From: an uncultured Anaerolinea sp.
GTDB lineage: Bacteria; Chloroflexota; Anaerolineae; Anaerolineales; UBA4823
Direction: 5' to 3'
Assembly: GCA_964416275.1 (NCBI GenBank)
Contig: CAYQDU010000002.1
Span: 1,282 to 65,281 of the forward strand
DNA length: 64,000 nucleotides
Shown: in pieces, positions 1 through 64,000 of the stretch
Position numbering within the stretch: the stretch's first letter is position 1
Layout of the letters: every line of letters begins with the position of its first letter
Made by a program: the position numbers and the translations under genes
Notes under the pieces: model-generated
What the model was told of the DNA's origin: nothing
The model's database searches: none
What the model saw: the letters and a program-made list of their open reading frames with translations, nothing else

Positions 1-389
1 CGCTGAAAGTGCGCCCGCTTGATTTCATCGACAAGATAATACAGAGAAGGCGCATCTTCTTTTCGGAGCACCCTCAATGAATAACGCCGGCGCAGCTCTT
101 CAAGGACGGGGCGTTCACTTTTTCCTCTTTGATACGTGCAGTTCTCTAAGCCGATCCAGGTCAGGCTTTCATAAAAAACGTGGTTGGGGTCTTGCTGGAG
201 GAAGGCGAAAAAACGCTGCAACTGCGGGTAATCATAATACCTGTGCGCCGCGCCGACGATGTAATTCCAGTACAGATCGGCCTTCCCAGCACCGTCGTAT
301 CCATCGAAGTCCGGCCAGAAGGAATAATCTCCGGAAGCATTCCAGATAATATTTGCAGCCCTGCGTTTTTCCCGGCTTTGATATTCCAT
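1..389 (-). CDS. hypothetical protein, N-terminal part only (gene runs off window start); possible vWA/NorD-CobT-like partner of the adjacent AAA ATPase
   Basis: Own translation of the minus strand from ATG at 389 (MEYQSREKRRAANIIWNASGDYSFWPDFDGYDGAGKADLYWNYIVGAAHRYYDYPQLQRFF...) stays open to position 1. It is absent from the ORF track because it has no in-window stop. The function guess rests only on its position directly downstream of a MoxR/CbbQ-type ATPase. Confidence 0.45.
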   Translation of the reverse strand, partial: MEYQSREKRRAANIIWNASGDYSFWPDFDGYDGAGKADLYWNYIVGAAHRYYDYPQLQRFFAFLQQDPNHVFYESLTWIGLENCTYQRGKSERPVLEELRRRYSLRVLRKEDAPSLYYLVDEIKRAHFQ

Positions 390-482
390 AATCCATTCGT
401 CAAAAGCAGCTATTCGGCCGCAGCTCTGGCCGCCCTGCCTCCTCGGCTTTCAGCCCACCGGCGGGGCCGGATCGGTGCATGG

Positions 483-1520
483 CTAAGCCAATACCGTGAA
501 AATATCATCTCTGGCAAGATTCTCCGGTATCCTCAGGCGAATGACGTCGTCGACCAGTTGCCACTCAAAATCATCAAAAGATTTATTGGTTATTCCCATT
601 TGCAGGGCTTTACCAGCCGGCAGACCCCGATCCATCAGATGAATGGCCGAAATCAGCCCTCGCAGATCGACCGATTTGGTGGAAATTTCAGAGTTCTCAC
701 TCTTCTTTTGTAAATCCTGGAAAAGCTCAATGAACTGCCTCAGGTAATCTTGTTTCAGGTTTGGGAATTCCCGCTGCAAGAGTTTCCTGAGGTTATCGGG
801 GGAGATGTTGGGCATTTTGATAATCATAAAACGGGAAGCCAGGGCTTCATTAAGCTCTCTGGTACCCGCATACCCATAATTCATGGTAGCGATAAATCGG
901 GTGAAGCCATCCAGGGTGATCTTGTCATAGCCAGGAACGTCAATAATGCGCCGGAAATCCAGCGTTGCGTGAAGCACCGCCAGGGATTCGTTCTTCGCCA
1001 TGTTGATTTCATCGAGGACCCCAAAACCCCCGTTGATCGCGCACTCATAAATTGGGCCATGCCGCTGAACCACCCGGCCATTTTCAAAAGTATCGGTGCT
1101 GATGAGCGAAGATGAATCGATGTTGATGTGAAACGAAATATCCCAGCTTGGGCGGCCAAAGGCGGCCGCGAGATTCTCAGCCAGGATATTCTTGCCGGTG
1201 GCCTTTGGGCTGACCAGAAGCAGGTTTTCGCCACACAGCAGGGCCGTAATGGCGGCCTCCCAGACCTCGTTCCCATAGTAATAGAACCTCGGTTTGGGGA
1301 TCCGGTATACAAGGTCAGGATTCACCCCAGCGTGTTCTCGGATCAGAGCAATTTCTGCTATCAGGTCTTCGCGGATGCCCTCGCGCCTCAGAAAATCTAG
1401 CAATTCGCACCTCCGGTTGTCTTCTATTGTATCCCGTTCTGCGATTCCTGGATTTACGACCCCAGATGGTTCGCCAGGGTTGGCTGCCGGGGCAGGGTTT
1501 GGTTGGCCGCGGCGCGGCAA
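483..1520 (-). CDS. AAA+ ATPase, MoxR/CbbQ/NorQ-like (AAA_5 type) with deviant Walker A
   Basis: Track ORF of 345 aa. AAA core: LLLVSPKATGKNILAENLAAAFGRP (Walker A-like), GFGVLDEINMAKNESLAVLHATLD (Walker B plus sensor region), FIATMNYGYAGTRELNEALASRF. The track start at 1520 is TTG. An alternative TTG at 1403 follows a GGAGG (CCTCC at 1410-1414 on the + strand) and would give about 306 aa. Confidence 0.75.
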   Translation of the reverse strand: MPRRGQPNPAPAANPGEPSGVVNPGIAERDTIEDNRRCELLDFLRREGIREDLIAEIALIREHAGVNPDLVYRIPKPRFYYYGNEVWEAAITALLCGENLLLVSPKATGKNILAENLAAAFGRPSWDISFHINIDSSSLISTDTFENGRVVQRHGPIYECAINGGFGVLDEINMAKNESLAVLHATLDFRRIIDVPGYDKITLDGFTRFIATMNYGYAGTRELNEALASRFMIIKMPNISPDNLRKLLQREFPNLKQDYLRQFIELFQDLQKKSENSEISTKSVDLRGLISAIHLMDRGLPAGKALQMGITNKSFDDFEWQLVDDVIRLRIPENLARDDIFTVLA

Positions 1521-1560
1521 GAAGCGGGATAGGAAAGCAACCTTTCCGCCAGGTTTCTAC

Positions 1561-1607
1561 CGAAAAGGATCAGGACGCGCTGCAACGCCGCGTCCTGATC
1601 CTTTTCG
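1561..1607. repeat. perfect 19-bp-stem inverted repeat (CGAAAAGGATCAGGACGCG / CGCGTCCTGATCCTTTTCG, 9-nt loop)
   Basis: Read directly from the sequence. It lies between the USP-like gene stop (1679) and the ATPase start. No T-tract follows on the minus strand, so a terminator role is uncertain. Confidence 0.6.
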
Positions 1608-1678
1608 AAGTCAGCCAGGCGCCGTTTCCCGTTTGCTAGAATAACCCGCGTCAATACGCCAGAGGTCAGAGCAGTGGG

Positions 1679-2227
1679 TTATCGCTCCTTGATCAGGGCG
1701 GCTTCCAAAACCATCCAACCCTGCCCGGCCAGGTCGAGCTGATCGATCCAATCCATCGCTTTCTGGTTCAACAAGAAGCTGTTTGGCCCATGCTTGCCGA
1801 CCAGGATCAACGGGTAGGGCAGTTTAGCGGCAAAATCTTCTAAGGGCTGCGCGCCGGCTTCGCTTTCATCCCATTGATAGCCCATCACCACCAGGTCAAG
1901 CTGGTGCTTATGGAAGCAGCGTGTTAGCTCTACCTGGTATTGTCCCTCGCACAGCTTGAACGCCACCTGAGTGTAATCGCCCAGCTTCGGATCGTAATAA
2001 CTGCGCAATTGGTACTCCAGCCGCGTCAGCAGTTCAGGGGTAATCGGCGCCGCCTGGGTGGGGTGAAAGAGATCATCGTTCACCACATCCCGCCGCAGCA
2101 AGAAAGGGGAGTGCAGCCAGTGGCAAATATTGAGTTGCCAGGCATGCTTTTGCGCCAGCCGGAAGGCGTAGTCAAACGCCCATTCGTCGCTCTCGGTCAG
2201 GTGCGTACACAAACCCAGGATTGTCAT
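1679..2227 (-). CDS. universal stress protein-like (adenine nucleotide alpha-hydrolase fold), weak assignment
   Basis: Track ORF 1679..2242; the likely start is ATG 2227 (MTILGLCTHLTESDEWAFDYAFRLAQKH...). The USP-like pattern is a beta1 hydrophobic run followed by S/D, then DLVVMG and PLILVG near the C-terminus. Pattern recognition only. Confidence 0.45.
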   Translation of the reverse strand: MTILGLCTHLTESDEWAFDYAFRLAQKHAWQLNICHWLHSPFLLRRDVVNDDLFHPTQAAPITPELLTRLEYQLRSYYDPKLGDYTQVAFKLCEGQYQVELTRCFHKHQLDLVVMGYQWDESEAGAQPLEDFAAKLPYPLILVGKHGPNSFLLNQKAMDWIDQLDLAGQGWMVLEAALIKER

Positions 2228-2267
2228 TTTCGGCCTCCTCAAAATTTCTCAGCCAGCTTAATTTTGC

Positions 2268-2484
2268 GGCTCTCCCAAATTCACCGGGAAAGAAGCTATG
2301 GCTCTTCCGCCGAAGGCGGAAACTTTTCTATGTTTTGGGGAAATTGTGGGGCTATGCTCCACAATTTCCCCAAAACATAACTTTTTCCCCGGCGAAGCTG
2401 GAAGAGTCGAAGTTATCTTGGATGGCCCTTGCGTGGCCGCAAGGACCATCCAAGATAGGAAATCTCGCTTTCAGCGGAAGAGCC
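2268..2484. repeat. cluster of nested palindromic repeats (type-1 element 2300-2408 with inner hairpin 2333-2375; second hairpin 2414-2457; terminal GCGGAAGAGCC arm 2474-2484)
   Basis: Outer arms are GGCTCTTCCGCCGAAGGCGG and CCGGCGAAGCTGGAAGAGTC. The inner 17-bp perfect stem is TTTTGGGGAAATTGTGG/CCACAATTTCCCCAAAA. The same architecture recurs at 31374, 32787, 32906 and 34433. Confidence 0.85.
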
Positions 2485-4324
2485 GCTTTTGCAAACTTCC
2501 GTCCGCCGGCAGCCCGGCCGCTTGCACCGACTGATCAACCGGCGCGGCGTGGCAGGTAGAGCAAACCGCCAGTTCTGGCCGCGCCTGTACCGCCGCCTCC
2601 CGCTGATGGCAGGTCAGGCACCGGCCGTGCATGGCATCCTTATATCCACCTGCTATGGGGTCAAAGGCCGCCTGGCCTTCCACTGGTAGCATATCCACAT
2701 GGCACTCCTGGCAGGCGGCGGCGGCGCGATGCTCGCCCAGATGGCACTCACCGCACGCCGCATTGCCCCCCAGGGCGGCTGTGTGGCGGGTGTGGTCGAA
2801 GATCGAAACGGGAAGGTTGTAATCAGTATGGCACTCGGCGCAGGCGGTGGCCTGGTCGTTGGGTTTCGCCAGGTGGTGGCAGGCGGTGCAGGCTGCGCCT
2901 GGATTTCCGCTTTCGGCATCCTGCTCTGCCAGCCTGGCCTGATGATCGGCGTGCGGAAATACCACACCGATCCCATCCCGGTCGCCGTCGATGGTCAGCC
3001 TCTCCCAGCCTAACGCCCGGCTGACGGGCGTTGGCGATACCATCTTGCCCTGCACCAGCCTCCCCGGCAGGAAGGCTACAGTTAACGCAATCGCCAGCAC
3101 CGCCGCCCCAGAGCGGGCCGCAAAAATGCCGCGCCAGGATGAACTGGTCAGCTGCCCACCTGGCGCGAACGCCGGACGGGCAGCCTCAGGCTGCTTGCCG
3201 GCCGGCAGTTCATCCTGCAGCACCGCCAGCCGCTCGGCAAACAGCAGGTAGACCAGCCCGGCGGCGGCCGGGATGGCAAAGGCGATGACGATCTCCAGCA
3301 GGGCCGGCTGGTAACCGGCTGCGCCGGGCAGGCGCATGGTGAACAGGCTGAGCGACATGCGCTGGCTGAGGATGCCGCCAATCGCCAGCAGGGCGCTGGT
3401 CACCAATCCCTGGGGAGCGCTGCGGATCTTCGCCGACAGCAGCAGCCCGGCTGGCAGCAGCCCGCCCAGCGTGATCTCGACGACAAACCACAGGCTTTGC
3501 CAGGAGCCGTCCAGCCCACCCGGCAGTACGCTGCGCCAGGCCAGGTCGCCCAGGCGCAGCGCCAGGTACAGCCACAGGGCTGCCCCGCCAATCTTTCCCA
3601 AGCGGCTCAGCAGTTCCCCATCCGGCGGGCGATTGAACAGGCGCTGGGCCAGGAAACCCTCCACAATCAGGGCCATCATCCCGGCGGCAATTGCTGATAT
3701 GAAGAACAGCACCGGGATGAGTGGGCTATACCACAGCGGATGCACCCGGTGGGGCATAATCAGGAACAGCGCCCCCAATGACGACTGGTGCAGGGTGGAA
3801 AGCACAATCCCGGCAATCACCAACGGCAAGACGGCATGATGCAGCCAGCCGGCGAGGCGCTGAAATAGGGATCGCTGGAACCAGGGATGCTCCAGGATGA
3901 CCGGAGCAAACTCCAAGATCAGCGCCGTGAGATACAACATCACGCACCAGGCGATCTCGAACATCACCGAATGATGCTGCCAGTGGATGATAGGCATGTA
4001 GATGTGCCAGGGCAGACCCAGGTCGAAGATCAGCGAGATGACAAACGAGCTGTAGCCCAGCAGCGCTAGCAGAATGGCCCGGCGCAGCACCGGCCGGTAG
4101 CGTTCCAGATGGAAGATATACACCATGGCGGCAACGCTGAACCCACCGCCAGAAAGCGCCACAAAGCACAGCTTAAAGGCGATCCACAGCCCCCAGGGAG
4201 CGGCGTCGTTCAATCCAGTCGTCGCACCTAATCCAAGTCCAAAACGCAAAACAGCGGCCACCAGACCAGCAAAGGAGGTAGCCCACAGGATGTCTTTCGT
4301 CCACTTCAAGGCTGTATGTTGCAC
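2471..4324 (-). CDS. NrfD/HybB/DsrP-type polytopic quinone-interacting membrane subunit fused to a C-terminal hexaheme cytochrome c domain
   Basis: 617 aa. The N-terminal ~400 aa are multi-TM with NrfD-like sequence (LWIAFKLCFVALSGGGFSVAAMVYIFHLERYRPV..., HWQHHSVMFEIAWCVMLY). The C-terminus carries six CxxCH motifs: CTACH, CAECH, CGECH, CQECH, CLTCH, CSTCH. Confidence 0.8.
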   Translation of the reverse strand: MQHTALKWTKDILWATSFAGLVAAVLRFGLGLGATTGLNDAAPWGLWIAFKLCFVALSGGGFSVAAMVYIFHLERYRPVLRRAILLALLGYSSFVISLIFDLGLPWHIYMPIIHWQHHSVMFEIAWCVMLYLTALILEFAPVILEHPWFQRSLFQRLAGWLHHAVLPLVIAGIVLSTLHQSSLGALFLIMPHRVHPLWYSPLIPVLFFISAIAAGMMALIVEGFLAQRLFNRPPDGELLSRLGKIGGAALWLYLALRLGDLAWRSVLPGGLDGSWQSLWFVVEITLGGLLPAGLLLSAKIRSAPQGLVTSALLAIGGILSQRMSLSLFTMRLPGAAGYQPALLEIVIAFAIPAAAGLVYLLFAERLAVLQDELPAGKQPEAARPAFAPGGQLTSSSWRGIFAARSGAAVLAIALTVAFLPGRLVQGKMVSPTPVSRALGWERLTIDGDRDGIGVVFPHADHQARLAEQDAESGNPGAACTACHHLAKPNDQATACAECHTDYNLPVSIFDHTRHTAALGGNAACGECHLGEHRAAAACQECHVDMLPVEGQAAFDPIAGGYKDAMHGRCLTCHQREAAVQARPELAVCSTCHAAPVDQSVQAAGLPADGSLQKRLFR

Positions 4325-5101
4325 TCAGGCCTCCTTTGACTGGCGGGCGGCGCGGGCTTCCTGGGCCTGGATGCGCCGTCCGATGATCCACAGCAGACCG
4401 GTCATCAGCCCGGCCGTGGCTGCTGCCAGCGAGGGAACCTTGTTCAGCCACATCTCGCTCAGATCCGGCAGCGGTTGGGTTCCCAGCGCTCCACCGGCCT
4501 GGTGCGCCAGGCCCAGGAAATCCAGCGAGACATCGGAAATATACAGCACCGACGCGCCACCGGCATCCTGTTCGCCATACACCACCGGCAGGTACTTATC
4601 GGGAGCTTCATCGATGCGCTGGTGAGCAATGCGCAGCAGATCACTCCGCTCGCCAAAGGTCAACACCTGCTGCGGACAGGCTTCCACGCACGCCGGAAGC
4701 TGCCCCTGCGTCACCCGCCCGTAGCACAGGGTGCATTTGCGCACCAGCGGCGCCGCCGAATCCCACTGGTAGCGCGGGATGCCGTACGGACAGGCCATCA
4801 TGCAATAGCGGCAGCCCATACAGCGGCTGCTGTCATAGATCACCGGCCCCAGATCAGTCTTGACCATCGCCCCCACCGGGCAGACCGAAACGCAGGCCGG
4901 CTCCAGGCAGTGGCGGCAGAACTTGCGCACCGGGCTGCCGTCTGCGGTGTACACAATCGCAGACCAGCGGTTGGCTGATAGGCCGTCGCCTATCTGCTGC
5001 GCGGTTGGGGTATCCGCGCCCAGATAATTGGCCTGTGTACAGGCATCTACGCACCGATTGCAGCCGTTGCAGCGCGTCACGTCCACCAGGATACCAATCA
5101 T
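4325..5101 (-). CDS. 4Fe-4S ferredoxin-type iron-sulfur subunit (DsrO/HybA/PsrB family) with C-terminal TM anchor
   Basis: Four Cys clusters: CNGCNRCVDAC, CRHCLEPACVSVCP, CMGCRYCMMACP, CTLC...CVEACP. The C-terminal hydrophobic helix is LAAATAGLMTGLLWIIG. The start ATG overlaps the upstream stop. No N-terminal twin-arginine signal is visible. Confidence 0.85.
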   Translation of the reverse strand: MIGILVDVTRCNGCNRCVDACTQANYLGADTPTAQQIGDGLSANRWSAIVYTADGSPVRKFCRHCLEPACVSVCPVGAMVKTDLGPVIYDSSRCMGCRYCMMACPYGIPRYQWDSAAPLVRKCTLCYGRVTQGQLPACVEACPQQVLTFGERSDLLRIAHQRIDEAPDKYLPVVYGEQDAGGASVLYISDVSLDFLGLAHQAGGALGTQPLPDLSEMWLNKVPSLAAATAGLMTGLLWIIGRRIQAQEARAARQSKEA

Positions 5102-5802
5102 AGCTTGCGTCCCTCCGGCCCATACAGGCTGTGGATCGTTTCGCTGCCGCCCTGGCGGGTAAAATGCCAGGCCACTTCGCTGCTCAGGCGGATGAGCGGA
5201 TACAGCACGCAGTGGGCGACTTTGGTGAAGGGGATCAGCGCCAGCAAGAGCAGCCCGTTCAGCACGTGGAACAGCATCAACCGGTCATAGGGGATCGGGT
5301 TCCAACCGCGCCCGGCCAGAAAGCCAGAGAGGAAGATGTTGAGGATAAACACCAGCAACAGATAGTCCATGCCTTTGCTCAGCCGGCGCGAGCTGAGCAC
5401 ATAGATGCGGTGCAGCAGCAGGAACAGCCCGCAGCCAATCGTCAGCAGGGTCAACCCATCAAGAATTGGCTTGGGGATCGCCATCCAGGCAAACCCCAGG
5501 TTGGCGCGCAGCAGATCCAGGTGGTTGGCCAGGAACAGCCCGGCCAGCAGGATGCCGATGTGAAAGCCATACGAGGCGTAGCTGTACAGTCGGCGGGTCT
5601 GGTGGATGCGCCGCACCGGAAACAGCCAGGATAGCGTTTCGCTCAGGATGCGGGCATAGGGGATGCGCCGGTCGCCGGCCCGGCGAATGGCGGCCGCCAT
5701 GCCCCAGATCGATAAAACGACCAGGCGCAGCAGCCCCAGGATGAGGAGGGTCAGCACAAAGCGGGCTATCGGCCCGGTGGCAAGGGTAAGCCAGGCAGGC
5801 AT
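5098..5802 (-). CDS. NarI/DsrM/HmeC-like dihaem cytochrome b membrane subunit
   Basis: 234 aa with about 5 TM helices. His pairs sit within TM helices (FHIGILLAGLFLANH; FHVLNGLLLLALIPFTKVAH, spacing 18 as in NarI helix V). It lies next to an HdrD/DsrK-like protein. Confidence 0.6.
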   Translation of the reverse strand: MPAWLTLATGPIARFVLTLLILGLLRLVVLSIWGMAAAIRRAGDRRIPYARILSETLSWLFPVRRIHQTRRLYSYASYGFHIGILLAGLFLANHLDLLRANLGFAWMAIPKPILDGLTLLTIGCGLFLLLHRIYVLSSRRLSKGMDYLLLVFILNIFLSGFLAGRGWNPIPYDRLMLFHVLNGLLLLALIPFTKVAHCVLYPLIRLSSEVAWHFTRQGGSETIHSLYGPEGRKL

Positions 5803-5820
5803 AGGCGTTGGGTCTCCGGT

Positions 5821-7206
5821 TTATAGTTTAATCGCCCGTAGCACCAGGTCGTGGACCCCCACGATCTGGACCGGGGCCTTGTAGTAATCCATCAATTCGC
5901 GCAATTGCTTCTTGCAGTTGGCGCACGGGGTCGCCACAATCTGCGCGCCGGTAGCCAGGATCTGCTCAGCCTTCAGCTTGCCAGAAACCTGCATCCGGAA
6001 ATCGTGGGTCTCATCCAGCGATACCAGCCCGCCCCCGCCGCCGCAGCAGTAGTTCTCGGCGCCGTGCGGCGTCATCTCTACAAAATCTTTGACGAAGCTC
6101 TTCAAGATCTGGCGCGGCTGGTCGACGATCCAGCCGGAGCGGGCGATGTTGCACGGGTCGTGGTAGGTTACCCGTTCGGTCACCGCGTCCGGGTCGAGGG
6201 TCAATTTTCCCTGCTGGATGGCCTGCCAGGTCAGCTCGAGGACGCTCACCACCGGCAGGGCCTGTTCCTGGGCGAAGACCGGCACGAACTGGCGCGCCGA
6301 GCGCGCTGCGTGTCCGCACTCGCCCACCAGGATTTGCTTGGCCTGCAGCCGCCGCGCCTCGCCCACCAGCTTGCCGATGATGCGCTCTAGCACCCAGTCG
6401 TTGTAGAACAAACCGTAGTTGATGCCATCAAAGTAGCCCGAGCCAATCGTCCAGTTGGTTTGCGTGGCGTGCAGCACGGCCGCATTGCCCATCAGGGTAT
6501 CGGCCTCCATCAGGTAGTCGCTGACGGCCGGGAAGAAGATATAGTCGGCGCCTTCCTGATCCACCGGGAACTTCACTTCAGCGCCCTTCATGTCAGCCAC
6601 TTCTTCTTCCAGGAACTCCAGGTTGTCCATCAGCGCCGGCAGGGGGATGGCCGAGGTGTTGCCGGTCTTGCCTTCCAACTGCTCGCGCACCGAAACTACC
6701 AGGCCCTTGGGGCTGATCCCGGCCTCGCTGAAGATATAGCGCCCCAGGTGGGTCATCAGGGCATGATCGACGCCCATCGGGCAGGCAATCTTACAGCGCC
6801 GGCAGGCCGAGCAGCGGTAAAAGACTTCCGCCATCTCATCAATGGTTGCTTCGGTAAGCGCCTGGGAACCAAACAGGCGGGCGCGCAGCGCCCCACCGGG
6901 GGTGAAATACTGGCGGTAGACCTCCAGCAGCAGGTTGGTGCGGTAGCAAGGCACGTCGCGTAGGTCGCCGCTGACCTGGTAAACCTGGCAGGCGGCCGCG
7001 CAGCGCCCGCACTTGCTGCTGGTGTGGGCGTACAGATCGAGCAAGAAACCGTAATTGCTGTGCTGCAAAATAGCGCCAAAAGCATTCAGGAAACGGATGA
7101 TCCTATCGCCGGCTGAGGCAGCTTGCGGCTCTACATGATAAAAGGCCTTCGGCTTAGCAGCCAGCTGGATGTTAGAACTGGAGGCGGAAGCTGGTGAAAT
7201 CGTCAT
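5821..7206 (-). CDS. HdrD/DsrK/HmeD-like (Fe-S)-binding protein with CCG domain
   Basis: 461 aa. Ferredoxin-like motifs CGRCAAACQVY and CSACRRCKIACPMG. The C-terminal Cys-rich CCG region is DPCNIARSG ... NYCCGGGGGL ... TPCANCKKQL. Confidence 0.8.
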   Translation of the reverse strand: MTISPASASSSNIQLAAKPKAFYHVEPQAASAGDRIIRFLNAFGAILQHSNYGFLLDLYAHTSSKCGRCAAACQVYQVSGDLRDVPCYRTNLLLEVYRQYFTPGGALRARLFGSQALTEATIDEMAEVFYRCSACRRCKIACPMGVDHALMTHLGRYIFSEAGISPKGLVVSVREQLEGKTGNTSAIPLPALMDNLEFLEEEVADMKGAEVKFPVDQEGADYIFFPAVSDYLMEADTLMGNAAVLHATQTNWTIGSGYFDGINYGLFYNDWVLERIIGKLVGEARRLQAKQILVGECGHAARSARQFVPVFAQEQALPVVSVLELTWQAIQQGKLTLDPDAVTERVTYHDPCNIARSGWIVDQPRQILKSFVKDFVEMTPHGAENYCCGGGGGLVSLDETHDFRMQVSGKLKAEQILATGAQIVATPCANCKKQLRELMDYYKAPVQIVGVHDLVLRAIKL

Positions 7207-7228
7207 AAATGCTCCTTACGAAAAGCGC

Positions 7229-7780
7229 CTATTCTCCCGCAGCCCTGGCCGGGGCGGGCGGCAGGATCAGGATGGCGATGCCCGTCTCTGCGCCCGGGTT
7301 GCGCCAATGCTGGTATCCATCGCCGATAAAGGTCAGGCTATCGCCTGGGCTAAGCTCATAGCTCTTATCATCGACCTCGTAGACGACCTGGCCGCAAATA
7401 CACAGCACCGTCTGGCTGACCGAGTTCGATAGGCCGCAAGCCGACTGTGCAGGCGCGGCTGGCTGCTTCCCTTTTGTCATCCGCGCCAACGAGCGCACTC
7501 CCTCACTGGTCAGGGCCGGGATCAAGCCATCTGCGGCCCGGTTGACAATTACTTCGGTGGAGCAGGCGTCTCGAAATAACGCGCTGGCCGAGACGCCCAG
7601 GGCATGGGCGATCTTACACAGCGTCTCGATAGTGGGGGCCACCTGGCCGCGCTCCACCAGGCTGATGGCATTCGATGACAGGTCGCAGCCCATAGCCAGC
7701 TGGCGCAGCGTCAGGCCGTTCTCTTTGCGCAGTTGGCGAACTCTTTCGCCAACCATCCGCCACGACTCTCGTTCAGCCAT
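7229..7780 (-). CDS. XRE-family HTH transcriptional regulator with C-terminal cupin domain
   Basis: HTH region: LRKENGLTLRQLAMGCDLSSNAISLVERGQVAPTIETLCKIAHALGV. Cupin-like C-terminus: YELSPGDSLTFIGDGYQHWRNPG. The track start at 7798 is TTG; ATG at 7780 (MAERESW) is preferred. Confidence 0.8.
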   Translation of the reverse strand: MAERESWRMVGERVRQLRKENGLTLRQLAMGCDLSSNAISLVERGQVAPTIETLCKIAHALGVSASALFRDACSTEVIVNRAADGLIPALTSEGVRSLARMTKGKQPAAPAQSACGLSNSVSQTVLCICGQVVYEVDDKSYELSPGDSLTFIGDGYQHWRNPGAETGIAILILPPAPARAAGE

Positions 7781-7830
7781 AGACACGCTCTTATACAAAA
7801 CAATGTGAATTTCAGTTCAATTTCAGCTTA

Positions 7831-7859
7831 AAATTACCAAATTTTTATTGATATGTCAA
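7831..7859 (-). promoter_or_regulatory. candidate sigma70-type promoter for the 7229..7780 regulator (TTGACA-N17-TAATTT on the minus strand)
   Basis: The reverse complement of 7831-7859 reads TTGACA TATCAATAAAAATTTGG TAATTT. It sits in an AT-rich divergent intergenic region. Sequence pattern only. Confidence 0.35.
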
Positions 7860-7914
7860 GTATGATATTGATACTCTGCCGATGGTCAGCGTCGATACCC
7901 AAGAAATTGGGTAT

Positions 7915-7943
7915 TTGTCAGGCGGCTGAAATCGGGTTAGAAT
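7915..7943 (+). promoter_or_regulatory. candidate sigma70-type promoter for the 7984..8592 regulator (TTGTCA-N17-TAGAAT)
   Basis: TTGTCA at 7915-7920, a 17-nt spacer, TAGAAT at 7938-7943, about 40 nt upstream of ATG 7984. Sequence pattern only. Confidence 0.4.
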
Positions 7944-7983
7944 CAGGCCCAGTCCATCTCATCACGAAAAGAGCTAGATTTTC

Positions 7984-8592
7984 ATGCCATCGAAAACAAC
8001 CCTGGGTGCAAAACTGCGCTATATCCGAGACGAACGCGGCCTTTCTCAGCGCGACCTGGCGCAAAAGGCGGGCATTTCTACCAACTCTGTCAGCCTGATC
8101 GAAAGGGATGAGAACTCTCCCAGTGTGGCCACCCTGCAGGCCCTGGCAAGCGCCCTGGCTGTAAAAATGAGCTACTTCTTTGACGACGAAGAACCGCAGA
8201 GCGTGCTGCATGTAAAACCTGGCAAGCGGCCGGTCATCAGCAACAAAGGCGTACAGATCGAAGGCCTGGGCGGAGAGCTGAGACGCCAGGAATTGGAGCC
8301 GTTCCTGATCACGTTAGCGCCGCGTTCTGGCAGCGGCGACCGGCAGGTGGTCCATACCGGGCATGAATTCGTTTACTGCTTGCAGGGTAGGGTGGAGTAC
8401 ATCATCGACGGCAACGTCCACGAGCTTGAAGAAGGCGATTTTTTACTTTTCGAAGCCCATCTCCCCCACATCTGGCGCAACACGTCCGACCAGGAGGCCC
8501 GCTTTGTACTGGTCTTACAGACTCCCGGTCAATCCTCCGAGCCGGTAGAGCGCCATTTCCGCAGCTATCCTTCTCTGCCTTATATTGGTTGA
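7984..8592 (+). CDS. XRE-family HTH transcriptional regulator with C-terminal cupin domain
   Basis: HTH region: IRDERGLSQRDLAQKAGISTNSVSLIERDENSPSVATLQALASAL. Cupin: HTGHEFVYCLQGRVEYIIDGNVHELEEGDFLLFEAHLPHIWRN. Confidence 0.85.
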   Translation: MPSKTTLGAKLRYIRDERGLSQRDLAQKAGISTNSVSLIERDENSPSVATLQALASALAVKMSYFFDDEEPQSVLHVKPGKRPVISNKGVQIEGLGGELRRQELEPFLITLAPRSGSGDRQVVHTGHEFVYCLQGRVEYIIDGNVHELEEGDFLLFEAHLPHIWRNTSDQEARFVLVLQTPGQSSEPVERHFRSYPSLPYIG

Positions 8593-8666
8593 GGCAAATG
8601 AGGCCCAGATCTTTCAGATATTTCCCCATGCAAAACGGACGGCCGCGCCGCCCGTCTGAAGATCAA

Positions 8667-8722
8667 GGCTCTTCCGGCTTTGCCAAAGTACCGCACCAAA
8701 TCTCGCCTTTGGCGGAAGAGCC
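8667..8722. repeat. minimal copy of the type-1 repeat (arms GGCTCTTCCGGCTTTGCC / GCCTTTGGCGGAAGAGCC without the long inner hairpin)
   Basis: Read directly from the sequence. It is followed (to about 8800) by sequence resembling the M4 tail module (AACCCATGCAGGG). Confidence 0.7.
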
Positions 8723-8816
8723 AGAAGTTCTCTAAGGGGCCGTTAGGCGGCTGCGCCGCGCAACAACCCATGCAGGGAGAGATGCCACGGGCGGGGCCGG
8801 GCAGATAGAGCAAGAG

Positions 8817-9797
8817 ATGCTAAGTTTATACAAGCTCGAGGTGTTCAATACAGTGGCGGCCGAGGGCAGCTTTAGCCGAGCAGCGAAACGCCTGAGGCTG
8901 ACCCAGCCGGCCGTGAGTCAGCACATCCGCGATCTGGAATCAACCTTAGGTCAGGAACTTTTTGAAAGAGGAAATCGCGGCGTTACCCTGACGCCCGCCG
9001 GCGAGCTTCTACTCGACTATACACGCTGCATCCTGCATCTATTGAGCGAGGCGGAAAATGCGCTCACCACATTCAATAGACGTTCCAGCGGATCACTGAC
9101 GATTGGGGCCACCCCAGGGGTGGGCGTTTATCTGCTTCCCGAATGGGTTCAACAGTTTCGAACGCGCTACCCGCAGATCATGGCTGTGATGCGAACGGGG
9201 TCCACTTCTCAGATCGCTGCCGAAGTGCGTGACGGAGGGTTGGATTTTGGTCTGATCGAGGGAGAACTGTCTCCCGACCCACCGTTACAGGTTTTGCCTT
9301 TTCGAAACATCGAGCTGCGCCTGATCGTGCGTGAAGGACATCCGTTGTCACGCTCCCCCTCGGTGGCTATTACCGACCTGGATAGGCAGGCATTTATTGC
9401 TCGCCCCGCCGGCAGCCATACCCGCCAGTGGACCGACCAGCTTTTCGCGCAAAACGGGGTTATGCCTGAAGTAGTTGCCGAATTCGATAACCCTGAAGCG
9501 ATCCTCCAGGCGGTGGCAGCCGGGTTGGGTATCAGCCTGCTGCCAGACTGGGCTTTACCAACCGGGTCGAGCGGCAGATTACGGGCAATCCCAGTTGTAG
9601 GGGCCAGCTTGCAGCGTACCCTCAAGCTGCTCTGGAGCGACATTGTACCGTTTAAGCCCGCCGCGCAGGCCTTTTTATCTCACCTGATAGACCTTTATCC
9701 GGTATTGAGCCAGGGGTTAAGCCTGACCAGGCGTGATCTGCTGGAGTTTTCGCAGCGCAGCGACTATCGAGCAAGCCGGAGCTGTTTACCCGAATGA
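8817..9797 (+). CDS. LysR-family transcriptional regulator
   Basis: N-terminal HTH: LEVFNTVAAEGSFSRAAKRLRLTQPAVSQHIRDLESTLGQELFER. The remainder is a LysR substrate-binding domain of typical length. Confidence 0.9.
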   Translation: MLSLYKLEVFNTVAAEGSFSRAAKRLRLTQPAVSQHIRDLESTLGQELFERGNRGVTLTPAGELLLDYTRCILHLLSEAENALTTFNRRSSGSLTIGATPGVGVYLLPEWVQQFRTRYPQIMAVMRTGSTSQIAAEVRDGGLDFGLIEGELSPDPPLQVLPFRNIELRLIVREGHPLSRSPSVAITDLDRQAFIARPAGSHTRQWTDQLFAQNGVMPEVVAEFDNPEAILQAVAAGLGISLLPDWALPTGSSGRLRAIPVVGASLQRTLKLLWSDIVPFKPAAQAFLSHLIDLYPVLSQGLSLTRRDLLEFSQRSDYRASRSCLPE

Positions 9798-9884
9798 TGG
9801 GAGTGCGCCGGCGGAATTCAGCGCCAGGCTGCGCAGGGCGTGGGCCGCTATAGAGCAAGGAAGCGCCGAAGAAAGGCGGAAGAT

Positions 9885-11105
9885 ATGATAAGTTCCGATT
9901 TTATCACCACCTATATTGGAACCTATACCCGGCGCGAGTCATTTGTAGACGGCAAGGCCGAAGGCATTTACATCTATCGCCTGGATCTTCGCTCCGGCGG
10001 ACTGACCCACACCGCCACTGTAACCGGCGAAGGCGCGGTTAATCCGTCATATCTGGCGTTCGGGCCCAGCAAGCGCTATCTCTATGCAGTCAACGAGATC
10101 ACCCGAGGCGCAGGCCCGCATGGGACTGTCAGCGCCTTTGCCGTCGATCCGGTGACCGGCGGGTTGCGTTACCTGAACCAGCAGTCCACGGTTGGGCTAT
10201 CACCGTGCTATGTGAGCGTCGAGCCGGAAGGCCGCTACTGCCTGGCGGCGAACTATGAGAGCGGCAGCGTCAGCGTTTTGCCGATCCGCGAAGACGGGTC
10301 CTTGGGAGAGACAACTGATACGATTCAGTTTTCCGGTTCCGGACCTAATGTCGAGCGACAGGAAGGCCCGCATGCCCACATGATTGCGCCTGCCCCTTAT
10401 GACCGTCTCATTCTGACTATCGACCTGGGCGCAGACCGGCTGATGGCGTTCTATCTCGATCTGGAACGGGGCAGGCTAAGCCCGGCTGCTTCTGCGTGGA
10501 CGCAGTTTCCTCCCGGCGCCGGCCCGCGCCACCTCGCCTTTCACCCCCGCCAGCCATTCGTCTACGTCATCAATGAACTTCAATCCACGGTCACCGTTTT
10601 CCAATATCTGGGGATCTCCCGGCTTCGCCGGGAAAAAAGTACAATTTGGGGATCAGCGCGCAACGCAGCCGCGCAAAGACCTCCAAACACAGAAGAAATC
10701 CCACCTGCAACCGAAGAGCCATATCAGGAAGGGCAGAGCCTGTTTAAGAGGGTACAGGTCATTTCAACCCTGCCCACCGATTTCACCGGACAAAACCTGG
10801 GCGCAGCAATCCGGGTTGCACCCTCGGGGCGCTTTGTCTACGCATCCAATCGGGGTCACAACAGCCTGGCGATCTATGCCGCCGACCCGGAGACTGGCCG
10901 GCTATCCCTGATTGGACACCAGCCAACGCAGGGCGCTGCGCCGCGCGATTTCAATATCGACCCAACCGGCGCACTGCTGCTGGTTGCCAACCAGGACTCG
11001 GACACGCTGGTCACCTTCTGGATCGATCCCGATTCCGGTACGCTGCGGGCAGCCGGGAGCGTGGCGACGCCAACGCCGGTTTGCATCCAACTGGCTGACG
11101 CATGA
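9885..11105 (+). CDS. lactonase-family 7-bladed beta-propeller protein (6-phosphogluconolactonase YbhE-like) carrying a repeat-derived in-frame insertion
   Basis: YIGTYT... GIYIYRLD start, NPSYLAF, SPCYVSV, GPRHLAFHP, repeated propeller blades, and a C-terminal PRDFNIDPTGALLLVANQDSDTLVTF. Start ATG 9885 is preferred over the track start 9840. Confidence 0.8.
   Translation: MISSDFITTYIGTYTRRESFVDGKAEGIYIYRLDLRSGGLTHTATVTGEGAVNPSYLAFGPSKRYLYAVNEITRGAGPHGTVSAFAVDPVTGGLRYLNQQSTVGLSPCYVSVEPEGRYCLAANYESGSVSVLPIREDGSLGETTDTIQFSGSGPNVERQEGPHAHMIAPAPYDRLILTIDLGADRLMAFYLDLERGRLSPAASAWTQFPPGAGPRHLAFHPRQPFVYVINELQSTVTVFQYLGISRLRREKSTIWGSARNAAAQRPPNTEEIPPATEEPYQEGQSLFKRVQVISTLPTDFTGQNLGAAIRVAPSGRFVYASNRGHNSLAIYAADPETGRLSLIGHQPTQGAAPRDFNIDPTGALLLVANQDSDTLVTFWIDPDSGTLRAAGSVATPTPVCIQLADA
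10611..10720. repeat. degenerate type-1 repeat copy inserted in frame inside the lactonase CDS
   Basis: GGGATCTCCCGGCTTCGCCGGGAAAAAAG...TTTGGGG...CCAAACACAGAAGAAATCCCACCTGCAACCGAAGAGCC. The right flank is nearly identical to intergenic copy 34506-34541 (AAACACAGAAGAATTCCCACCTTGGGCAGGAGAGCC). Confidence 0.75.
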
Positions 11106-11138
11106 AAACGGCGCTGGCGCGATCACTTTTCGCTGGCC

Positions 11139-12443
11139 TCAGGCCGGCTTCTTTTCAGCCACGCCCCTCGAAGACCGCCCACCTTGTTTGATGATATAGA
11201 CCAGCGCCAGGGAAAGCAGCGCCAGCCCCAGGAAAAGGCTGAAGCCCGAAGCATATCCATGCATCCCCTGGCTGCGCACGATGGCGCCCAGCACGGGCGG
11301 GATCACAAACCCGCCGAATGCGCCCAGCCCACCGACCCAGCCAGTGACTCCACCCACCGCATCTGGGGCCGCCTGGGGAGTCAGCTTAAACACCGCCGCG
11401 CTCCCAATCCCCATCCCAAAGGCCAGCAGCAATTCGGCGCTCAGCGCTCCGGGCAAACCAGCAGCAAAGCGCATCAGCCCGGCGCCCGACAGGATGAACA
11501 GCAGGGCGATCGCAATGGTATTCTCACCGCCCAGCCGATCCGACAATCGGCCGCCCACAACCCGCATCAGCGAGGCGGTAATAGAGAACAAGCCTGTCAG
11601 CGCGCCGGCCTGAAGTACACCGAGGCCCTGATAGGCGACCCAATAAGTGGGCAGCCAGGCGGTAAGCGCCACAAACCCGCCAAACGTGGTGAAATAGATC
11701 CCCACCAGCGCCCAGGTCATCCAGCGCCGCGCCGAGCGTGAAAGGCTGACAACCAGGCTGCCAGAAGGGAAAATTTGCTGGCCGGCCTTCCGCGCCGTTT
11801 CAAGAGCCGGGCCGGGAGCCATACCCTGGGCGACCAGCTGGAAGTACGGCGCGTTCAGGCCGAAGCGATAATACAGCCCGGTTCCAACAGCCAGAAGCAG
11901 AAACCAGTCCAGGTAGGAAGCGCCCAGACCAAGCTGCACCAGCGCAACCGGCAGCACAAACGTAAAGACCCCCGGCGCCAGATTGCCCAAACCGGCATAC
12001 ACCCCTAATGCAGCGCCCTGACGCTCTTTTAGATGCCAGTAAGACAGCGTGCTGGCCCCCACCGAAAAGGTAGCAATCCCGCACCCGCTCAGCACCGCCA
12101 GGAACAGCAGCAGCGGATAGAGGCCGGGAGACAGCCGGTCTGGATAACTCCACAGGATTACGGCGGTCAGCCCGCCCATCCCCAACAGAGCCAGCGCCAG
12201 CAGGATCAGGAAAGGCTTGCGTCCGCCGGTGGCGTCCACCCAGGCGGCAAACGGGATGCGCAGCAGCGATCCTGATAACGACGGGGCGGCCACCAGAAAA
12301 GCGGTCATCATGGGAGTCAGCCCCAGGCCGTCTTTAATCCGCGCTACCGTTGGCCCAAACAACGCCACTGCGGCAAAGCCAAAGAAGAAACCAATGGTTG
12401 CGCCTGTCAGAGCGCGAGCAGAATTGCCTCGAATTTCATTCAT
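11139..12443 (-). CDS. narK: MFS nitrate/nitrite transporter (NarK/NasA-like)
   Basis: 434 aa with 12-TM MFS architecture (GFFFGFAAVALFGPT..., WVDATGGRKPF loop motif). It lies 15 nt downstream of narI on the same strand. The symbol is assigned from family resemblance plus context. Confidence 0.75.
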   Translation of the reverse strand: MNEIRGNSARALTGATIGFFFGFAAVALFGPTVARIKDGLGLTPMMTAFLVAAPSLSGSLLRIPFAAWVDATGGRKPFLILLALALLGMGGLTAVILWSYPDRLSPGLYPLLLFLAVLSGCGIATFSVGASTLSYWHLKERQGAALGVYAGLGNLAPGVFTFVLPVALVQLGLGASYLDWFLLLAVGTGLYYRFGLNAPYFQLVAQGMAPGPALETARKAGQQIFPSGSLVVSLSRSARRWMTWALVGIYFTTFGGFVALTAWLPTYWVAYQGLGVLQAGALTGLFSITASLMRVVGGRLSDRLGGENTIAIALLFILSGAGLMRFAAGLPGALSAELLLAFGMGIGSAAVFKLTPQAAPDAVGGVTGWVGGLGAFGGFVIPPVLGAIVRSQGMHGYASGFSLFLGLALLSLALVYIIKQGGRSSRGVAEKKPA

Positions 12444-12458
12444 GTTGGCACCCCAGGT

Positions 12459-13151
12459 CTATGATCGTTCTGGCATCTTCACCCGCCTGGCCCGCACCAC
12501 AATTTGCCAGGGCCGGAACAGGTAGCCGAGCGGGTAGGTGAGGATATGCACCAGCCGGCTGAACGGGAACACGATGAGCAGCGCAAAGAAATTGAAGACG
12601 TGCAGCCGGATCACAAACGGCAGCGGCGCAACCAGGGTGATCTGGGGTTGAAAGGTCAGCAGCGACCACAGGTAAGGGGTGAAAATCGCCGTGAACCAGG
12701 TGGAGCCGAAGCGGTAAACGGATGCCGTCCAGATGCCCGTAATGACCGACACCAGCAGCAGCGCCAGCACCACCCAGTCCATCGCAGAACTCACGACGCG
12801 CACTCGCCGCTCGCCAAACCGCCGCCAGACCAGGATCAGCAGCCCGCCCAGCGCCCAAATCGCCAGCCCCAGGCCCGTCAGCTCCAGCAGATACAACCGC
12901 AGGGGCTGAGCGTTCCAGGCCCGGATGGTGTTAGGGAAGAACAGCGCCGCCAGATGACCCAGCAAAATCAGCACGACGCCCCAATGAAACGAGATTGATC
13001 CCCAGTAAAGCTTCCTGCGCTCTAACAGTTGCGATGATAGGCTGGAGATAGTGAACGGTCGAAAGATCGACCGGTACACCAAGCCGACGATAAAGGCGGC
13101 CAGCGCCAGATATGGGAAGATCAAAAACAGGATTGTGTTCCAATCGATCAT
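12459..13151 (-). CDS. narI: respiratory nitrate reductase gamma subunit (cytochrome b)
   Basis: MIDWNTILFLIFPYLALAAFIVGLVYR..., HWGVVLILLGHLAALFFP and the C-terminal FSRLVHILTYPLGYLFRP are typical NarI. The ATGA overlap with the narJ stop is at 13148-13151. Confidence 0.9.
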   Translation of the reverse strand: MIDWNTILFLIFPYLALAAFIVGLVYRSIFRPFTISSLSSQLLERRKLYWGSISFHWGVVLILLGHLAALFFPNTIRAWNAQPLRLYLLELTGLGLAIWALGGLLILVWRRFGERRVRVVSSAMDWVVLALLLVSVITGIWTASVYRFGSTWFTAIFTPYLWSLLTFQPQITLVAPLPFVIRLHVFNFFALLIVFPFSRLVHILTYPLGYLFRPWQIVVRARRVKMPERS

Positions 13152-13651
13152 ATCTTCTGCCCTTCCAGTGCCTCTATCAATCCCAGGTAAGGGTTGCTGC
13201 TATCTTTCTCACGCAAACGAGCGGCCATTTTTTCAAGCGCCCGGTTGAACACCTGCCCCAGTTCGTCCGGAATGAAGCCGGCGGCGATGCAGCGCAAGAC
13301 CGGCGCCAGGTGATCGGGCAGTTCTCCGCCTGTCTCCACACCAGCCTGGCGGCAGGCTGCCTGCATCTGCGTCAGGAAGTTGCCCCGCCTGTAATCTTCG
13401 CCCCAGATATGGAAACCGATATAGGGCGGGGTAAGGGGGTCCAGGTCCCAGGTGCGGGTGTACAGTTCCTCCCATTCGCCCAGGCTCAGCCGCCCAACCT
13501 GCGCCAGGAAGCCCAGCAATGCGGCTCGCCGGGGATGCGCCGCCAGGCGACCGGCATCCAGGGTGAGCTGTTCGTGCAGGCCCGCAAACGGATAGCGAAA
13601 GGCGTCGGCATAGATGGCATAGGTCGCATCGCTGATGGTTGGGGTGATCAT
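13148..13651 (-). CDS. narJ: nitrate reductase molybdenum cofactor assembly chaperone
   Basis: 167 aa between narH and narI, with typical NarJ/TorD-like size and position (YAIYADAFRYPF..., LPDHLAPVLRCIA). Confidence 0.8.
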   Translation of the reverse strand: MITPTISDATYAIYADAFRYPFAGLHEQLTLDAGRLAAHPRRAALLGFLAQVGRLSLGEWEELYTRTWDLDPLTPPYIGFHIWGEDYRRGNFLTQMQAACRQAGVETGGELPDHLAPVLRCIAAGFIPDELGQVFNRALEKMAARLREKDSSNPYLGLIEALEGQKI

Positions 13652-13654
13652 GGT

Positions 13655-15163
13655 TCACTCCCCACGCCGCGGCGCTTGCAGGTAGCCCAGCCCGGCCTCG
13701 CCCTTGTGGGCCAGCGGGTCGCGCAGCGCTTCCACCGATAGCTCGCGGTGATAAGGGGGCAGCAAAAAGCGCTCGTCGAGGGTGGGCAGCGTGGTCAGGC
13801 GGTAGATGGCCTCTGCCTGGGCGGCGTCCAGCCCGGCCTCGACCAGCATGGCTTGCGTGGCCTCGTCCACATCACCTTCAACGCTCTGGCGCCGCTTATA
13901 GGCGCGCACCGCCAACAGCTTGCGCAGGATTGTGCGAATCGGGGCTTCATCACCGGCGCTGAACAGGTTTGCCAGGTATTTCACCGGCATACGGGCATCG
14001 TCCAGGTGGCGGAACAGCTCAAAGTCGTGAGCGTCATCGGATAGATCCAGTTTATACAGCCCTTCTTCGATTACGCTGACCACCGGTGAGAGCGGCAGGA
14101 TGTAGAACATCATCGCCAGCGTGCGGAATTCGGGATGCAGCGGCAGGGCCAGCCCCCACTGCTTGACGAACTTATAGACGGGCGATTTCTGGGCAGCCTC
14201 GATCCAGCCGGCATCCAGGCCGCTATCATAAGCGGCGGCGATCACCTGCGGGTCGAACGGGTCGAGGATAGCCGCCCGCTGCGCCGCCGCCAGATCGCGA
14301 GCTGGCCCCATAGCCGCTTCAGGCAGCCGGTCGGCGTCGTACAACAGCACGCCCATGTAGCGAATGCGCCCTACGCAGGAATGGGCGCAGGCCGGCGCCT
14401 GGCCGGTTTCCAGGCGTGGGAAGCACAGGATGCACTTCTCAGACTTGCCAGTGGCCCAGTTGTAATACACTTTCTTATAGGGGCAGGCAGCCACGCACAT
14501 GCGCCAGGCGCGGCACTTGTTCTCGTTCACCAGCACCACGCCGTCTTCGCTGCGCTTATAGATCGCCCCGGATGGGCAGGCGGCCACGCAGGCCGGGTTC
14601 AGACAGTGGTTGCAGATGCGCGGCAGATAGTTGAACACCAGCCGTTCCAGCTCGCTCAACTGCTCGCGCACCGTTTCCGGCAGGCCGTCCAGGTTCAGGT
14701 CGTTCTCGGCATACAGCTTCGACCCGCCCAGATCGTCATCCCAATTGGGGCCGCCCTTAATTTCCATCGGCTGCCCGGTAATCATCGAGATGGGGATAGC
14801 GGTGGGCTGGTCATCGCCGGCCGGGGCGTCGAACAGGTCCTTATACCGGAAAGTGAACGGCTCGTAGTAATCGTCCAGCTCCGGCAAGCTGGGGTTGTAG
14901 AAAAGTTTGAGCAGCCCGCCCAGCCTGGAGTGCAGGCGCAGGCGCAGCGCGCCATCCTTCATCTCCCATCCGCCGCGGAAATGCTGCTGATCTTCCCACT
15001 GGGTTGGGTAGCCGGTTCCTGGGCGGGTCTCGACGTTGTTCCACCACATATATTCCGCGCCCTTGCGGTCTGTCCACAGGTTCTTGCAGGCCACCGAGCA
15101 GGTATGGCAGCCGATACACTTATCCAGGTGGAAAAGCATGCTCATGTGCGCGCGTACTTCCAT
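13655..15163 (-). CDS. narH: respiratory nitrate reductase beta subunit (Fe-S)
   Basis: MSMLFHLDKCIGCHTCSVACKNLWTDRKGAEYMWWNNVETRPGTGYP, CNHCLNPACVAACPSGAIYKRSEDGVVLVNENKCRAWRMCVAACPYKKVYYNW. Canonical NarH. Confidence 0.95.
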   Translation of the reverse strand: MEVRAHMSMLFHLDKCIGCHTCSVACKNLWTDRKGAEYMWWNNVETRPGTGYPTQWEDQQHFRGGWEMKDGALRLRLHSRLGGLLKLFYNPSLPELDDYYEPFTFRYKDLFDAPAGDDQPTAIPISMITGQPMEIKGGPNWDDDLGGSKLYAENDLNLDGLPETVREQLSELERLVFNYLPRICNHCLNPACVAACPSGAIYKRSEDGVVLVNENKCRAWRMCVAACPYKKVYYNWATGKSEKCILCFPRLETGQAPACAHSCVGRIRYMGVLLYDADRLPEAAMGPARDLAAAQRAAILDPFDPQVIAAAYDSGLDAGWIEAAQKSPVYKFVKQWGLALPLHPEFRTLAMMFYILPLSPVVSVIEEGLYKLDLSDDAHDFELFRHLDDARMPVKYLANLFSAGDEAPIRTILRKLLAVRAYKRRQSVEGDVDEATQAMLVEAGLDAAQAEAIYRLTTLPTLDERFLLPPYHRELSVEALRDPLAHKGEAGLGYLQAPRRGE

Positions 15164-15200
15164 CGTCTTCTCCTATCGTTTCGATTGACCATCAGGAACA

Positions 15201-18200
15201 CTAAAATTCCACCTGATCGAGCTTGCGAACGAACACAAAGGTATCGCGGTTCACGCCCGTCGGCCCCCAGTAGTTGAACGCATAGGAAAACTGGGCGTAA
15301 CCGCCGCTCATCAGCACCGGCTTGAGCCGGATCCGGGTCATCGAGTTATTCATCCCTGCCCGGCGGCCGCGCCCCGGCGACTTCGGAATGCCAACCGTAC
15401 GTTCGGTGGCATGATAGACAAACACCGTCCCGGCCGGGATGCGGGCGGAAACGCTGGCCCGCTGCACAAATACACCGTTGTCGTTGTACAATTCGACCCA
15501 GTCATTGTCCTCGATGCCCAGTTCGGCCGCGTCTTTATCATTGAGCCAGACGGGGTAGCCGCCGCGCGATAGGGTCATCATGCGGTGGTTCTCCGAGTAG
15601 GTGGAGTGAATGCTCCACTTGCCATGCGGCGTAATGTAATTGAACAGCTTGCCGTGCTGCCCGGCCAGGAGGCTCTGGTCAGCATCGCTGACCATCGTGT
15701 GGTCGGGCTTGGGCTTGTAGACCGGTAGATGCTCGCCCCAGGCCAGGTAGCTCTCGTGATCCAGATAAAAATGCTGCCGCCCGGTAAGCGTGCGCCATGG
15801 CACCAGCCGGTCCACATTGAGCGTAAACGGCGAATACGCGCGGCCCTGATTGACAATGGCCGACCAGGTGGGCGCGGTCAGCACCCGCCGGGGCTGGGAG
15901 ACAAGGTCGGCAAACGAGTAGCGCACATCGCGCAGCCCTGCGGCCAGGTCGGTTAATTCCAGGCCGGTCTTATGCTCTTCTAACGCAAAGGCGCGGTGGG
16001 CCAGCTCGCCGTTGGAGGCCGGGTCCAAGCGCAGGATGGCATTGGCAGCCTGGCGGGCTTCCTCCAGCGAGGGATAGCACACCGGCTCAGCTTTCGAGCC
16101 ATCCGGCCCGCTGCCATTCCCGTTCGCCCGGGGCCATGATTTGCCAAAGGTGCGCGGCTGCTGGGCCAACAATGCCTGATATTCATCTGCGACCGGAATC
16201 GTCAGCCCATGCGCGTTTACCCCGTTCTGCTCGACGCCGCGCCCCAAACTGACCATACACTCGTACAGGCTGGTATAGTCACGCTCGATGACCCGGAACT
16301 TGGGCATTGTCTTTCCAGGGATCGGTTCGACTTCGCCAGTCTTCCAATCCTGCACCGTCGGCTGAGCCAGCTCGTCGGGGGTATCGTGCTGCAAGGGAAG
16401 CATGACGATGTCTTTGACCGGCTGGCGCAGATGGACGCGCGCAAATTCGCTGACCTTAAACGCCACCGCCTTGTAGATTTCCCAATCGCTCTTCGATTCC
16501 CATGCCGGCGGTACAACCGCCTGCATGGGGTTGATAAACGAATGCAGATCGGTGGTGTTCAGATCGTCTTTTTCGTACCAGGTGGCGGCCGGCAGCACCA
16601 GGTCCGAGTACAGCGCCGAGGTATCCATGCGGAAGTTCAGGTCTACCACCAGGTCGAGCTTGCCGGTGGGGGCCTGGGGATGATAGGCAACTTCGGAGGT
16701 GCAGCCCTGGGCCAGTTCGGCGGCGATGGTGTTGCTGTGCGTTCCCAGGTAATGGCGCATAAAGTATTCATGGCCCTTGGCGCTGGCGCCGATGGCGTTG
16801 CCGCGCCAGATGAACCACACCCGGGGCCAGTTTTCCGGCGCGTCTGGGTCTTCTACGGCGAACTTCAGGCGGCCCTGCTTCAACTGCGCCACAACGTGGT
16901 TGATGATCTCGGCGTCGGTAGCGGCCCCCTGATCCTGAGCTTCTTTGACCACAGCCAGCGGGCTGCGGTTGAACTGGGGGAAGAACGGCAGCCAGCCGCG
17001 CCGCACCGCTCGCACCTGATGATCGATGGTATGACCGCCGGCCAGGTCTGTTGCTCCGCCCGGCAGTGCATCGTAAGCGGCAAAGCCACGCTCGTAGCGC
17101 CATTGGTCGGAATGTACATAATGGAAGGAAGGCGTGTTCTGCTGGCGGGAAGCCATGCCCCAATCGCCGGCAAAAGCAATCGCGCCCCAGGAGGCGTGAT
17201 TAACCAGCTTCTCCTGCCCCACGTAGTGCGCCAGCCCGCCGCCGTTCACGCCCACGCTGCCGGTCAGCATCAGCGCTGTGATGGCCGAGCGATAGATCAG
17301 GTTGTTGTGATACCAGTGATTGGCCCCTGCGCCGATGATGACCAGGTTCTTGCCGTGGGTCTTCTCGGCATTGTGGCCCCACTCTCTGGCAAAGCGCAGC
17401 AGGGTGTCGCGGTGAATGCCGGTCAGCGACTCTTGCCAGGCGGGCGTGTAGCAGGCCTCCTCGTCATACGACTGCGGATACTCACCCGGCAGGCCGCGCC
17501 CCACCCCAAAGCGGGCCATGGTCAGGTCGAACACCGTCGCCACGGCCACGCGCCCGGCGCTGGTCTGCACGTAGCGCACCGGAACGCCGCGCCGCAAAAC
17601 CGTTCCGCTTTCAAAGGCGTCGAAGCCTAATTCCAAGACATCGTCATGCGCATCGAGGAAGCTCAATTCCGGGTCAAGCGCCGCGCTGGTGCTGGCGTCT
17701 TCCATCTTCAGGTTCCACTTGCCTGGGTCTTGCTTGCTCCAGCGAAAGCCAATACTGCCCTTCGGCATGCGAGCGGTATCGCTGGCCCGATCCCAGACCA
17801 GCAGCTTCCAATCCCCATGTTCCTCATCGGCATAGTCTGCCAGGCGGTTAGCGCGCAGGTATCGGCCGGGCGCAGCCCTCACCCCTGGCCCCTCTCCCCT
17901 GCCGGGAGAGGCGAAGCCCAAACCTTCTTGCCCCATCTCATCAGGGGAGGCGAGGGGAATCTCCACCAAAAAGGGCATATCGGTATACTGCTTCAGATAC
18001 GCATTGAAATACGGCGTCTGCCGGTCAACATAGAATTCTTTGAGCAGCACATGGTTGACCGCCATCCAAAAAGCGGCGTCTTGTCCAGCGTGTACCGGGA
18101 TCCAGTAATCGGCATATTTAGCCACCTGCGAAAAATCGGGCGAAAAAACCGTCAGCTTGGCCCCCGCGTGGCGCACTTCGGAGATGAAATGCGTGTCGGG

Positions 18201-18938
18201 CGTGCGGGTCATGTTCAGGTTGGCGCCCATAACGGCAATAAAGCGGGCGTTGTACCAGTCGGCCGATTCGTGCACGTCGGTCTGCTCTCCCCACACCTCC
18301 GGGCTGGCCGGCGGCAGGTCGCAGTACCAGTCATAGAAGCTCATCGGCACGCCCCCCAACAGCGATAGGAAACGGCTGCCGGCGGCGTAGCTGATCTGCG
18401 ACATGGCCGGAATGGGCGAAAAGCCCACCACCCGGTCGGGGCCGTACTGCTTGACCGTATAGATCACCGAGGCGGCAATAATTTCCAACGCCTCGTCCCA
18501 GGAGATGCGCCGGAAGCCGCCTTTGCCGCGCGCCGTCTGAATGGCGCGCCGCTTTTCCGGGTCAGAGACAAGCACCGCCCAGGCGGCCACCGGGTCGCTG
18601 TACTGCTTGCGCGCTTCCCGCCAGGCGTCGATCAGCGTCCCGCGCCCGTAGGGGTATTTCACCCGGATCGGGCTGTACAGATACCACGAGAAGCTGATGC
18701 CGCGCTGGCAGCCGCGCGGCTCATAAGGAGGCAGGCCGGCTTCAAGCTGCGGGTAATCGGTGGCCTGCAGCTCCCAGGTGACGATGCCATCTTTGACGAA
18801 CACCTCCCACGAGCAGCTCCCGGTGCAGTTCACGCCATGCGTGGTGCGCACACGCCGGTCGTGCTGAAAACGGTTGCGATAAAATTCCTCCCACTGACGC
18901 TCAGCGGGCGATTCGACATCCTTAGTCCACTCATCCAT
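15201..18938 (-). CDS. narG: respiratory nitrate reductase alpha subunit (Mo-bisMGD), cytoplasmic Nar/Nxr type, with an in-frame repeat-derived insertion
   Basis: FS0 motif [23 protein letters not shown]. 1245 aa. No twin-arginine signal. Followed by narHJI. Confidence 0.95.
17873..17962. repeat. palindromic repeat (arms CCCCTCTCCCCT / AGGGGAGGCGAGGGG) embedded in frame in narG, encoding ...[28 protein letters not shown]...
   Basis: The arms match the arms of the intergenic element at 37743-37878 (TCTCATC..AGGGGAG.GAGGGG). There is an internal small hairpin CCTCTCCC-CTGCC-GGGAGAGG. Confidence 0.65.
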
Positions 18939-18962
18939 CGGGGTCTTCTCCCATTTGTTCGG

Positions 18963-19826
18963 TTATACAGATTGGGCTGCGCCGCGGCCACGGCGGACAC
19001 GTTCGGCCGCCGATGTTGCCCAGCGCGGCCGGAAGGCCAGCATGACGACGAACAAGAGCAGCGTCAGGCCGGCGCCAATGATCGAGAACCAGGTCCCAGG
19101 CGTCACCAGAGCGGTGGGCGGCGGGAGCGCATCGCTGGCCTTGAAATACGCGATCAAGTCGGCCTGTTCCTGCGGCGAGAGGGGTTTATTCAGGAACGGG
19201 CCGGCCATGGTTGGGAAAGTGATCTGGTTCAAATTGGCGGTCAGGCCAGCCTCGCCGTAACGCTGCAGCACATGGGTCAGGTCTGGGCCCAGGCCGCCGC
19301 CGCCCAGGGGAACGACGCCCTGCACCGTATGGCAGGCCAGGCAGGCCGGGCCGCCGGCGCCCTGCGTCGTCTGTCCTATGAACAGCCGCCGTCCTGCCTC
19401 CGCGTCGCCCCCCGGCAGGCTCGCCGCCGGGCTGGTGGGCGCAGCCCCCACGCCGCCAGGGTTCTCCAGGTAAGCCAGCAGGGCCGCCACATCGGCTTCC
19501 GATAAGCCCAGGTTTGGCATAGGCACCTGGTTATTCTCGGCAAGCAACTGCTGCGCCACGGGGTCTCCAGAAGCAATCATCTTGTCTGGAGCGGAGATAA
19601 AACTGTGCAGCCAGTTCAGGTCTCGGCGCCGAGTCACGCCCTGCAAATCTGGCCCAACCAGTCTGCCGCTGCCAATCGTATGGCACGCGGCGCACTTTTG
19701 CCGGAACAGGGCCTGCCCATCCTGGGCGCTTTGCGCATCCAACCCGGCTGCGGCTGGCGAGAGCCGGGAGGCCAGCGCAAATGCGCTCATACAAAACAGC
19801 AGCACGGCAAGCAAATAACGTTTCAC
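18963..19826 (-). CDS. membrane-anchored dihaem cytochrome c
   Basis: Signal peptide MKRYLLAVLLFCMSAFALA. Two CxxCH motifs (CAACH, CLACH). C-terminal TM WFSIIGAGLTLLLFVVMLAF. GTG start at 19826 with GGAGGAA 5 nt upstream. Its stop lies 24 nt upstream of the narG start. Confidence 0.8.
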   Translation of the reverse strand: MKRYLLAVLLFCMSAFALASRLSPAAAGLDAQSAQDGQALFRQKCAACHTIGSGRLVGPDLQGVTRRRDLNWLHSFISAPDKMIASGDPVAQQLLAENNQVPMPNLGLSEADVAALLAYLENPGGVGAAPTSPAASLPGGDAEAGRRLFIGQTTQGAGGPACLACHTVQGVVPLGGGGLGPDLTHVLQRYGEAGLTANLNQITFPTMAGPFLNKPLSPQEQADLIAYFKASDALPPPTALVTPGTWFSIIGAGLTLLLFVVMLAFRPRWATSAAERVRRGRGAAQSV

Positions 19827-19868
19827 AGAGTTCCTCCGCTGGTTGGTTCTTCAAATGTCTGTTTTGCG

Positions 19869-20222
19869 TCAATCCTGGATCGGCAACCGGTAGATCAAAT
19901 CCAAAAAATCATGCCGGCTGGCCGCGGCCAGGTGTGAGCTGTAGATCTGCACCTGGTTGTTATCCAATGTCACCCGCAGAATTGGCAAGTTCGGATACTC
20001 ATCCAGGATTTGGGCGGTCAGACGCGATAAAGATTCACTTGTTTTGCCCTCATCGGCCAAAATGACCAGGTCGGGGGCGGCCTGTCTTAGCTTTTCCATG
20101 AAGGTGTCATCCACCCGCCAGTGGCCGGCCAATTCCAGGTCGTCAAGCTGGTTGAGCATTTGCTCGACGCCTTCCCCCAACAGGCCTTTTGCGCTAAACA
20201 GGAGAATTCGCTTTTTCCTCAT
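19869..20222 (-). CDS. small CheY-like receiver-fold protein with degenerate active site (pseudo-receiver), weak assignment
   Basis: 117 aa. RILLFSAKG (no acidic pair), DLVILADEG, PILRVTL. The receiver-like beta/alpha periodicity lacks the conserved DD and K. Confidence 0.35.
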   Translation of the reverse strand: MRKKRILLFSAKGLLGEGVEQMLNQLDDLELAGHWRVDDTFMEKLRQAAPDLVILADEGKTSESLSRLTAQILDEYPNLPILRVTLDNNQVQIYSSHLAAASRHDFLDLIYRLPIQD

Positions 20223-20243
20223 GCCCGACCTCCATCCGATACG

Positions 20244-20768
20244 TCACAACACCGTCGTTTTGAGGGTTTCTGCTTCACCAGCTTTATGCTTCGACAACCA
20301 GGCTGTCCCGGCTTCTTCCCGCGCCGCCCGGCCCTGCCATTCATCGCGTTCGGCGCGCCAATGCAGCATCTCTCCAATGCCGGATGCGGCCAGCACGAAC
20401 GATAGGGTCAGCCCGATGGGATATGCCAGCGCCAACAAGCCGGCCAGCGAAAGCGCCACCCACGTTCCGGCGCAGGTGGGGCAGCACAGCAGCTCGCTAA
20501 TCACCCGTTGCAGCCCGCGCCCGCACGCCTCCACCGACTTGCCCGCGCCGCTCGAATCATCGACCACATCAGTAAACGGGGCCCGCAGCCAGCTAAAAAT
20601 AAAGTTATAGGCCACCGCTCTACCGCCGCGAAATGCCGCTACGCCGACCAGGATCAGGGCCAGCGGATCGTGCAGCACCTGCGGGCTGGCGGATAAGGCC
20701 AGCAGGCTGACCGCGCCCATGAAAAGGAGCAGCAGCAAGACCAGATAGACGCCGATGCGTTGATTCAT
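20244..20768 (-). CDS. DUF1360-like small membrane protein
   Basis: Start moved to ATG 20768 (MNQRIGVYLVLLLLLF...), which forms an ATGA overlap with the upstream cytochrome c stop. FRGGRAVAYNFIFSWLRAPF ... ELLCCPTCAGTWVAL resembles DUF1360. Confidence 0.55.
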   Translation of the reverse strand: MNQRIGVYLVLLLLLFMGAVSLLALSASPQVLHDPLALILVGVAAFRGGRAVAYNFIFSWLRAPFTDVVDDSSGAGKSVEACGRGLQRVISELLCCPTCAGTWVALSLAGLLALAYPIGLTLSFVLAASGIGEMLHWRAERDEWQGRAAREEAGTAWLSKHKAGEAETLKTTVL

Positions 20769-21937
20769 GGCTGCAGCGTTCTCAGCCAGGCGATGATATC
20801 GGCAATCTGCTGCTCGGTCAGGCGGTCGGCAAAACCAGCCATGGCGGTTCCAGGGCGGCCGGTCTGGATGAAGTGCAGCAGGTCGGCGCTCGTTTGGCCC
20901 TGTACAAAGGCGCTGTTGTGCAGCGGCAGGCCCACCCCACCTTCGCCCTGCTGTCCATGACAGGCGGCGCATTGCGCCAAAAAGAGCTGATTGCCGGTCT
21001 GCGGGTCGCCAGGAGGCCAGTTCTGCTTGAGATCGGCCAGGGCCTGGGCGGCGCCTTTCACCTCCCCGGCCTGAATTTGGGCCAGGATGGATTGCAGCAA
21101 ACTGGCGGCCTGGCCCTGGCTGACCTCTATCGCCCGCTTCAGATGAAGCTGAGCGCTGGCCGGATCATCCTGAGAAAGGGCAAAGCGGGCCTGGTCGAGC
21201 AGCTGCGTCACAGAATAGGCAGGCTGGACGGCTTTCCCTGCTCGCCAGGCGCCAATCAGCGCTACCAGGTCGTCGATTTGCGCCGGCGAAAGCACCGTTC
21301 CCCAGGTGGGCATCCCCCTGGCCGGGCGGCCATTGGCGATCACGCTGCGGTACCAGTCATCGCCAAAGCTGCCCAGCCGGGCCGCATCATTCAGGGCGGG
21401 AATGCCGGGGTTGCCGCCGCGGCCATCTTCGCCGTGGCAAACCACACAGGTCGAGGCAAACAGCAGCGCGCCCTGGGCCGGGTCCGCCGGGCGGGCCGCG
21501 GCAGGCAAGATTTCGGGGGCGGTTGGCTCCCAGGCGCGCATAAACGCCACCACGTCGCGGATCTCCTCATCGGTCAGCGGGCCGCCAAAGTCCACGCTCC
21601 AGGATGGCATCTGCGTATTCGGCACACCCGAACGAACGACCGAAAAGAAGACCGTATCAGAAGTATTTTTCAACACCTTGCGGTTGTTCAACGCCGCGCC
21701 AACCCCGCCTTCGCCGCTGTTTCCATGGCAGGCGGCGCACTGTGCGGCATAGGTTTTCTCGCCGCGCGCGATGCGATCTTCCTGGATCAGGGCGGCGGCC
21801 CCGCCCAGGCGTTGGCCTTCTCCAAGCCAGTAGATACCCAGGCCAAACAGAATCAGCAGCGCCAGCGTCAGCCCAGCGACCTGAAGCCCGGTGTAATCCT
21901 CACGCTCGACAATTGGTTGGATGCGTGCGCCATTCAT
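20765..21937 (-). CDS. membrane-anchored trihaem cytochrome c (three class I cyt c domains)
   Basis: CAACHGNSGEGG, CVVCHGEDGRGG, CAACHGQQGEGG. N-terminal TM LQVAGLTLALLILFGLGIYWL. Start moved to ATG 21937 (MNGARIQ), 2 nt after the Rieske stop. Confidence 0.8.
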   Translation of the reverse strand: MNGARIQPIVEREDYTGLQVAGLTLALLILFGLGIYWLGEGQRLGGAAALIQEDRIARGEKTYAAQCAACHGNSGEGGVGAALNNRKVLKNTSDTVFFSVVRSGVPNTQMPSWSVDFGGPLTDEEIRDVVAFMRAWEPTAPEILPAAARPADPAQGALLFASTCVVCHGEDGRGGNPGIPALNDAARLGSFGDDWYRSVIANGRPARGMPTWGTVLSPAQIDDLVALIGAWRAGKAVQPAYSVTQLLDQARFALSQDDPASAQLHLKRAIEVSQGQAASLLQSILAQIQAGEVKGAAQALADLKQNWPPGDPQTGNQLFLAQCAACHGQQGEGGVGLPLHNSAFVQGQTSADLLHFIQTGRPGTAMAGFADRLTEQQIADIIAWLRTLQP

Positions 21938-21939
21938 CG

Positions 21940-22443
21940 TCACACCTTCAGCGCCTGACCCGGCTGATACGAACTGCGCTCGACCGGCCGGCTGGTGTCT
22001 ACCCACACCTCGCCGTTCACCACCTTAACCGGGAAGATGTCCATCGGACGCGGCGCCGGCCCCCCGGCGACCTCGCCCTTCGAATTGAACAACGAGCCAT
22101 GACAGGGGCAGTGAAACTGGCCTTCCGCTTCTGCATACGGCACCGAGCAGCCCAGGTGGGTGCACTTCTGGTACAGCGCCAGCAGCCCGTCGGCAGTGTG
22201 GCTGATGTAAAAACGGCCGGCCAGGACGCGGTTCACGCTGCCGGGTGGGAACTCTTGCAATGTTCCGGCGTAGACCATCCCCCCAAATCCCTGGGCTTGG
22301 GGTGGGCGCAGGAATTTGAGCAGCGCTCCCATCCATGCGCCGCCCAGGGCCGCCAGGCTGCCGGCAAAGGCAACCCCCAGGAACTCGCGCCGGCTAAAGG
22401 CCTGCATTTTGGTTTTTAGAGTTGTATGAGTTGTGGCATTCAT
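21940..22443 (-). CDS. Rieske 2Fe-2S subunit of a cytochrome bc/b6f-type complex
   Basis: Tat-like SRREFLGVAF. Rieske boxes CTHLGCSVPY and CPCHGSLF. Confidence 0.9.
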   Translation of the reverse strand: MNATTHTTLKTKMQAFSRREFLGVAFAGSLAALGGAWMGALLKFLRPPQAQGFGGMVYAGTLQEFPPGSVNRVLAGRFYISHTADGLLALYQKCTHLGCSVPYAEAEGQFHCPCHGSLFNSKGEVAGGPAPRPMDIFPVKVVNGEVWVDTSRPVERSSYQPGQALKV

Positions 22444-22505
22444 TCCGCATCGGCTCCCATTTTCATCCCGTCGAAGAGGGTTAAATTCGGCGCTGTCATC
22501 GTTGT

Positions 22506-23273
22506 TTAGAGATTATCCAGAGGGCTGTAGCCGCCGGGCATATTCCACGGCCAATACAGGTGAAAACCAGGGCCGCGGAAGAAGAAACCGATCAGCGTAA
22601 ACACCACCGCCGAGACAAACAGCAGCGTGAACAGGGCGATCATCATCTCTCTGGCATTCGGCCGGTAGCGGCGCAGCGCCAGCGGCGGCGCAGACACGAT
22701 CAAGCCCATCATCAACGCCGGGATGATGATTTGCGCCACCCAATCGGGCGTGAGGCCGCGCAGCAGCTCGCGCGGCGGGAAAGCGTTATCAAGCAAGACG
22801 TAAACCGGCATGACCACCAGCGCATACAGGGCGGTCAGCAGGGCAATCTTCCGGCCGCGCCGGGAAGTAAACCAGCGTCCAGAGCCTTGCCGGCTGTTAT
22901 CCAGGTAGGGGATTGCCAGCACAAACAGCACCATGATCGTGGGCAAGATGACAGCCATCAGGGTGGGGTGGCCGTGTTCTAGCATTTCCTGCAGGCCCAT
23001 AAAATACCAGGGCGCTTTGGCCGGGTCGGTAGTGGTATTGGGGTTGGCAAACGCTTCCAGCGGCGCATTCCGCCCGATAGACATAAACAGCAGCGCCGCT
23101 CCTAAAATCAGCGCCAGCAAGATTTCAATCAGGGCCACCACCGGGAAGGCAAACACGGTGTTATCGGGGCCTTTTTCGACCATCGTGGTCGGCGCGCCGC
23201 GCACCAGTTCTACCAATGTATAGGTCTTTACGCCGTTTTGAGGAAAAGCGTTTTTTTCAGGAAGCTGAATCAT
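22506..23273 (-). CDS. cytochrome b C-terminal domain / subunit IV-like protein
   Basis: PAKAPWYFMGLQEMLEH (PEWY-type motif region), multi-TM. The start overlaps the cyt b6 stop (23270-23273). Confidence 0.85.
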   Translation of the reverse strand: MIQLPEKNAFPQNGVKTYTLVELVRGAPTTMVEKGPDNTVFAFPVVALIEILLALILGAALLFMSIGRNAPLEAFANPNTTTDPAKAPWYFMGLQEMLEHGHPTLMAVILPTIMVLFVLAIPYLDNSRQGSGRWFTSRRGRKIALLTALYALVVMPVYVLLDNAFPPRELLRGLTPDWVAQIIIPALMMGLIVSAPPLALRRYRPNAREMMIALFTLLFVSAVVFTLIGFFFRGPGFHLYWPWNMPGGYSPLDNL

Positions 23274-24013
23274 TGCGCCAGTTCCTTTCGATCATCATCC
23301 TGGGCCGCCAGGCCGCCGTCTTTGCGCACTCGCCATAGATGCACGCTGGTCAACAGGGCGATGCCCAGGGGGATAAAAATGACGTGCAGGGCATAGAAGC
23401 GAGTGAGCGCCGGCTGCCCGATTTCCGGGCCGCCCAGCAGGAAGGACTTGACCACCTGGCCGCCCACCGGCGCATACCCGGCCACGCTGGTTCCCACCGT
23501 GATGGCCCAGTAGGCAAGCTGATCCCACGGCAGCAGATAGCCGGTGAAACTGGCGCCAAATGTCAGCAAGAGCAGCATCACCCCGATCACCCAGTTGAAC
23601 TGGCGCGGCGGCTTATACGCGCCGGTGTAGAACACCCGCGCCATGTGCAGCACCACCACAAGCACCATCAGGTGCGCGCCCCAGCGGTGCATATTGCGCA
23701 GCAGCTGCCCAAACGACACCGCGGTTTGCAGGCGCACAATATCACTGTACGCATGCTCCACGGCCGGGGTGTAGTAGAACATCAGCAGCATCCCGGTCAG
23801 CGTCAGGGCGGCAAAGGCCAGCACAGACAGCACGCCCAATCCGAACGAATAGGCCCAGCGCAGGCTCTTACGACTCACCTTGACGGGGTGGAGATGAAAA
23901 AACAGGCTGCTGGTCATCACCAGCGAACGATCCAGCGGATTATCCGGCCAGCCATGCCGAAAAATCGAGCGCCATACCCGCGATTGGGTCACGTATTGAA
24001 CGACCTGACTCAT
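23270..24013 (-). CDS. cytochrome b6-type (N-terminal four-helix) cytochrome b
   Basis: LRNMHRWGAHLMVLVVVLHMARVFYTGAYKPPRQFNWVIGVMLLLLTFGASFTGYLLPWDQLAYWA ... FYALHVIFIPL. The start overlaps the stop of the upstream oxidoreductase (ATGA at 24010-24013). Confidence 0.9.
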   Translation of the reverse strand: MSQVVQYVTQSRVWRSIFRHGWPDNPLDRSLVMTSSLFFHLHPVKVSRKSLRWAYSFGLGVLSVLAFAALTLTGMLLMFYYTPAVEHAYSDIVRLQTAVSFGQLLRNMHRWGAHLMVLVVVLHMARVFYTGAYKPPRQFNWVIGVMLLLLTFGASFTGYLLPWDQLAYWAITVGTSVAGYAPVGGQVVKSFLLGGPEIGQPALTRFYALHVIFIPLGIALLTSVHLWRVRKDGGLAAQDDDRKELAQ

Positions 24014-26007
24014 GCCACACTCCCTTCATACGCTAAGGTTTCCCGAAAGCGAAAGGCTTCCATCGTGATCGCCCCCGTTGGGCAGCGCCTGGCGCACAAC
24101 CCGCAGCGGGTGCATATCGTATCGTCCTTAATCATGGCCGCCAGAGACGATGAATTACCCGCCGCATCAAGCAGAGCAGCCGCCTCGCCAGCGCCGGCTA
24201 AAGATTGGGCCAAAACGATCTTCAAACAATCCCATGGGCAGACATCTACACAGCCGTTACACAGGATGCACTTCGAGCCGTCGAATACGGTGTTGATGCC
24301 GCACTCCAGGCAGCGCAGCGCCTGGAAGTGAGCGGCATCTTCAGGATAGCTCGATTCGATTTGCGCAAGCCCGGTGCGGCGTTCCAGCGGCGTGGAGGGC
24401 GGCCTGGCGCGCATGTAATCCAGCCAGCCGGCGGGCATCTGGTGATCGGGGATCTCCGTCCAGGCGGTGGATAGCCCGGTTTTCAGCCGGCGGCCCTGCA
24501 GGGTTTCTTCGATGCCCAGGGCGGCAATGTGTCCATCGCGTACGGCGTGGATAATCAGGCGCGGGCCATAGGCGGCGTCTCCCCCGGCAAAAATATTGGC
24601 AACCGAGGTGCGCCCCGTTGCCGGGTCGATTGCTACCAGCCCGCGCGGGGTAACCTGAATATCCTCCGCGCCCTTCAACAGGCTCAGATCGGCGGCTTGC
24701 CCAATCGCCAGGATGATGCTGTCGCACTCCCACACGCGCTCGCTGCCCGGCACAAGGCGCGGGTTAAAGCGCCCGGTTTCATCGAACACACTGGCTACGT
24801 CGATGACTTCCAGCCCGGTCACCCGGCCGCCTGGCCCGATGATCCGCACCGGCCCGTGCCGGGGGTGAATGTGAATGCCTTCTTCCAGCGCTTCGTCTAA
24901 CTCCTGGCGCGAGGCCGGCATTTCGTCCCAGGATTCCAGGGCGATAATGCTTACTTCGGCCACGCCCAGGCGCAGCGCCGTGCGGGCCACATCCAGGGCG
25001 GTATGCACGGCCTCGCTCTGTTCTTCGGCGGCTTCCGCCTTTGGCGCAGCGCTGGTTTTTGCCGCCGGGGCCGCCGCAGCGGCAGCAATCCCCAGCCGCA
25101 GCGCCGTGCGCGCCGCATCCATCGCCACATCGCCGCCGCCCACCACGACCACCCGCTTGCCCAAATCGACGCGGTATCCCAGGTTGTAGTTCAGCAGCAA
25201 GTCCACGGCCGGGATGACCCCATCCAGCGTGACGCCTTCAAGGTTCAACCGGCGGCCCTGCATCAACCCCACGCCCAGGTAGAGGGCGTCGAAGTCCTGG
25301 CGCAACTGCGAGAGCGGAAGATCCACTCCAATGCGGGTCTCAAAGCAGAATTTGACCCCCAGAGAGCGGATCGATTCGACTTCCATATCCATGGCGTCCC
25401 AATCCACCCGGTAGATCGGCACGCCCAGGCGCATCATGCCGCCCGATTTGGAGGAAGCGTCGAACACGGTGACTTCATGTCCCAGCAGAGCCAGGTCGTG
25501 AGCGGCTGTCAGCCCGGAAGGCCCTGCGCCGATCACCGCCACGCGGCCGATGCGCCGTCCCGGCTGTTCGGCCAGCGCGGCCAGGGTTTCCCGCGACCAG
25601 CGGGCCGTTGAGAAATCCATACCCGGCGCGCCCGGCCCATGTCCCAACTGGCTGCCGGCCAGCAGGAACTGCGCCGAGGCCTCTCCGCCAGGCATGCGGC
25701 GCACCGATTCTGGCCCATAGCGTTCGGTCAGGACGCGCTTCAACGGGCGGATGGCAACCGGCTGGCGTTCGGGGCCAAAATCGCCGCGGCGGCATGCGGC
25801 TTCGCACGGCGCGCCGCAAATCTGGCCGCATACCGTAGACAGCGGGTTGGGATCGTGGGCAATCTGATAGCCCAATTCATACTCCCCGCGCCACAGCGCC
25901 TGAAGATAGCCGCGCGCATCGGTTAGCACCGGGCAGGCCGCCTGGCATTTCACCATCTTGCGATAATATTCTGCATCGGGAACAATGACGGGATATTTTG
26001 CTTCCAC
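24010..26007 (-). CDS. GltD/NfnB/SudA-like NAD(P)H-dependent FAD oxidoreductase with N-terminal 4Fe-4S region and C-terminal 2x[4Fe-4S] ferredoxin domain
   Basis: CQAACP...NPLSTVCGQICGAPCEAACRR; VAVIGAGPSGLTAAHDLALLGHEVTVFDASSKSGGMMRLGVPIYR; GGGDVAMDAARTALRLG; C-terminal CLECGI...CILCNGCVDVCP and CTRCGLCARRCP. The track start is GTG 26028. GTG 26007 follows GGAGG with 5-nt spacing and is preferred. Confidence 0.85.
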   Translation of the reverse strand: MEAKYPVIVPDAEYYRKMVKCQAACPVLTDARGYLQALWRGEYELGYQIAHDPNPLSTVCGQICGAPCEAACRRGDFGPERQPVAIRPLKRVLTERYGPESVRRMPGGEASAQFLLAGSQLGHGPGAPGMDFSTARWSRETLAALAEQPGRRIGRVAVIGAGPSGLTAAHDLALLGHEVTVFDASSKSGGMMRLGVPIYRVDWDAMDMEVESIRSLGVKFCFETRIGVDLPLSQLRQDFDALYLGVGLMQGRRLNLEGVTLDGVIPAVDLLLNYNLGYRVDLGKRVVVVGGGDVAMDAARTALRLGIAAAAAAPAAKTSAAPKAEAAEEQSEAVHTALDVARTALRLGVAEVSIIALESWDEMPASRQELDEALEEGIHIHPRHGPVRIIGPGGRVTGLEVIDVASVFDETGRFNPRLVPGSERVWECDSIILAIGQAADLSLLKGAEDIQVTPRGLVAIDPATGRTSVANIFAGGDAAYGPRLIIHAVRDGHIAALGIEETLQGRRLKTGLSTAWTEIPDHQMPAGWLDYMRARPPSTPLERRTGLAQIESSYPEDAAHFQALRCLECGINTVFDGSKCILCNGCVDVCPWDCLKIVLAQSLAGAGEAAALLDAAGNSSSLAAMIKDDTICTRCGLCARRCPTGAITMEAFRFRETLAYEGSVA

Positions 26008-26081
26008 AATTGCCTCCAATATAAGCACAGAATATCAGGCCGGCCGCCTCCCTGCCATCCGTCGCAACGTAGTGGAAGAAT

Positions 26082-26115
26082 GAAAGAAGAGCGATGTCCG
26101 CATCGCTCTTCTTTC
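26082..26115 (-). terminator. 15-bp perfect stem / 4-nt loop hairpin, probable terminator of the narL-like gene
   Basis: GAAAGAAGAGCGATG-TCCG-CATCGCTCTTCTTTC. On the minus strand it is followed by ATTCTTCC. It lies downstream of the response regulator stop (26282) and upstream of the oxidoreductase start. Confidence 0.45.
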
Positions 26116-26149
26116 AAAAGAATTAGGGCTATTCTGGCTTAGGGAAGGC

Positions 26150-26275
26150 GCCTCAGGCTGAACAGCAGCGCTCTCCGAAACCGGGGTGGAGACGCCTGGC
26201 GAGCTTCGCCGAAAGAGATGTTGCGCGGATTTTGTCGCCCTTCGGGCGACAAAATCCGCCTTCGGCGGAAGAGCC
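26150..26275. repeat. mosaic repeat: inverted M4 tail module + H2 hairpin (26226-26258, UUCG-type loop) + type-1 arm GCCTTCGGCGGAAGAGCC
   Basis: CGGATTTTGTCGCCC-TTCG-GGGCGACAAAATCCG is a perfect 15-bp stem. GGTGGAGACGCCTGGCGAGCTTCGCCGAAAGAG is the reverse complement of the module seen at 31764-31797 and 52508-52535. Confidence 0.8.
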
Positions 26276-26281
26276 ACACCG

Positions 26282-26935
26282 TCATAACAGGCCGCGCTGG
26301 CGGGCAACCTGCGCCGCCCGCCGGCGGTTGCTGACGTGCAGCTTGGCCAGGATATTGCGCATGTGGGTCTTAACCGTATGTAGACTCAGCGACAGGCTGG
26401 CGGCAATCTCCTTATCGCTTTGGCCGGCTGCGGCCAGCGCCAACACCGCCCCCTCGCGTTCGGTCAGCCGGTCGCGCTCGGCCTCGCTCTCATCGGGGGC
26501 AATGCGACTCAGCCGGCGAAACTCTTCCAATATATGCACCGCTATCGCCGGATCAATCGGCGCTTCGCCAACGGCCGCGCCGCGCAGGGCAGCCACCATT
26601 TCTTTGGCGCGCATGTTTTTGAGCAGATAGCCGCGCGCTCCGTTCTTAATGGCCTGGAAAAGCTTGTCTGGCTCTTCACGCACCGTCAGGATCAGGACAA
26701 CCGTTTCCGGGCAAGCCTGCACGATCTGCCGGGTGGCTTCCAGACCGTCCAGTACCGGCATCTGAATATCCATCAGGATGATATTGGGGCAAAGCTCGCG
26801 GGCTTTGACCACGGCCTCCAGCCCGTCCTCTGCTTCGCCAACTACTTCCATATCCGGCTGGGCGGCAATGATTCCCGCCAGGCCCTCGCGAAACAGGCAG
26901 TGATCATCGGCCAGCAAAACTCGCAGCTTCGGCAT
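26282..26935 (-). CDS. NarL/FixJ-family response regulator (REC + LuxR-type HTH)
   Basis: LRVLLADDHCLFREG..., ILMDIQMPVLDG, C-terminal LTEREGAVLALAAAGQSDKEIAASLSLSLHTVKTHMRNILAKL. Confidence 0.9.
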   Translation of the reverse strand: MPKLRVLLADDHCLFREGLAGIIAAQPDMEVVGEAEDGLEAVVKARELCPNIILMDIQMPVLDGLEATRQIVQACPETVVLILTVREEPDKLFQAIKNGARGYLLKNMRAKEMVAALRGAAVGEAPIDPAIAVHILEEFRRLSRIAPDESEAERDRLTEREGAVLALAAAGQSDKEIAASLSLSLHTVKTHMRNILAKLHVSNRRRAAQVARQRGLL

Positions 26936-26947
26936 GGCGCCACCTCT

Positions 26948-28870
26948 TTACAGGTCCATCCCCGGCCGCAGCGGCCAGGTGAGCGTAATACAGGTTCCTT
27001 CCCCACGCCCGGTGACTATTTCCAGACGCCCATCCAACTGGGCGGCGCGGGCCTGCAGGATCTTCAATCCAAAGTGCCGGCGGCTATCATCGCCGGGTTG
27101 ACGCTGGTCGAACCCGCAGCCGTCATCTTCAATCTTCAGCTCGGCTGCATCGCCTGTGAGGCTCAGCTTCAGGCCAACGTGTTTTGCCTGCGCGTGCCGC
27201 CGGATATTAATGAGCGCTTCCTGCACAACCCCCAGCACATTCCGGGTATCCTCTTCGGGCAAGAAAAGCACGCCGGGCAAATCAACCTGCCAGCCCTGAT
27301 CTGACGGGCTTGCCAGGTTCATCTGCGTAATCAGCTCTTCCAGCCGCGCTTGCAAACTGGTAGGGGCTGGCGGCTCATCCACCAGGCTGGCAATTGTCTG
27401 GCGCACTTCGGTCGAGGCTCGGCAGATGCGCTCATACGCCTGGCTCAGCGTCTGCCCGGCCGCAGTCTGGTCGCCATTTTCCAGGCGGTCGCCGGCCTGA
27501 TCGACCAACAGGCCAATCGAATCGATGGTTTGGGCCAGGCCATCGTGCATAGCGGCGGCGATGCGCTGGCGCTCTTCGATGGCGGCCAGCCGTTCGGCCT
27601 GCCGGTACAGGCGAGCGTTCTCGATAGCTACCGCGGCCGCCCCGGCCAGGCGTTCCAACAAACGCGGCGCATCGGCGTTGAAGGCCGCCTCACGTTGGCT
27701 GCCCACGCACAGCGCGCCAATCCGGCGCTGGTCAATCCATAAGGGCGCCACCAGGTGGCTGCGCCGGAACTGCATTTCCACAACGCCGCAGGTTCCCAGG
27801 GCCTGTGCGGCCGGACACTGCTGCACGGTATGCTGGTTCAGGATCGCTCGAACAAATGGGTTGGCCGCATCGGCCGCGGGACCCAGGGCCGAATCTTCCG
27901 GCCCGCTGTTCGAGCGCAGGCGCAGCAACTGCTGATCGTCGTTCAGCAGGCAGAGGAAGGCGGTATCGGCTTTCAGCAGGCTGTGCGCCTTCTCGGTAAC
28001 CGAGCGGAAGACAGCATTCAGATCGAGGCGTGAGGTAATTTCCCGGCTGACTTCGTAGAGCGCGTCCAGTTCCAGCGTGCGCTCATCCACGCGCGCCTCC
28101 AGGGTCTGATTCCAGCGCAGCAGATCCAGGTGAGCGGCAAGCAGGTCGCGGCGCATGGAGTCAAAGGCCCGCGCCAGGTCGGCCATTTCGAGCGGGCCAG
28201 CGACCGGGACCCCGGTTTCCAGGTCTCCGCTGCCGATCCGGGCGGTGGCCGCTTTAAGCGCCGCCAGCGGGCGCAGGATCGAGCGGCGCGCCACCCAGAT
28301 TCCGCCCAGCAGCAGCAGCGACGCCCCCACGAAGAAACCGCCCTGCGCCCAGGCCAGCGCGGCAGAGCGCCGGCCGGCTGCATCCTGATACAGGCGCGCC
28401 AGCAAGTCTGCGTCTGCCAAAAGCACCGCCGACTGCGACTGCACATCTACCAGCCAATTGTTAGCGCCAGAAGGGGCGGCTTGGACGGCCTGGAGAGTCT
28501 TGTGAAAGGCCTGCCATTCACCCGCCAGGCGCAGCAGATGCGCTTGAATATCGGCCGCGCTGGCGGCCGGCAGCGTCACGGTCTGATTGGCGGGATAATG
28601 CACCGGCCCGCCATACCGCAAAGCTTGCAGCGTTTCTTCAAAGGCCCGCATGGCCTCGTTCAGCGCTTCTTGCTCCGCCGGGCTGCGCGCCGGCTCGACC
28701 GCCAAGCGGGTCATCCACTGGATCAGCATCCGCTGCCGGCCGGCCAGGTTGATCGCCAGCGCGTCGGACGATTGCCCCCTGAGGCCCCAGATTGTCCCCC
28801 CAGCCGAGATAATTACCAGCAGGAAGAAGGACAGAAAAATCAGGTTGAGCTGCCCGGAAATGCGGTTCAT
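26948..28870 (-). CDS. NarX-like sensor histidine kinase (TM - PilJ/NarX-type periplasmic P-box domain - HAMP - GAF - HisKA_3 - HATPase)
   Basis: Start moved to ATG 28870 (MNRISGQLNLIFLSFFLLVIISAGG). P-box-like AINLAGRQRMLIQWMTRLA. HAMP region ILRPLAALKAATARIGSGDL. GAF-like middle region. H-box ERQRIAAAMHDGLAQT. The ATPase G-boxes lie near the C-terminus. Confidence 0.8.
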   Translation of the reverse strand: MNRISGQLNLIFLSFFLLVIISAGGTIWGLRGQSSDALAINLAGRQRMLIQWMTRLAVEPARSPAEQEALNEAMRAFEETLQALRYGGPVHYPANQTVTLPAASAADIQAHLLRLAGEWQAFHKTLQAVQAAPSGANNWLVDVQSQSAVLLADADLLARLYQDAAGRRSAALAWAQGGFFVGASLLLLGGIWVARRSILRPLAALKAATARIGSGDLETGVPVAGPLEMADLARAFDSMRRDLLAAHLDLLRWNQTLEARVDERTLELDALYEVSREITSRLDLNAVFRSVTEKAHSLLKADTAFLCLLNDDQQLLRLRSNSGPEDSALGPAADAANPFVRAILNQHTVQQCPAAQALGTCGVVEMQFRRSHLVAPLWIDQRRIGALCVGSQREAAFNADAPRLLERLAGAAAVAIENARLYRQAERLAAIEERQRIAAAMHDGLAQTIDSIGLLVDQAGDRLENGDQTAAGQTLSQAYERICRASTEVRQTIASLVDEPPAPTSLQARLEELITQMNLASPSDQGWQVDLPGVLFLPEEDTRNVLGVVQEALINIRRHAQAKHVGLKLSLTGDAAELKIEDDGCGFDQRQPGDDSRRHFGLKILQARAAQLDGRLEIVTGRGEGTCITLTWPLRPGMDL

Positions 28871-28911
28871 AAAACTTCTCAATCTTCTGGTCGTTACGGC
28901 CTGTATTCCGA

Positions 28912-29436
28912 TCAGGAACGACCTGCCTCCCGCGCGTTGAAAGCCGCCCACCAGCCCGCGGCAGCCAGCGGCGGGCCGAGCGAGAACACGAATGCAACCG
29001 CCAGCCGCCAGCCGCCAGCCAGCTGCGCCGGCCACAACCCGGTGAGCGGCAGCAGCGAGCACAGCAGCGCTGCTGCCGCAACGGTCAGCCAGCGTATCCC
29101 GGCCGGCCGCCGGCCAGCCTGTTCCGCCCAGGCTGCCAGCAGCCCCAGGGTAATAAACCCCAGCAGCAATCCATGCAGATAAAGGATACGCAGACCGGCC
29201 GCTTCGGCCCACAGCGCCAGGGGTTTAATCGCCGCCGCCGCCAGCATTCCCGCCGTAAGCGCCAGGAATACGAGCGGGCTGCGCCAGCGCGGCAGCGCCG
29301 GCCACAGCCGCCGGGCATGCAGGAACAGTCCACCGGCGGCCAGCAGCCCACCCAACCCGGCCAGAGTGCGCAGGTCTGGCGGCACAATATCCGGCGGCAG
29401 GCCCAGCACGAAACTCAATGGCAGGCCCAGAATCAA
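28912..29436 (-). CDS. small polytopic membrane protein (about 174 aa), either translationally coupled to, or a frameshifted C-terminal continuation of, the upstream membrane protein gene
   Basis: This is the only coding-looking frame across 28912-29432 (LVFLALTAGMLAAAAIKPLALWAEAAGLRILYLHGLLLGFITLGLLAAW...). A TTG at 29436 overlaps the TGA of the upstream ORF (TTGA). The start choice is inferential. Confidence 0.4.
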   Translation of the reverse strand: MILGLPLSFVLGLPPDIVPPDLRTLAGLGGLLAAGGLFLHARRLWPALPRWRSPLVFLALTAGMLAAAAIKPLALWAEAAGLRILYLHGLLLGFITLGLLAAWAEQAGRRPAGIRWLTVAAAALLCSLLPLTGLWPAQLAGGWRLAVAFVFSLGPPLAAAGWWAAFNAREAGRS

Positions 29437-31298
29437 AGCGGGTCTTCCCAATCCGACTGGCTCTGCGCCAGCTCTGGTCGGGAGGCATACGCCAGCCCTA
29501 ACAGGCCCAGCGCCGCCCACCCGTTTGAGAACAGTTCCAGAAACAGGTGCACAGCGGCTGAAGTCCAAAAGACATCCTCCACTTTCAGCGCCGCCAGGAT
29601 GGCCCGGCCCCACGCCCCACAGGAGGCCGCCAGCAGAAACGCCAGCGCCCAGCGCCACAGCTTTAGCGGGCGTGAGCGGGGCGCGTTCCGTACCGTCCGG
29701 TAGAAATCGAAGGCAAAGACATACCAGGCAATCATGTTCAGGCTGGAGAAAATAACCGCTACCGGCAGGTTTGCCGCCCCCACCGCCACGCTGGAATAGC
29801 CCCAGCGAAAGAAGAGCGGGTACGAGGCCAGCCCCAAAATCAAGGCCGCCGCTGCGGCAAACCACAGGCGGCGCGGCGCAAGCCGCCCGGTTAGCGAGGG
29901 GAGGCGCGCCGCGATCAGCCCCATCAGGGCCGGCGTGACCCAGGAAAAGTACATCAGGTGCGAGTGCGCATGGCGCACATGGGTCAAATCGACGCTGGCC
30001 GGGAAGCCCTGCCACATCCACCAGCGCATCAGCGATCCGGTCAGCCCGGCGACGATGAACATCGCCAGAGCGGCCGGGAACAGCGCCCGCCCCAGCCATT
30101 GCTCGGTCTTTCCCATCTCACGCGCCGGCTCCAGGCGCCGAACAGGCTCGTGCGCCGCCCGCCCGCGCAGCACGGCCGCAGCGGCGGCGCCCATAAACAG
30201 CAGAATTGCCAGCCCATTAAGCAGCCCGCCCCAGGCGCGCAAACCGGGCAGCGCCAGCAGATCGCCGGCCACGCGCATCGCCAGGGAAAGGTGCAGCCCG
30301 GCCAACGGCAGGTAAAATTTATCCGTATACGCAATTGGCGCGCCTAAGATGGCCGGGAAGATGATCGGCGCGTGAGCAAAGATCATCGAAAAGACAAACC
30401 CCAGGAAAACCGTATGCAGAAAGGCGTCGTAATGAAACCCGGCCGGAGTGACCTCAAAGGTAATCCCCATCAGCCCGGCGATGGCAAGCCAGCCATACCC
30501 GGCGAGCAGGCTGGCCGCCGCAAAGCGCGGCAGCCCGGTTTTGCGGATGGTGAAGCGGGCAATATCGTAGCGCAGCAGCCAGGCAGCCAGGGCGAACATC
30601 CCCACAGAAGTCAGGCGCACCCCCAGGTCGGGCAGCGCCAAACTGACCAGCAATCCTGCCACAAAGATCGCCGCGGCCCCCAGGAAAAGGCGCTCGATGA
30701 ACCGGGTGTGGCGCGCCAGGCGACCCAGCTCCAGGCGCTCTCCGGTGATGGTCAGAACCAGGAAGGCGGCCCACCACAAGACCAGGCGGTACACCGGCCA
30801 GCCGGCCAGCCATAAGAGGTTGCCGACCGCCCAGGCCGCCGCGCCGCCGGCCATCGCTCGCGTATACATGGCCGGTTGCTGGCGCACGATAAACAGAAAT
30901 ACTCCCACCAGGCCCAGGCTGCCAGCCAGCAGCAGCGCGGCCGGCAGCGGGCCGGCAACCCCGGCCAGCAGCAGCGCCCCGCCCAGGCCGCTCAGCGCCG
31001 GCGCAGCAAAGCTCCACAGGCGGCGCAGAGCCACGGCCCGTTCCAGGCTGATCAGCGCGCCGAAAAATCCAGACACCATCAGCGGCCCATGCGCGCCAAT
31101 AAGCTGCGGCTGAAAAACCGGCCAGCGCCAGCCGATGCGGATCCAGCCAGCCCAGATTGCCCCCAACAGCATCAATATCGAGGCAGCCAGGATTGGCAAG
31201 ATCAACGCCTTCAGCGGGAAGTGTCTGGCGGCGCGTTTATCCTGGCGGGAGGCTTCTCCGGAGAGTTGTGCAGATTGATTCCTGACAGGCGCGCCCAT
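29433..31298 (-). CDS. large polytopic membrane protein with repeated intramembrane His motifs (function unknown; distant NnrS-like resemblance is unverified)
   Basis: 621 aa with more than 14 predicted TM helices. Repeated H-x3-[LFM]-x-G-[FW]-type motifs: AHGPLMVSGFFG, LHTVFLGFVFSMIFAHAP, HAHSHLMYFSW, VHLFLELFSNGW. Confidence 0.6.
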   Translation of the reverse strand: MGAPVRNQSAQLSGEASRQDKRAARHFPLKALILPILAASILMLLGAIWAGWIRIGWRWPVFQPQLIGAHGPLMVSGFFGALISLERAVALRRLWSFAAPALSGLGGALLLAGVAGPLPAALLLAGSLGLVGVFLFIVRQQPAMYTRAMAGGAAAWAVGNLLWLAGWPVYRLVLWWAAFLVLTITGERLELGRLARHTRFIERLFLGAAAIFVAGLLVSLALPDLGVRLTSVGMFALAAWLLRYDIARFTIRKTGLPRFAAASLLAGYGWLAIAGLMGITFEVTPAGFHYDAFLHTVFLGFVFSMIFAHAPIIFPAILGAPIAYTDKFYLPLAGLHLSLAMRVAGDLLALPGLRAWGGLLNGLAILLFMGAAAAAVLRGRAAHEPVRRLEPAREMGKTEQWLGRALFPAALAMFIVAGLTGSLMRWWMWQGFPASVDLTHVRHAHSHLMYFSWVTPALMGLIAARLPSLTGRLAPRRLWFAAAAALILGLASYPLFFRWGYSSVAVGAANLPVAVIFSSLNMIAWYVFAFDFYRTVRNAPRSRPLKLWRWALAFLLAASCGAWGRAILAALKVEDVFWTSAAVHLFLELFSNGWAALGLLGLAYASRPELAQSQSDWEDPL

Positions 31299-31373
31299 GA
31301 ATTAACTGCTCCTGGCTGAGATCGCTTGACAGATTAAGCTTGTTGCCCGCGGCAGCCGGAAGAACGGACTTTT

Positions 31374-31480
31374 GGCTCTTCCGCCGAAGGCGAGAATTTT
31401 TCTATCTTTGGGGTTGTCGCCTAGCTACGCCAGGCGACAACCCCAAAGACAATTTCTTTCCCGGCGAAGCCGGAAGAGCC
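31374..31480. repeat. full type-1 nested palindromic repeat (inner hairpin 31407-31447)
   Basis: GGCTCTTCCGCCGAAGGCG ... TTTGGGGTTGTCGCCT-AGCTACGCC-AGGCGACAACCCCAAA ... CCGGCGAAGCCGGAAGAGCC. The inner stem is a perfect 16 bp. Confidence 0.85.
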
Positions 31481-31678
31481 GCTTTTTCTGCTGGCGGGTA
31501 ATATTTCCGAGCTATTGTATCTCTTTAAGGGTTCTACGGGATGGGCAATTTGCGGCTATGTTTGCCTTATTGGTTCGAATCTCCCGCGTTGGTTCGCTCT
31601 TGTGGAACCCCCATGTCTCGATTTCCCCGCTCAACCGCCGGGCGCCGCTGCGGGGACCACCCGATTAAACCGTGGAAC

Positions 31679-31818
31679 CGGCATGATGCTCTTCAAGCGA
31701 CCCCCCAAAAGAGATGCTGCGGAGGTTTTGTCGCACTTCGGGCGACAAAATCCAAGATCAATCCTCTTTCGGCAAAGCTCGCCAGCCACCTCCACCCCGG
31801 TTGCATGGGGAGCTAACC
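31679..31818. repeat. mosaic repeat: degenerate H3 + H2 hairpin (31724-31753) + M4 tail
   Basis: Collinear with 52423-52559 (…CTCTTCAAGCG…AAAAGAGATG…TTTTGTCGC…GCGACAAAATCC…CTCGCCAG.CACC.CCACC..GGTTGCATGGG.AGCTA.CC). Confidence 0.8.
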
Positions 31819-31898
31819 TGCTGCGCGCGCCGCTACGCCCAGAGCGGCTATGATACAATTCACTGGTCGATAGAGCCATTTTGCGGCAGGAGGGCAAT

Positions 31899-32315
31899 AT
31901 GAGCGACTTTGCAGAGCAGCGCGAGGCAACGATCCAGCACATCTTAGACACCGCCCACACCATTGCGGTGGTGGGGTTCTCTTCTAAATCCGACCGGGCC
32001 GGGTATTACGTCCCAGCCTATTTGCAGCAGCAGGGCTACCGCATCACCCCAGTGAACCCGGCCTTGCAAGAGGGGCTGGGTCAAACAGCCTACCCAGACC
32101 TGGCAGCCATCCCTGAACCGGTCGATCTGGTGCTGCTGTTCCGGCGCAGCGAGGACGTGCCGCCCTTTGTCGAGCAGGCTATCCAGATTGGGGCCAAAGC
32201 GGTATGGATGCAGTCAGGCATCGTCAACTTGCAGGCGGCTCAGGCCGCCCGCCAGGCCGGTCTGGCGGTGGTGATGGATGCCTGTATGATGGTCGAACAC
32301 CGCTTCCGCAATTGA
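31899..32315 (+). CDS. CoA-binding domain protein (YccU/YneT family)
   Basis: IAVVGFSSKSDRAGYYVPAYLQQQGYRITPVNP ... AKAVWMQSGI. ATG 31899 is preceded by AGGAGGG. Confidence 0.85.
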   Translation: MSDFAEQREATIQHILDTAHTIAVVGFSSKSDRAGYYVPAYLQQQGYRITPVNPALQEGLGQTAYPDLAAIPEPVDLVLLFRRSEDVPPFVEQAIQIGAKAVWMQSGIVNLQAAQAARQAGLAVVMDACMMVEHRFRN

Positions 32316-32325
32316 GCCAACCGCC

Positions 32326-32751
32326 TCACCCGATGGTGAGCAGGATAATCCCGCCCAGGGTCAGCAGCCCTCCCAGGACGGTCTTCCAGGTAAGCGGCTC
32401 GCCGCCCAGCAGCACCCCCAGCAAAGCCCCAAACAGGGGCGAGGTGAAGGCAATGGGCATGACTTTGGTCAGCGGAGCGCCTTTGATGGCGGCGTAGTAG
32501 CACAGCATCCCCACGGACCCGGCTACCACCCCGCCGCCCAGCACCATCATCAGCAGCGCCTTGGGCCCGGCCTGCGGTACGGTCTTCCACTGGGGGAAGC
32601 TGACAATGCCCAGCACGATCAGCGCCACCGCGGTGCGAATGGTGATGCCCATCTGCGGCGAGAGGTTGCCCAGGTGCAGGCCCTTCTTCTCAAAATATCC
32701 CCCCATGCCCCAGGCCATAGCGGTCAGCAAAGCCAGCAGTTGCGGTTTCAT
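32326..32751 (-). CDS. small EamA-domain (DMT superfamily) membrane transporter
   Basis: 141 aa, 4-5 TM. MKPQLLALLTAMAWGMGGYFEKKGL ... is typical of a single EamA domain. Confidence 0.7.
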   Translation of the reverse strand: MKPQLLALLTAMAWGMGGYFEKKGLHLGNLSPQMGITIRTAVALIVLGIVSFPQWKTVPQAGPKALLMMVLGGGVVAGSVGMLCYYAAIKGAPLTKVMPIAFTSPLFGALLGVLLGGEPLTWKTVLGGLLTLGGIILLTIG

Positions 32752-32786
32752 GATTTCTCCTTTTTAGCCATCTATTCGAGAGTTTT

Positions 32787-32993
32787 GGCTCTTCCGCCGA
32801 AGGTGGGGATTTTTCTATATTTTTAGGAAAATGTGCGGCTACGCCGCACATTTCCCCAAAAATAACACCTCTTTCCCGGCAAAGCCGGGAGAGCCAAACT
32901 TTTTTGGCTCCTCCACCGCAGGCGGTTTTTTTCTATATTTTGGGGTTGCTATGCGGCGTAGCCGCATAGCAACCCCAAAATCGGACTGCTCTC
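32787..32993. repeat. two tandem type-1 nested palindromic repeats (32787-32895 with hairpin 32821-32861; 32906-32993 with hairpin 32938-32980)
   Basis: Copy 2 has a perfect 19-bp inner stem, TTTTGGGGTTGCTATGCGG-CGTAG-CCGCATAGCAACCCCAAAA. Copy 1 stem is TTTTAGGAAAATGTGCGG-CTACG-CCGCACATTTCCCCAAAA (2 mismatches). Confidence 0.9.
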
Positions 32994-32997
32994 TTTT

Positions 32998-34293
32998 CTA
33001 TCCGTTTTGCATAAGAGCCGCCGCCCGGCGGCCGATCTCTACGGCGAAGTTGGTGCCGCGATCCCACGGGTAGACCTGGCTCATGCTGGCAAAATACAGG
33101 CCGGGAATGGGCGTCTGGATAGCCGGGATGTTTTTGGAATGATTAACCAACGGGATAGGCTGGGCATAGGCGGTGCGGAACAGCCAGCTTTTGCGCACCC
33201 ACTCGGGTTTGAAATCGGGGTTGATGCGGCTCAGGGCGGGCAGATAGCGGGCCAGCAGCTCGTCCTGGCTGAGGCGGAAATATTCGTGGTCGGTTTCCAG
33301 GTAATCGCCCAGGTACAGGATGTGATCGCCGCCGAAGTATTCCGGCTTGAGGTAGTTGGTATGCTCCACCAGGGCCAGAAAGGGGAACCCAGCCGACTTG
33401 GGCAGGTTGTACCAGTAATAGCCCTGGGTGGAAAGCTGGTGTTTCAAGGCCAGCACCATCACCACCGCGCCCATGCTCTTGAGGGCCAACAGTCCGTCCA
33501 GGTAGGCCGGGGGCAGGTCAGGGGCCAGGCGAGCCAGCAGGGCCGGAGAGGTGGTGGATAACACCTGGTCGAAGCGCTGCTCGGCCCCGTTGACCTGCAC
33601 CGCCAGCCCGCCCTGCGGGTGGGCGGCGATCTGCGTCACCGGGGTCCGAAGCTGGATCTGCACTCCCATCTCTTGCAGGCGAGCGGCAAAGCGGTCTGCA
33701 AAAGCCTGGAAGCCGCCCTTGAACGTGCCAAGCCGGGTGGTGCGGGTCTTGAGGCGGGCCCACATCCAGGCCATGTTGACCTGGCGGGCGTAGCGCTCGC
33801 CAAACTTGCCCACCAGCATCGGCTCCCACATCAGTTCATAGACCCGGTTCCCGGCCCACCGGCGCATCCACTCGTCAGTGGTGTATTTCTCCAGGGCGCG
33901 CCAATTGTTGCCCAGGCGCAGGTACAGCCCCACCAGCCCAAAGCGGGCCTTGTTGATGCCCCAGCCCAGGCCGGGGAACAGGATCGCCTTGAGGATCGAG
34001 TCGAACGGGTAGAATTTGCCCTGGTGGTACATGACGGTATAGGGCCGGGGAAAGATTACGTCGTCTTTCCAGCCCAGTTCATCGATCAGGCCCAGCATGT
34101 GCTGGTCGCTGGCGAACCAGTGGTGGTAGAACTTCTCGACGCTCCACTCCCAATGGGGTTCTTTGAACCCGGCTGCCAGCCCACCCACCTCGCCGCTGGC
34201 TTCGAAGATGGTCACGTTGCGCCCGGCCCGGCGCAGGTCATAGGCCGCGGCCATTCCGCCGATCCCGGCCCCGATGATGGCAATGTTTTTCAT
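32998..34293 (-). CDS. NAD(P)/FAD-dependent oxidoreductase (amine oxidase / phytoene desaturase-like fold)
   Basis: MKNIAIIGAGIGGMAAAYDLRRAGRNVTIFEASGEVGGLAAGF dinucleotide-binding motif, 431 aa. Confidence 0.8.
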   Translation of the reverse strand: MKNIAIIGAGIGGMAAAYDLRRAGRNVTIFEASGEVGGLAAGFKEPHWEWSVEKFYHHWFASDQHMLGLIDELGWKDDVIFPRPYTVMYHQGKFYPFDSILKAILFPGLGWGINKARFGLVGLYLRLGNNWRALEKYTTDEWMRRWAGNRVYELMWEPMLVGKFGERYARQVNMAWMWARLKTRTTRLGTFKGGFQAFADRFAARLQEMGVQIQLRTPVTQIAAHPQGGLAVQVNGAEQRFDQVLSTTSPALLARLAPDLPPAYLDGLLALKSMGAVVMVLALKHQLSTQGYYWYNLPKSAGFPFLALVEHTNYLKPEYFGGDHILYLGDYLETDHEYFRLSQDELLARYLPALSRINPDFKPEWVRKSWLFRTAYAQPIPLVNHSKNIPAIQTPIPGLYFASMSQVYPWDRGTNFAVEIGRRAAALMQNG

Positions 34294-34345
34294 AAAATGT
34301 TCCTTCTCAGTTTTTGGGCGGGTACCACCCCATTAAACTGTAAAG

Positions 34346-34541
34346 CAGGCATGGCGCTCCTCGAGCGCCTTCAAAAAAGATGGCACGTGGACTTTGTCGC
34401 ACGAGGTACGGCGAAATCCCCTGAATATCTCTGGCTCTTCTGGCTTCGCCGGGGAAGAAGGTATGTTTTGTGGAAACTGTGTGGCGTAGCCACACAGTTT
34501 CCACAAAACACAGAAGAATTCCCACCTTGGGCAGGAGAGCC
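34346..34541. repeat. mosaic repeat: H3 hairpin + degenerate H2 + full type-1 element (34433-34541, inner hairpin 34466-34508)
   Basis: The inner stem TTTTGTGGAAACTGTGTGG-CGTAG-CCACACAGTTTCCACAAAA is a perfect 19 bp. It shows a G-to-T change in the conserved TTTTGGGG foot, compensated by C-to-A in the partner arm. Confidence 0.9.
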
Positions 34542-34597
34542 ATATCTCTTTCCTGGGCTTCGAGCGCCCCGGCCATCGGCGCAGGCGCGGGAAGAAT

Positions 34598-35605
34598 TCA
34601 GGCTTCGGATCTGGCCCCGGCCACGGCCTCGTTCCAGTCGATGCCTTTACGCAGCATATAATACCCACCCAGCAGGGTGATGGGCGCCCACAGGGCCACG
34701 TGCAGCACCAGGGTATAGGCCGCAGCAAGGGCTTTATCCACCCCGTAGGCTTGCAGCACGGCAATGCCAGGGGCGTCGAATGTACCAACATAACCCGGCG
34801 CCGAAGGGATGGTCGTCGCCAGATTGACGATCCCATTCATCAGCATCAGGGCAAAGAAGCTGACCTGGAACGGGAAGGCGTGCATCACGAACCAGTATTT
34901 GGCCGTTTCTAGCAGCCAGATTACGATGGAAGTGACAAAGACCATCAAAATCTGGCGCGGCGAGCGCAGGGCCTCCAGCCCGCCCAGGAAGCGCTCAGCC
35001 AGGGCCAGCAGCTTCTGGCGGAAGCGGTGCGGAACGAACAGGTTTACCATGCGCCGGAACAACCCCAGGCTGGTTTCGGGGAACATGGCAGCCAGCAGAA
35101 AGACCGCCAGCGCCCCCAGGAACACGAATGTGCCGATCAGGGCCAGGCTGCGGATGTCGCCCACAAAGCCAGAGCTGTGGGTCAGGCGGGCCAGTTCGGG
35201 TAGGTTGATGAACACGAAGCCCAGCATGACGACTCCGTCAAAGACCCGCTCGACGATGATCGTCGCCAGCGAGGCCGAGATCGGCACATCTTCTTCGCGT
35301 TTCAGCACCACCGCCCGCAGCACCTCGCCGGCCCGGGCCGGCAGGATGTTGTTGCCGAAGTAGCCAATCGTCACAGTGGGGAACAATCGCCCGGTGGGGA
35401 TCGACTTGAGCGGTTTGAGCAGGTGGTGCCAGCGCCAGGCGCGGGCCCACACGCCCACAAAATACACGGCGATGCCCGGAAGCAACCACAGGTAGTTGGC
35501 CTGGGCCATCGCTGCGCCCAGTTCGTTCAGGCGCAGCCCGCGCAGGGCCAGCCATAGAAAGACCAGGCTAATCAGAACTCCTAACCAGAATTGCCAGCGT
35601 TTCAT
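34598..35605 (-). CDS. flippase-like / lysylphosphatidylglycerol synthase TM-region family membrane protein (UPF0104)
   Basis: MKRWQFWLGVLISLVFLWLALRGLRLNELGAAMAQANYLWLLPGIAVYFVGVWARAWRWHHLL is a typical N-terminus for this family. 8 or more TM helices. Confidence 0.7.
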   Translation of the reverse strand: MKRWQFWLGVLISLVFLWLALRGLRLNELGAAMAQANYLWLLPGIAVYFVGVWARAWRWHHLLKPLKSIPTGRLFPTVTIGYFGNNILPARAGEVLRAVVLKREEDVPISASLATIIVERVFDGVVMLGFVFINLPELARLTHSSGFVGDIRSLALIGTFVFLGALAVFLLAAMFPETSLGLFRRMVNLFVPHRFRQKLLALAERFLGGLEALRSPRQILMVFVTSIVIWLLETAKYWFVMHAFPFQVSFFALMLMNGIVNLATTIPSAPGYVGTFDAPGIAVLQAYGVDKALAAAYTLVLHVALWAPITLLGGYYMLRKGIDWNEAVAGARSEA

Positions 35606-35763
35606 CGTAGGGGCAATTATACCCGCTGCCAGGCCGGAATACCGAGCCTGGGCAGACGGTTGGGTAGAGAGCCGCCTCCGCCGGTCAGGCTCATCAGGAT
35701 TAGCTTCGCAGTTTAGCCGGGCAGCGTCTGCAAACCATCCAATATAGGTTTAAAATACAAGGC

Positions 35764-37239
35764 ATGAACGTTATCCGTCGTTATGGGCTGAGGCTGGGCC
35801 TGCTGATCCTCGCATTGGCGGCTGTCGGCCTGGCCGTTGTGATTTTGTTTGGTTTCCCGCGCCTGGTAGACGCTTCGCCGGCGGATGGGGCGGTGGACGT
35901 ACCGGTCAATGCAGCGCTGCGCCTGACCTTTTCGCGCTCGATGGAGGTCGCCTCGGTGCAGGAACGCCTGCGCCTGACCCCCGCAGTGGAAGGGAGCTAT
36001 AGCTGGGAAGGCGATACGCTGGTCTTCACCCCCGCCAGAGGCTGGCCGTCGGGCGCGGTGATCCAGGTGCAGTTAGAGGCCGGGGCCCCGGCTTCCGGGT
36101 TCCCCGCGCTGCGCCTGCGCCGCGAGTGGCGGGCGGCTTTCACCGTCTGGCAGCCGGGGTTGGCGTTCTTGTATCCGTCCACCGGCCCGGCCAACGTGTA
36201 TCTCTACCGCCCGCAGGCCGCCAAAAATACGCCTCTGACCAACGCCATTGCCGGGGTGTTGGATTACGTCGTCGCCCCGGATGGCCGCGCTTTGTATTAC
36301 AGCACACCTCGCTCGGAAGGCGGCAGCCAGATCATGCGCCAGCCTATCCCCGAACGCAGCGCCCCCCAGATCCGCCCAACCTCAACGGCAAGCGCGGCGA
36401 CCGCCCCGCCGGCGCTCTTGCCCCAGCCTCAGGCGGCGCTGATTTGCCCGCAGGCCGCCTGCCAGGCGCTGGCGCTCTCGGCTCATCAGGAGTACCTGGC
36501 CTACGAGCGCATCGTCCAGCCCGGCGGGGAAGGCCTGGCCGCGCCCCAGGTCTGGTGGGTGGCCCTGGACCCGCAGACCGGGCTGGCCGCCGGGCAGCCC
36601 ACCCTGGCCGGCTCGCCCGACCACCAGACCATCGAGCCAATCTGGTCGCCGGATAATCGCCTGACGTTCTACGACAGCCAGGCGCAGGCGTATATCACCC
36701 TCGACCCGGCCAGCGGGCGCACGGTGCGCTTCGCCAACCAGACCGGGCAGAGCGGCGATTGGCAGCCCGACGCAGCAGCTTTCGTGGCCCCAGAGATTTT
36801 CTTCCTCGATCCCGGTTCGGCTTCCGGGGTTTCTGGCCTGGAACGCCTGGCCGACAGCCACCTGCTGCGCTACGACCCGCGCTCCGGCCAATCGCAAGAC
36901 CTGACCGGCGTGGATGGCATCGAAGACGCCTCTCCGGCCTTCTCGCCGGATGGGGCTTTCCTGGCCTTTGCTCGCAAATATCTGGATGCCCGCCGCTGGA
37001 CTCCGGGGCGGCAGATCTGGCTGATGGACCTCAAGACCAACCAGGCCCGCCCGGTGACAGCCGACGTGATTTACAATCACTATGACCTGCGCTGGAGTTT
37101 CACCAGCGACCGGCTGGCTTTTGCGCGCTTCGATCAAAGCACGTTGAACGAGCCGCCGGAAGTGTGGATGCTCGACCTGACCAGCGGCGAACTGAGCCAG
37201 GTCGTGGTCGGAGGATATAACCCCCAATGGCTGCCCTGA
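35764..37239 (+). CDS. membrane-anchored protein with SbsA-type Ig-like domain and TolB/PD40-like beta-propeller repeats
   Basis: N-terminal TM LGLLILALAAVGLAVVILF. ASPADGAVDVPVNAALRLTFSRSM (Big_5-like). WSPDNRLTFYD and FSPDGAFLAFAR (PD40-like). Confidence 0.65.
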   Translation: MNVIRRYGLRLGLLILALAAVGLAVVILFGFPRLVDASPADGAVDVPVNAALRLTFSRSMEVASVQERLRLTPAVEGSYSWEGDTLVFTPARGWPSGAVIQVQLEAGAPASGFPALRLRREWRAAFTVWQPGLAFLYPSTGPANVYLYRPQAAKNTPLTNAIAGVLDYVVAPDGRALYYSTPRSEGGSQIMRQPIPERSAPQIRPTSTASAATAPPALLPQPQAALICPQAACQALALSAHQEYLAYERIVQPGGEGLAAPQVWWVALDPQTGLAAGQPTLAGSPDHQTIEPIWSPDNRLTFYDSQAQAYITLDPASGRTVRFANQTGQSGDWQPDAAAFVAPEIFFLDPGSASGVSGLERLADSHLLRYDPRSGQSQDLTGVDGIEDASPAFSPDGAFLAFARKYLDARRWTPGRQIWLMDLKTNQARPVTADVIYNHYDLRWSFTSDRLAFARFDQSTLNEPPEVWMLDLTSGELSQVVVGGYNPQWLP

Positions 37240-37742
37240 TCGTCCCCGGCGCGCCGGCGCCCAACTTCAGCCTGCCCGACCTGGACGGAAGGCTGTATCA
37301 TCTTTCCGCGGCCCGCGGCCAGATCGTAATTCTCAACTTCTGGTCGGCCGAATGTTCCTGGTCGGAGCGGGCCGATCAAGACATTCTGGCTGCCTTGCCG
37401 GGCTGGGGTCCCAGCGTGGCGTATTGGCCCATTGCCGCCAATCGCGCCGAATCGCTGGATGAACAGCGCCAGGCGGCCCAACAGCGCGGCCTGCCCCGCC
37501 TGCTGCGTGACGCCAACCAGCAGGCGGCGAACGCCTATGGCGCGCAGACTACTCCGCACCTGTTCGTAATCGACCCACGGGGCGGGCTGGCCTACCAGGG
37601 CGCTTTGGACGACATGACCTTTGGCCGCCGCAGCCCCACTCAGCCCTATCTGCGCCAGGCTGTGGCCGCCCTGCTGGCCGGCCGACGCCCCGACCCGTCC
37701 CAGACCGCCCCCTACGGCTGCACCATCGTGCGCTTCGAGTGA
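37227..37742 (+). CDS. thioredoxin-fold redoxin (AhpC/TSA family) with CxxS active-site variant
   Basis: APNFSLPDLDGRLYHLSAARGQIVILNFWSAECSWSE ... TTPHLFVIDPRG. It overlaps the upstream gene end by 13 nt. Confidence 0.75.
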   Translation: MAALIVPGAPAPNFSLPDLDGRLYHLSAARGQIVILNFWSAECSWSERADQDILAALPGWGPSVAYWPIAANRAESLDEQRQAAQQRGLPRLLRDANQQAANAYGAQTTPHLFVIDPRGGLAYQGALDDMTFGRRSPTQPYLRQAVAALLAGRRPDPSQTAPYGCTIVRFE

Positions 37743-37878
37743 CCCTCCCCCCGCCCCCTCGCCGAGATGAAGGTGGACTTGCGCCCCAGTGAAAATACAG
37801 GCTGGGGAGTTGGATCGGCAAAGCCGATCCAACTCCCCAGCCCAGCTATCCTCTCTCATCTGAAAGGGGAGAGAGGGG
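37743..37878. terminator. nested palindromic element exactly filling the convergent intergenic gap; the inner perfect 17-bp hairpin (37802-37840) is a likely bidirectional terminator
   Basis: CTGGGGAGTTGGATCGG-CAAAG-CCGATCCAACTCCCCAG. Outer imperfect inverted arms are CCCTCCCCCCGCCCCCTCGCCGAGATGA and TCTCATCTGAAAGGGGAGAGAGGGG. The flanking stop codons are at 37740-42 and 37879-81. Confidence 0.7.
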
Positions 37879-40023
37879 TCAGCCCTTGTACTGCTGGTGA
37901 TACTTAATCAGCCACTCCTGAGGGTTGAGCGGAACGTCGCCCGAACCAGGGTGCAGCATCTCGTAGCTCCCATCGGGGTGCATCAGACGCGTCTTGCGGT
38001 TGGCGTGCAGGTAGGTCTCCAGCACATCGTCGCGCAGATAGCGAATCAGGCGCTTATCCTGCACCGGGAATAGCACCTCTACCCGCCAGTTGATGTTGCG
38101 CGGCATCAGGTCGGCGCTGCCGGAATAAATTTCCTCCTGCCCGCCGTTGCAGAAATAATAAATGCGGCTGTGCTCCAGGAAACGCCCTACCACGCTGATA
38201 ACCCGGATGTTTTCGCTGATGCCTTTCCGACCGGGGCGCAGGCAGCACATGCCGCGCACGATCAAGTCGATTTTTACCCCGGCCTGGGAAGCCTCATACA
38301 GCTTGCGGATCATGCGCGGGTCTACCAGCGAGTTCATCTTCATAATCATCGACCCGCAGCGGCCCTGGCGCTGATGCTCGATCTCGCGGTCGATCAGTTC
38401 TTCCATGCGCTGGCGCAGGTTGAGCGGGGCCACCAGCAGCTTGCGATAGATTTTCTGGGTCGAATACCCGGTCAGATAGTTGAACAGGTCGCTGGCGTCG
38501 GCGCCAATATCTTCGTCGGCGGTAAACATGCCCACGTCTTCGTACAGCGTGGCCGTCACCACATTGTAATTGCCGGTCGCCAGGTGCAGGTAACGCCGGA
38601 TGCGGTCTTCCTCCCGGCGCACCACCAGGGCGATCTTGGAGTGAGTCTTTAGCCCCAGCAGGCCATAGATCACATGCACGCCTTCTTTTTCCAGCATCCT
38701 GGCCCAGGTAATGTTGCTCTCTTCATCGAAGCGGGCCTTCAGCTCGACCAGAACGGCCACTTCTTTGCCGTTCTCGCGAGCTTCCAACAAAGCGTCAACC
38801 ACGGGTGAATTGCGCCCCACCCGGTAGAGGGTCTGCTTGATCGCCAGCACATCGGGGTCGCGCGCTGCAGAGCGCAAGAAATCGACCACCGGCTTGAATG
38901 AGTCGTAAGGATGATGCACCAGCAGGTCTTGCTGGCGGATAGCGGCAAACAGGCCGCCATCCAGCCCATCGCGGCTATCGGTACGCAGCGGGAGGGGGAT
39001 GGTGGGCTTGAAGGGCTGGTCTTTTAATGTTATATCATCCAGGCCGTGCAGCGCGATCAAATCGCTCAACCCCAGCGGCCCGCTGACGGTGTAAATGTCG
39101 CGCCGATCCATTTCCAGGTTTTCCACCAGGATGTCGCGGATGCGGGTGGGCATGTTTTCGACCACCGACAGGCGCGTGACCGATCCGAAGCGGCGCTGGC
39201 GCACGCTCTGCTCGATGCTTTCCAGCAGGTCGCCAGCCTCCAATTCCTGGATCACCATATCGGCGTCACGCGTCACCCGGAAGGGGTGCGCCTCGACGAT
39301 CTCCAGGCCAGGGAAGAGCTTTTCCAGGTTGGCAATCACCACCTGTTCCAGCCAGACAAAATAGTGCTTGAGGGGCGGCGTGCCATCTTTCCGCAAACTG
39401 CCCGACGAGCGCTTGACCGGCACCAGGCGTGGTAGGGTCTTTGGCACCTTGATGCGCGCAAACCGCTCGCGGCCTTCTTCATCGCGGATCACCACCGCCA
39501 GGTTCAGGCTTAGATTCGAGATATGCGGGAAGGGATGGCCGGGGTCAAAGGCCAGCGGCGTCAGCACCTTCGAGACCACCTCGTCGAAGTAGCTGTCGGC
39601 CATCTCTTTCTGGCGGGCGGTGAGGGCGCTGTAATTCATCAGGTAGATCCCAGACTGAGTCAGTTGGGGCAAAAGCTCGTCCAGGCATTCGCGCATCTGG
39701 CTCATCAACTGACCCGCCGCTTTGCGGATCTCGGCCAGGGCGCGCACCGGGGGCGTGCCATCGGCCGGCAGGTCGATCACGCCGGATTCGACCTGCTTGC
39801 GGATGCCGGTCACGCGCACCATAAAGAATTCATCCAGGTTCGAGCTGACGATAGACAGGAACTTAACCCGCTCCAGGAGCGGGTTGGTTTCATCCTGCGC
39901 CTCTTGCAGCACGCGCCGGTTGAATTCGAGCATACTCAATTCACGGTTGATGTAATACTGGGGGTCGTGCAGATCAATCTGGTTGGGAGAAAGATCTTCC
40001 TGCGTGTCAAGAATCTCTGCCAT
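37879..40023 (-). CDS. ppk1: polyphosphate kinase 1
   Basis: 714 aa. YINRELSMLEFNRRVLQEA, FLSIVSSNLDEFFMVRV, and two PLD-like C domains (KTHSKIALVVRRE; LEHSRIYYF). Confidence 0.95.
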   Translation of the reverse strand: MAEILDTQEDLSPNQIDLHDPQYYINRELSMLEFNRRVLQEAQDETNPLLERVKFLSIVSSNLDEFFMVRVTGIRKQVESGVIDLPADGTPPVRALAEIRKAAGQLMSQMRECLDELLPQLTQSGIYLMNYSALTARQKEMADSYFDEVVSKVLTPLAFDPGHPFPHISNLSLNLAVVIRDEEGRERFARIKVPKTLPRLVPVKRSSGSLRKDGTPPLKHYFVWLEQVVIANLEKLFPGLEIVEAHPFRVTRDADMVIQELEAGDLLESIEQSVRQRRFGSVTRLSVVENMPTRIRDILVENLEMDRRDIYTVSGPLGLSDLIALHGLDDITLKDQPFKPTIPLPLRTDSRDGLDGGLFAAIRQQDLLVHHPYDSFKPVVDFLRSAARDPDVLAIKQTLYRVGRNSPVVDALLEARENGKEVAVLVELKARFDEESNITWARMLEKEGVHVIYGLLGLKTHSKIALVVRREEDRIRRYLHLATGNYNVVTATLYEDVGMFTADEDIGADASDLFNYLTGYSTQKIYRKLLVAPLNLRQRMEELIDREIEHQRQGRCGSMIMKMNSLVDPRMIRKLYEASQAGVKIDLIVRGMCCLRPGRKGISENIRVISVVGRFLEHSRIYYFCNGGQEEIYSGSADLMPRNINWRVEVLFPVQDKRLIRYLRDDVLETYLHANRKTRLMHPDGSYEMLHPGSGDVPLNPQEWLIKYHQQYKG

Positions 40024-40053
40024 GCGCCACCTGAAAGATTATCGAAGAAGGTT

Positions 40054-40839
40054 TTATTTCTTTTTCTTCTTCTTCGCTTCGCTTTTCTTGTCGTCTTTCT
40101 TCTTCGGCTTTTCTGGCTCTGCAAATGGGTCAAACTTCAGCTCTTGCGAGAGCTTATCGACCAGAGTGCGCAGAATCTTGACCCGGGCATAGGGCTTCGA
40201 ATTGGCTTCGACCACCGTCCACGGGGCCGAGAGCGTGCTGGTTTTGAGCAGCATCTCATTGACCGCTTCTTCGTACTGCGGCCATTTTTCGCGGTTGCGC
40301 CAGTCTTCATCGGTCAGCTTCCAGGAGCGGCGTTTATCTTCGGAGCGCGATTCGAAACGGCGCAACTGTTCGTCTGGGTCGATGTGCAGCCAGAACTTGA
40401 ACAGAATTGTACCAAAATCTACCAACTGGCGCTCGAAATTGTTGATCTCCCGATAGGCGCGCTTCCATTCAGCCTCGCTGCAAAAGCCCTCGATTCGCTC
40501 GACCATCACCCGCCCGTACCAAGAGCGGTCGAAGATGGCGATCTGCCCGGTTTCGGGCAGGCGGTTCCAAAAGCGCCACAGGTAATGGTGAGTGGCTTCG
40601 TCGCCCTTAGGGGCGGCGACCGAATATACCACGAAGCCGCGCGGGTCAAGCTTCTCGGTGACGCGGCGGATCGCCCCGCCCTTACCGGCCGCGTCCCAAC
40701 CCTCAAAGACGACAGCCACCGGGCGCTGCTGCATATACACCTGGTAGGCGAGCTGATACAGGGCGACCTGATAGCGGATGAGCTGCTGTTCGTACGCATC
40801 CGGCGAGAGAGTCAGGGAGAGATCAAGGGAAGATAACAT
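40054..40839 (-). CDS. ppk2: polyphosphate kinase 2 family protein with Lys-rich C-terminal tail
   Basis: VVFEGWDAAGKGGAIRRVTEKLDPRG (Walker A), FDRSWYGRVMVERIEGF, lid region. The tail is EPEKPKKKDDKKSEAKKKKKK. Confidence 0.9.
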   Translation of the reverse strand: MLSSLDLSLTLSPDAYEQQLIRYQVALYQLAYQVYMQQRPVAVVFEGWDAAGKGGAIRRVTEKLDPRGFVVYSVAAPKGDEATHHYLWRFWNRLPETGQIAIFDRSWYGRVMVERIEGFCSEAEWKRAYREINNFERQLVDFGTILFKFWLHIDPDEQLRRFESRSEDKRRSWKLTDEDWRNREKWPQYEEAVNEMLLKTSTLSAPWTVVEANSKPYARVKILRTLVDKLSQELKFDPFAEPEKPKKKDDKKSEAKKKKKK

Positions 40840-40865
40840 TGGATTTAGGGGTTAGGATCTCTGAT

Positions 40866-41696
40866 TCAGGCTTGAGGGGTGAGGGCTACGGGCTCGTCTG
40901 TCTCATCGTCGGCCAGTTCGCCTTCGTCTGCGGCCGGTTGTCCGTCGGCCGGCTCGCCGTCGTCCACATGCGGCAGAACCAGGGGCGGCCAGTCCAAGCG
41001 TTCTTCCAGGGCGGCCACGACAGTCTGGTAGATTTTGATCCAGGTAAAGCGGCGGTGGGTGGCCTCCACAATCGTCCAGGGTCCCCACTCGGTTTCGGTG
41101 CGCTCGAAGGCTTCTTCGTAGGCCAGCAGCCAATCGTCGTAGCGGTAATGATGTTCCCAGTCTTCAGGGCTGACGTGCCAGGCGCTGAGCGGGTCTTTGG
41201 TCAGCTTATTGAAGCGCTGCTTCTGCTCGGCCTTCGAGATGTGCAGGAAGAATTTGAGGATCAACGCCCCGTCGTCGGCCAGGGCGCGCTCGAAGTCGGT
41301 AATGTCACGATAGGCCCGCCGCCATTCCTCTTCAGGGGTCAGCCCCTCCACCCGCTCGACCAGCACGCGCCCGTACCAAGAGCGGTCGAAGATGGCCCAC
41401 TCGCCGCGGGCAGGAATCTTATTCCAGAAGCGCCACAGCCAGGGACGTTTCTTTTCGTAAGTGCGGGCGGCCCGGATGGGATAGAGCTTGTAGCCGCGTG
41501 GGTCGAGGGCGCTGGTGAGCTTCTGGATGGAGGTGCCTTTACCGGCTGCGTCCCAGCCCTCGAACAGAATGACAACCGGGATGTGTGCGTCCCAGGTGGC
41601 CTTCTGAATTTCATACAGGCGCTCTTCCAGGCGCGGCGCCCAGGCTTTATAGAGCGATTTGCCTATATTGCGGTTGAGGTCGAGTTTTTCCAGCAT
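40866..41696 (-). CDS. ppk2: polyphosphate kinase 2 family protein (second paralog)
   Basis: VILFEGWDAAGKGTSIQKLTSALDPRG, FDRSWYGRVLVERVEGL. Start moved to ATG 41696 (MLEKLDLNRNIGK); the track start is 41774. Confidence 0.9.
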   Translation of the reverse strand: MLEKLDLNRNIGKSLYKAWAPRLEERLYEIQKATWDAHIPVVILFEGWDAAGKGTSIQKLTSALDPRGYKLYPIRAARTYEKKRPWLWRFWNKIPARGEWAIFDRSWYGRVLVERVEGLTPEEEWRRAYRDITDFERALADDGALILKFFLHISKAEQKQRFNKLTKDPLSAWHVSPEDWEHHYRYDDWLLAYEEAFERTETEWGPWTIVEATHRRFTWIKIYQTVVAALEERLDWPPLVLPHVDDGEPADGQPAADEGELADDETDEPVALTPQA

Positions 41697-41730
41697 TAGC
41701 AGGCCCTGTCGGTTGGGGAAAAGGGAGAAA

Positions 41731-41810
41731 GCGGGGTATTTTCTACTACTTAATATTATACCCCCGCCTGTCAAGGGTTGCGTACTCGCCCTTTTGACAG
41801 GTGGGGGTAT
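41731..41810. promoter_or_regulatory. three copies of the GGGGGTAT/ATACCCCC motif, including a 20-bp imperfect inverted repeat (41758-41777 / 41789-41810), between dps and ppk2
   Basis: GCGGGGTAT (41731-39), ATACCCCCGCCTGTCAAGGG (41758-77), CCCTTTTGACAGGTGGGGGTAT (41789-810). The role (dps terminator versus ppk2 operator) is not determinable from sequence. Confidence 0.45.
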
Positions 41811-41878
41811 GGCTGGCAGGCAGCGCCGCCATTCACGCCCACCCGGCTTCGCGCCTCGTGGAGCGGCAGCGGCGGTTG

Positions 41879-42430
41879 TTACGCGTCTAACTGGGTATGG
41901 GCCTCAAGGAACCACAGCGCTTTATCCAGATCGCGGGAAACTTCAACGAATAGATCGGAAGTATCCATATCCTCAGCCTGTTCGGCCTGGTCGATGGCTT
42001 CGCGGGTAGTGCGAGCCAGGGCGGCATAGCAATCAGCCAGCAGACGGACACTGTCCAGGCTGCCCAAGGCAGCAGCGGGCAGGTCTTTCAGGCGCGAGGC
42101 GCCAGCCGCCATGCGCACCGTGCCAGTCGCTACCCCGCCCAGGGCGACCGCGCGCTCGGCAATCGTGTCTACATGACCCAGCAGAGTTTCAGCCAGGTCG
42201 TCGTATAGTTCATGAAGCTGAAAGAACTCCGGGCCTTTGACATTCCAATGGGCCTGTTTCGTCAGGCTGTACAGATCGAACACATCGGCCAGTTGTTGGT
42301 TCAGCAGGTCGATCATCTGCCGGCGATTTTGCTCGGGCATATCGTGCCGGGTAGCCAGCATCTGGCGGGCCTTCCCGTCTTTCGCAGCACTGCGCTGGGT
42401 GGCCTTGGCATCATCCGTTTTGGTCGGCAT
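41879..42430 (-). CDS. dps: Dps-family DNA-binding ferritin-like protein
   Basis: LNQQLADVFDLYSLTKQAHWNVKGPEFFQLHELYDDLAETLLGHVDTIAERAVALGG is canonical Dps. GGAGGAAAT precedes the ATG. Confidence 0.9.
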   Translation of the reverse strand: MPTKTDDAKATQRSAAKDGKARQMLATRHDMPEQNRRQMIDLLNQQLADVFDLYSLTKQAHWNVKGPEFFQLHELYDDLAETLLGHVDTIAERAVALGGVATGTVRMAAGASRLKDLPAAALGSLDSVRLLADCYAALARTTREAIDQAEQAEDMDTSDLFVEVSRDLDKALWFLEAHTQLDA

Positions 42431-42707
42431 ATTTCCTCCTTAAACTCAAATCCTCAAACGGAAAATCGTTGTTCCAGGTTGTTCCAAACAGTTTCATCGT
42501 ATCATCACTTGTACCACCCAGCAATAAGGAGGTTCCCTATTGCCGGACATAAAACCGGTAGCGCGTCTCTTGCATGGTTAAAATAGAATCGTTACACTGC
42601 AACCCATGTTGTTTTCGCAATCAAAGTTGATTTCGCCAACCGTTATGGCAAATTGATTTTTACTGAAATTAAACTTTCTTAATTGATAATCCCGTTATAA
42701 TAGTACT

Positions 42708-43313
42708 GTGGCAGTTGTGGTTTTGCAGCTCATCGAAACCAATCCGAAGGGTGGCGATAAACCGTTTTGTTGTCCATTCTGCGGCGGCTCAGATATTCTC
42801 CGGTGGGGACAGGCATCGCGCAGCGTCAACGACACCAAGCCGGTGAACGTCACCATTGTGCGCTATTATTGCAACTACTGTCACAGTACATTTCGCTATT
42901 ACCCGAAGGGGATCGACAATTCTAAATATTCGGAACGGGTGCGCCGGTTGGCGGCCCTGTTCTGGCTGATGGGCCTGAGCGTGCGCGACGTGATCGACGT
43001 ATTCAACGAGCTCGAGGTGACGCTGAACCGCATGACCATCTGGCGGGAAGGCCAGAAGCTGGTAAACGAGCTGAACACGCTCAAGTCGTTGACCCCCAGC
43101 CTGCGCCTGTCGATTGACAAGACCGGGGGGATTTCCAACCGGCCCGGCGGCAATGTGCTGCTGGTACTCAGCCTGGCAAACGGCAAGACGGCCATCCTTG
43201 GCTCGGTCAATTCTACCGATCCCAAAGCGGTGATCGCCTGGCTGACGCCCATCCTGGATGAGATGAATATTGGCATCAACGCCACTGGCACGCGCGAGTT
43301 CTTCTCGAATTGA
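42708..43313 (+). mobile_element. truncated zinc-ribbon + HTH DDE transposase fragment (IS1595/IS1-like N-terminal architecture)
   Basis: 201 aa, GTG start. CCPFCGG...YYCNYCHSTF zinc ribbon. HTH-like LMGLSVRDVIDVFNELEVTLNRMTIWRE. First DDE-like segment SIDKTGG...NVLLVLSLANGKTAILGSV, then the ORF ends. It lies in an AT-rich island. No IS ends were identified. Confidence 0.4.
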
Positions 43314-43862
43314 CGGCCAGTCTGGGGAGTGAAAAGCGGTGCAACCTGGCGGAGGAGCACCCACCGATAGGGCCGCAAGCCATTTATTGTGCATTTGACC
43401 TGTATATACGATTTATTGATGCACCCGATCGTTAATCTAAAAATATTGCAACCTACCGATTCTGGGACAACCAATTTTGGGACAAATGCCGAAATAGTCT
43501 TGTCAGCGCAGGAAAAATGCGCAATAATAATTATGACTTAAGTACTACTACAATGGATTACCTGGCAAATTCAGTTCGGTGCAAGCCATCCCTAGAACAA
43601 TAAGCCAGCCGGACACCAGGGGGCTGCCACAGGCGTAAATCATTCCATGCACTATCGCTTGCCTGTCGATTGACGCGCCGAGAAATTCGGTGCAGTGTTT
43701 GCATCTCAACCTGCAAGATGTTACGGATCGAAGTGTGAGGCCAAACGACAAGAGAGCCAAGAACCCAAAATAAAAAGGCCCCCTTTTACCGTGGAGGCGT
43801 TGATCCTCAGGATAAGATTGGTCGCTGTACGAGATGATTGTAAGCCTGAGAGGAGCCAATAG

Positions 43863-43895
43863 CGAAACCGGCCGCGTGGTCGGTTTCGTTTGTTT
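43863..43895 (+). terminator. rho-independent terminator-like hairpin + T-tract
   Basis: CGAAACCGGCC-GCGT-GGTCGGTTTCG followed by TTTGTTT. Confidence 0.5.
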
Positions 43896-44275
43896 AATCA
43901 TCTACACCTGCATCCTGATCCATCAACTGTTCCGTTTTACCGTGATGTCCGATCTTACCGGTACTGGCTTAAACTGAAAAGAGCCGGGTTGTCGGAAGCA
44001 TCCAGGAGACAGTTAATATTGGTAGCGCATCGCTTGATCCCGACAATTGCGTGCAAATCTTACCCGATTATCCAATGACCCCACGACACCTGGCTGTGTC
44101 GGGAGGGCGGAGCGCGAAAAGCAAAAACCTCTACGCTGACCATAAAATTTATTCGACTTGAATGATGTTCCATCCTTCAAGTCTTCATGTGGATGCAATG
44201 ATCCATAGGCGGTATTCTGGTCGCTAACAAGATTCCAGTCTGGGGGGAGGAATAGCCTATGGGGAGCAAATAGCG

Positions 44276-44305
44276 AAACCGGCCACAGATGGCCGGTTTT
44301 TTAAT
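44276..44305 (+). terminator. rho-independent terminator-like hairpin + T-tract
   Basis: AAACCGGCC-ACAGAT-GGCCGGTTT followed by TTTAATTT. The 5' flank GGAGCAAATAGCGAAACCGGCC is nearly identical to the flank of the 43863 hairpin. Confidence 0.55.
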
Positions 44306-44440
44306 TTAAATTGGTAGAAAAAGCGGTTGAATCGGACGCCAGAAGTGTGATAGGATCGTAAAAAGACCGGGGTAGAAAAAATAATGAGCCGGTTTGATCG
44401 TCGTCATAGCGCTGGATGAGAATCGAAAACAAAGGCTTCT

Positions 44441-46687
44441 ATGACTACTCAGAATGATGTCGAGCTGCGCTGGGTGTTCAATGCCATCCTGCGCCGTTTT
44501 TGGGTCATTATCGTTTGCGCCGTACTGGTTGCGCTGCTTGCCGCGCTGGCCGCCTATTCGCTGCCGCTGACCTACAGCGCCAGCGTCAAACTGGTGGTTG
44601 AACCCTCCAAAGACAGCCGCTCGAACGAATATGATACCCTGGCGGCGGCCGAACGACTGGCTTTTACATACAGCCAGATGATGAAGAACACCACCGTTTT
44701 GCAAACCGTGATCGGAAAGATGGGGCTATCTGGAACGCCGGAAGCGCTGGCAAAGCGCATCACAGCCGAGCCGATCAAAGATACCCACATGATCCTGCTC
44801 ACGGCCGAAGACGCGTCGCCCGAAAAAGCGGCTGCCCTGGTCAATACCCTGGCCGAGGTCTTCATCCAGTATAACCAGAACTTGCAGATGGAGCGCTACA
44901 GCAGCTCCTTAAGTGATAACCAGAAAAAGATGGACGACTTCCAGGCGCTGCTGGCCCAGGCCCAGGCTCAAATTGACGCCCTGACCACCCAGCGCTCGGA
45001 CAATGAAATCCAGTTGAGCGCCCTGAAAGAGCAGCAAATCGAGACGAAAGCCGATTACCGCGCCCTGCAGCAAAACCAGGCTGCGGTACAGATCCAGGCG
45101 CAACAGCTCGAAAACCACGTGACGATTGCTGAGGCGGCCCTGCCGGCGATGGACAGCCGCCTATCTCGGAGCAGCATAGTGACGGCCACCCTGCTGGTCA
45201 ATCAAAACCCGGTGGTGGAGGGAAGCGATTACTCGGCCATCCTGGCCGGGCAAAGCCTGGCCTCCACTTACAGCCAGGTGGTCGTCTCTCGCCCGGTGGT
45301 CGAAGCGGCCCTGGCCCAGGTGAGATCGCAGCAAACCTACGAGGACGTGATCGGGCGTCTCAGCGCCAGGGCCGTTCCGAACACGCTGCTCATCAAGCTG
45401 ATGATGAGCGGCCCGAATTCGGGCGAAACAGCCAAGCTGGTGAACGGCATCGCCCAGGAATTCATCCAGCAGACCAAAGCCAAGTACCAGAAGGTATACG
45501 ACGATAAGCTGGCCGGGTTCGAAAGCCAGATGCAGGCCCAATTGACCCTGATCCAGCAGACCGAAGCCCAGATCAGCACCCTATCTTCCAGCATCGCCCA
45601 GGCCGGGATCGAGATCTCGCGCCAGGAAAATCTAATCAGCGGCTATCAGAACGACATCCGTTCGTTGGAGCAAAATGAAGAGCGCATCCGCCTGGAAATG
45701 GTGCAGGCGGTCGATTCGATCTCGCTGGTAGAGAGCGCCAACCCGCCCAAGAAACCCGTCCAGAACCGGATGCTCACGGTGGCAATTGCCGGGGTAGTGG
45801 GCGGGATGCTGGGGGTAGCGTTCGTCTTTGTGCTGCAATACATGAACAACAAGATTCAAACAACCGAGGAGGTCGGCGCGCTCCTGGGGCTGAACGTACT
45901 GGGGACCATTGGCCGGCGCACCCGGGCCGAGCCGGAACTGCTGACCGAAACCCAGTTCTATACCCCCCTGGCCGAGCAGTTCAGCGTGCTTGCTACCCGC
46001 ATCCAACATGCGCTGCGTTCCGGCCCCGCCCACAGCCTGCTGCTGGTCAGCAGCCCCACCGCCTCGGAGGGCAAGTCGTTTATCTGCGCCAACCTGGCCC
46101 TGGCGCTGGCAAATACGGGCCTGCACATCGCACTGATCGACGCCGATCTCAGAAAACCGCGCATTCACCAGCTATTCGGGCTGAAAGAATCCACCGGCCT
46201 GGCCGACGTGATGTATCGCAAAGCGTCTGAGATCGGGTTTACCTCGGCCGGGGGCGGCAACCTGCAAGTTCTGGCGGGCGGCAGCGAGTGCGATAACCCC
46301 AGCCAGGTCTTGAACTCGCCTCAATTGGCTAACTTTTTCCAGACCATCAAGCAGAACGTAGACCTGGTGATTGTCGATTGCCCGCCCATTCTGCCGGTCG
46401 CCGATACGCAAATCCTATCGGTTCATGCGGATGAGTTTTTGATGGTCGTCCGCTCTGGCAAAACTTTTATCCGGGCGGCGCAAGAAGCCAGAATTATTCT
46501 GGAGCAGACCGGCGTGAAGCTATTGGGGGGCGTACTCAACGATATTCCCCAGCGTTCCGATCACAGCTATTACTACCGCTATTATTCCAATGAGAGCAAG
46601 CCGAAGAAACGGACGCTCCCCGGCCTCGTTGGAACTCGCGCGGGAGAATTGTTCCAGAGCGGACTCAAGAAAATCCCTCGCCGCTGA
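44441..46687 (+). CDS. polysaccharide co-polymerase (Wzz/GumC-type) fused to BY-kinase (tyrosine autokinase) domain
   Basis: N-terminal TM plus chain-length determinant, long coiled-coil, second TM, then LLVSSPTASEGKSFICANLALALANTGLHIALIDADLRKP (Walker A/A') and VDLVIVDCPPILPVADT (Walker B). Confidence 0.9.
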   Translation: MTTQNDVELRWVFNAILRRFWVIIVCAVLVALLAALAAYSLPLTYSASVKLVVEPSKDSRSNEYDTLAAAERLAFTYSQMMKNTTVLQTVIGKMGLSGTPEALAKRITAEPIKDTHMILLTAEDASPEKAAALVNTLAEVFIQYNQNLQMERYSSSLSDNQKKMDDFQALLAQAQAQIDALTTQRSDNEIQLSALKEQQIETKADYRALQQNQAAVQIQAQQLENHVTIAEAALPAMDSRLSRSSIVTATLLVNQNPVVEGSDYSAILAGQSLASTYSQVVVSRPVVEAALAQVRSQQTYEDVIGRLSARAVPNTLLIKLMMSGPNSGETAKLVNGIAQEFIQQTKAKYQKVYDDKLAGFESQMQAQLTLIQQTEAQISTLSSSIAQAGIEISRQENLISGYQNDIRSLEQNEERIRLEMVQAVDSISLVESANPPKKPVQNRMLTVAIAGVVGGMLGVAFVFVLQYMNNKIQTTEEVGALLGLNVLGTIGRRTRAEPELLTETQFYTPLAEQFSVLATRIQHALRSGPAHSLLLVSSPTASEGKSFICANLALALANTGLHIALIDADLRKPRIHQLFGLKESTGLADVMYRKASEIGFTSAGGGNLQVLAGGSECDNPSQVLNSPQLANFFQTIKQNVDLVIVDCPPILPVADTQILSVHADEFLMVVRSGKTFIRAAQEARIILEQTGVKLLGGVLNDIPQRSDHSYYYRYYSNESKPKKRTLPGLVGTRAGELFQSGLKKIPRR

Positions 46688-46722
46688 AACCACCGGGCTT
46701 ACCCCTTGCCCCCTGCCAATCG

Positions 46723-47379
46723 ATGAAACCCCAAAAACTGATGCTGTGGACCATTGGTTTGCTCTTGTTGGTCGCCCTGGCGGCGGCTTTGCGCATCCCC
46801 TTCCTGCGCGCCGTGGGAGATTTCCTGGTCATCCAGGACGATCTACACCCGGCCGACATCCTGCACGTTGTCAGCGGGCCGGATTATCGCACCGATTACG
46901 GCATCGAGCTGGTGCAGCAGGGTTACGCTAAGACTATCTTCTTCACCGGCCCCTGGTGCGACGAGGTTCAGGATGTACACGCCGATCGCGGCAAGCTGCG
47001 GGCGCTGAACCAGGGCATTCCCACCGCCGCCATCTTTACCGACGCGACCCCCATCACCAGCACGTACGCGGAAGCCCTGCGCCTGAAGGTTTTGATCGAC
47101 CAGAGCGCCGCCCCGGTGCACTCAGTCATCGTAGTCAGCGATCCATTCCACATGCGGCGCGCTCAATGGACCTACCGCCGGGTGTTAGGCAAAGATATCG
47201 AGATTCAGATGGCGCCCGTCCCCTTCGAGAAGACCACCTTCCGCCGCCGCTGGTGGGAAGACCGGTATTCCGTCATCGCCGTACGCGAAGAATACACCAA
47301 GTACGTGTACTACCTGGCGCGCTACGGGCTGGCCTGGGGGCCGTTATCAAACTGGCTGGCAACCTTCGACCAGGAGTAA
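46723..47379 (+). CDS. DUF218 / YdcF-ElyC-SanA family protein
   Basis: N-terminal TM. ADILHVVSGPDYRTDYGIELVQQGYAKTIFFTG ... VIVVSDPFHMRRA. Confidence 0.8.
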   Translation: MKPQKLMLWTIGLLLLVALAAALRIPFLRAVGDFLVIQDDLHPADILHVVSGPDYRTDYGIELVQQGYAKTIFFTGPWCDEVQDVHADRGKLRALNQGIPTAAIFTDATPITSTYAEALRLKVLIDQSAAPVHSVIVVSDPFHMRRAQWTYRRVLGKDIEIQMAPVPFEKTTFRRRWWEDRYSVIAVREEYTKYVYYLARYGLAWGPLSNWLATFDQE

Positions 47380-47387
47380 GCCGAACA

Positions 47388-48920
47388 ATGATCGCAGAAC
47401 CCGCCCTGCAGCTGCAAACTCTGCCTGCCCCCCAGGCTTGCGAGCGCCAGACCCCAGTCGTCCTCGACCTGATCCGCGCCCTGTGCGAAGGCCTGGCGGC
47501 CGAGGCGATCAGCTACTGCCACTGGAAAAGCAACGCCGCCCTCGACCGTTCAGCGTGCGGCAAGAACGACCTCGATCTACTGGTGGCCCGCGCCGACGCC
47601 GACCGCTTCTTTGCCCTGATCTACCGCCTGGGGTTCAAAGAGTTTTACAGCCCCAGCGACTACGGCGCGCCGGGCGTCGCTAACTATTACGGGTATGACC
47701 GCCCATCGCTGCGGTGGGTGCACCTGCACGTCCATTTTCAGCTCATGGTGGGCAACGACTTCACCAAGAGCTACCACCTGGCCGTAGAGAAAGCCTACCT
47801 GGCTTCGGCCTTCCAGCAGGGGCTGTTTCGCATCCCTGCCCCGGAATTCGAACTGATCGTTTTCACCATCCGCATGACCCTCAAGCATTCCACCTGGGAT
47901 GCAATCCTGGGCCGGCAGGGTGCGCTATCGTCCAGCGAGCAGCAAGAACTGGCCCAGCTTTCTGGCGATGCTCACAGGGAAAAGGTCTACCGCCTGCTGG
48001 CCGAGAACTTCCCCAGCCTCAACCAGGCGCTGTTCGAGGCCTGCCTGGGATCGCTGCAAGCCGGGGCCGGGTTTGCGGCCCGCGTGCGCAGCGCACAGGG
48101 TCTGCTGCGGGCGCTGGCGGCCTGCAGCCGCCGCAGCCGCTTAGCCGATTTGTGGCTGCAGGCCGGGCGCCGGGCGCTGGCGGCCTATCAAAACCGGGTG
48201 CGGCGGCAGAAAAGCCGCATGCGCCCCGCCAAAGGCGGCCTGTTGATCGCCTTTGTGGGCGGCGATGGAGCCGGCAAGACCACCGCCGTGGCCGAAACCC
48301 AGGCCTGGCTCGCGAAATACGTTTCGGCGCCCAGGGTTCACCTGGGCAAACCGGACTGGTCGGGCCTGACGATCCTCATCCGGGGCGGGTTGAAGGTCGG
48401 CACACTCCTGCGGCTGTATCCGTTTGTGAACCTTTCGTGCGATCAGATGCTCGACCTCGATCACCTGGCGTTCCCCGGTTACCCCTGGCTGCTGCGCGAG
48501 GTCTGCACCGCCCGCGACCGATTTCTGACCTACCGCCAGGCCCGCAAGCTGGCATCCAACGGCGGCCTGGCGCTGTGCGATCGCTTTCCGCTGCCCGAAA
48601 TTCGGCTGATGGATGGCTTGTACCCCATCGACCAGTTTCCGCGCCTGTTCCCAGACAAGTTCTGGGTGAAGCCCCTGCTTGCCCTCGCCCGCCGCTATTA
48701 CCAGGCTATTGCATCGCCCGATTTGCTGCTTGTCTTAAGAGTCCATCCAGATACAGCCGTACAACGCAAGACCGATGAAGCGCCTGCGTACGTGCAGGCT
48801 CGCACAGAAGAGATCTGGGGTCTGCCCTTTGTCGCTCCCCAGGCCATCGTCATCGACGCCAATCAGGATATTCAGACGGTTCAAGCAGCCATTCGAGATG
48901 CGATATGGGCGGCCATCTAA
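47388..48920 (+). CDS. two-domain protein: minimal nucleotidyltransferase-fold N-terminus + thymidylate-kinase-like P-loop C-terminus
   Basis: Start moved to ATG 47388 (the track ORF begins at 46956, inside the previous gene). The NTase-type motif is CGKNDLDLLV (G-x2-D-x-D). The P-loop is LLIAFVGGDGAGKTTAVAETQAWL. Domain calls come from motif recognition only. Confidence 0.55.
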   Translation: MIAEPALQLQTLPAPQACERQTPVVLDLIRALCEGLAAEAISYCHWKSNAALDRSACGKNDLDLLVARADADRFFALIYRLGFKEFYSPSDYGAPGVANYYGYDRPSLRWVHLHVHFQLMVGNDFTKSYHLAVEKAYLASAFQQGLFRIPAPEFELIVFTIRMTLKHSTWDAILGRQGALSSSEQQELAQLSGDAHREKVYRLLAENFPSLNQALFEACLGSLQAGAGFAARVRSAQGLLRALAACSRRSRLADLWLQAGRRALAAYQNRVRRQKSRMRPAKGGLLIAFVGGDGAGKTTAVAETQAWLAKYVSAPRVHLGKPDWSGLTILIRGGLKVGTLLRLYPFVNLSCDQMLDLDHLAFPGYPWLLREVCTARDRFLTYRQARKLASNGGLALCDRFPLPEIRLMDGLYPIDQFPRLFPDKFWVKPLLALARRYYQAIASPDLLLVLRVHPDTAVQRKTDEAPAYVQARTEEIWGLPFVAPQAIVIDANQDIQTVQAAIRDAIWAAI

Positions 48921-49633
48921 ACGTTGCACCCCACAAGCGGTTCTCCAACGCTTACGTGATCGAATTCGTAGGCCCGGCCGGCGCTGGTAAATCCTCGCTG
49001 ACGCGCACGATGGCGGAGGCCAATTGTCGGGCCAGGCCGTCCAATCCGCCCGATTTCCACGCCCCCGCCATGCTGCCGTTTTTCATCCTCAACATCTTGC
49101 AAACCACCCCACACCTGCTGCGCTTCATCCAGACGACAGAGCCAGGCCCGAATTATGCCAGCCAGTTAGCCTCCATCGTCATCCTCAACGGCTGGCGCCG
49201 GCGGCTGGGCAAAAGTTACACCCCGGCGGGCGACATTGTGCTGCTGGATCAAGGCCCGGTTTATTTATTGACCGATCTGTTCGAGATGAACCCTGCTTAC
49301 GCCCGCCACCCAGCCATCCAAACGTGGCAGGCCGATCTCTACCAGCGCTGGGCGTGCGCCATTGATCTGGTCGTCTGGCTGGATGCGCCCGATGACATCC
49401 TGACCGAGCGTATCCGCAGCCGCCAGAAGCAGCACATCATGAAATCCGAAACGGACCGCGACGTACACGAGTTTCTCGCGCTGTGCCGGGAAGCCCTGGA
49501 TCAGACGCTGCTAAAACTCTCGCGGATCAACCGCTCGTTGAAAATTTTAGAATTCGACACCGCCCAACTCTCGCCTTGTTTGATCGCCAACCAGGTTTTT
49601 GCCTGCCTGGGGCTGATCGAAGAAGCCTGTTGA
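48905..49633 (+). CDS. P-loop kinase-like protein (deoxynucleoside/shikimate-kinase-like fold)
   Basis: YVIEFVGPAGAGKSSLTRTMAE (Walker A), IVLLDQGPVY, VVWLDAPDDILTERIRSRQKQH (lid-like). It overlaps the previous gene by 16 nt. Confidence 0.5.
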   Translation: MGGHLNVAPHKRFSNAYVIEFVGPAGAGKSSLTRTMAEANCRARPSNPPDFHAPAMLPFFILNILQTTPHLLRFIQTTEPGPNYASQLASIVILNGWRRRLGKSYTPAGDIVLLDQGPVYLLTDLFEMNPAYARHPAIQTWQADLYQRWACAIDLVVWLDAPDDILTERIRSRQKQHIMKSETDRDVHEFLALCREALDQTLLKLSRINRSLKILEFDTAQLSPCLIANQVFACLGLIEEAC

Positions 49634-49705
49634 ACGATAAAGAAGGCTCCATTGTCATCCCGTATCCTGCGCAGCCTGCCCAAGCCGGGCCTGATCTTCA
49701 ACCTC

Positions 49706-51250
49706 ATGTCGGGCGATAACCTGACCAAAAAGGCGTACCTCAATGCGCTGACCGCCATTCTGGATTATGGGGCCACGCTGTTGGTGGGATTCCTGATGAC
49801 GCCGCTGCTGGTGGCCGGGCTGGGCGATTATTTCTACGGGCTGTGGCAAATCCTGAACCGGCTGGTGGGCTACCTGACCCCCGCCAGCGGCCGCCCGGCC
49901 CAGGCCCTCAAATGGACTCTGGCGAATCTGCAAGAGTCGGACGACGATGCCCTGAAGCGGCGGCAGGTGGGCAGCACCCTCCTGGTCTGGCTGATCTTCC
50001 TGCCTTTGATGGCGGTAAGCGGGGCGGCGCTGGCCTGGCTGGCGCCAGGATGGCTGAACATCGAGGCATCCTATGTGGCGATTGCGCGCCTGACCATCGG
50101 CCTGCTGGTGGGCAACGTGATTGTCTACAGCCTGGCGACTACCCCGCAGTCGATCCTGGAAGGGCAGAACCTGGGCTATAAGCGGATGGGCCTCTCGGCG
50201 GTGATGGTGTTCGTGGGCGGCGGCGTTACCTGGCTGGCCCTGTATCTTCACACCGGGATCATCGGGGTAGCGGCGGCGGTGCTGATTTCGACCGTCTTGA
50301 ACGGTCTGTTCTACCTCAAAGTGGCCTACGATTTCTTGCCCTGGCTGGGCGTGGCGCGCCCCCTGCGGCAAGAGGTGCGCGGCTTCCTGGGCCTGAGCGG
50401 CTGGTTCCTGGCCTGGAACCTGGTAACCAGCCTGATGTTCACCAGCGACGTGGTGGTATTGGGCATCCTCAGTTCGGTCGAAGCGGTTACCAGCTACACC
50501 CTCACCAAGTATGCGCCTGAAATGCTCATCAGCCTGATTGCCATCGTGGTCTTTGGCATCACCCCTGGCCTGGGCGGGCTGGTGGGCAGCGGCAACCTGA
50601 AAAAGGTGGCCGAGGTGCGCGGCGAGATTATGGCGATGTCTTGGCTGTTGGTCACGGCCATGGGGGCGGCCATCCTGCTCTGGAACCGCACCTTTCTGAC
50701 CCTGTGGGTGGGCAACGGCTATTACGCCGGCGCGCTGCCTGGCCTGCTCATCACCCTGGCGGTGGTGCAGTTGGCGCTGATCCGCAACGACGGCAACGTG
50801 ATCGACCTGACCTTGCAGCTCAAGCGCAAAGTGATCTTCGGCCTGCTGTCGGTGGTTGTATCGGTGGCTGCAGCCGCCCTGCTGCTGACATATTTTCACC
50901 TCGGCGTCATCGGCATCTGCCTGGGGACGATCTTCGGCCGCCTGCTGCTCAGTTTTGGCTACCCCATCTTTGTGGGCAATTTCTTGCAGCTCCCCTTTCG
51001 GCGGCAGCTATGGAGCGCCATCCGCCCGGGAGCCTTTGTGATCGCCTTCTTTGGGCTGATCTGCACCCTGGAACAGTGGAACGCCCAAAGCGGCTGGCTC
51101 CGGGTCTCCGGTTGGCTCGACTTTTTCTTCTATGCCGGGCTTTCCGGCCTGGTCTTCCTTCTGCTGGCCTTTTACGGCGGGCTGAACGCCCGGCAGCGCA
51201 AGCTGGTCTTTATGCGCCTGCGGCTGGCTTTCAGCAAGGTTTCGGGTTGA
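49706..51250 (+). CDS. wzx: Wzx-type oligosaccharide flippase (MOP superfamily)
   Basis: 12-14 TM helices, polysaccharide-biosynthesis-protein-like N-terminus (KKAYLNALTAILDYGATLLVGFLMTPLLVAGLGDYFYGLW). ATG 49706 is preferred; the track start is TTG 49652. Confidence 0.75.
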   Translation: MSGDNLTKKAYLNALTAILDYGATLLVGFLMTPLLVAGLGDYFYGLWQILNRLVGYLTPASGRPAQALKWTLANLQESDDDALKRRQVGSTLLVWLIFLPLMAVSGAALAWLAPGWLNIEASYVAIARLTIGLLVGNVIVYSLATTPQSILEGQNLGYKRMGLSAVMVFVGGGVTWLALYLHTGIIGVAAAVLISTVLNGLFYLKVAYDFLPWLGVARPLRQEVRGFLGLSGWFLAWNLVTSLMFTSDVVVLGILSSVEAVTSYTLTKYAPEMLISLIAIVVFGITPGLGGLVGSGNLKKVAEVRGEIMAMSWLLVTAMGAAILLWNRTFLTLWVGNGYYAGALPGLLITLAVVQLALIRNDGNVIDLTLQLKRKVIFGLLSVVVSVAAAALLLTYFHLGVIGICLGTIFGRLLLSFGYPIFVGNFLQLPFRRQLWSAIRPGAFVIAFFGLICTLEQWNAQSGWLRVSGWLDFFFYAGLSGLVFLLLAFYGGLNARQRKLVFMRLRLAFSKVSG

Positions 51251-51256
51251 GCGGCG

Positions 51257-52372
51257 ATGAAACAGGTTCAGAACCGGCTGGCGATTTTCCTGCATGGCCT
51301 GTACGAAGGCGGGGCCGAACGGACGATCCTCAACCTGGCCCAGGGATTGGCCGGGTGCGGCGTGGCGGTCGATCTGGTGCTGGCGCGGGCAGTTGGCCCG
51401 TTTCTGCCCCAGGTTCCCCCGCAGGTGCGCCTGGTCGATTTGCAGGCCGGGCGAATGCTGAGCAGCCTGCCGGCCCTGGTGGGCTACCTGCGCCGCGAGC
51501 GCCCGGACGCCCTGCTTTCGGGCATCGACTATACCAACCTGATCGCCATCCTGGCCCGGCGGCTGGCGGGGCGGCCCCGGCGGCTGGTGGTGGTCGAGCA
51601 TAATACCCTTTCCCGCCGGGTTGGCGATATGCCCGCCGCCTACCGCCGGCTGCTGCCGGCGCTCATGGGCCGGGCCTACCCCTGCTCTGATTGGGTGGTG
51701 GCGGTATCTCAGGGTGTGGCCGACGACCTGGTTCGCATGATCGGCCTGCGCCCGGAGCGCATTCGGGTCATCTCCAACCCGGTCATCACCCCCGATGTGC
51801 AGCAAAAAGCCCAGGCCTGGCTGGAACACCCCTGGTTCCAGCCAGGGCAGCCGCCGGTCTTGATCGCCGTGGGCCGCCTGACGGCTCAAAAAGACTTCCC
51901 CAACCTGCTGCAAGCGTTTGCCCGGCTGCGCCAGGCCCGGCCCGTACGCCTGATGATCCTGGGCGAAGGGGAAGCCCGCCCGGCGCTGGAGGCCCAGGCG
52001 GCGGCCCTGGGGCTGGCAGGCGAGATCAGCCTGCCAGGGTTTGTCGATAACCCCTACCCGTATATGGCGCACGGAGCGGTCTATGTCCTATCCTCGCAGT
52101 GGGAAGGGCTGCCCACCGTGTTGATCGAGGCCCTGTACTGCGGCCTGCCCATCGTGGCGACCGACTGCCCCAGCGGGCCGAGAGAAATTCTGCAAGCCGG
52201 GCGGTTTGGGCGGCTCGTTCCGATGGGCGACGCCGGGGCGCTGGCCGCAGCCATCGAAGACGCCCTGGATGGGCGGGTTGCGCCCGCCCCGACAGCCAGT
52301 TGGGCCCCCTATACCCTGGAACACACTCTCGACCAATACCGGCAAGTCTTGTTTGAAGTATCCCCTCATTAA
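51257..52372 (+). CDS. glycosyltransferase family 4 (GT-B)
   Basis: LSSQWEGLPTVLIEALYCGLPIVATDCPSGPREIL (E-x7-E region). Confidence 0.9.
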   Translation: MKQVQNRLAIFLHGLYEGGAERTILNLAQGLAGCGVAVDLVLARAVGPFLPQVPPQVRLVDLQAGRMLSSLPALVGYLRRERPDALLSGIDYTNLIAILARRLAGRPRRLVVVEHNTLSRRVGDMPAAYRRLLPALMGRAYPCSDWVVAVSQGVADDLVRMIGLRPERIRVISNPVITPDVQQKAQAWLEHPWFQPGQPPVLIAVGRLTAQKDFPNLLQAFARLRQARPVRLMILGEGEARPALEAQAAALGLAGEISLPGFVDNPYPYMAHGAVYVLSSQWEGLPTVLIEALYCGLPIVATDCPSGPREILQAGRFGRLVPMGDAGALAAAIEDALDGRVAPAPTASWAPYTLEHTLDQYRQVLFEVSPH

Positions 52373-52380
52373 ACTATGGA

Positions 52381-52559
52381 GGCTCTTCCGGCTTCGCCGG
52401 GAAAGAAGAGCTACTGTGGAACAGGCATGGCGCTCTTCAAGCGCCATCAAAAAGAGATGTTACGTGGATTTTGTCGCCCGAAGTGCGACAAAATCCACGA
52501 GTAATCCTCTCTGGGCAAGGCTCGCCAGTCACCCCCACGGTTGCATGGGAAGCTACCCT
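52381..52559. repeat. mosaic repeat: type-1 left arm + H3 hairpin (52427-52447) + H2 hairpin (52465-52497) + M4 tail
   Basis: GGCTCTTCCGGCTTCGCCGGGAAAGAAG; ATGGCGCT-CTTCA-AGCGCCAT; TGGATTTTGTCGCCC-GAAG-TGCGACAAAATCCA; CTCGCCAGTCACCCCCACGGTTGCATGGGAAGCTACCC. Confidence 0.85.
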
Positions 52560-52571
52560 GTTTGAAAACGC

Positions 52572-53795
52572 ATGATTAACCGGATTTTGCTCTGGCTATC
52601 GCTGGCGCTGATCTTCAGCATCCCCTGGGAGGATATGATCAGCCTGCCCGTCATCGGCTCGATGGCCCGGCTGGCCGGGATGGTGGTCTTTGCGGCCTGG
52701 GCCGGCAAGACGCTGCTCACCGGGCGGCTGCGCAAGCCGCATCTGTTCCACGGGCTGGTGTATTTCTTTCTGATGTGGACCATCCTGGGCCTGTTCTGGA
52801 CGTATGGATTTGCAGAAACCAAGGCCCGCGTCATCACCTACAGCCAACTGCTGCTCATGACACTCATTTTCTGGGATACCTATCGCACGCCCGGCGCGCT
52901 CAACGCCGCCTTGCAAGCATACGTCTTTGGGGCCTGGGTGGGCGTGGGCAATATGCTGATGAACTTCCTGTCTGGCGTGCGCATCGACGCGTATGAAGTG
53001 GGGCGCTACAGCGCCAGCGGGGTCAACGCTGGCGATTTTGTGATCCTGCTGACCCTGGCGCTGCCGATGGCCTGGTATCTGGCGCGGTTCGCCAGAGGAT
53101 ACACCCGTAGCCGGGCGCTGCGCGTCATCAACTATGCCTACGTGCCGGTGGCTGGGTCGGTGGTCTTCCTGACCGGCAGCCGCCTGTCGCTGTTTGTGAT
53201 CATCCCAGCCCTGCTGTACGTCTTCGGCACCCTGATCCAACCCCGGCGCATCCTGACCAGCATGCTGATGTTGATCGCCCTGACCGGGGCGCTGCTGATC
53301 TTCCAGTCGTTCATCCCCGAAGCCACCTGGGCCCGGCTGACTTCGGCGGGGTCGTCCATCTCTTCGGGCGACCTGGGCGGGCGGGTTCCCCTGTGGAAAG
53401 AAAGCCTCAAGGCGTTTGCCGAACATCCCATCACCGGGGTGGGCAGCGGGGCCTTTCGAGTGGTCAACCCCTACAAGGCGGTGGCCCATAATACATATCT
53501 TTCGGTGCTGGCCGAGCAGGGGCTGGTTGGGTTTGGCCTGTTCGCCGCCATTCTGGCAGTAGTCTTTTTGGCTGCGATGCAGCACCCGCGCCGCGAGCAG
53601 CTCTTCTGGGTGACGACCCTGGCGGTTTTGCTGGTTGGGATTACAGTGCAGACCTGGGAGTTCACCAAGACCACCTTCTTGATCTTCAGTCTGGTGGTCA
53701 TCGGCGCCAACGTGACCGAGCCGCAGGCGGCGGAAGCCGCTCCGGCTCCGGCTGTCCCGGCCAGGCAAACTGCGGAAGGAAGGCTGGGCGTATGA
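52572..53795 (+). CDS. O-antigen ligase/polymerase family membrane protein (Wzy-like)
   Basis: 10 or more TM helices. HNTYLSVLAEQGLVGFGLF is the signature of the Wzy_C/O-antigen ligase domain. Confidence 0.8.
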   Translation: MINRILLWLSLALIFSIPWEDMISLPVIGSMARLAGMVVFAAWAGKTLLTGRLRKPHLFHGLVYFFLMWTILGLFWTYGFAETKARVITYSQLLLMTLIFWDTYRTPGALNAALQAYVFGAWVGVGNMLMNFLSGVRIDAYEVGRYSASGVNAGDFVILLTLALPMAWYLARFARGYTRSRALRVINYAYVPVAGSVVFLTGSRLSLFVIIPALLYVFGTLIQPRRILTSMLMLIALTGALLIFQSFIPEATWARLTSAGSSISSGDLGGRVPLWKESLKAFAEHPITGVGSGAFRVVNPYKAVAHNTYLSVLAEQGLVGFGLFAAILAVVFLAAMQHPRREQLFWVTTLAVLLVGITVQTWEFTKTTFLIFSLVVIGANVTEPQAAEAAPAPAVPARQTAEGRLGV

Positions 53796-55231
53796 ACCTG
53801 CGCCAGTCAGGCCTGGTGGTGTGCCTGCTGCTGGCAGCCTGCCGGCCGGCGGTCGGGGCGGCTGCGCCTACGGCCTCGCCCACGAGCGCGCCCACCCAGG
53901 CGCGCCCGGCCCAGGCAACGAGCGCCGCGCCCGCCGCCCCGCTGGCCTTTCCGGGGGCCGAGGGCTTTGGAGCGCACAGCCTGGGCGGGCGCGGCGGGCA
54001 GGTGATCGAGGTCACCACCCTGGAAGATCATGGCCCCGGCTCGCTGCGGGCCGCCATCGAAGCTGAGGGGCCGCGCCTGGTGGTCTTCCGCATCGCCGGG
54101 ACGATTGAAGTCGAAACCGCCCTGGAGATCGCCCACCCCTACATCACCATCGCCGGGCAGACCGCCCCCGGCGATGGGATTACCCTCAAGAACGCTCCAT
54201 CCAACCCCGACGGCCCGCTGATCGTCAACACCCACGATGTGATCCTGCGCTACATCCGCTCGCGGCCCGGCCCGCCAGCCGGCCCATCCGAAAATGGGGA
54301 TGCCATTGAAATCCTGGGCGATGCCGCCCATAACGTCATCGTCGATCACTGCTCGTTTAGCTGGGCCATCGACGAGGTTGCTTCCATCTGGTACGCGGCG
54401 CGCGACATCACCTTGCAGTGGTCAATCATCTCTGAGGGGCTGCATTGCAGCCGGCACACCAAGGGCTGCCACAGCATGGGGCTGATCGTAGGCAGCACAG
54501 GCGCGAAGGACATCAGCATCCATCACAACCTGCTGGCCTCCAATCACGAACGCAACCCCCTGGTCGAAACCAGCGGTGTGGTGGATGTGGTGAACAACGT
54601 CATCTACAATGCCTGGGGGTCTCCAGCCCTGGTATCCGACGAGTACGGGCCGGTCTCGGCCAACTATGTAGCGAATTATATGCGCTTCGGGCCAGATAGC
54701 GACCCCAGCAAGAGCCTGGTGAGCGTGCAAAATGAGGCCGGGAACGGGGCGCAGGTGTATGTAACAGGCAATATCACCCCCCGACGGCCCTCCGACGACC
54801 TGGACCAGGCCCTGGCCGTCAAACCTGAGGCGCGCCAGTGGATCGTGAGCCAGCCCTTCCCGGCGGCCCCGGTCGCCGCCCAACCGGCGCAGCAAGCCTA
54901 CGAGCGGGTTCTGGCCGAGGCGGGGGCCAGCCTGCGCCTGGACGAGCAGGGCGCAGCCATCTCCCGGCGCGATGCGGTCGACCAGCGCATTGTGAGCGAA
55001 GTCCAGGCCGGGACCGGCAAGATCATCGACGACCCGGCCCAGGTGGGCGGCTGGCCCAGCCTGGCCCCCGGCGCCCCCTACCCCGACGCAGATCACGACG
55101 CTATGCCCGACGCCTGGGAGCAGCAGTATGGCTTTGATCCGCACAACGCCTCCGACGGCCCGGCCGACGCCGATGGAGACGGCTATACCAACGTCGAAGA
55201 ATTCCTCAATGGTTCTAACCCCTTACAGTGA
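53792..55231 (+). CDS. secreted/lipoprotein pectate-lyase-fold polysaccharide lyase with C-terminal Ca-binding (thrombospondin type 3-like) repeats
   Basis: Lipobox-like LLLAAC. FPGAEGFGAHSLGGRGGQVIEVTTLEDHGPGSLRAAIE...RLVVFRIAGTIE (PL1-like). DADHDAMPDAWE and DADGDGYTNVEEFLNGSNP. Confidence 0.7.
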   Translation: MNLRQSGLVVCLLLAACRPAVGAAAPTASPTSAPTQARPAQATSAAPAAPLAFPGAEGFGAHSLGGRGGQVIEVTTLEDHGPGSLRAAIEAEGPRLVVFRIAGTIEVETALEIAHPYITIAGQTAPGDGITLKNAPSNPDGPLIVNTHDVILRYIRSRPGPPAGPSENGDAIEILGDAAHNVIVDHCSFSWAIDEVASIWYAARDITLQWSIISEGLHCSRHTKGCHSMGLIVGSTGAKDISIHHNLLASNHERNPLVETSGVVDVVNNVIYNAWGSPALVSDEYGPVSANYVANYMRFGPDSDPSKSLVSVQNEAGNGAQVYVTGNITPRRPSDDLDQALAVKPEARQWIVSQPFPAAPVAAQPAQQAYERVLAEAGASLRLDEQGAAISRRDAVDQRIVSEVQAGTGKIIDDPAQVGGWPSLAPGAPYPDADHDAMPDAWEQQYGFDPHNASDGPADADGDGYTNVEEFLNGSNPLQ

Positions 55232-56867
55232 CGCACGTCCAACCAATCGAAAACTGCGTTTAGGCCTCCTGATCGACTCGCTGGAGGTCGAAGCCTGGGT
55301 GTTTCGCTGCCTGGAAAAACTCCTGGCCGCTCAGATTGCAGACCTGGCTGTTCTGATTCTCAACGCCGATGCGCCGCGCCAGGGCAGGGATGAGCGGCTG
55401 CCGTGGGCGTATCGCCTGTACAACCGGGCCGATGCAGCCCTGTTCGGGCTAGCCCCCAGCGCGTTCGAAAAGAAGTCGCTGCGCCTCCTGCTCCCCGAAG
55501 TGCGCCTGATGTCGGTACGGCCCGAATACCGGGAGCCCGGCTGTGAGATCGCCCCGGCCGACGTGGCCTGGATCAAAGGCGAAGACCTGGACCTGCTGCT
55601 CAACTTCGGATTCGACGGCCTGGGCGGGCAGATTGCCGCCGCGGCCCGCGGCGGGGTCTGGGCCTACGCCTGGGGACAGGGCGGCGTCCCGGCGGGATAT
55701 TGGGAGGCGTTGTATGGCTTGCCGGAGACCGCCGCGGCGGTGGTGCGGGTCTGCAAGCCAGACGAGCGGCAGGTTTTAGCCCGCGCCTGGCATTTCACGT
55801 ACCCGTTCTCGGCGGCGCGCAATTGCAACGCCCTGTATTGGGAGGCAAGCAGCCTCCTGCCCCGGCTGGTGAGCCGCCTGCAGCGCCAGGGCCAGGCCGC
55901 CTTCTTTGCCAGCCTGCCAGACGAAGCCGCCCCGGCGGAAATGAAGCCAGCCCCGGCCGGCCGGCAGATTGTCCGAATGGCGGCCCGCATCGGGCGCGAA
56001 GCCTACCGGCGCACCGCTACCCGTCCAACCTGGTACCTGCGGTTTGGGCTGCAGGCCGCGCCGTTGAGCGGCGAGCTGCAAAATGCGATTGCCGGCTTCG
56101 CCTCGCTCCGCCCGCCCAAAGATCGCTTCTGGGCCGACCCACACGTGGTTTTCGAGAACCATACCTACTACGTGTTTGTGGAAGAGTACCTGTATGCGGC
56201 GCGCAAGGGGCACATCTCGGTCATCGAGATCAGGCCCGACGGCAGCTATCGTCCACCGGAACGGGTCTTGGAGACCGATTATCATCTATCGTACCCGTTC
56301 GTGTTCAACTGGCAAGGCCAGTATTATTTGATCCCCGAATCGGCCCATCACCATACGATTGACCTGTACGAATGCGTTGAATTTCCGCGGCGCTGGAAGT
56401 TCTGCCTGAGCCTGATGGAGAACGTGCGGGCGGTGGATACCACCCTGTTCTACCACCAGGATCGCTGGTGGCTGTTCACCGCCCTGAGCGAAGAAGGCCG
56501 CGCCGTGATGCCATCGGAACTGCATCTATTCTCCGCCCCGCATTTCCTGACCCGTGATTGGACCCCCCACCCCCATAACCCGGTCGTCGCCGACATCAAA
56601 AAGGCCCGCCCGGCCGGGCGCATCTTTCAGCGCCAGGGGAAAATCTATCGCCCATCGCAGTATTCGCATGGTGTGTATGGATATGGTTTCGACCTGAACG
56701 AGGTGCTGACCCTCTCGCCAGACGACTACGCCGAAAGACGGGTTTGCGCGGTGCGCCCCACCTGGGAAGATGCCGTCTACGGCGCGGCGCGGGGCACCCA
56801 CACCTTCGCCCAGGTTGGCGATCTGACCATGATTGACGCATTTACCTACCGGAGCAGGTTGCAATGA
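55209..56867 (+). CDS. two-domain hypothetical protein (formyltransferase-like N-terminus; GH43-like/beta-propeller-like C-terminus)
   Basis: Start moved to ATG 55209. DLDLLLNFGF resembles a formyltransferase core. The C-terminal part is DRFWADPHVVFENHTYYVFVEEY ... YPFVFNWQGQYYLIPES ... DRWWLFTA. Assignments are tentative. Confidence 0.45.
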   Translation: MVLTPYSDARPTNRKLRLGLLIDSLEVEAWVFRCLEKLLAAQIADLAVLILNADAPRQGRDERLPWAYRLYNRADAALFGLAPSAFEKKSLRLLLPEVRLMSVRPEYREPGCEIAPADVAWIKGEDLDLLLNFGFDGLGGQIAAAARGGVWAYAWGQGGVPAGYWEALYGLPETAAAVVRVCKPDERQVLARAWHFTYPFSAARNCNALYWEASSLLPRLVSRLQRQGQAAFFASLPDEAAPAEMKPAPAGRQIVRMAARIGREAYRRTATRPTWYLRFGLQAAPLSGELQNAIAGFASLRPPKDRFWADPHVVFENHTYYVFVEEYLYAARKGHISVIEIRPDGSYRPPERVLETDYHLSYPFVFNWQGQYYLIPESAHHHTIDLYECVEFPRRWKFCLSLMENVRAVDTTLFYHQDRWWLFTALSEEGRAVMPSELHLFSAPHFLTRDWTPHPHNPVVADIKKARPAGRIFQRQGKIYRPSQYSHGVYGYGFDLNEVLTLSPDDYAERRVCAVRPTWEDAVYGAARGTHTFAQVGDLTMIDAFTYRSRLQ

Positions 56868-58048
56868 TAACCGAAATGGTGAAAGAGACAACTGCCTTAA
56901 ACGCTTCCACCGCCCGGCCGCGGGTACTGGTCTCCGGGCATTTGCCCCCGCCAGTGGGCGGGATTGCCACCTATTTCCTGGCCCTGGTGAACTCAGAACT
57001 GCCCGAACTGGTGGATTTTGCGTTCGTTCAAACCAGCACGCAAAAGCGCGCCCTGGCCGACAGCGGGCGCTTCAACCTGCGCAACCTGCTGTGGGCGGCC
57101 CAGGACTGCGCTCGCTTTGCCGCCGCCGTGCTGAAACATCGCCCCCAGGTGGTGCATATCTCCACTGCCTTCGGCGTTTCGTTCCTCAAACACAGCCTGT
57201 GCGTGTGGATCGCCCGGCTAGCGGGCTGCCGGGTGCTGCTTCACCCCCGCTGCAGCATCAGCGTGCTGTATCTGAACCGCTCGAAGCTGGGCCGCTGGTA
57301 TTTCCGCCAGGTGGTGCGCCAGACCAGCGGCGTGCTGGCCCTATCGCGCGAGTGGATGCAACTGAAGTCCATCGTCCCGTCTTGCACGGTCTATTACCTG
57401 CCCAATGCTATTGACCAGACCCCCTACCGCCCAATTGCATCCGAGCGGCTGGCGCGCCCGGCCGGCCAGCCGCCGCTGCGCCTGCTCTATCTGGGCTACC
57501 TGGGCCGCGATAAGGGCAGCTTCGACCTGGTGGAAGCCGCCCGGCTTTTGCAAGCCGCCGGCCAATCGTTTCACCTCGACTTGGTAGGCGATGAGCTGCA
57601 TCCTGGCGAAAAGGCCGAATTGAGCCGCCGGATCGAGGCCGCCGGGCTGGAAGATTGCGTACAGGTGCACCCGCCCGCTTATAACCAGGAGAAGCTGGCC
57701 TTTTTCCGCAACGCCGATCTATTCATCTACCCCTCACACCACGAAGGGCTGCCCAATGCGGTCATCGAGGCTATGGCCTGCGCCCTGCCGGTTATCGCCA
57801 CCCGGGTGGGCGGCATCCCCGACCAGGTGCAGGAGGGGGTCAACGGCTTTCTCTCCGAGCGGGGCGACGCCCCGGCCCTGGCGGCTTCTGTGCAGAAGCT
57901 CCTGGCAGACCCGGCCCTGCGCCGAAAGATGCAGATCGCCAGCGCCCGACTGGCGCGCGAACAATACGATATGACCCTGTACGTGCCACGCCTGGCGGCG
58001 TTGTATCGCCAGGTGAACGCCGACGGTCAGCCGTCGATCGCCCATTGA
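56864..58048 (+). CDS. glycosyltransferase family 4 (GT-B)
   Basis: PSHHEGLPNAVIEAMACALPVIATRVGGIPDQVQEGVNGFL. Confidence 0.9.
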   Translation: MITEMVKETTALNASTARPRVLVSGHLPPPVGGIATYFLALVNSELPELVDFAFVQTSTQKRALADSGRFNLRNLLWAAQDCARFAAAVLKHRPQVVHISTAFGVSFLKHSLCVWIARLAGCRVLLHPRCSISVLYLNRSKLGRWYFRQVVRQTSGVLALSREWMQLKSIVPSCTVYYLPNAIDQTPYRPIASERLARPAGQPPLRLLYLGYLGRDKGSFDLVEAARLLQAAGQSFHLDLVGDELHPGEKAELSRRIEAAGLEDCVQVHPPAYNQEKLAFFRNADLFIYPSHHEGLPNAVIEAMACALPVIATRVGGIPDQVQEGVNGFLSERGDAPALAASVQKLLADPALRRKMQIASARLAREQYDMTLYVPRLAALYRQVNADGQPSIAH

Positions 58049-58081
58049 CCTTTTCCATTCTTCCAGTCGGCCCTGTTCCCC

Positions 58082-59371
58082 ATGCGCATCCTGTTTATTG
58101 CTCCCCATTACGCCCCCGATCTTGGTCCCAGCGCCCCGCTGTTCGTCCTGCTGGCCGAAGACCTGGCGCAGCGCGGCCACGCGGTGACGGTGGTGACCAC
58201 TGTGCCGCATTACCCCAGCGGGCAGGTTTCGCCGGGGTATCGCGGGTTCAAGAATTTCCATTCGGTCGAAAACGGGGTTGAAGTCATTCGGGTGGCGCTG
58301 CCTTCGGTGAAGCGCGCCAACCTGGTCTATCGGTTGGCCCAGTTCCTATGCTACCAACTGCGCGCCACGCTCGCCATCTTGACCCGCAGCTACGATGTGG
58401 CCTTGGTGGCAAACCCCTGTCTGTGGGTCTGGCTGCCGTTCTGGTGGGCGGTTGCGGTGCGGCGCAAACCAGGGGTCTATTCGGTCTACGATGTTTACCC
58501 CGATGTGGGAATTGCGTTGGGCATCTTTCGCCATCGGCTGGTAATCCGGGCGGTAGCGGCTCTGGAGGGCTACTGCCTGCGGCGCGCCCAGGCGGTGCAT
58601 GTGCTGGCCGATTCGTTCCGCCCGGGTCTGCGGGCGCTGGGCGTGGCGGATGCGAAGATGAAAACCATCCCGGTGTGGGTTGATACGCGCTTCATTCGCC
58701 CGCTGCCCCGGCAGAACGCCTTCTCGCAGGCGCACGGGCTGGATACAGCCTTTACGTTGCTCTACGCCGGGAACATGGGCTATTCGCAGGGCCTGGAAGA
58801 CCTGATCGAGGCCGCCCGGCAGATGCAAGCCGAGCCAGACGTGCGCTTTGTGCTGGTTGGCGATGGGGCTTCGCGGGAAAAGCTGGTGCAGATGGCTGCC
58901 CGGTACGCGCTAAAAAACGTGATCTTCCTGCCCTTCCAACCGCGGGCCGGGCTGCCCGAAATGATGGCCAGCGCCGACGCAGCTTTTGTCGGCCTGCGCA
59001 AAGAGGTGGGCAATGATTCGCTGCCCTCTAAGATTTTCTCCATCCTGGCAAGCGGGCGGCCGATCCTGGCAAGCGTGGATGAGGCCAGCGAGGCCGGCCG
59101 CCTGATCTGCCAGGCCGAAGCCGGGATATGCCTCCCGCCGGGCGACCCGGCCCGGATTGTGGAGGCCGTGCGGCGCTTGAAAGCCGAGCGATCGCTGGGC
59201 GAAACCCTGGGCCAGAATGGCCGGCGCTGGGCGGAAGCCCATCATTCGCCCGCCTCGGCGGCCGAGAATTTCGAGGCTCTGCTGCGCCAGGCCATGCAGA
59301 TCAAAACGCCAGCCTGGCAGCCCAGGCCTGAAAATACAATATCGAAACGTTCGGAAAGGATCGACCCATGA
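58082..59371 (+). CDS. glycosyltransferase, WcaI-like (GT4)
   Basis: MRILFIAPHYAPDLGPSAPLFVLLAEDLAQRGHAVTVVTTVPHYPSG. Confidence 0.85.
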   Translation: MRILFIAPHYAPDLGPSAPLFVLLAEDLAQRGHAVTVVTTVPHYPSGQVSPGYRGFKNFHSVENGVEVIRVALPSVKRANLVYRLAQFLCYQLRATLAILTRSYDVALVANPCLWVWLPFWWAVAVRRKPGVYSVYDVYPDVGIALGIFRHRLVIRAVAALEGYCLRRAQAVHVLADSFRPGLRALGVADAKMKTIPVWVDTRFIRPLPRQNAFSQAHGLDTAFTLLYAGNMGYSQGLEDLIEAARQMQAEPDVRFVLVGDGASREKLVQMAARYALKNVIFLPFQPRAGLPEMMASADAAFVGLRKEVGNDSLPSKIFSILASGRPILASVDEASEAGRLICQAEAGICLPPGDPARIVEAVRRLKAERSLGETLGQNGRRWAEAHHSPASAAENFEALLRQAMQIKTPAWQPRPENTISKRSERIDP

Positions 59372-60318
59372 ATCCGACCTACTTCGCCGAATGGTTGCGC
59401 CGCCAGGGGCGCCGGGTGGTGCAAACCAAAAGCAGCTATTGGTATGAAGCCAGCCGCCGGGTGTACCAGGCTTTCCCCTATCACTGGCTCATTTATCCAT
59501 CGCAGGCGGAACTGGACGATTTTCTACGCAGCCAGGGAGCGATTGCGCTGCGCTACTCCACCGGCGTAGAGACGCCCCCCGGCATGCTCAGCTACCACGC
59601 GGTGTACGAAAAGCCCACCTATCGCCTGGAAGACCTGGACCGGCGCTCGCGGCAGAACATCCATCACGGGCTGAAGAACTGCCGGGTGGAGCAGATCTCG
59701 CTGGAGCGGCTGGCCGAAGATGGCTGGGAACTGGAGAACGATACGGTCGACCGCCAGCAGCGCGGGACGCCGATGCAGAGGGCCGCCTGGCAGCGGCGCT
59801 GCCTGGCGGCGGCCGACCTGCCCGGCTTTGAGGCCTGGGCGGCGATTGTAGACGGCCGCCTGGCCGCCACCCTGCTCTCGTTCCAGATGGACGATTGCTG
59901 CGAACTGATCTCGCAGCAGTGCAAGCGCGACTTCCTGCCCGCCCGGGTCAACAACGCCCTGACCTACATTGTCACCGAAACCATGACCCGCCGCCCCGGC
60001 ATCCACTCGATCTTTTACACCCTGCAATCGCTGGACGCCCCGCCCACGGTGGATGAATTCAAATTCCGCATGGGTTACGAGCCAAAGCCGGTGCGCCAGC
60101 GGGTTGAGTTTACTCCCCTGCTGCGGCCCCTGGCGACCGCATCTACCCTGGCCGGGGTGAGCTGGCTGCGGCGCAAGTTCAGCGAGAACGAATCGCTGGC
60201 AAAAGCCGAAGGCATGTTCCGCTTCTACATGGAAGGCAAGAAAGACCTGGGCTGCCAGCCCTGCCCGCCCTGTTTGGAGCCGTATCGCAACAGCCTGCTC
60301 TCTGCCCAGCCGGCCTGA
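59368..60318 (+). CDS. FemAB/CelD-like GNAT-fold acyltransferase (tentative)
   Basis: 316 aa, located in the EPS locus. The central region (FEAWAAIVDGRLAATLLSFQMDDCCELISQ) resembles BioF2-like/CelD-like acetyltransferases. Weak. Confidence 0.4.
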   Translation: MNPTYFAEWLRRQGRRVVQTKSSYWYEASRRVYQAFPYHWLIYPSQAELDDFLRSQGAIALRYSTGVETPPGMLSYHAVYEKPTYRLEDLDRRSRQNIHHGLKNCRVEQISLERLAEDGWELENDTVDRQQRGTPMQRAAWQRRCLAAADLPGFEAWAAIVDGRLAATLLSFQMDDCCELISQQCKRDFLPARVNNALTYIVTETMTRRPGIHSIFYTLQSLDAPPTVDEFKFRMGYEPKPVRQRVEFTPLLRPLATASTLAGVSWLRRKFSENESLAKAEGMFRFYMEGKKDLGCQPCPPCLEPYRNSLLSAQPA

Positions 60319-60403
60319 ATCTATGGAGGCGGCGCCTCTGTGCGGCGCCGCCCCGGTAGATTGAAATATTCCCGCCCCTGTTTCAGACCCCAGGATATTC
60401 ACC

Positions 60404-60928
60404 ATGAATCAAATGAATGGCTGCCAGATGCCCGGTTTGCCGCGCATGAGCGCCGGCGACCTGCCTTTAGAGCCGCAACCGCTGAAATTAAAGATCAAGC
60501 GCCTGCTGGCTTATCCCTGGAACTATGGGGTCAAAAAGTGGTTGAAAGCATTGTACGCCTGGCAAATGAAGAGGAGGAACCAACAAGATCATACAGGTAC
60601 CCCGGTGGTAAAGACCGCACCCATCGAGTTGCACCCTGGCGACAGGGTGCGGGTGCGCAGCCTGGAGGAAATCCAGGCCACGCTCGATCCGTGGAAGGAA
60701 CTGCGCGGCTGCGCCTTTCTACCCTACATGGCTGAATACTGTGGTACGACCCAGCGGGTATTGAAGCCGGTGGAACGGTTTTTGGATGAGCGCGACTACA
60801 AGGTCAAGCGGGCGCGCGGTGTGGTTCTGCTAGAGAGCGTGATCTGCAACGGCACGCCGGTGTTTGGCCGCTGCGACCGCGGCTGCCATCTGTTCTGGCG
60901 GGTCGAATGGCTTGAGAAAATAGAATAG
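60404..60928 (+). CDS. hypothetical small protein with C-terminal Cys/His cluster
   Basis: 174 aa with coding-like composition. LHPGDRVRVRSLEEIQATLD ... CNGTPVFGRCDRGCHLFWRVEWL. No family recognised. Confidence 0.5.
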   Translation: MNQMNGCQMPGLPRMSAGDLPLEPQPLKLKIKRLLAYPWNYGVKKWLKALYAWQMKRRNQQDHTGTPVVKTAPIELHPGDRVRVRSLEEIQATLDPWKELRGCAFLPYMAEYCGTTQRVLKPVERFLDERDYKVKRARGVVLLESVICNGTPVFGRCDRGCHLFWRVEWLEKIE

Positions 60929-60941
60929 AAGGAGCATAACA

Positions 60942-62516
60942 ATGCGTGGGGAAAACGTCATGCGCCTCAACAAAGCGGGATATTTGACTTCCTTTGGCCT
61001 GGCGATCAAAAGAATCTTCGACATCGTGTTGTCGGCGATCTTGCTGATTCTTTTGCTGCCATTCTTTGGGCTGATCGGCCTGGCGATTAAAAGCGATTCA
61101 GCCGGCCCGGTGTTCTTCAGCGGTAAGCGGATTGGGAAAAATGGCCGGGTCTTCAAAATTCTGAAGTTCCGCACCATGTTCGAGACCAGCGCCAGCTACC
61201 AGGGGCCGCGCGTCACCGCCCAGGATGATCCGCGCATCACCCCCCTGGGCCGCTGGCTACGCGACACTAAACTGAACGAACTGCCCCAGTTCTGGAACGT
61301 CTTGATTGGCGAAATGAGCCTGGTTGGGCCGCGGCCCGAAGACCCTATGATTGCCAAGACCTGGCCGCGCGGGGCGCGCGAAGAAATTCTGTCAGTGCGC
61401 CCCGGCATCACCAGCCCGGCCTCGGTGCTGTATCACAACGAGGAAACCATCCTTCATTCGAAAGACGTGTTGGAAAAATACCTCAAAGAACTCAGTCCCG
61501 ATAAGCTGCGCCTGGATCAACTTTATGTGCGCTATCGTTCGTTCTGGCTGGACCTGGACATTCTGATGTGGACGTTCTTCATCATGCTGCCGCGCATCGC
61601 CAGCTATTCGCCGCCCGAAGAACTGCTCTTCCTGGGGCCGATCTCGCGCCTGATCCGCCGCTATATGAACTGGCTGATCGTGGATATGGTGATAACGTTC
61701 TTCGCCCTGGGGATTGCCAGCCTGATCTGGCGGCTGTCTGGCCCGCTGAACCTGGGCTGGGCGTTGATCTCGCTCCTGGCCCTGGGGGGAGCCTTTATCT
61801 TCAGCCTGATGGGGGCGGCCTGGGGCATCAACCGGGTCAACTGGGACAAGGCTTCGCTGCAAGAGATGTTCCGTCTGCTGCCGCCCTGGCTGGCGGCCAC
61901 CCTGATCCTGGCAGGAGCCAACTATATCCTGGGCGTGGTTCCGGCCGGGCTGGTCATTGTGGCCGCCCTGCTGGCCCTGGGCGGGTTTGTCCTGTCGCGC
62001 TACCGCCAACGTTGGACATCGGAGCTGACCGGGCAGGTGCGGCAGGCGCTGGTCAAGTCGCAGGCCGCCCGCGAGCGGGTGTTAATCGTCGGGTCGGGCC
62101 GCACGGCCGAACACATCGCCTGGGTGCTGAACCACCCCGGCTATTCCGACCAGCTGCAGGTGGTGGGCTTCATCGACGACGACCTGACCACCCAGGGGAT
62201 GCGCATCTATGGAGCCCGGATCATCGGCGTGCTGAAAGACCTGCCGCGGCTGCTGTTGAAATACGACATTGGCCTGGTCATCCTGGCCGATCACCGCATC
62301 CACTATCACGACTTTATGGAGCAGACCCAGATCGGCCAGCTTTCGACGGTTAAGGTATTGATTGCCCCTGACATCTACGGGTCGGTGAATTTGTTGGTTC
62401 CCGGCCTGAACGGAGCTTCCGGCAACGAAACGGATGATCTGCAGGCGGTCAAAGAACTGCCCTGCCGGTTTTGCCTGGCCCGTCAAAATCATTCCACCGA
62501 AGACGCCGTTCGGTAA
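60942..62516 (+). CDS. polyprenyl-phosphate sugar-1-phosphate transferase (bacterial sugar transferase domain) with atypical domain order
   Basis: N-terminal Bac_transf domain (KRIFDIVLSAILLILLLPFF...VFKILKFRTM...LPQFWNVLIGEMSLVGPRPE), then about 5 TM helices, then a Rossmann/CoA_binding_3-like region RVLIVGSGRTAEHIAWVL...VVGFIDDD...GLVILAD. AAGGAG precedes the ATG. Confidence 0.85.
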   Translation: MRGENVMRLNKAGYLTSFGLAIKRIFDIVLSAILLILLLPFFGLIGLAIKSDSAGPVFFSGKRIGKNGRVFKILKFRTMFETSASYQGPRVTAQDDPRITPLGRWLRDTKLNELPQFWNVLIGEMSLVGPRPEDPMIAKTWPRGAREEILSVRPGITSPASVLYHNEETILHSKDVLEKYLKELSPDKLRLDQLYVRYRSFWLDLDILMWTFFIMLPRIASYSPPEELLFLGPISRLIRRYMNWLIVDMVITFFALGIASLIWRLSGPLNLGWALISLLALGGAFIFSLMGAAWGINRVNWDKASLQEMFRLLPPWLAATLILAGANYILGVVPAGLVIVAALLALGGFVLSRYRQRWTSELTGQVRQALVKSQAARERVLIVGSGRTAEHIAWVLNHPGYSDQLQVVGFIDDDLTTQGMRIYGARIIGVLKDLPRLLLKYDIGLVILADHRIHYHDFMEQTQIGQLSTVKVLIAPDIYGSVNLLVPGLNGASGNETDDLQAVKELPCRFCLARQNHSTEDAVR

Positions 62517-62662
62517 ATCCATTGTTTTGTCTGGCTTAGTTGAAACATTCTAAGGAGGGGTCTATTGCAATGTTCACCTGTCTTGTTAACCCATCGCGCG
62601 CCAAAGCAGAACGGTCGAATGAAACTGAATTTTCTTCCGATTTCTAGCGAAAGGGAAACAAA

Positions 62663-64000
62663 ATGACTAGTCGCCTTTTGACTCTTAAAAGATTAGCCAG
62701 CGCCTTCATGATAGCGAGCTTAATGCTGGCCTGGATCGTGGTTCCCGCCCCGGCGGCCACCAGCGAACTGCTGAACCAGGGGTTTGAAGCAATCGGTTTC
62801 CCGCCTACCAATTGGGCGGCCACCAGTTGGGAGCGCAGCACCTCTCAAGAACATGGCGGCAGCGCTTCAGCCCGCGGCACCAGTTCTTCCGGCACGCTCA
62901 CCACCCCCGACCTGAATACCACCGGCGCCCTGGGGATTGTCGTGGATTTCTACTACTATCGGGATTGGATGAACGGCGCGCTCTCCGTGTCTTACTGCGT
63001 AGGAACTAGCTGCACGCAGGCCAGCGATCTCAGCAGCAGCAGCACCGGCTCGTGGCAGCACTATCAGGCTACGATCACGGATGCGACCTACCTCAACAAG
63101 ACCAACTTTCGGGTGCGCTTCACCGGCGGCGGCGGTAATTATTCCCGCGCCTATGTCGATGATGTGGTGATCACCAAAGACACTGGCGAGCTCCTGACCG
63201 TCACCAAATCCGGCTCCGGCAGCGGCACGGTCACCAGCAATCCGACCGGGATTAACTGCGGCTCCACCTGCTCTAAGGCCTTCCCCGCCTCGCCTGCGGT
63301 CGTGCTGACCGCCGCCGCCTCCGGCGGCTCGACCTTCACCAGTTGGACCGGCTGCGATTCGACCAGCGGCAACACCTGCACCGTAGCGATGAGCGCCGCC
63401 AAGACGGTCAACGCGGTGTTCACGGCTGCCGTCCCCTGCTACGCCCTGACCCTGACTCACACCGGTTCGGGCAGCGACCCGGCCGCCAGCCCAGCCAACT
63501 CGACCGGCTGCGCGGTGGGCTACTACACCGCCGGGCAGGCTATCAACCTGAGCGGGGCCGTCCCCGTCTCTGGCTGGACGATTGGTGGTTGGAGCGGCAC
63601 ATCCAACGACGCCAGCACCGCCGCCACCAACGCCCTGGTCATGCCGGCCGCCGCCCAAACCGCGGCGGTCAACTACACCCGCATCCCTATCACCTACTAC
63701 GTTGACAATACCAACGCCGCCTGCTCCGACGCCGGGGCGGGCAGCCTGGCGGTTCCCTTCTGCACCATCACCCGCGGCGGCCAGCTGGCGATTGCCGGCG
63801 ACACCGTCCACGTCTTGCACGGCACGTATGCGGAAGTGGTTTCGCCAGACGGCAACGGCGCGGTCGGTTTCCCGCTGACCTTCAAGGCCGACCCCGGTGT
63901 GACCGTGACCGGCAGCCCAATCGTTGATTCCTTTGGCTTTTCCGTCAACAGCAAAAGCTACCTGGTGATCGACGGTTTCAATGTGACCGGCACGAAATAC
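62663..64000 (+). CDS. secreted protein, partial (runs off window end): signal peptide, N-terminal jelly-roll-like region, two divergent InlB-B-repeat-like modules, right-handed beta-helix start
   Basis: Own translation from ATG 62663 (MTSRLLTLKRLASAFMIASLMLAWIVVPAPAA...) is open to 64000. VTKSGSGSGTVTSNPTGINCGSTCSKAF...FTSWTGC...CTVAM...VNAVF, and YYVDNTNAACSDAGAGSLAVPFCTITRG...GDTVHVLHGTY. It is absent from the ORF track because it has no in-window stop. Confidence 0.75.
   Translation, partial: MTSRLLTLKRLASAFMIASLMLAWIVVPAPAATSELLNQGFEAIGFPPTNWAATSWERSTSQEHGGSASARGTSSSGTLTTPDLNTTGALGIVVDFYYYRDWMNGALSVSYCVGTSCTQASDLSSSSTGSWQHYQATITDATYLNKTNFRVRFTGGGGNYSRAYVDDVVITKDTGELLTVTKSGSGSGTVTSNPTGINCGSTCSKAFPASPAVVLTAAASGGSTFTSWTGCDSTSGNTCTVAMSAAKTVNAVFTAAVPCYALTLTHTGSGSDPAASPANSTGCAVGYYTAGQAINLSGAVPVSGWTIGGWSGTSNDASTAATNALVMPAAAQTAAVNYTRIPITYYVDNTNAACSDAGAGSLAVPFCTITRGGQLAIAGDTVHVLHGTYAEVVSPDGNGAVGFPLTFKADPGVTVTGSPIVDSFGFSVNSKSYLVIDGFNVTGTKY

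Follow-up and report, generated by a model that had tools for sequence, protein, structure and literature searches.

On the minus strand of the window (the whole stretch of 64,000 nucleotides analyzed here, from an uncultured Anaerolinea sp. of the Chloroflexota), a gene string of about 15 kb begins with a flavoprotein gene, which is followed by genes for cytochrome b6, a 5-TM subunit IV, a Rieske protein, a trihaem c-type cytochrome, a DUF1360 protein, a dihaem c-type cytochrome, NarGHJI and NarK (Table 1). The first-pass annotation of this DNA had described a Rieske/cytochrome b (R/b) operon adjoining Nar, and all of these genes were indeed found downstream of the flavoprotein on the same strand, with an MFS transporter in the last position. 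It had also reported that the flavoprotein gene runs into a cytochrome b6 gene. The stop codon TGA of the former overlaps the ATG of the latter as ATGA, GTGGCATGAGTCAG, and the neighbor is clearly a cytochrome b/b6, with a strong profile match well above chance. A second ATGA overlap joins the genes for cytochrome b6 and subunit IV. Judged by the sequence, the flavoprotein gene is translationally coupled to that of cytochrome b6. The trihaem cytochrome likely starts at the ATG located 2 nt past the Rieske stop, and the true start of the NarX-like kinase is probably internal, near 28870.

Table 1. Features of the gene string and of the region upstream of it.
Feature	Positions in the window	Strand	Evidence and remarks
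NarX-like sensor histidine kinase, PilJ-HAMP-GAF-HisKA_3-HATPase	26948..29212	(-)	Pfam
NarL/LuxR-type response regulator	26282..26935	(-)	Pfam Response_reg and GerE
Intergenic leader	26029..26281	(-)	Terminator-like hairpin 26269-26255 after the regulator gene; second hairpin at about 26125-26090
GltD/NfnB-fold FAD / NAD(H) / 4x[4Fe-4S] flavoprotein	24010..26028, probable start 26007	(-)	Pfam, fold model, homolog alignment
Cytochrome b6-type subunit, 4 TM	23270..24013	(-)	PF00033 (E 2e-46), PF13631; ATGA overlap with flavoprotein
Subunit IV-like protein, 5 predicted TM, Qo motif APWY	22506..23273	(-)	PF00032 and ExtQ matches; ATGA overlap with cytochrome b6
Rieske [2Fe-2S] protein: twin-arginine motif, CTHLGC and CPCHGSLF boxes	21940..22443	(-)	Profile match
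Membrane-anchored trihaem class-I c-type cytochrome	20765..21937	(-)	N-anchored; listed ORF extends to 22006
DUF1360 membrane protein	20244..20972	(-)	Profile match; true start probably internal
Dihaem c-type cytochrome, signal peptide and C-terminal anchor	18963..19826	(-)	Directly upstream of narG; same place in loci L001 and L006
NarG, cytoplasmic-type respiratory nitrate reductase alpha, no Tat signal	15201..18938	(-)	TIGR01580 (1492 bits); N-terminus
NarH	13655..15163	(-)	Profile match
NarJ chaperone	13148..13651	(-)	Weak match, barely over the Pfam cut-off
NarI, quinol-oxidizing dihaem b subunit	12459..13151	(-)	Profile match
MFS transporter in NarK position	11139..12443	(-)	End of gene string; terminator-like hairpin 11132-11148

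The hairpins in the leader are suggestive of a separate transcription unit that appears to begin with the flavoprotein gene. Since a scan for promoter and terminator consensus sequences gave no excess over shuffled expectation, the operon boundaries were drawn from gene spacing and hairpins only. The NarX/NarL-type system upstream and narGHJI-narK downstream would place the module in a nitrate-induced respiratory chain; no terminal reductase other than Nar is encoded in the window. The cytochrome c gene 5' of narG is reminiscent of Nitrobacter nxr clusters, but nothing in the data favors a role of this Nar as a nitrite oxidoreductase.

The minus-strand ORF 24010-26028, reported as a protein of 672 aa, proved to be real (672 codons from a GTG in the ORF check), but its start had probably been set too far upstream. 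A GTG at 26007 lies 5 nt 3' of a GGAGG and yields a flavoprotein of 665 aa, the same length as a 100% identical database protein (P0001), and this start is therefore the more probable one. Pfam domains comprise Fer4_20 (26-102), Pyr_redox_2 (162-499, E 8e-27) and two Fer4 motifs (580-655), and the sequence holds GAGPSG and GGGDVAMD, in agreement with the GltD/NfnB-like protein having an N-terminal FeS region and a C-terminal 2x[4Fe-4S] domain that had been read from the letters. The protein thus combines sites for FAD and a dinucleotide with the cysteine ligands of four [4Fe-4S] clusters, and 17 Cys are invariant across 82 cluster-linked homologs. Neither a signal peptide nor a TM helix was predicted, which indicates a soluble cytoplasmic protein. 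The AF2 model (pTM 0.79) had NfnABC (9bov_A), StnABC (8oh5_C), NfnB, DPD and GltD as top Foldseek matches (E 5e-41 to 1e-25). A low-confidence insert of 20-45 aa in the dinucleotide domain duplicates the first Rossmann helix and may influence binding.

With NfnB, GltD and the N-terminal module of DPD, as well as with the NfnA/StnC subunits of NfnABC/StnABC, the flavoprotein shares the fold, the Fer4_20 and Pyr_redox_2 domains, GxGxxG for FAD, GGGxxAxD for the dinucleotide, and the pairing of CxxxC at the N-terminus with RCLxC at the C-terminus. However, it differs from them in its extra C-terminal 2x[4Fe-4S] domain, the insert and an ALE in place of YRR. Every NCBIfam model of the GltD/NfnB type scores it below the curated cut-off (TIGR01316, 252 versus 472; TIGR01317, 188 versus 448; PRK12771, 426 versus 516), and the operon contains no gltB or nfnA partner gene, which excludes GltD of glutamate synthase and NfnB as its identity. 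The proposal that it stands apart from ordinary GltD/NfnB enzymes also holds, as it is 40-67% identical to R/b-linked homologs and reaches 137-258 bits against the structures of NfnA, NfnB and GltD. We therefore assign it to a full-length family of its own, distinct from all three. Regarding dinucleotide specificity, the NADPH-type Arg-Arg is absent, IIALES of the flavoprotein aligning with VLYRRT of 9bov, and a (C/S/A)LE-type motif occupies the NfnABC YRR position in all 82 cluster-linked homologs. This Leu-Glu, with Glu at the end of beta-2 where NADPH-type enzymes have Arg-Arg, suggests NAD(H) rather than NADP(H) (both this motif and the Qo motif were read off alignments).

Further examination of the membrane part revealed that cytochrome b6 has kept the four haem-ligand His (aligned with b6 His86/100/187/202), corresponding to two bis-His b haems, and has lost the haem cn site, b6 Cys35 being aligned with Gly58. 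The cn Cys is absent from 76 of the 77 flavoprotein-linked cytochromes b and is present only in that of locus L014. His40 is invariant among these 77 sequences. It lies in an N-terminal extension of about 45 residues, for which 9i4x_A is the single PDB cytochrome b chain that gives an alignment (starting at residue 30). The subunit IV-like protein, with five TM segments by hydropathy, carries KAPWYF, and APWY occurs in 69/72 relatives. The Rieske protein, with a twin-arginine motif for Tat export, is of the mid/high-potential type (Ser in box II), and CPCHGS was found as box II in 70/75 relatives. In place of cytochrome f or c1, there are multihaem c-type cytochromes, namely the trihaem and dihaem proteins. 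Compared with canonical b6f and Firmicute QcrABC complexes, the four-helix cytochrome b6 (about 154 bits versus cyanobacterial and plant cytochrome b6 chains), bis-His bL and bH, a separate subunit IV and the Rieske protein are shared, whereas the window has APWY instead of PEWY/PDWY, five instead of three TM segments in subunit IV, no haem cn Cys and an additional flavoprotein subunit.

We then consider whether the flavoprotein belongs to this complex. A genome scan for homologs was built on a 9-sequence alignment. Among 81 homolog-bearing loci from other genomes in about ten phyla, cytochrome b and/or Rieske genes are adjacent in 78; of the remaining three, two are truncated by the end of the contig and the third clearly departs from the pattern. 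The adjacency is thus not unique to this genome, and accidental juxtaposition can be dismissed because it is kept across phyla. At least 488 species-level genomes contain flavoprotein-bearing APWY complexes. The clusters are of three recurrent types, i.e., Nar-linked in Anaerolineae as in the window, clade II nosZ-linked and octahaem-c-linked. A homolog of the response regulator lies directly 5' of the flavoprotein gene in L001, L002, L006 and L008, the same NarX-like kinase is found upstream in L001, and the complete cluster from histidine kinase and response regulator through the flavoprotein to NarGH recurs in L001 and L006. Cluster type is tracked by flavoprotein clades in an NJ tree without support values, which was read for clade coherence only and left unrooted, as a fusion protein of >1000 aa (P0131) nests within the R/b-linked proteins.

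Together, the ATGA overlaps, conserved adjacency, domains, invariant residues and clade tracking support a subunit role, and we consider it very probable that the flavoprotein is a genuine subunit of the R/b complex. Binding of the flavoprotein to the membrane part is deduced from gene order; the protein might instead act on its own in soluble form (as an NfnB-, SudA- or GltD-like oxidoreductase, a redox sensor or a repair factor), its gene being co-transcribed with those of the complex. Its closest solved relatives do sit in soluble complexes, and one relative (L004) has no cytochrome b within 1.1 kb downstream. Against this, the adjacency persists across phyla despite gene-order changes, translation overlaps with that of cytochrome b6, the C-terminal ferredoxin domain is family-specific and invariant, no gltB or nfnA lies nearby and all GltD/NfnB-type models remain sub-threshold. 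Moreover, the anammox homolog is reported to co-migrate with R/b subunits in Kuenenia. An independent enzyme is accordingly very improbable.

The link to anammox bacteria drawn in the first-pass annotation was well founded. R/b complexes with a flavoprotein are known from Kuenenia (Kuste4569-4574 and Kustd1480-1485; Kartal 2013; de Almeida 2016; Hauser 2025, PMC12954380), and a MAG of the anammox family Scalinduaceae bears the same module as the window. As in Kuenenia, split cytochrome b6, 5-TM subunit IV, Rieske, multihaem c and a GltD/NfnB-like FAD/FeS subunit share one operon. Among all PDB chains, the window Rieske protein is closest to Kuste4569 (9rk4, 2e-19) and Kustd1480 (9rk3, 3e-16), and its box II, CPCHGSLF, has the S-F pattern of Kustd1480, whose Rieske protein was measured at +335 mV. 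The flavoproteins have structural relatives in common, NfnABC 9bov/9bp5 and FwdF 5t5i (9bp5, identical to 9bov in chain sequence, was used for Kuste4570 by Hauser et al., PMC12954380), and the N-terminal His of the window cytochrome b lies at about the position of Kuste4571 His43. Among anammox sequences, the comparison covered Scalinduaceae homologs (40% identity). In contrast to Kuenenia, the flavoprotein gene comes first and the Rieske gene follows subunit IV, Gly58 replaces the haem cn cysteine (both Kuenenia models carry cn), the c-type cytochrome is trihaem class-I rather than hexa-/octahaem, an HAO-like partner is absent, and the module is linked with NarGHJI in a heterotrophic member of the Chloroflexota instead of with the anammoxosome.

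The annotation had also proposed a poorly characterized class reported mainly from anammox bacteria. The class is indeed uncharacterized, but it had already been noted outside anammox by Dibrova 2013/2017 (cytochrome b subfamily G) and by Kao and Hunte 2014 (APWY clade); Dibrova et al. explicitly mention that NAD(P)-binding FeS proteins of large size accompany subfamily G 'in many other cases'. The class has thus been reported before (Kartal, Dibrova, Kao and Hunte, Hauser), and the window complex is a further member. It shares with the APWY clade/subfamily G the APWY Qo motif, the mid/high-potential-type Rieske protein and a wide, HGT-like taxonomic spread including Chloroflexi. According to Dibrova et al., short cytochromes b of subfamily G tend to keep CxGG, whereas the short cytochrome b of the window lacks it. 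Covalent haem cn is a variant and not a defining trait, since both groupings include cn-less members. They also include Geobacter ExtOPQ and the Pcm-linked bc complex. The window cytochrome b scores 279.2 bits on the ExtP model, just under the cut-off of 290, and subunit IV scores 45.9 versus a cut-off of 150 on the ExtQ model (NCBIfam NF040969/NF040970 set). The ext cluster has no flavoprotein gene. The His40 motif may also occur in such flavoprotein-less relatives, e.g., ExtP. A literature search found nothing relevant on a Chloroflexi-specific description of the complex, and in papers on Nitrospina, aquifer Zixibacteria, a Parcubacterium and Caldithrix, R/b complexes are mentioned without the flavoprotein.

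Regarding function, we give an even chance to the best overall explanation, in which the flavoprotein is the cytoplasmic subunit of an APWY-type R/b complex with quinol bifurcation feeding NAD+. It would dock on the n-side of cytochrome b6, its C-terminal ferredoxin domain wiring the b haems to FAD, possibly via an additional b haem for which each cytochrome b6 would contribute its invariant His40 as ligand (AlphaFold3 suggested an extra b haem for Kuenenia; Hauser 2025, PMC12954380). Menaquinol would be oxidized at the Qo site. One electron would pass downhill to the Rieske cluster, which is of mid/high potential, then to the c cytochromes and finally to an acceptor chain of high potential, and the other would cross the membrane via haems bL and bH and reach NAD+ through the FeS chain and FAD, so that quinone-based bifurcation would take the place of the Qi half of the Q cycle. 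Nar would not accept electrons from the c-haem branch, as NarGHI draws its electrons from quinol via NarI. A published energetic argument holds that a high-potential Rieske protein together with menaquinone allows NAD(P)+ reduction. The function of anammox R/b complexes is itself a hypothesis in the literature, and NAD(P) coupling and bifurcation are put forward here as hypotheses as well.

For the bifurcating direction of flow, from quinol to both Rieske/c and NAD+, we see slightly less than an even chance. It is not obvious why a heterotroph that reduces nitrate would need quinol-derived NADH, Kao and Hunte proposed reverse running of APWY complexes, and NAD(H) specificity would suit an NADH dehydrogenase at least equally. 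With the same architecture and opposite flow, the flavoprotein would be an NADH dehydrogenase head anchored by cytochrome b6. Electrons from NADH would travel via FAD, the FeS clusters and the haems b to menaquinone on the n-side, or would supplement the Qi half-reaction. With NarGHI-NarK included, such an operon would form a self-contained chain from NADH via menaquinone to nitrate, plus one from NADH to cytochrome c. The Glu at the end of beta-2 in place of Arg-Arg suggests catabolic NADH, and the module shares its operon with the quinol-oxidizing NarI under a NarXL-like system. The idea of a 'membrane-anchored dehydrogenase' was published by Dibrova et al., and the predicted extra haem would permit it according to Hauser et al. 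(PMC12954380). However, the constant company of Rieske, Qo-motif subunit IV and c cytochromes would be left unexplained, as would a mid/high-potential-type Rieske protein in menaquinone organisms, and by stoichiometric reasoning the energy conserved would be no greater than with NDH-2 plus a bc complex. We regard such a dehydrogenase as rather unlikely.

The nosZ-linked relatives favor forward flow on the c branch. In 17 related loci, the same module lies directly upstream of clade II nosZ (in Anaeromyxobacter and others, as flavoprotein, Rieske, cytochrome b, pentahaem c, NosZ and NosD), with flavoproteins and cytochromes b of the same families as those of the window. These loci differ from the window in gene order, in a fusion of cytochrome b with subunit IV and in having NosZ, not Nar, as terminal enzyme. 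The legend of a published nos-cluster figure names 'Fe-S protein' genes beside Rieske, b-type and c-type cytochrome genes, and the flavoprotein gene may be among them. As quinol to cytochrome c to NosZ is the accepted flow, the c branch must run forward in these relatives. This stands against a full reversal by confurcation, in which electrons from a periplasmic high-potential donor via c/Rieske and from NADH via the flavoprotein and b haems would meet at Qo and reduce menaquinone, the resulting quinol feeding NarI and nitrate reduction. Kao and Hunte, pointing to the p-cresol methylhydroxylase cluster of Geobacter, associate APWY with operation in reverse, and the dihaem c gene directly upstream of narG in the window, L001 and L006 would fit. 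Yet the window contains no gene for a periplasmic donor enzyme and the scheme has no experimental precedent, so that confurcation seems quite improbable.

More broadly, flavoprotein-bearing APWY complexes might represent a widespread 'NAD-coupled Q-cycle', in which the low-potential electron travels via bL, bH, an inter-monomer His40 b haem, a four-cluster FeS wire and FAD to NADH instead of being recycled at Qi. This generalization is possible but doubtful. If true, re-oxidation of that NADH via complex I would approximately double the H+/e- yield of the quinol-to-cytochrome-c step, given a strong oxidant (N2O, nitrate-derived N-oxides or O2); the module would have been repeatedly recruited beside Nar, clade II NosZ and octahaem cytochromes, and could have gone unnoticed as a factor that sets growth yield in N2O reducers that do not denitrify and in nitrate-respiring Chloroflexota. 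A permanently attached NAD-linked flavoprotein would change the capacity of a textbook R/b enzyme in either direction of flow, as the complex could generate NADH by quinol bifurcation or serve as a complex III fed by NADH. So far, the case for this has been made almost exclusively for anammox bacteria, organisms that are difficult to cultivate and offer no genetic manipulation. Chloroflexota with Nar, cultured Anaeromyxobacter and soil members of the Acidobacteriota would be tractable test systems, in which the family signatures (no haem cn, the invariant N-terminal His, the NAD-type Leu-Glu and the 17 invariant Cys) can be mutated, and they link the question to N2O consumption in soils. The octahaem-c- or clade II nosZ-adjacent module was detected in cultured Anaeromyxobacter and in many soil Acidobacteriota.

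On the minus strand of the window, an FAD/FeS flavoprotein of the GltD/NfnB fold is followed by the genes of a Rieske/cytochrome b (R/b) complex. Its Pfam domains comprise Fer4_20 (26-102), Pyr_redox_2 (162-499, E 8e-27) and two 4Fe-4S motifs (580-655), and no TM helix is predicted in the protein. Its stop codon shares bases with the start codon of the gene that follows (…GTG GCA TGA / ATG AGT…), which encodes cytochrome b/b6 (PF00033, E 2e-46), and an ATGA overlap also joins the stop of cytochrome b6 to the start of a subunit-IV-like gene. The first-pass annotation, which had described a flavoprotein coupled to cytochrome b6 near Nar, is thus borne out by the ORF, Pfam, the ATGA overlap and the R/b and Nar neighbours. 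The gene it delimited exists, but the 672-aa start is probably incorrect: an alternative GTG at 26007 has GGAGG 5 nt before it and gives 665 aa, the same length as P0001, an identical protein in the database; it is therefore the likelier start.

Terminator-like hairpins lie between the NarL/NarX-type genes and the flavoprotein gene. The sole large gap in the gene string (~420 nt), from the DUF1360 gene to the dihaem cytochrome c gene, could be an internal promoter site for the dihaem c-narGHJI-narK part; it is overlapped by a plus-strand ORF of high GC3. Directly upstream of the NarX-like kinase gene is a gene for a polytopic membrane protein with no Pfam or NCBIfam match.

Coordinates and arrangement of features in the window and in related loci
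Feature	Position	Strand	Details
Flavoprotein ORF	24010-26028	-	672 codons from GTG
Flavoprotein insert	24985-25110	-	residues ~300-345; Ala-rich
Conserved flavoprotein Cys	residues 21, 25, 60, 64, 68, 72, 566, 569, 580, 583, 586, 590, 594, 632, 635, 638, 642
Rieske gene		-	62-nt gap after subunit-IV-like gene
Trihaem c-type cytochrome gene			begins 2 nt past Rieske stop
DUF1360 protein gene, then dihaem cytochrome c gene			follow trihaem gene
narG, then narH, narJ, narI			downstream of dihaem cytochrome c; narG TIGR01580, 1492 bits
MFS transporter gene			NarK position, after narI
NarL-type regulator and NarX-like kinase genes			upstream of flavoprotein gene; kinase PilJ-HAMP-GAF-HisKA_3
Large gap	19827-20243
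ORF overlapping the gap	19957-20610	+
Polytopic membrane protein gene	29433-31298	-	621 aa, ~12 predicted TM helices; ORF 28912-30099 overlaps
Second respiratory-type module	1679-7206	-	617-aa fusion of an NrfD-like membrane protein with a C-terminal cytochrome c3 domain; Fer4_11 FeS protein; 234-aa protein without Pfam match; CCG/HdrD-like protein (461 aa)
Polyphosphate kinase genes	37879-41774	-	polyphosphate kinase 1, then two PPK2 genes and a ferritin-like gene
c-di-GMP-II aptamers	43784-43882; 44182-44292	+	GAG type; 41.6 and 53.4 bits
Wzz/tyrosine-kinase-like gene	44441-46687
nos-linked loci	L005, L012, L017, L018, L028, L032, L037, L038, L040, L043, L044, L048, L050, L052, L056, L058, L071		examples L012:8995-18790; L048:639-9700
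Exceptional locus (Caldilineaceae MAG)	L004:3609-5537

A homology search returned relatives with E <= 1e-30 for 7,960 of 8,000 scored candidates. The best 120 have 645-700 aa and 58-80% identity to the window flavoprotein; the top match, P0001, is the window's own protein, and the organism-named entries among these 120 are Chloroflexi/Anaerolineales MAGs. When representatives clustered at 50% identity were searched exhaustively, 2,897 proteins passed E <= 1e-30, and many of these can be aligned full-length at 35-54% identity. In GTDB, scanned with one genome for each species, at least 488 genomes carry a relative. The top 80 loci belong to Chloroflexota (Anaerolineales, Caldilineaceae, Ardenticatenales, Limnocylindrales), many Acidobacteriota, Ignavibacteriales, Bacteroidota, Calditrichaceae, Binatota, Planctomycetia, Zixibacteria, Eisenbacteria and Myxococcota, the last with the isolate Anaeromyxobacter sp. 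PSR-1 among them.

When the window proteins were used as tblastn queries, 78 of 81 loci showed cytochrome b and/or Rieske genes immediately adjacent to that of the flavoprotein; this adjacency is general and not unique to the window genome. Two flavoprotein loci (L046 and L060) end at contig ends. The one clear exception (L004; flavoprotein 46% identical) has no cytochrome b in the 1.1 kb downstream of the flavoprotein gene before the contig ends, and there the gene is preceded by a PAS kinase and an OmpR-type regulator. Gene order is flavoprotein, cytochrome b6, subunit IV, Rieske and c in Chloroflexota; flavoprotein, Rieske, cytochrome b and subunit IV in most other lineages; and Rieske, cytochrome b, …, flavoprotein in a Planctomycetia locus. 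The linkage is kept between lineages despite these differing orders, which rules out accidental adjacency. An independent enzyme, merely co-transcribed with the R/b genes, could be imagined for a soluble protein with a locus such as L004, yet we regard it as very improbable given the linkage in 78 loci.

Three recurrent cluster types were distinguished. In the Nar-linked type, NarGH is adjacent in the window and in three other loci (L001; L003, Ca. Desulfolinea nitratireducens; L006), and the entire arrangement from kinase and regulator to NarGH recurs in L001 and L006. In the clade II nos-linked type, the flavoprotein gene heads the N2O reductase (nos) cluster in 17 genomes, again including Anaeromyxobacter sp. 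PSR-1; these 17 loci carry flavoprotein, Rieske, fused cytochrome b, pentahaem c, NosZ and NosD (the last two confirmed by Pfam), and their hosts are Myxococcota, Thermoanaerobaculia and Holophagae-like Acidobacteriota, Ignavibacteriales and Calditrichaceae. [quoted passage not shown] Most remaining loci, chiefly from Terriglobia, are octahaem-linked: the gene directly downstream encodes a c-type cytochrome akin to L021's octahaem protein (~710 aa), and a ~440-aa protein without Pfam match often comes next. In a neighbor-joining (NJ) tree of the flavoproteins (no support values), grouping follows cluster type, and the R/b-linked set is apart from YRR-type relatives of ~600 aa and fusion relatives of >1000 aa, except for P0131. 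This 1069-aa database protein has an N-terminal region of ~440 aa fused to an R/b-type flavoprotein (positions 443-1060 match window residues 17-659), and nests among nos-linked flavoproteins in the same tree.

Flavoprotein signatures were scored on 82 cluster-linked sequences. The 17 Cys positions that show no or almost no variation would suffice to ligate four [4Fe-4S] clusters; as in NfnABC, the N-terminal CxxxC is presumably paired with the C-terminal RCLxC. The FAD site reads GAGPSG, then VFD; the dinucleotide site reads GGGDVAMD, after which comes a 20-45 aa insert with a second copy of the first Rossmann helix (DAARTALRLG … DVARTALRLG). The insert is present in 82/82 homologues and absent from NfnABC; in the AF2 model it is disordered and has low confidence (residues 292-330). 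Moreover, all 82 sequences have a (C/S/A)LE-type motif where NfnABC has VLYRRT. Under the usual Rossmann rule, the residue at the end of beta-2 informs NAD(H) versus NADP(H) preference; Glu here instead of Arg-Arg suggests that the flavoprotein is of the NAD(H) rather than the NADP(H) type.

The cytochrome b6 keeps the four haem-ligand His, and Cys35, which binds haem cn (the extra covalent haem of b6f-type cytochrome b), aligns with Gly58. The haem cn Cys is missing from 76 of 77 linked cytochromes b, and the same 76 have an invariant His40 in an N-terminal extension (LF-x-H-L/W-x-P-V/A-K-V), to which no PDB cytochrome b aligns except one chain, from residue 30. Hauser et al. (PMC12954380) predicted an extra b haem between two His43 of Kuste4571, a Kuenenia stuttgartiensis protein, bridging haem bN/cN to the flavoprotein, a site to which His40 may correspond. 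Geobacter ExtP is a member of this cytochrome b subfamily that lacks a flavoprotein, and its model starts just before the His40 motif, so this motif may not be flavoprotein-specific. The Qo motif APWY, found in the window subunit IV and 69/72 relatives, places the family in the 'APWY clade' defined by Kao and Hunte, an uncharacterised clade including Chloroflexi, Planctomycetes and delta-Proteobacteria. The window Rieske protein has a twin-arginine motif and CTHLGC and CPCHGSLF boxes, its Ser being kept in 70 of 75 relatives. Kao and Hunte classed the S-F pattern as 'Mid+' (~260 mV), and a potential of +335 mV was measured for Kustd1480, which shares this pattern.

The proposed likeness to anammox R/b complexes was also confirmed. 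In the PDB, the window Rieske matches 9rk4 (E 2e-19) and 9rk3 (E 3e-16) best; these are Kuste4569 and Kustd1480 of K. stuttgartiensis, and they outrank every b6f Rieske protein. The Kuenenia models have a five-TM subunit IV, as predicted for the window protein. The best sequence/fold matches of the flavoprotein are NfnABC (9bov/9bp5), StnABC, NfnB, DPD and GltD, and its C-terminal domain matches FwdF (5t5i); 9bp5 and 5t5i are also the structures from which Hauser et al. positioned clusters in Kuste4570. A search seeded with the Planctomycetia homologue retrieved proteins named Scalinduaceae and Scalindua, and the Scalinduaceae locus L082 has flavoprotein (40% identical full-length to that of the window), Rieske, long cytochrome b (54% identical) and multihaem c; the anammox flavoprotein comparison was made with Scalinduaceae homologues.

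Judged by sequence, a soluble FAD/NAD/4xFeS protein is coded together with, and translationally coupled to, a cn-less two-haem cytochrome b6, accompanied by an APWY Qo site, a mid/high-potential-type Rieske protein and membrane-anchored c cytochromes. The flavoprotein would lie on the n-face and exchange electrons with the b haems. Following the anammox hypothesis of Kartal and Hauser, we favor menaquinol bifurcation feeding NAD+, to which we give slightly less than an even chance. Menaquinol (about -70 mV) would be oxidised at Qo, the first electron falling to Rieske and then the c haems, and the second being driven via bL, bH, the FeS chain and FAD to NAD+ (-320 mV). A Rieske potential near +260 to +335 mV makes this electron pair thermodynamically feasible, and loss of haem cn would remove a competing quinone-reduction site, the main difficulty identified by Hauser et al. 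Against bifurcation, a heterotroph would gain little from making NADH, and NarGHI draws on quinol via NarI, not cytochrome c, with no other terminal reductase found in the 64-kb window. NAD(H) specificity suits a dehydrogenase equally well, and an NADH-fed complex (Dibrova's 'membrane-anchored dehydrogenase') is a credible though rather unlikely reading. In favor of bifurcation, electrons on the c branch of the nosZ-linked relatives flow forward to a strong oxidant; the confurcating reverse mode of Kao and Hunte appears improbable.

Flavoprotein-bearing R/b complexes were described in anammox bacteria by Kartal et al., so the arrangement is of an already known kind, unsurprising to a specialist, to which the window adds a Nar-linked Chloroflexota member; no description of this version was found in the literature searched, whose coverage is incomplete. 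The first-pass annotation had suggested a poorly characterised class of NAD(P)-coupled R/b complexes: class membership is supported, the class had already been noticed outside anammox bacteria (cytochrome b subfamily G of Dibrova et al.; the APWY clade of Kao and Hunte), and the motifs suggest NAD(H) rather than NADP(H) for the putative coupling. The survey further shows how widely the family is spread, ties it to clade II nosZ and defines its sequence signatures. Cross-phylum conservation and culturable hosts make a long-standing hypothesis testable.

Other features were also observed in the window. The second respiratory-type module resembles a Dsr/Hme/Qrc-type quinone-interacting complex. 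Three consecutive polyphosphate kinase genes are unusual. In addition, two tandem riboswitch aptamers, each scoring over the gathering score, lie upstream of a Wzz/tyrosine-kinase-like exopolysaccharide gene, beyond which glycosyltransferase, Wzy and sugar-transferase genes extend as far as about 62.5 kb.

Follow-up and report, generated by a model that had tools for sequence, protein, structure and literature searches.

The intergenic repeats at positions 32787 to 32993 of the DNA studied here (a stretch of 64 kb, hereafter the window) raise the question of what kind of element such palindromes are, and of what keeps the two arms of their hairpins complementary when the sequence of these arms changes from one copy to the next. 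A preliminary description had recognised a mosaic family of nested palindromic repeats, had implied a kinship with REP/RAYT or IS200/IS605 elements, and had attributed the paired changes to selection on the structure of RNA or single-stranded DNA. In this study, we demonstrate that the type-1 repeats are a real family of about 109-bp non-coding elements with an inner hairpin, and we replace the REP-like interpretation by that of an ISL3-type MITE, a known sort of selfish DNA. The paired changes are genuine, and selection on RNA or single-stranded DNA is one of several ways to read them.

Within the window there are at least six type-1 elements of 107-114 nt, one nested outer element, a minimal copy of 56 nt and two arm-only fragments. 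Apart from the minimal copy, family members measure 100-114 nt, and no ORF is conserved among them, the frames carrying stops and differing between copies. The copy at 2300..2408 (+, 109 nt; 116.6 bits with the covariance model R1) forms 24 hairpin pairs, one of them G.T, and sits within another family member at 2268..2484 (-). When the 2300 copy and one duplication are excised in silico, a reverse-orientation member of 100 nt is left, with its L and R arms, its own 21-bp hairpin (CTATCTTGGATGG..CCATCCAAGATAG) and a DNA MFE of -30.1 kcal/mol. The copy at 31374..31480 (+, 107 nt, 112.8 bits) has the distal stem TTGTCGCCTAGC and 21 pairs with one A.C mismatch. The 109-nt copy at 32787..32895 (+, 117.2 bits) is the first of a tandem pair, the second of which, at 32906..33019 (+), is matched by R1 in part (42.3 bits, 32928-32990); its left arm has diverged and its right arm strongly so, it is without a target-site duplication (TSD), and its hairpin (32936-32981) is perfect, with 21/21 positions paired and an inverted loop (GTA vs TAC). 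This second copy had been taken to stop at 32993; it is present, and its end probably lies near 33019, the right arm being diverged and not truncated.

On the reverse strand, the copy at 34433-34541 (34425..34549 with its TSDs; 120.2 bits) is inserted into a type-2 repeat, and the copy at 10612-10720 (10604..10728 with both TSD copies; 92.2 bits) lies in frame within the lactonase gene 9885..11105(+). The minimal copy at 8667..8722 (-, 40.1 bits) keeps two arms and has most of the inner hairpin deleted. A left-arm-only fragment, GGCTCTTCCGCCGAAGGCGG, at 26256..26275 (-) is fused to a type-2 repeat hairpin, and a right-arm-only fragment, GGCTCTTCCGGCTTCGCCGGGAAAGAAG, at 52381..52412 (+) adjoins a type-2 repeat. 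Once 34433-34541 is reverse-complemented, it aligns over its full length with the 2300, 31374, 32787 and 32906 copies. All copies listed at the outset were recovered, and the mosaic, nested and palindromic character first ascribed to the family is supported; the lactonase copy, the outer element 2268-2484 and the 8-bp duplications had been missed.

The statistical support for the family is strong by several measures. With up to two mismatches, the arm pattern GGCTCTTCCGSCNNNGSCGG has 13 matches in the window against 0.27 expected, a count reached in none of 100 shuffles. The model R1, built from five full copies (2300, 10612, 31374, 32787 and 34433), scores 92-120 bits on these same copies (E-values of 1e-22 to 1e-30) and also detects the partial copy 32928-32990 and the minimal copy, the density being six strong R1 matches and at least eight members in total within 64 kb. 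When R1 was run on unrelated DNA of bacteria and viruses (1.03 Mb), a single match was returned, the element of an Anaerolineaceae MAG (L064) that is discussed below. For the intergenic copies, folding of the single-stranded DNA gives z-scores of -5.9 to -8.9. Two other structures were considered and set aside: the hairpin at 37778-37866 is without the GGCTCTTCC arms and is no family member, and the tandem array of GC-rich mini-hairpins in L026 is unrelated to the type-1 family.

The ends of the elements are informative as to their nature. The terminal inverted repeats are about 23 bp long and imperfect (GGCTCTTCC...GGAAGAGCC, 17/23 positions identical as an inverted repeat), and both ends carry GGCTCTTCCG..CGG. 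They contain two subterminal mini-hairpins, CCGCC-GAA-GGCGG and CCGGC-GAA-GCCGG, with the GAA loop on the same strand in both; this hints at a strand-specific single-stranded form, since nothing of the sort is predicted for an ordinary double-stranded inverted repeat. The elements are also flanked by 8-bp direct duplications, the match being complete (8/8) for the 34433 copy, which has ATATCTCT on both sides (chance probability 4.7e-5), 7/8 for the 2300 copy (GAAGCTAT, 2292-2299, and GAAGTTAT, 2409-2416) and the 10612 copy (ATATCTGG/ATATCAGG), and 6/8 for the outer element 2268-2484 (AATTTTGC/GCTTTTGC) and the 32787 copy (AGAGTTTT/AAACTTTT). Two copies are unconvincing in this respect: the 31374 copy has a weak TSD (4/8, GGACTTTT / GCTTTTTC) and the 8667 copy no recognisable one (2/8, AAGATCAA / AGAAGTTC). 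Window-wide, two 8-mers placed 109 nt apart match by chance at all eight positions with a frequency of 4.7e-5, at seven or more with 1.3e-3 and at six or more with 1.1e-2. The GC content of the duplicated sites is 25-37%, that of the window 61%. Insertions are found between genes, in other repeats (the nested cases), at the 3' ends of genes and at one in-frame genic site. At the gene ends, the NrfD/cytochrome gene 2471..4324(-) takes its final three codons and its TGA stop from a terminal arm of the outer element 2268-2484, and the right arm of the 32906 copy overlaps the amine-oxidase gene 32998..34293(-), providing its final 6 codons and TAG stop.

The lactonase gene (PF10282, 406 aa) allowed the insertion to be compared with an empty site. 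Among 120 matches listed, which include a named homolog from an Anaerolineae bacterium, lactonase homologs are 366-400 aa long and mostly 366-376 aa, compared with 406 aa here, and a block of 39 residues is absent from 9/9 aligned homologs. Deleting 10612-10728, that is, the element of 109 nt together with one 8-nt duplication (117 nt, or 39 codons), yields a gap-free alignment of 144 nt with the orthologs L138 and L139. The reading frame stays open through the reverse-orientation copy; the model places the 39 extra residues between two beta strands at pLDDT <50, and has mostly high confidence in the propeller around them. This coding copy has lost its pairing, with 7/20 non-Watson-Crick positions and a DNA fold z-score of -1.35.

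Based on these observations, the type-1 repeats are probably lineage-specific MITEs that derive from, or are mobilised in trans by, an ISL3-family DDE transposase. Of the features expected of a MITE, they show small size, no coding capacity, terminal inverted repeats and a TSD checked against an empty site, and of those of ISL3 elements, inverted repeats that start with GGCTCTT(C) and an 8-bp direct target duplication. We know of no other IS family that combines GGCTCTTC ends with an 8-bp duplication, and the combination indicates ISL3; the assignment of a partner transposase is drawn from the termini and the length of the duplication. No ISL3 transposase, other transposase or Y1/RAYT protein was found among 50 ORFs of the window, and no ISL3-like structure lies beside arm-like matches in the loci analysed, the ORFs adjoining the matches in L149, L156 and L157 being MurJ, DNA ligase or unknown. 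In such a model, the transposase would recognise the ends through their imperfect inverted repeats, about 23 bp in length (GGCTCTTCCG..CGG), and would insert the element at A/T-rich sites by an 8-bp staggered cut, which would produce the 8-bp direct duplications that are observed. The resulting insertions lie between genes, in repeats, at gene 3' ends where they provide new stops and, once, in frame in the lactonase gene.

The closest known systems are the ISL3 insertion sequences and the MITE of Microcystis aeruginosa. ISArsp7, an ISL3-family element, has inverted repeats beginning GGCTCTTCGCGG.. and an 8-bp direct repeat (PMC6305408), and the Microcystis MITE, which measures 187 bp, ends in the repeats GGCTCTTCG, is flanked by 8-nt duplications and has been attributed to ISL3 transposases with the same ends (PMC11448079). 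With the type-1 family they share GGCTCTTC termini and an 8-bp TSD; the Microcystis element is likewise non-coding, multi-copy and mostly intergenic with occasional genic insertions, and is predicted to form a stem-loop. There are clear differences, however. The ninth base is C here and G in the ISL3 elements and the Microcystis MITE; the type-1 elements are shorter than the latter (100-114 bp as opposed to 187 bp), have longer inverted repeats (about 23 bp) with GAA-loop mini-hairpins, probably reside in an Anaerolineae-like Chloroflexota bacterium, and have inner hairpins in which compensated changes distinguish the copies; those of Microcystis are reported to be identical.

More generally, MITEs are defined by inverted repeats, target duplications that become blurred as copies age, A/T-rich targets, transcripts that form stem-loops and in-frame insertions (PMC10969869). 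The Correia elements of Neisseria (CREE/NEMIS) and other bacterial MITEs resemble the type-1 family in their length (about 100-150 bp), in having terminal inverted repeats and in duplicating their target (PMC10969869). They also have in common with it a fold-back of the whole element, insertion near genes and, presumably in the case of type 1, co-transcription. Correia elements duplicate TA and have inverted repeats unrelated to those of type 1; experiments have addressed their processing by RNase III, their promoter activity and their IHF sites. The Rickettsia palindromic elements (RPE) offer a parallel to the lactonase copy, as palindromic selfish elements placed in frame within a gene, where the frame stays open and a peptide is gained outside the conserved fold (PMC10969869), but their sequences bear no relation to type 1 and their definition does not involve ISL3-type ends with an 8-bp duplication, and the type-1 family provides only one in-frame case. 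Integron attC-like sites were ruled out, there being no integrase and no cassette array.

Scanning a genome collection with GGCTCTTCCGSCNNNGSCGG, a loose pattern, gave one real relative among the matches listed, the element of the Anaerolineaceae MAG (L064); the other matches listed are chance occurrences in GC-rich coding DNA. This 110-nt element (60.6 bits with R1) has the type-1 architecture, with a left arm and mini-hairpin, a TTTGGGG/CCCCAAA foot, and a right arm and mini-hairpin, as well as a further variant of the distal stem (TATGAGTGG..), and a solitary hairpin adjoins it. The host of the type-1 family is probably an Anaerolineae-like member of the Chloroflexota, as this MAG and the lactonase homolog from an Anaerolineae bacterium suggest. 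In two relatives with lactonases of about 70-74% identity, the 40 kb around the lactonase gene contain no copy. In a metagenome collection that is evidently without the organism of the window, the left arm with its lead-in had 0 matches and the 19-nt left arm 19, essentially all due to chance; L149 and L156 share the arm, which is followed there by CGCTCAAAG, but are not members of this family. A scan of viral contigs gave 16 chance matches in coding DNA. Searching a protein database with the MITE-encoded peptides (an 8-row profile, and the concatenated frames of the 2300 copy) returned no match, and BLAST of one copy against plasmids nothing relevant.

The organism itself is present in JGI sample 3300022666, and five other samples provide contigs of the same species with an identity of 98.9-100% to the window. 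These contigs either have the same copies or break off within them (at 26257, 31375, 32858/32864 and 34477), the JGI contig L116 stopping exactly at the left-arm fragment and five short-read contigs from other samples breaking within the 32787 copy, as would be expected of multi-copy repeats in short-read assemblies. Across these same-species contigs we found no substitution within any element, no empty site and no presence/absence polymorphism.

The inner hairpin had been given as 16-19 bp long with an apex that is always CTACG or CGTAG; it measures 21-24 bp, and the apex is CTATG in the 2300 copy and CTGCG in the 10612 copy, so that the loop reads TAT in 2300 and TGC in 10612, most copies having TAC or GTA. 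The foot is A/T-rich and conserved in sequence, and the distal stem is conserved only in its pairing. That the variable stem stays paired was correctly seen; the pairing is not always perfect, intergenic copies having 0-2 non-Watson-Crick pairs each. The change of the foot on both arms noticed at 34466-34508, in the 34433 copy, is confirmed (TTTTGTGG/CCACAAAA), and in the same copy one pair of the terminal arms is also compensated, from C-G to T-A (columns 9/101). Five full copies were aligned with MAFFT, without any structure being imposed; of the 22 pairs of the inner helix in this alignment, 13 are changed on both sides, and 93.6% of the cells are paired; 0/500 column shuffles reach any of five measures, and when the partner column is slid by 1-3 positions pairing falls to 38-52%. 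Between the four intergenic full copies, identity is 0.54-0.57 in the distal arms, 0.58 in the unpaired spacer and 0.84-0.86 in the terminal arms; within these copies, 45/48 distal positions are Watson-Crick (94% complementary). Independent drift of the two arms cannot give this pairing, and the covariation is real and far beyond chance. The non-Watson-Crick positions in five intergenic type-1 copies are all transitions (6/6, G.T or A.C).

The hairpins also leave traces of another kind. In the type-2 repeats, the central 9 nt of the hairpin apex read CACTTCGGG in one of the hairpins at 31726-31754 and 52465-52493 and the exact reverse complement CCCGAAGTG in the other, with flanks that are direct repeats. 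Since such inversions of the apex are visible, DNA-level events do occur at these hairpins.

What, then, keeps the arms paired? Selection at the level of the element, homogenisation of the arms and an RNA function for the host all remain readings of the data, and the attribution of covariation to RNA or single-stranded DNA structure is thus one among several, because a palindrome needed for transposition explains it equally well, as does homogenisation of the arms. None of the three readings readily accommodates the GAA loops that both subterminal mini-hairpins have on the same strand. We infer that the palindrome belongs to the selfish element, and we would tentatively explain the covariation by a cruciform, the palindrome being a requirement in cis of the element itself. 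An extruded cruciform or a folded single strand would bring together the ends of an element that, at 109 bp, is shorter than the persistence length of DNA, and would so allow synapsis; only lineages that keep complementary arms would continue to multiply. In the distal stem pairing alone would then count, the A/T-rich foot and the lead-in being conserved. Template-switch correction at the hairpin, which would also flip the apex, would help to hold the arms identical. Where an element is co-transcribed, the hairpin is predicted to form in the mRNA as well.

The 32906 copy deserves mention on its own account. With diverged arms, no TSD and yet a hairpin paired at 21/21 positions, it fits maintenance in situ better than pure selection on a transposing lineage.

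A possible explanation, if a rather doubtful one, is that the covariation is mutational: intrastrand template switching or mismatch correction in the hairpin would erase one-arm changes or copy them to the other arm, in which case the elements would still be MITEs and the paired changes would be uninformative on function. Inverted apices are the signature of strand switching, and they are seen both in the 9-nt apex of the type-2 repeats and in the TAC and GTA loops of type 1. A mutational origin would also account for the perfect hairpin of 32906 despite its decayed arms, for the compensated change in the terminal arms of 34433, for a divergence of the distal stem between copies that is like that of the unpaired spacer (0.54-0.57 and 0.58), and for the inconsistent strand preference of the RNA. 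Nevertheless, the coding copy 10612 has lost its pairing (7/20 non-Watson-Crick), so correction is not unconditional, and the left and right arms stably differ from each other across copies, so homogenisation is not element-wide; moreover, the sample comprises only about 8 hairpins.

It is quite unlikely that the hairpins are kept by the host, for protection of mRNA 3' ends, RNase III processing, or termination and attenuation, which would make them domesticated MITEs comparable to REP/BIME or Correia elements. Most copies do lie between genes of the same strand, the RNA hairpins are predicted to be very stable (-50 to -71 kcal/mol), the mini-hairpin of the left arm, with the T-run after it, scores as terminator-like, 5/6 of the positions that depart from Watson-Crick pairing in the five intergenic type-1 copies would become G.U in the RNA presumed to be made, and the decayed 32906 copy keeps its hairpin intact. 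However, the elements lie both ways round with respect to transcription, and on RNA folding the sense strand is the more stable in only 4/8 copies. The large hairpin has T-runs on its 5' side and A-runs on its 3' side on both strands, which rules it out as an intrinsic terminator. No Rfam family reaches its gathering score on type 1: two c-di-GMP-II riboswitches elsewhere in the window are the only ones to pass, and the region 31300-34650 gives only matches far below threshold, to miRNA-precursor models and one lncRNA model. Finally, neither of two related genomes has an element around its lactonase gene, the sole locus compared.

The kinship with REP elements first implied is not supported. 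REP/BIME/REPIN systems with RAYT, and the SMAG-type REPs, do share with type 1 intergenic hairpins, subfamilies with compensated stem changes and mosaic clustering, but they measure 20-40 nt, have GTAG at the foot of the stem on its 5' side, leave the target unduplicated and rely on a Y1 transposase, features that the type-1 elements fail to show; IS200/IS605 elements, whose subterminal hairpins lack terminal inverted repeats and which insert 3' of a short motif with no duplication, are equally at odds with the terminal inverted repeats and 8-bp duplications found here. Because the type-1 termini (GGCTCTTCC, about 23 bp) bear the ISL3 signature and are flanked by 8-bp duplications, the elements are to be placed with ISL3-type MITEs and not with REP/RAYT. 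Movement as single-stranded DNA by a Y1 (HUH) transposase, whether RAYT or TnpA, is accordingly highly improbable: hairpins whose structure is conserved while their stems vary, a loop with CTAC/GTAG, mini-hairpins whose GAA loops lie on only one strand and the tandem and inverted clustering at 32787/32906 would suit it, but Y1 transposases make no duplications, whereas the 8-bp TSDs and the exact insertion of 109+8 nt are plain, the terminal inverted repeats have the ISL3 signature, GTAG lies in the loop and not at the base of the hairpin, and the check for RAYT or IS200/IS605 TnpA-like genes that had been proposed finds no Y1_Tnp-like ORF among 50 ORFs of the window.

In conclusion, the identification of the type-1 repeats as ISL3-type MITEs explains why short-read assemblies fragment at the sites of the elements, why two genes end in repeat-derived codons and why the lactonase carries an insert of 39 residues. 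For the palindrome of the selfish element, which is the reading we prefer, a bolder and rather unlikely proposal would be that the inner palindrome is an obligatory cis structure for an ultra-short ISL3-type element, with the GAA mini-hairpins on one strand marking the active strand. If this were true, the compensated changes and flipped apices would record selection at the level of the transposon together with hairpin-templated copying, and would point to a structure-dependent step that has not been described for ISL3/DDE MITEs. The compensated evolution of the hairpin is genuine and is the single aspect worth pursuing with a complete genome. Paired evolution of the arms in a DDE-type MITE represents a clean and small system in which palindromy selected for transposition can be set against conversion of the arms at the level of replication.

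The lactonase (PF10282) gene at 9885-11105 carries, at 10604-10728, a copy of the type-1 family of miniature inverted-repeat elements (MITEs), which lies in frame and together with its duplication accounts for 117 nt, or 39 residues. Four other samples encode an identical protein, insert included. In a structure model, the 39 residues are placed between two beta strands with a pLDDT below 50, and the hairpin of this MITE copy is decayed, most of all on the mRNA strand. At two further genes, the C-terminal codons and the stop codon are supplied by the terminal arms of MITEs: the arm at 2471-2484 ends the NrfD/multihaem cytochrome gene (2471..4324, minus strand), and that at 32998-33019 ends the amine-oxidase gene (32998..34293, minus strand).

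A second repeat family, type 2, is about 150 nt long and has its own hairpin (GGATTTTGTCGC..GCGACAAAATCC). Its copies lie at 31669-31830, 52413-52560, 34337-34432 (continuing at 34550-34600) and 26179-26255, and three of the four directly precede a gene, each time in the same orientation. Between the copies at 31726-31754 and 52465-52493, the 9-nt apex of the hairpin is exactly inverted. At 26179-26275, a type-1 left arm is fused to a type-2 copy. A perfect 13-bp hairpin (AAAGAAGAGCGATG CGGA CATCGCTCTTCTTT; 26081-26116), upstream of the gene at 24010..26028 (minus strand), adjoins the type-2 repeat and may act as a terminator or represent another repeat module. An unrelated long perfect hairpin (GGGCTGGGGAGTTGGATCGGC TTT GCCGATCCAACTCCCCAGCC; 37778-37866) separates the polyphosphate kinase gene from the ORF that follows. 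It is without the GGCTCTTCC arms and matches R1, a covariance model built from five full type-1 copies, through palindromy only (33.9 bits).

Two c-di-GMP-II-GAG riboswitch aptamers are arranged in tandem on the plus strand (43784-43882, 41.6 bits; 44182-44292, 53.4 bits), upstream of a cluster for polysaccharide biosynthesis that encodes a Wzz/ParA-like protein, glycosyltransferases and Wzy_C. Outside one patch at 13485-13661, a contig from another sample (L112) shares about 99.9% identity with the window. The patch, about 180 nt long and situated where the nitrate-reductase delta-like gene meets the beta gene, contains several indels and over 60 differences and resembles a recombination tract.

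A GC-rich tandem repeat of about 141 nt in a Candidatus Kuenenia MAG (L026, 6900-7200), made of mini-hairpins with GAA or GCA loops, also contains GGCTCTTCCGGCGCAGCCGG but does not belong to the type-1 family. A 20-nt arm identical to that of type 1, GGCTCTTCCGCCGAAGGCGG, precedes CGCTCAAAG in the metagenome contigs L156 (260-400), where the unit is present twice in tandem, and L149 (201-240); this may be one end of an ISL3-type element, related to type 1, in another organism. In an Anaerolineaceae MAG (CAZSFD010000007.1; locus L064, 5130-5291), we found a 110-nt element related to type 1, with a GCGAAGC apex and flanks that match at five of eight positions (CTTATTTT/CTTATACA). A hairpin that stands alone beside it (5247-5291) has a GGGGG/CCCCC foot and differs in its distal stem, and the hairpin module can therefore exist without the arms.
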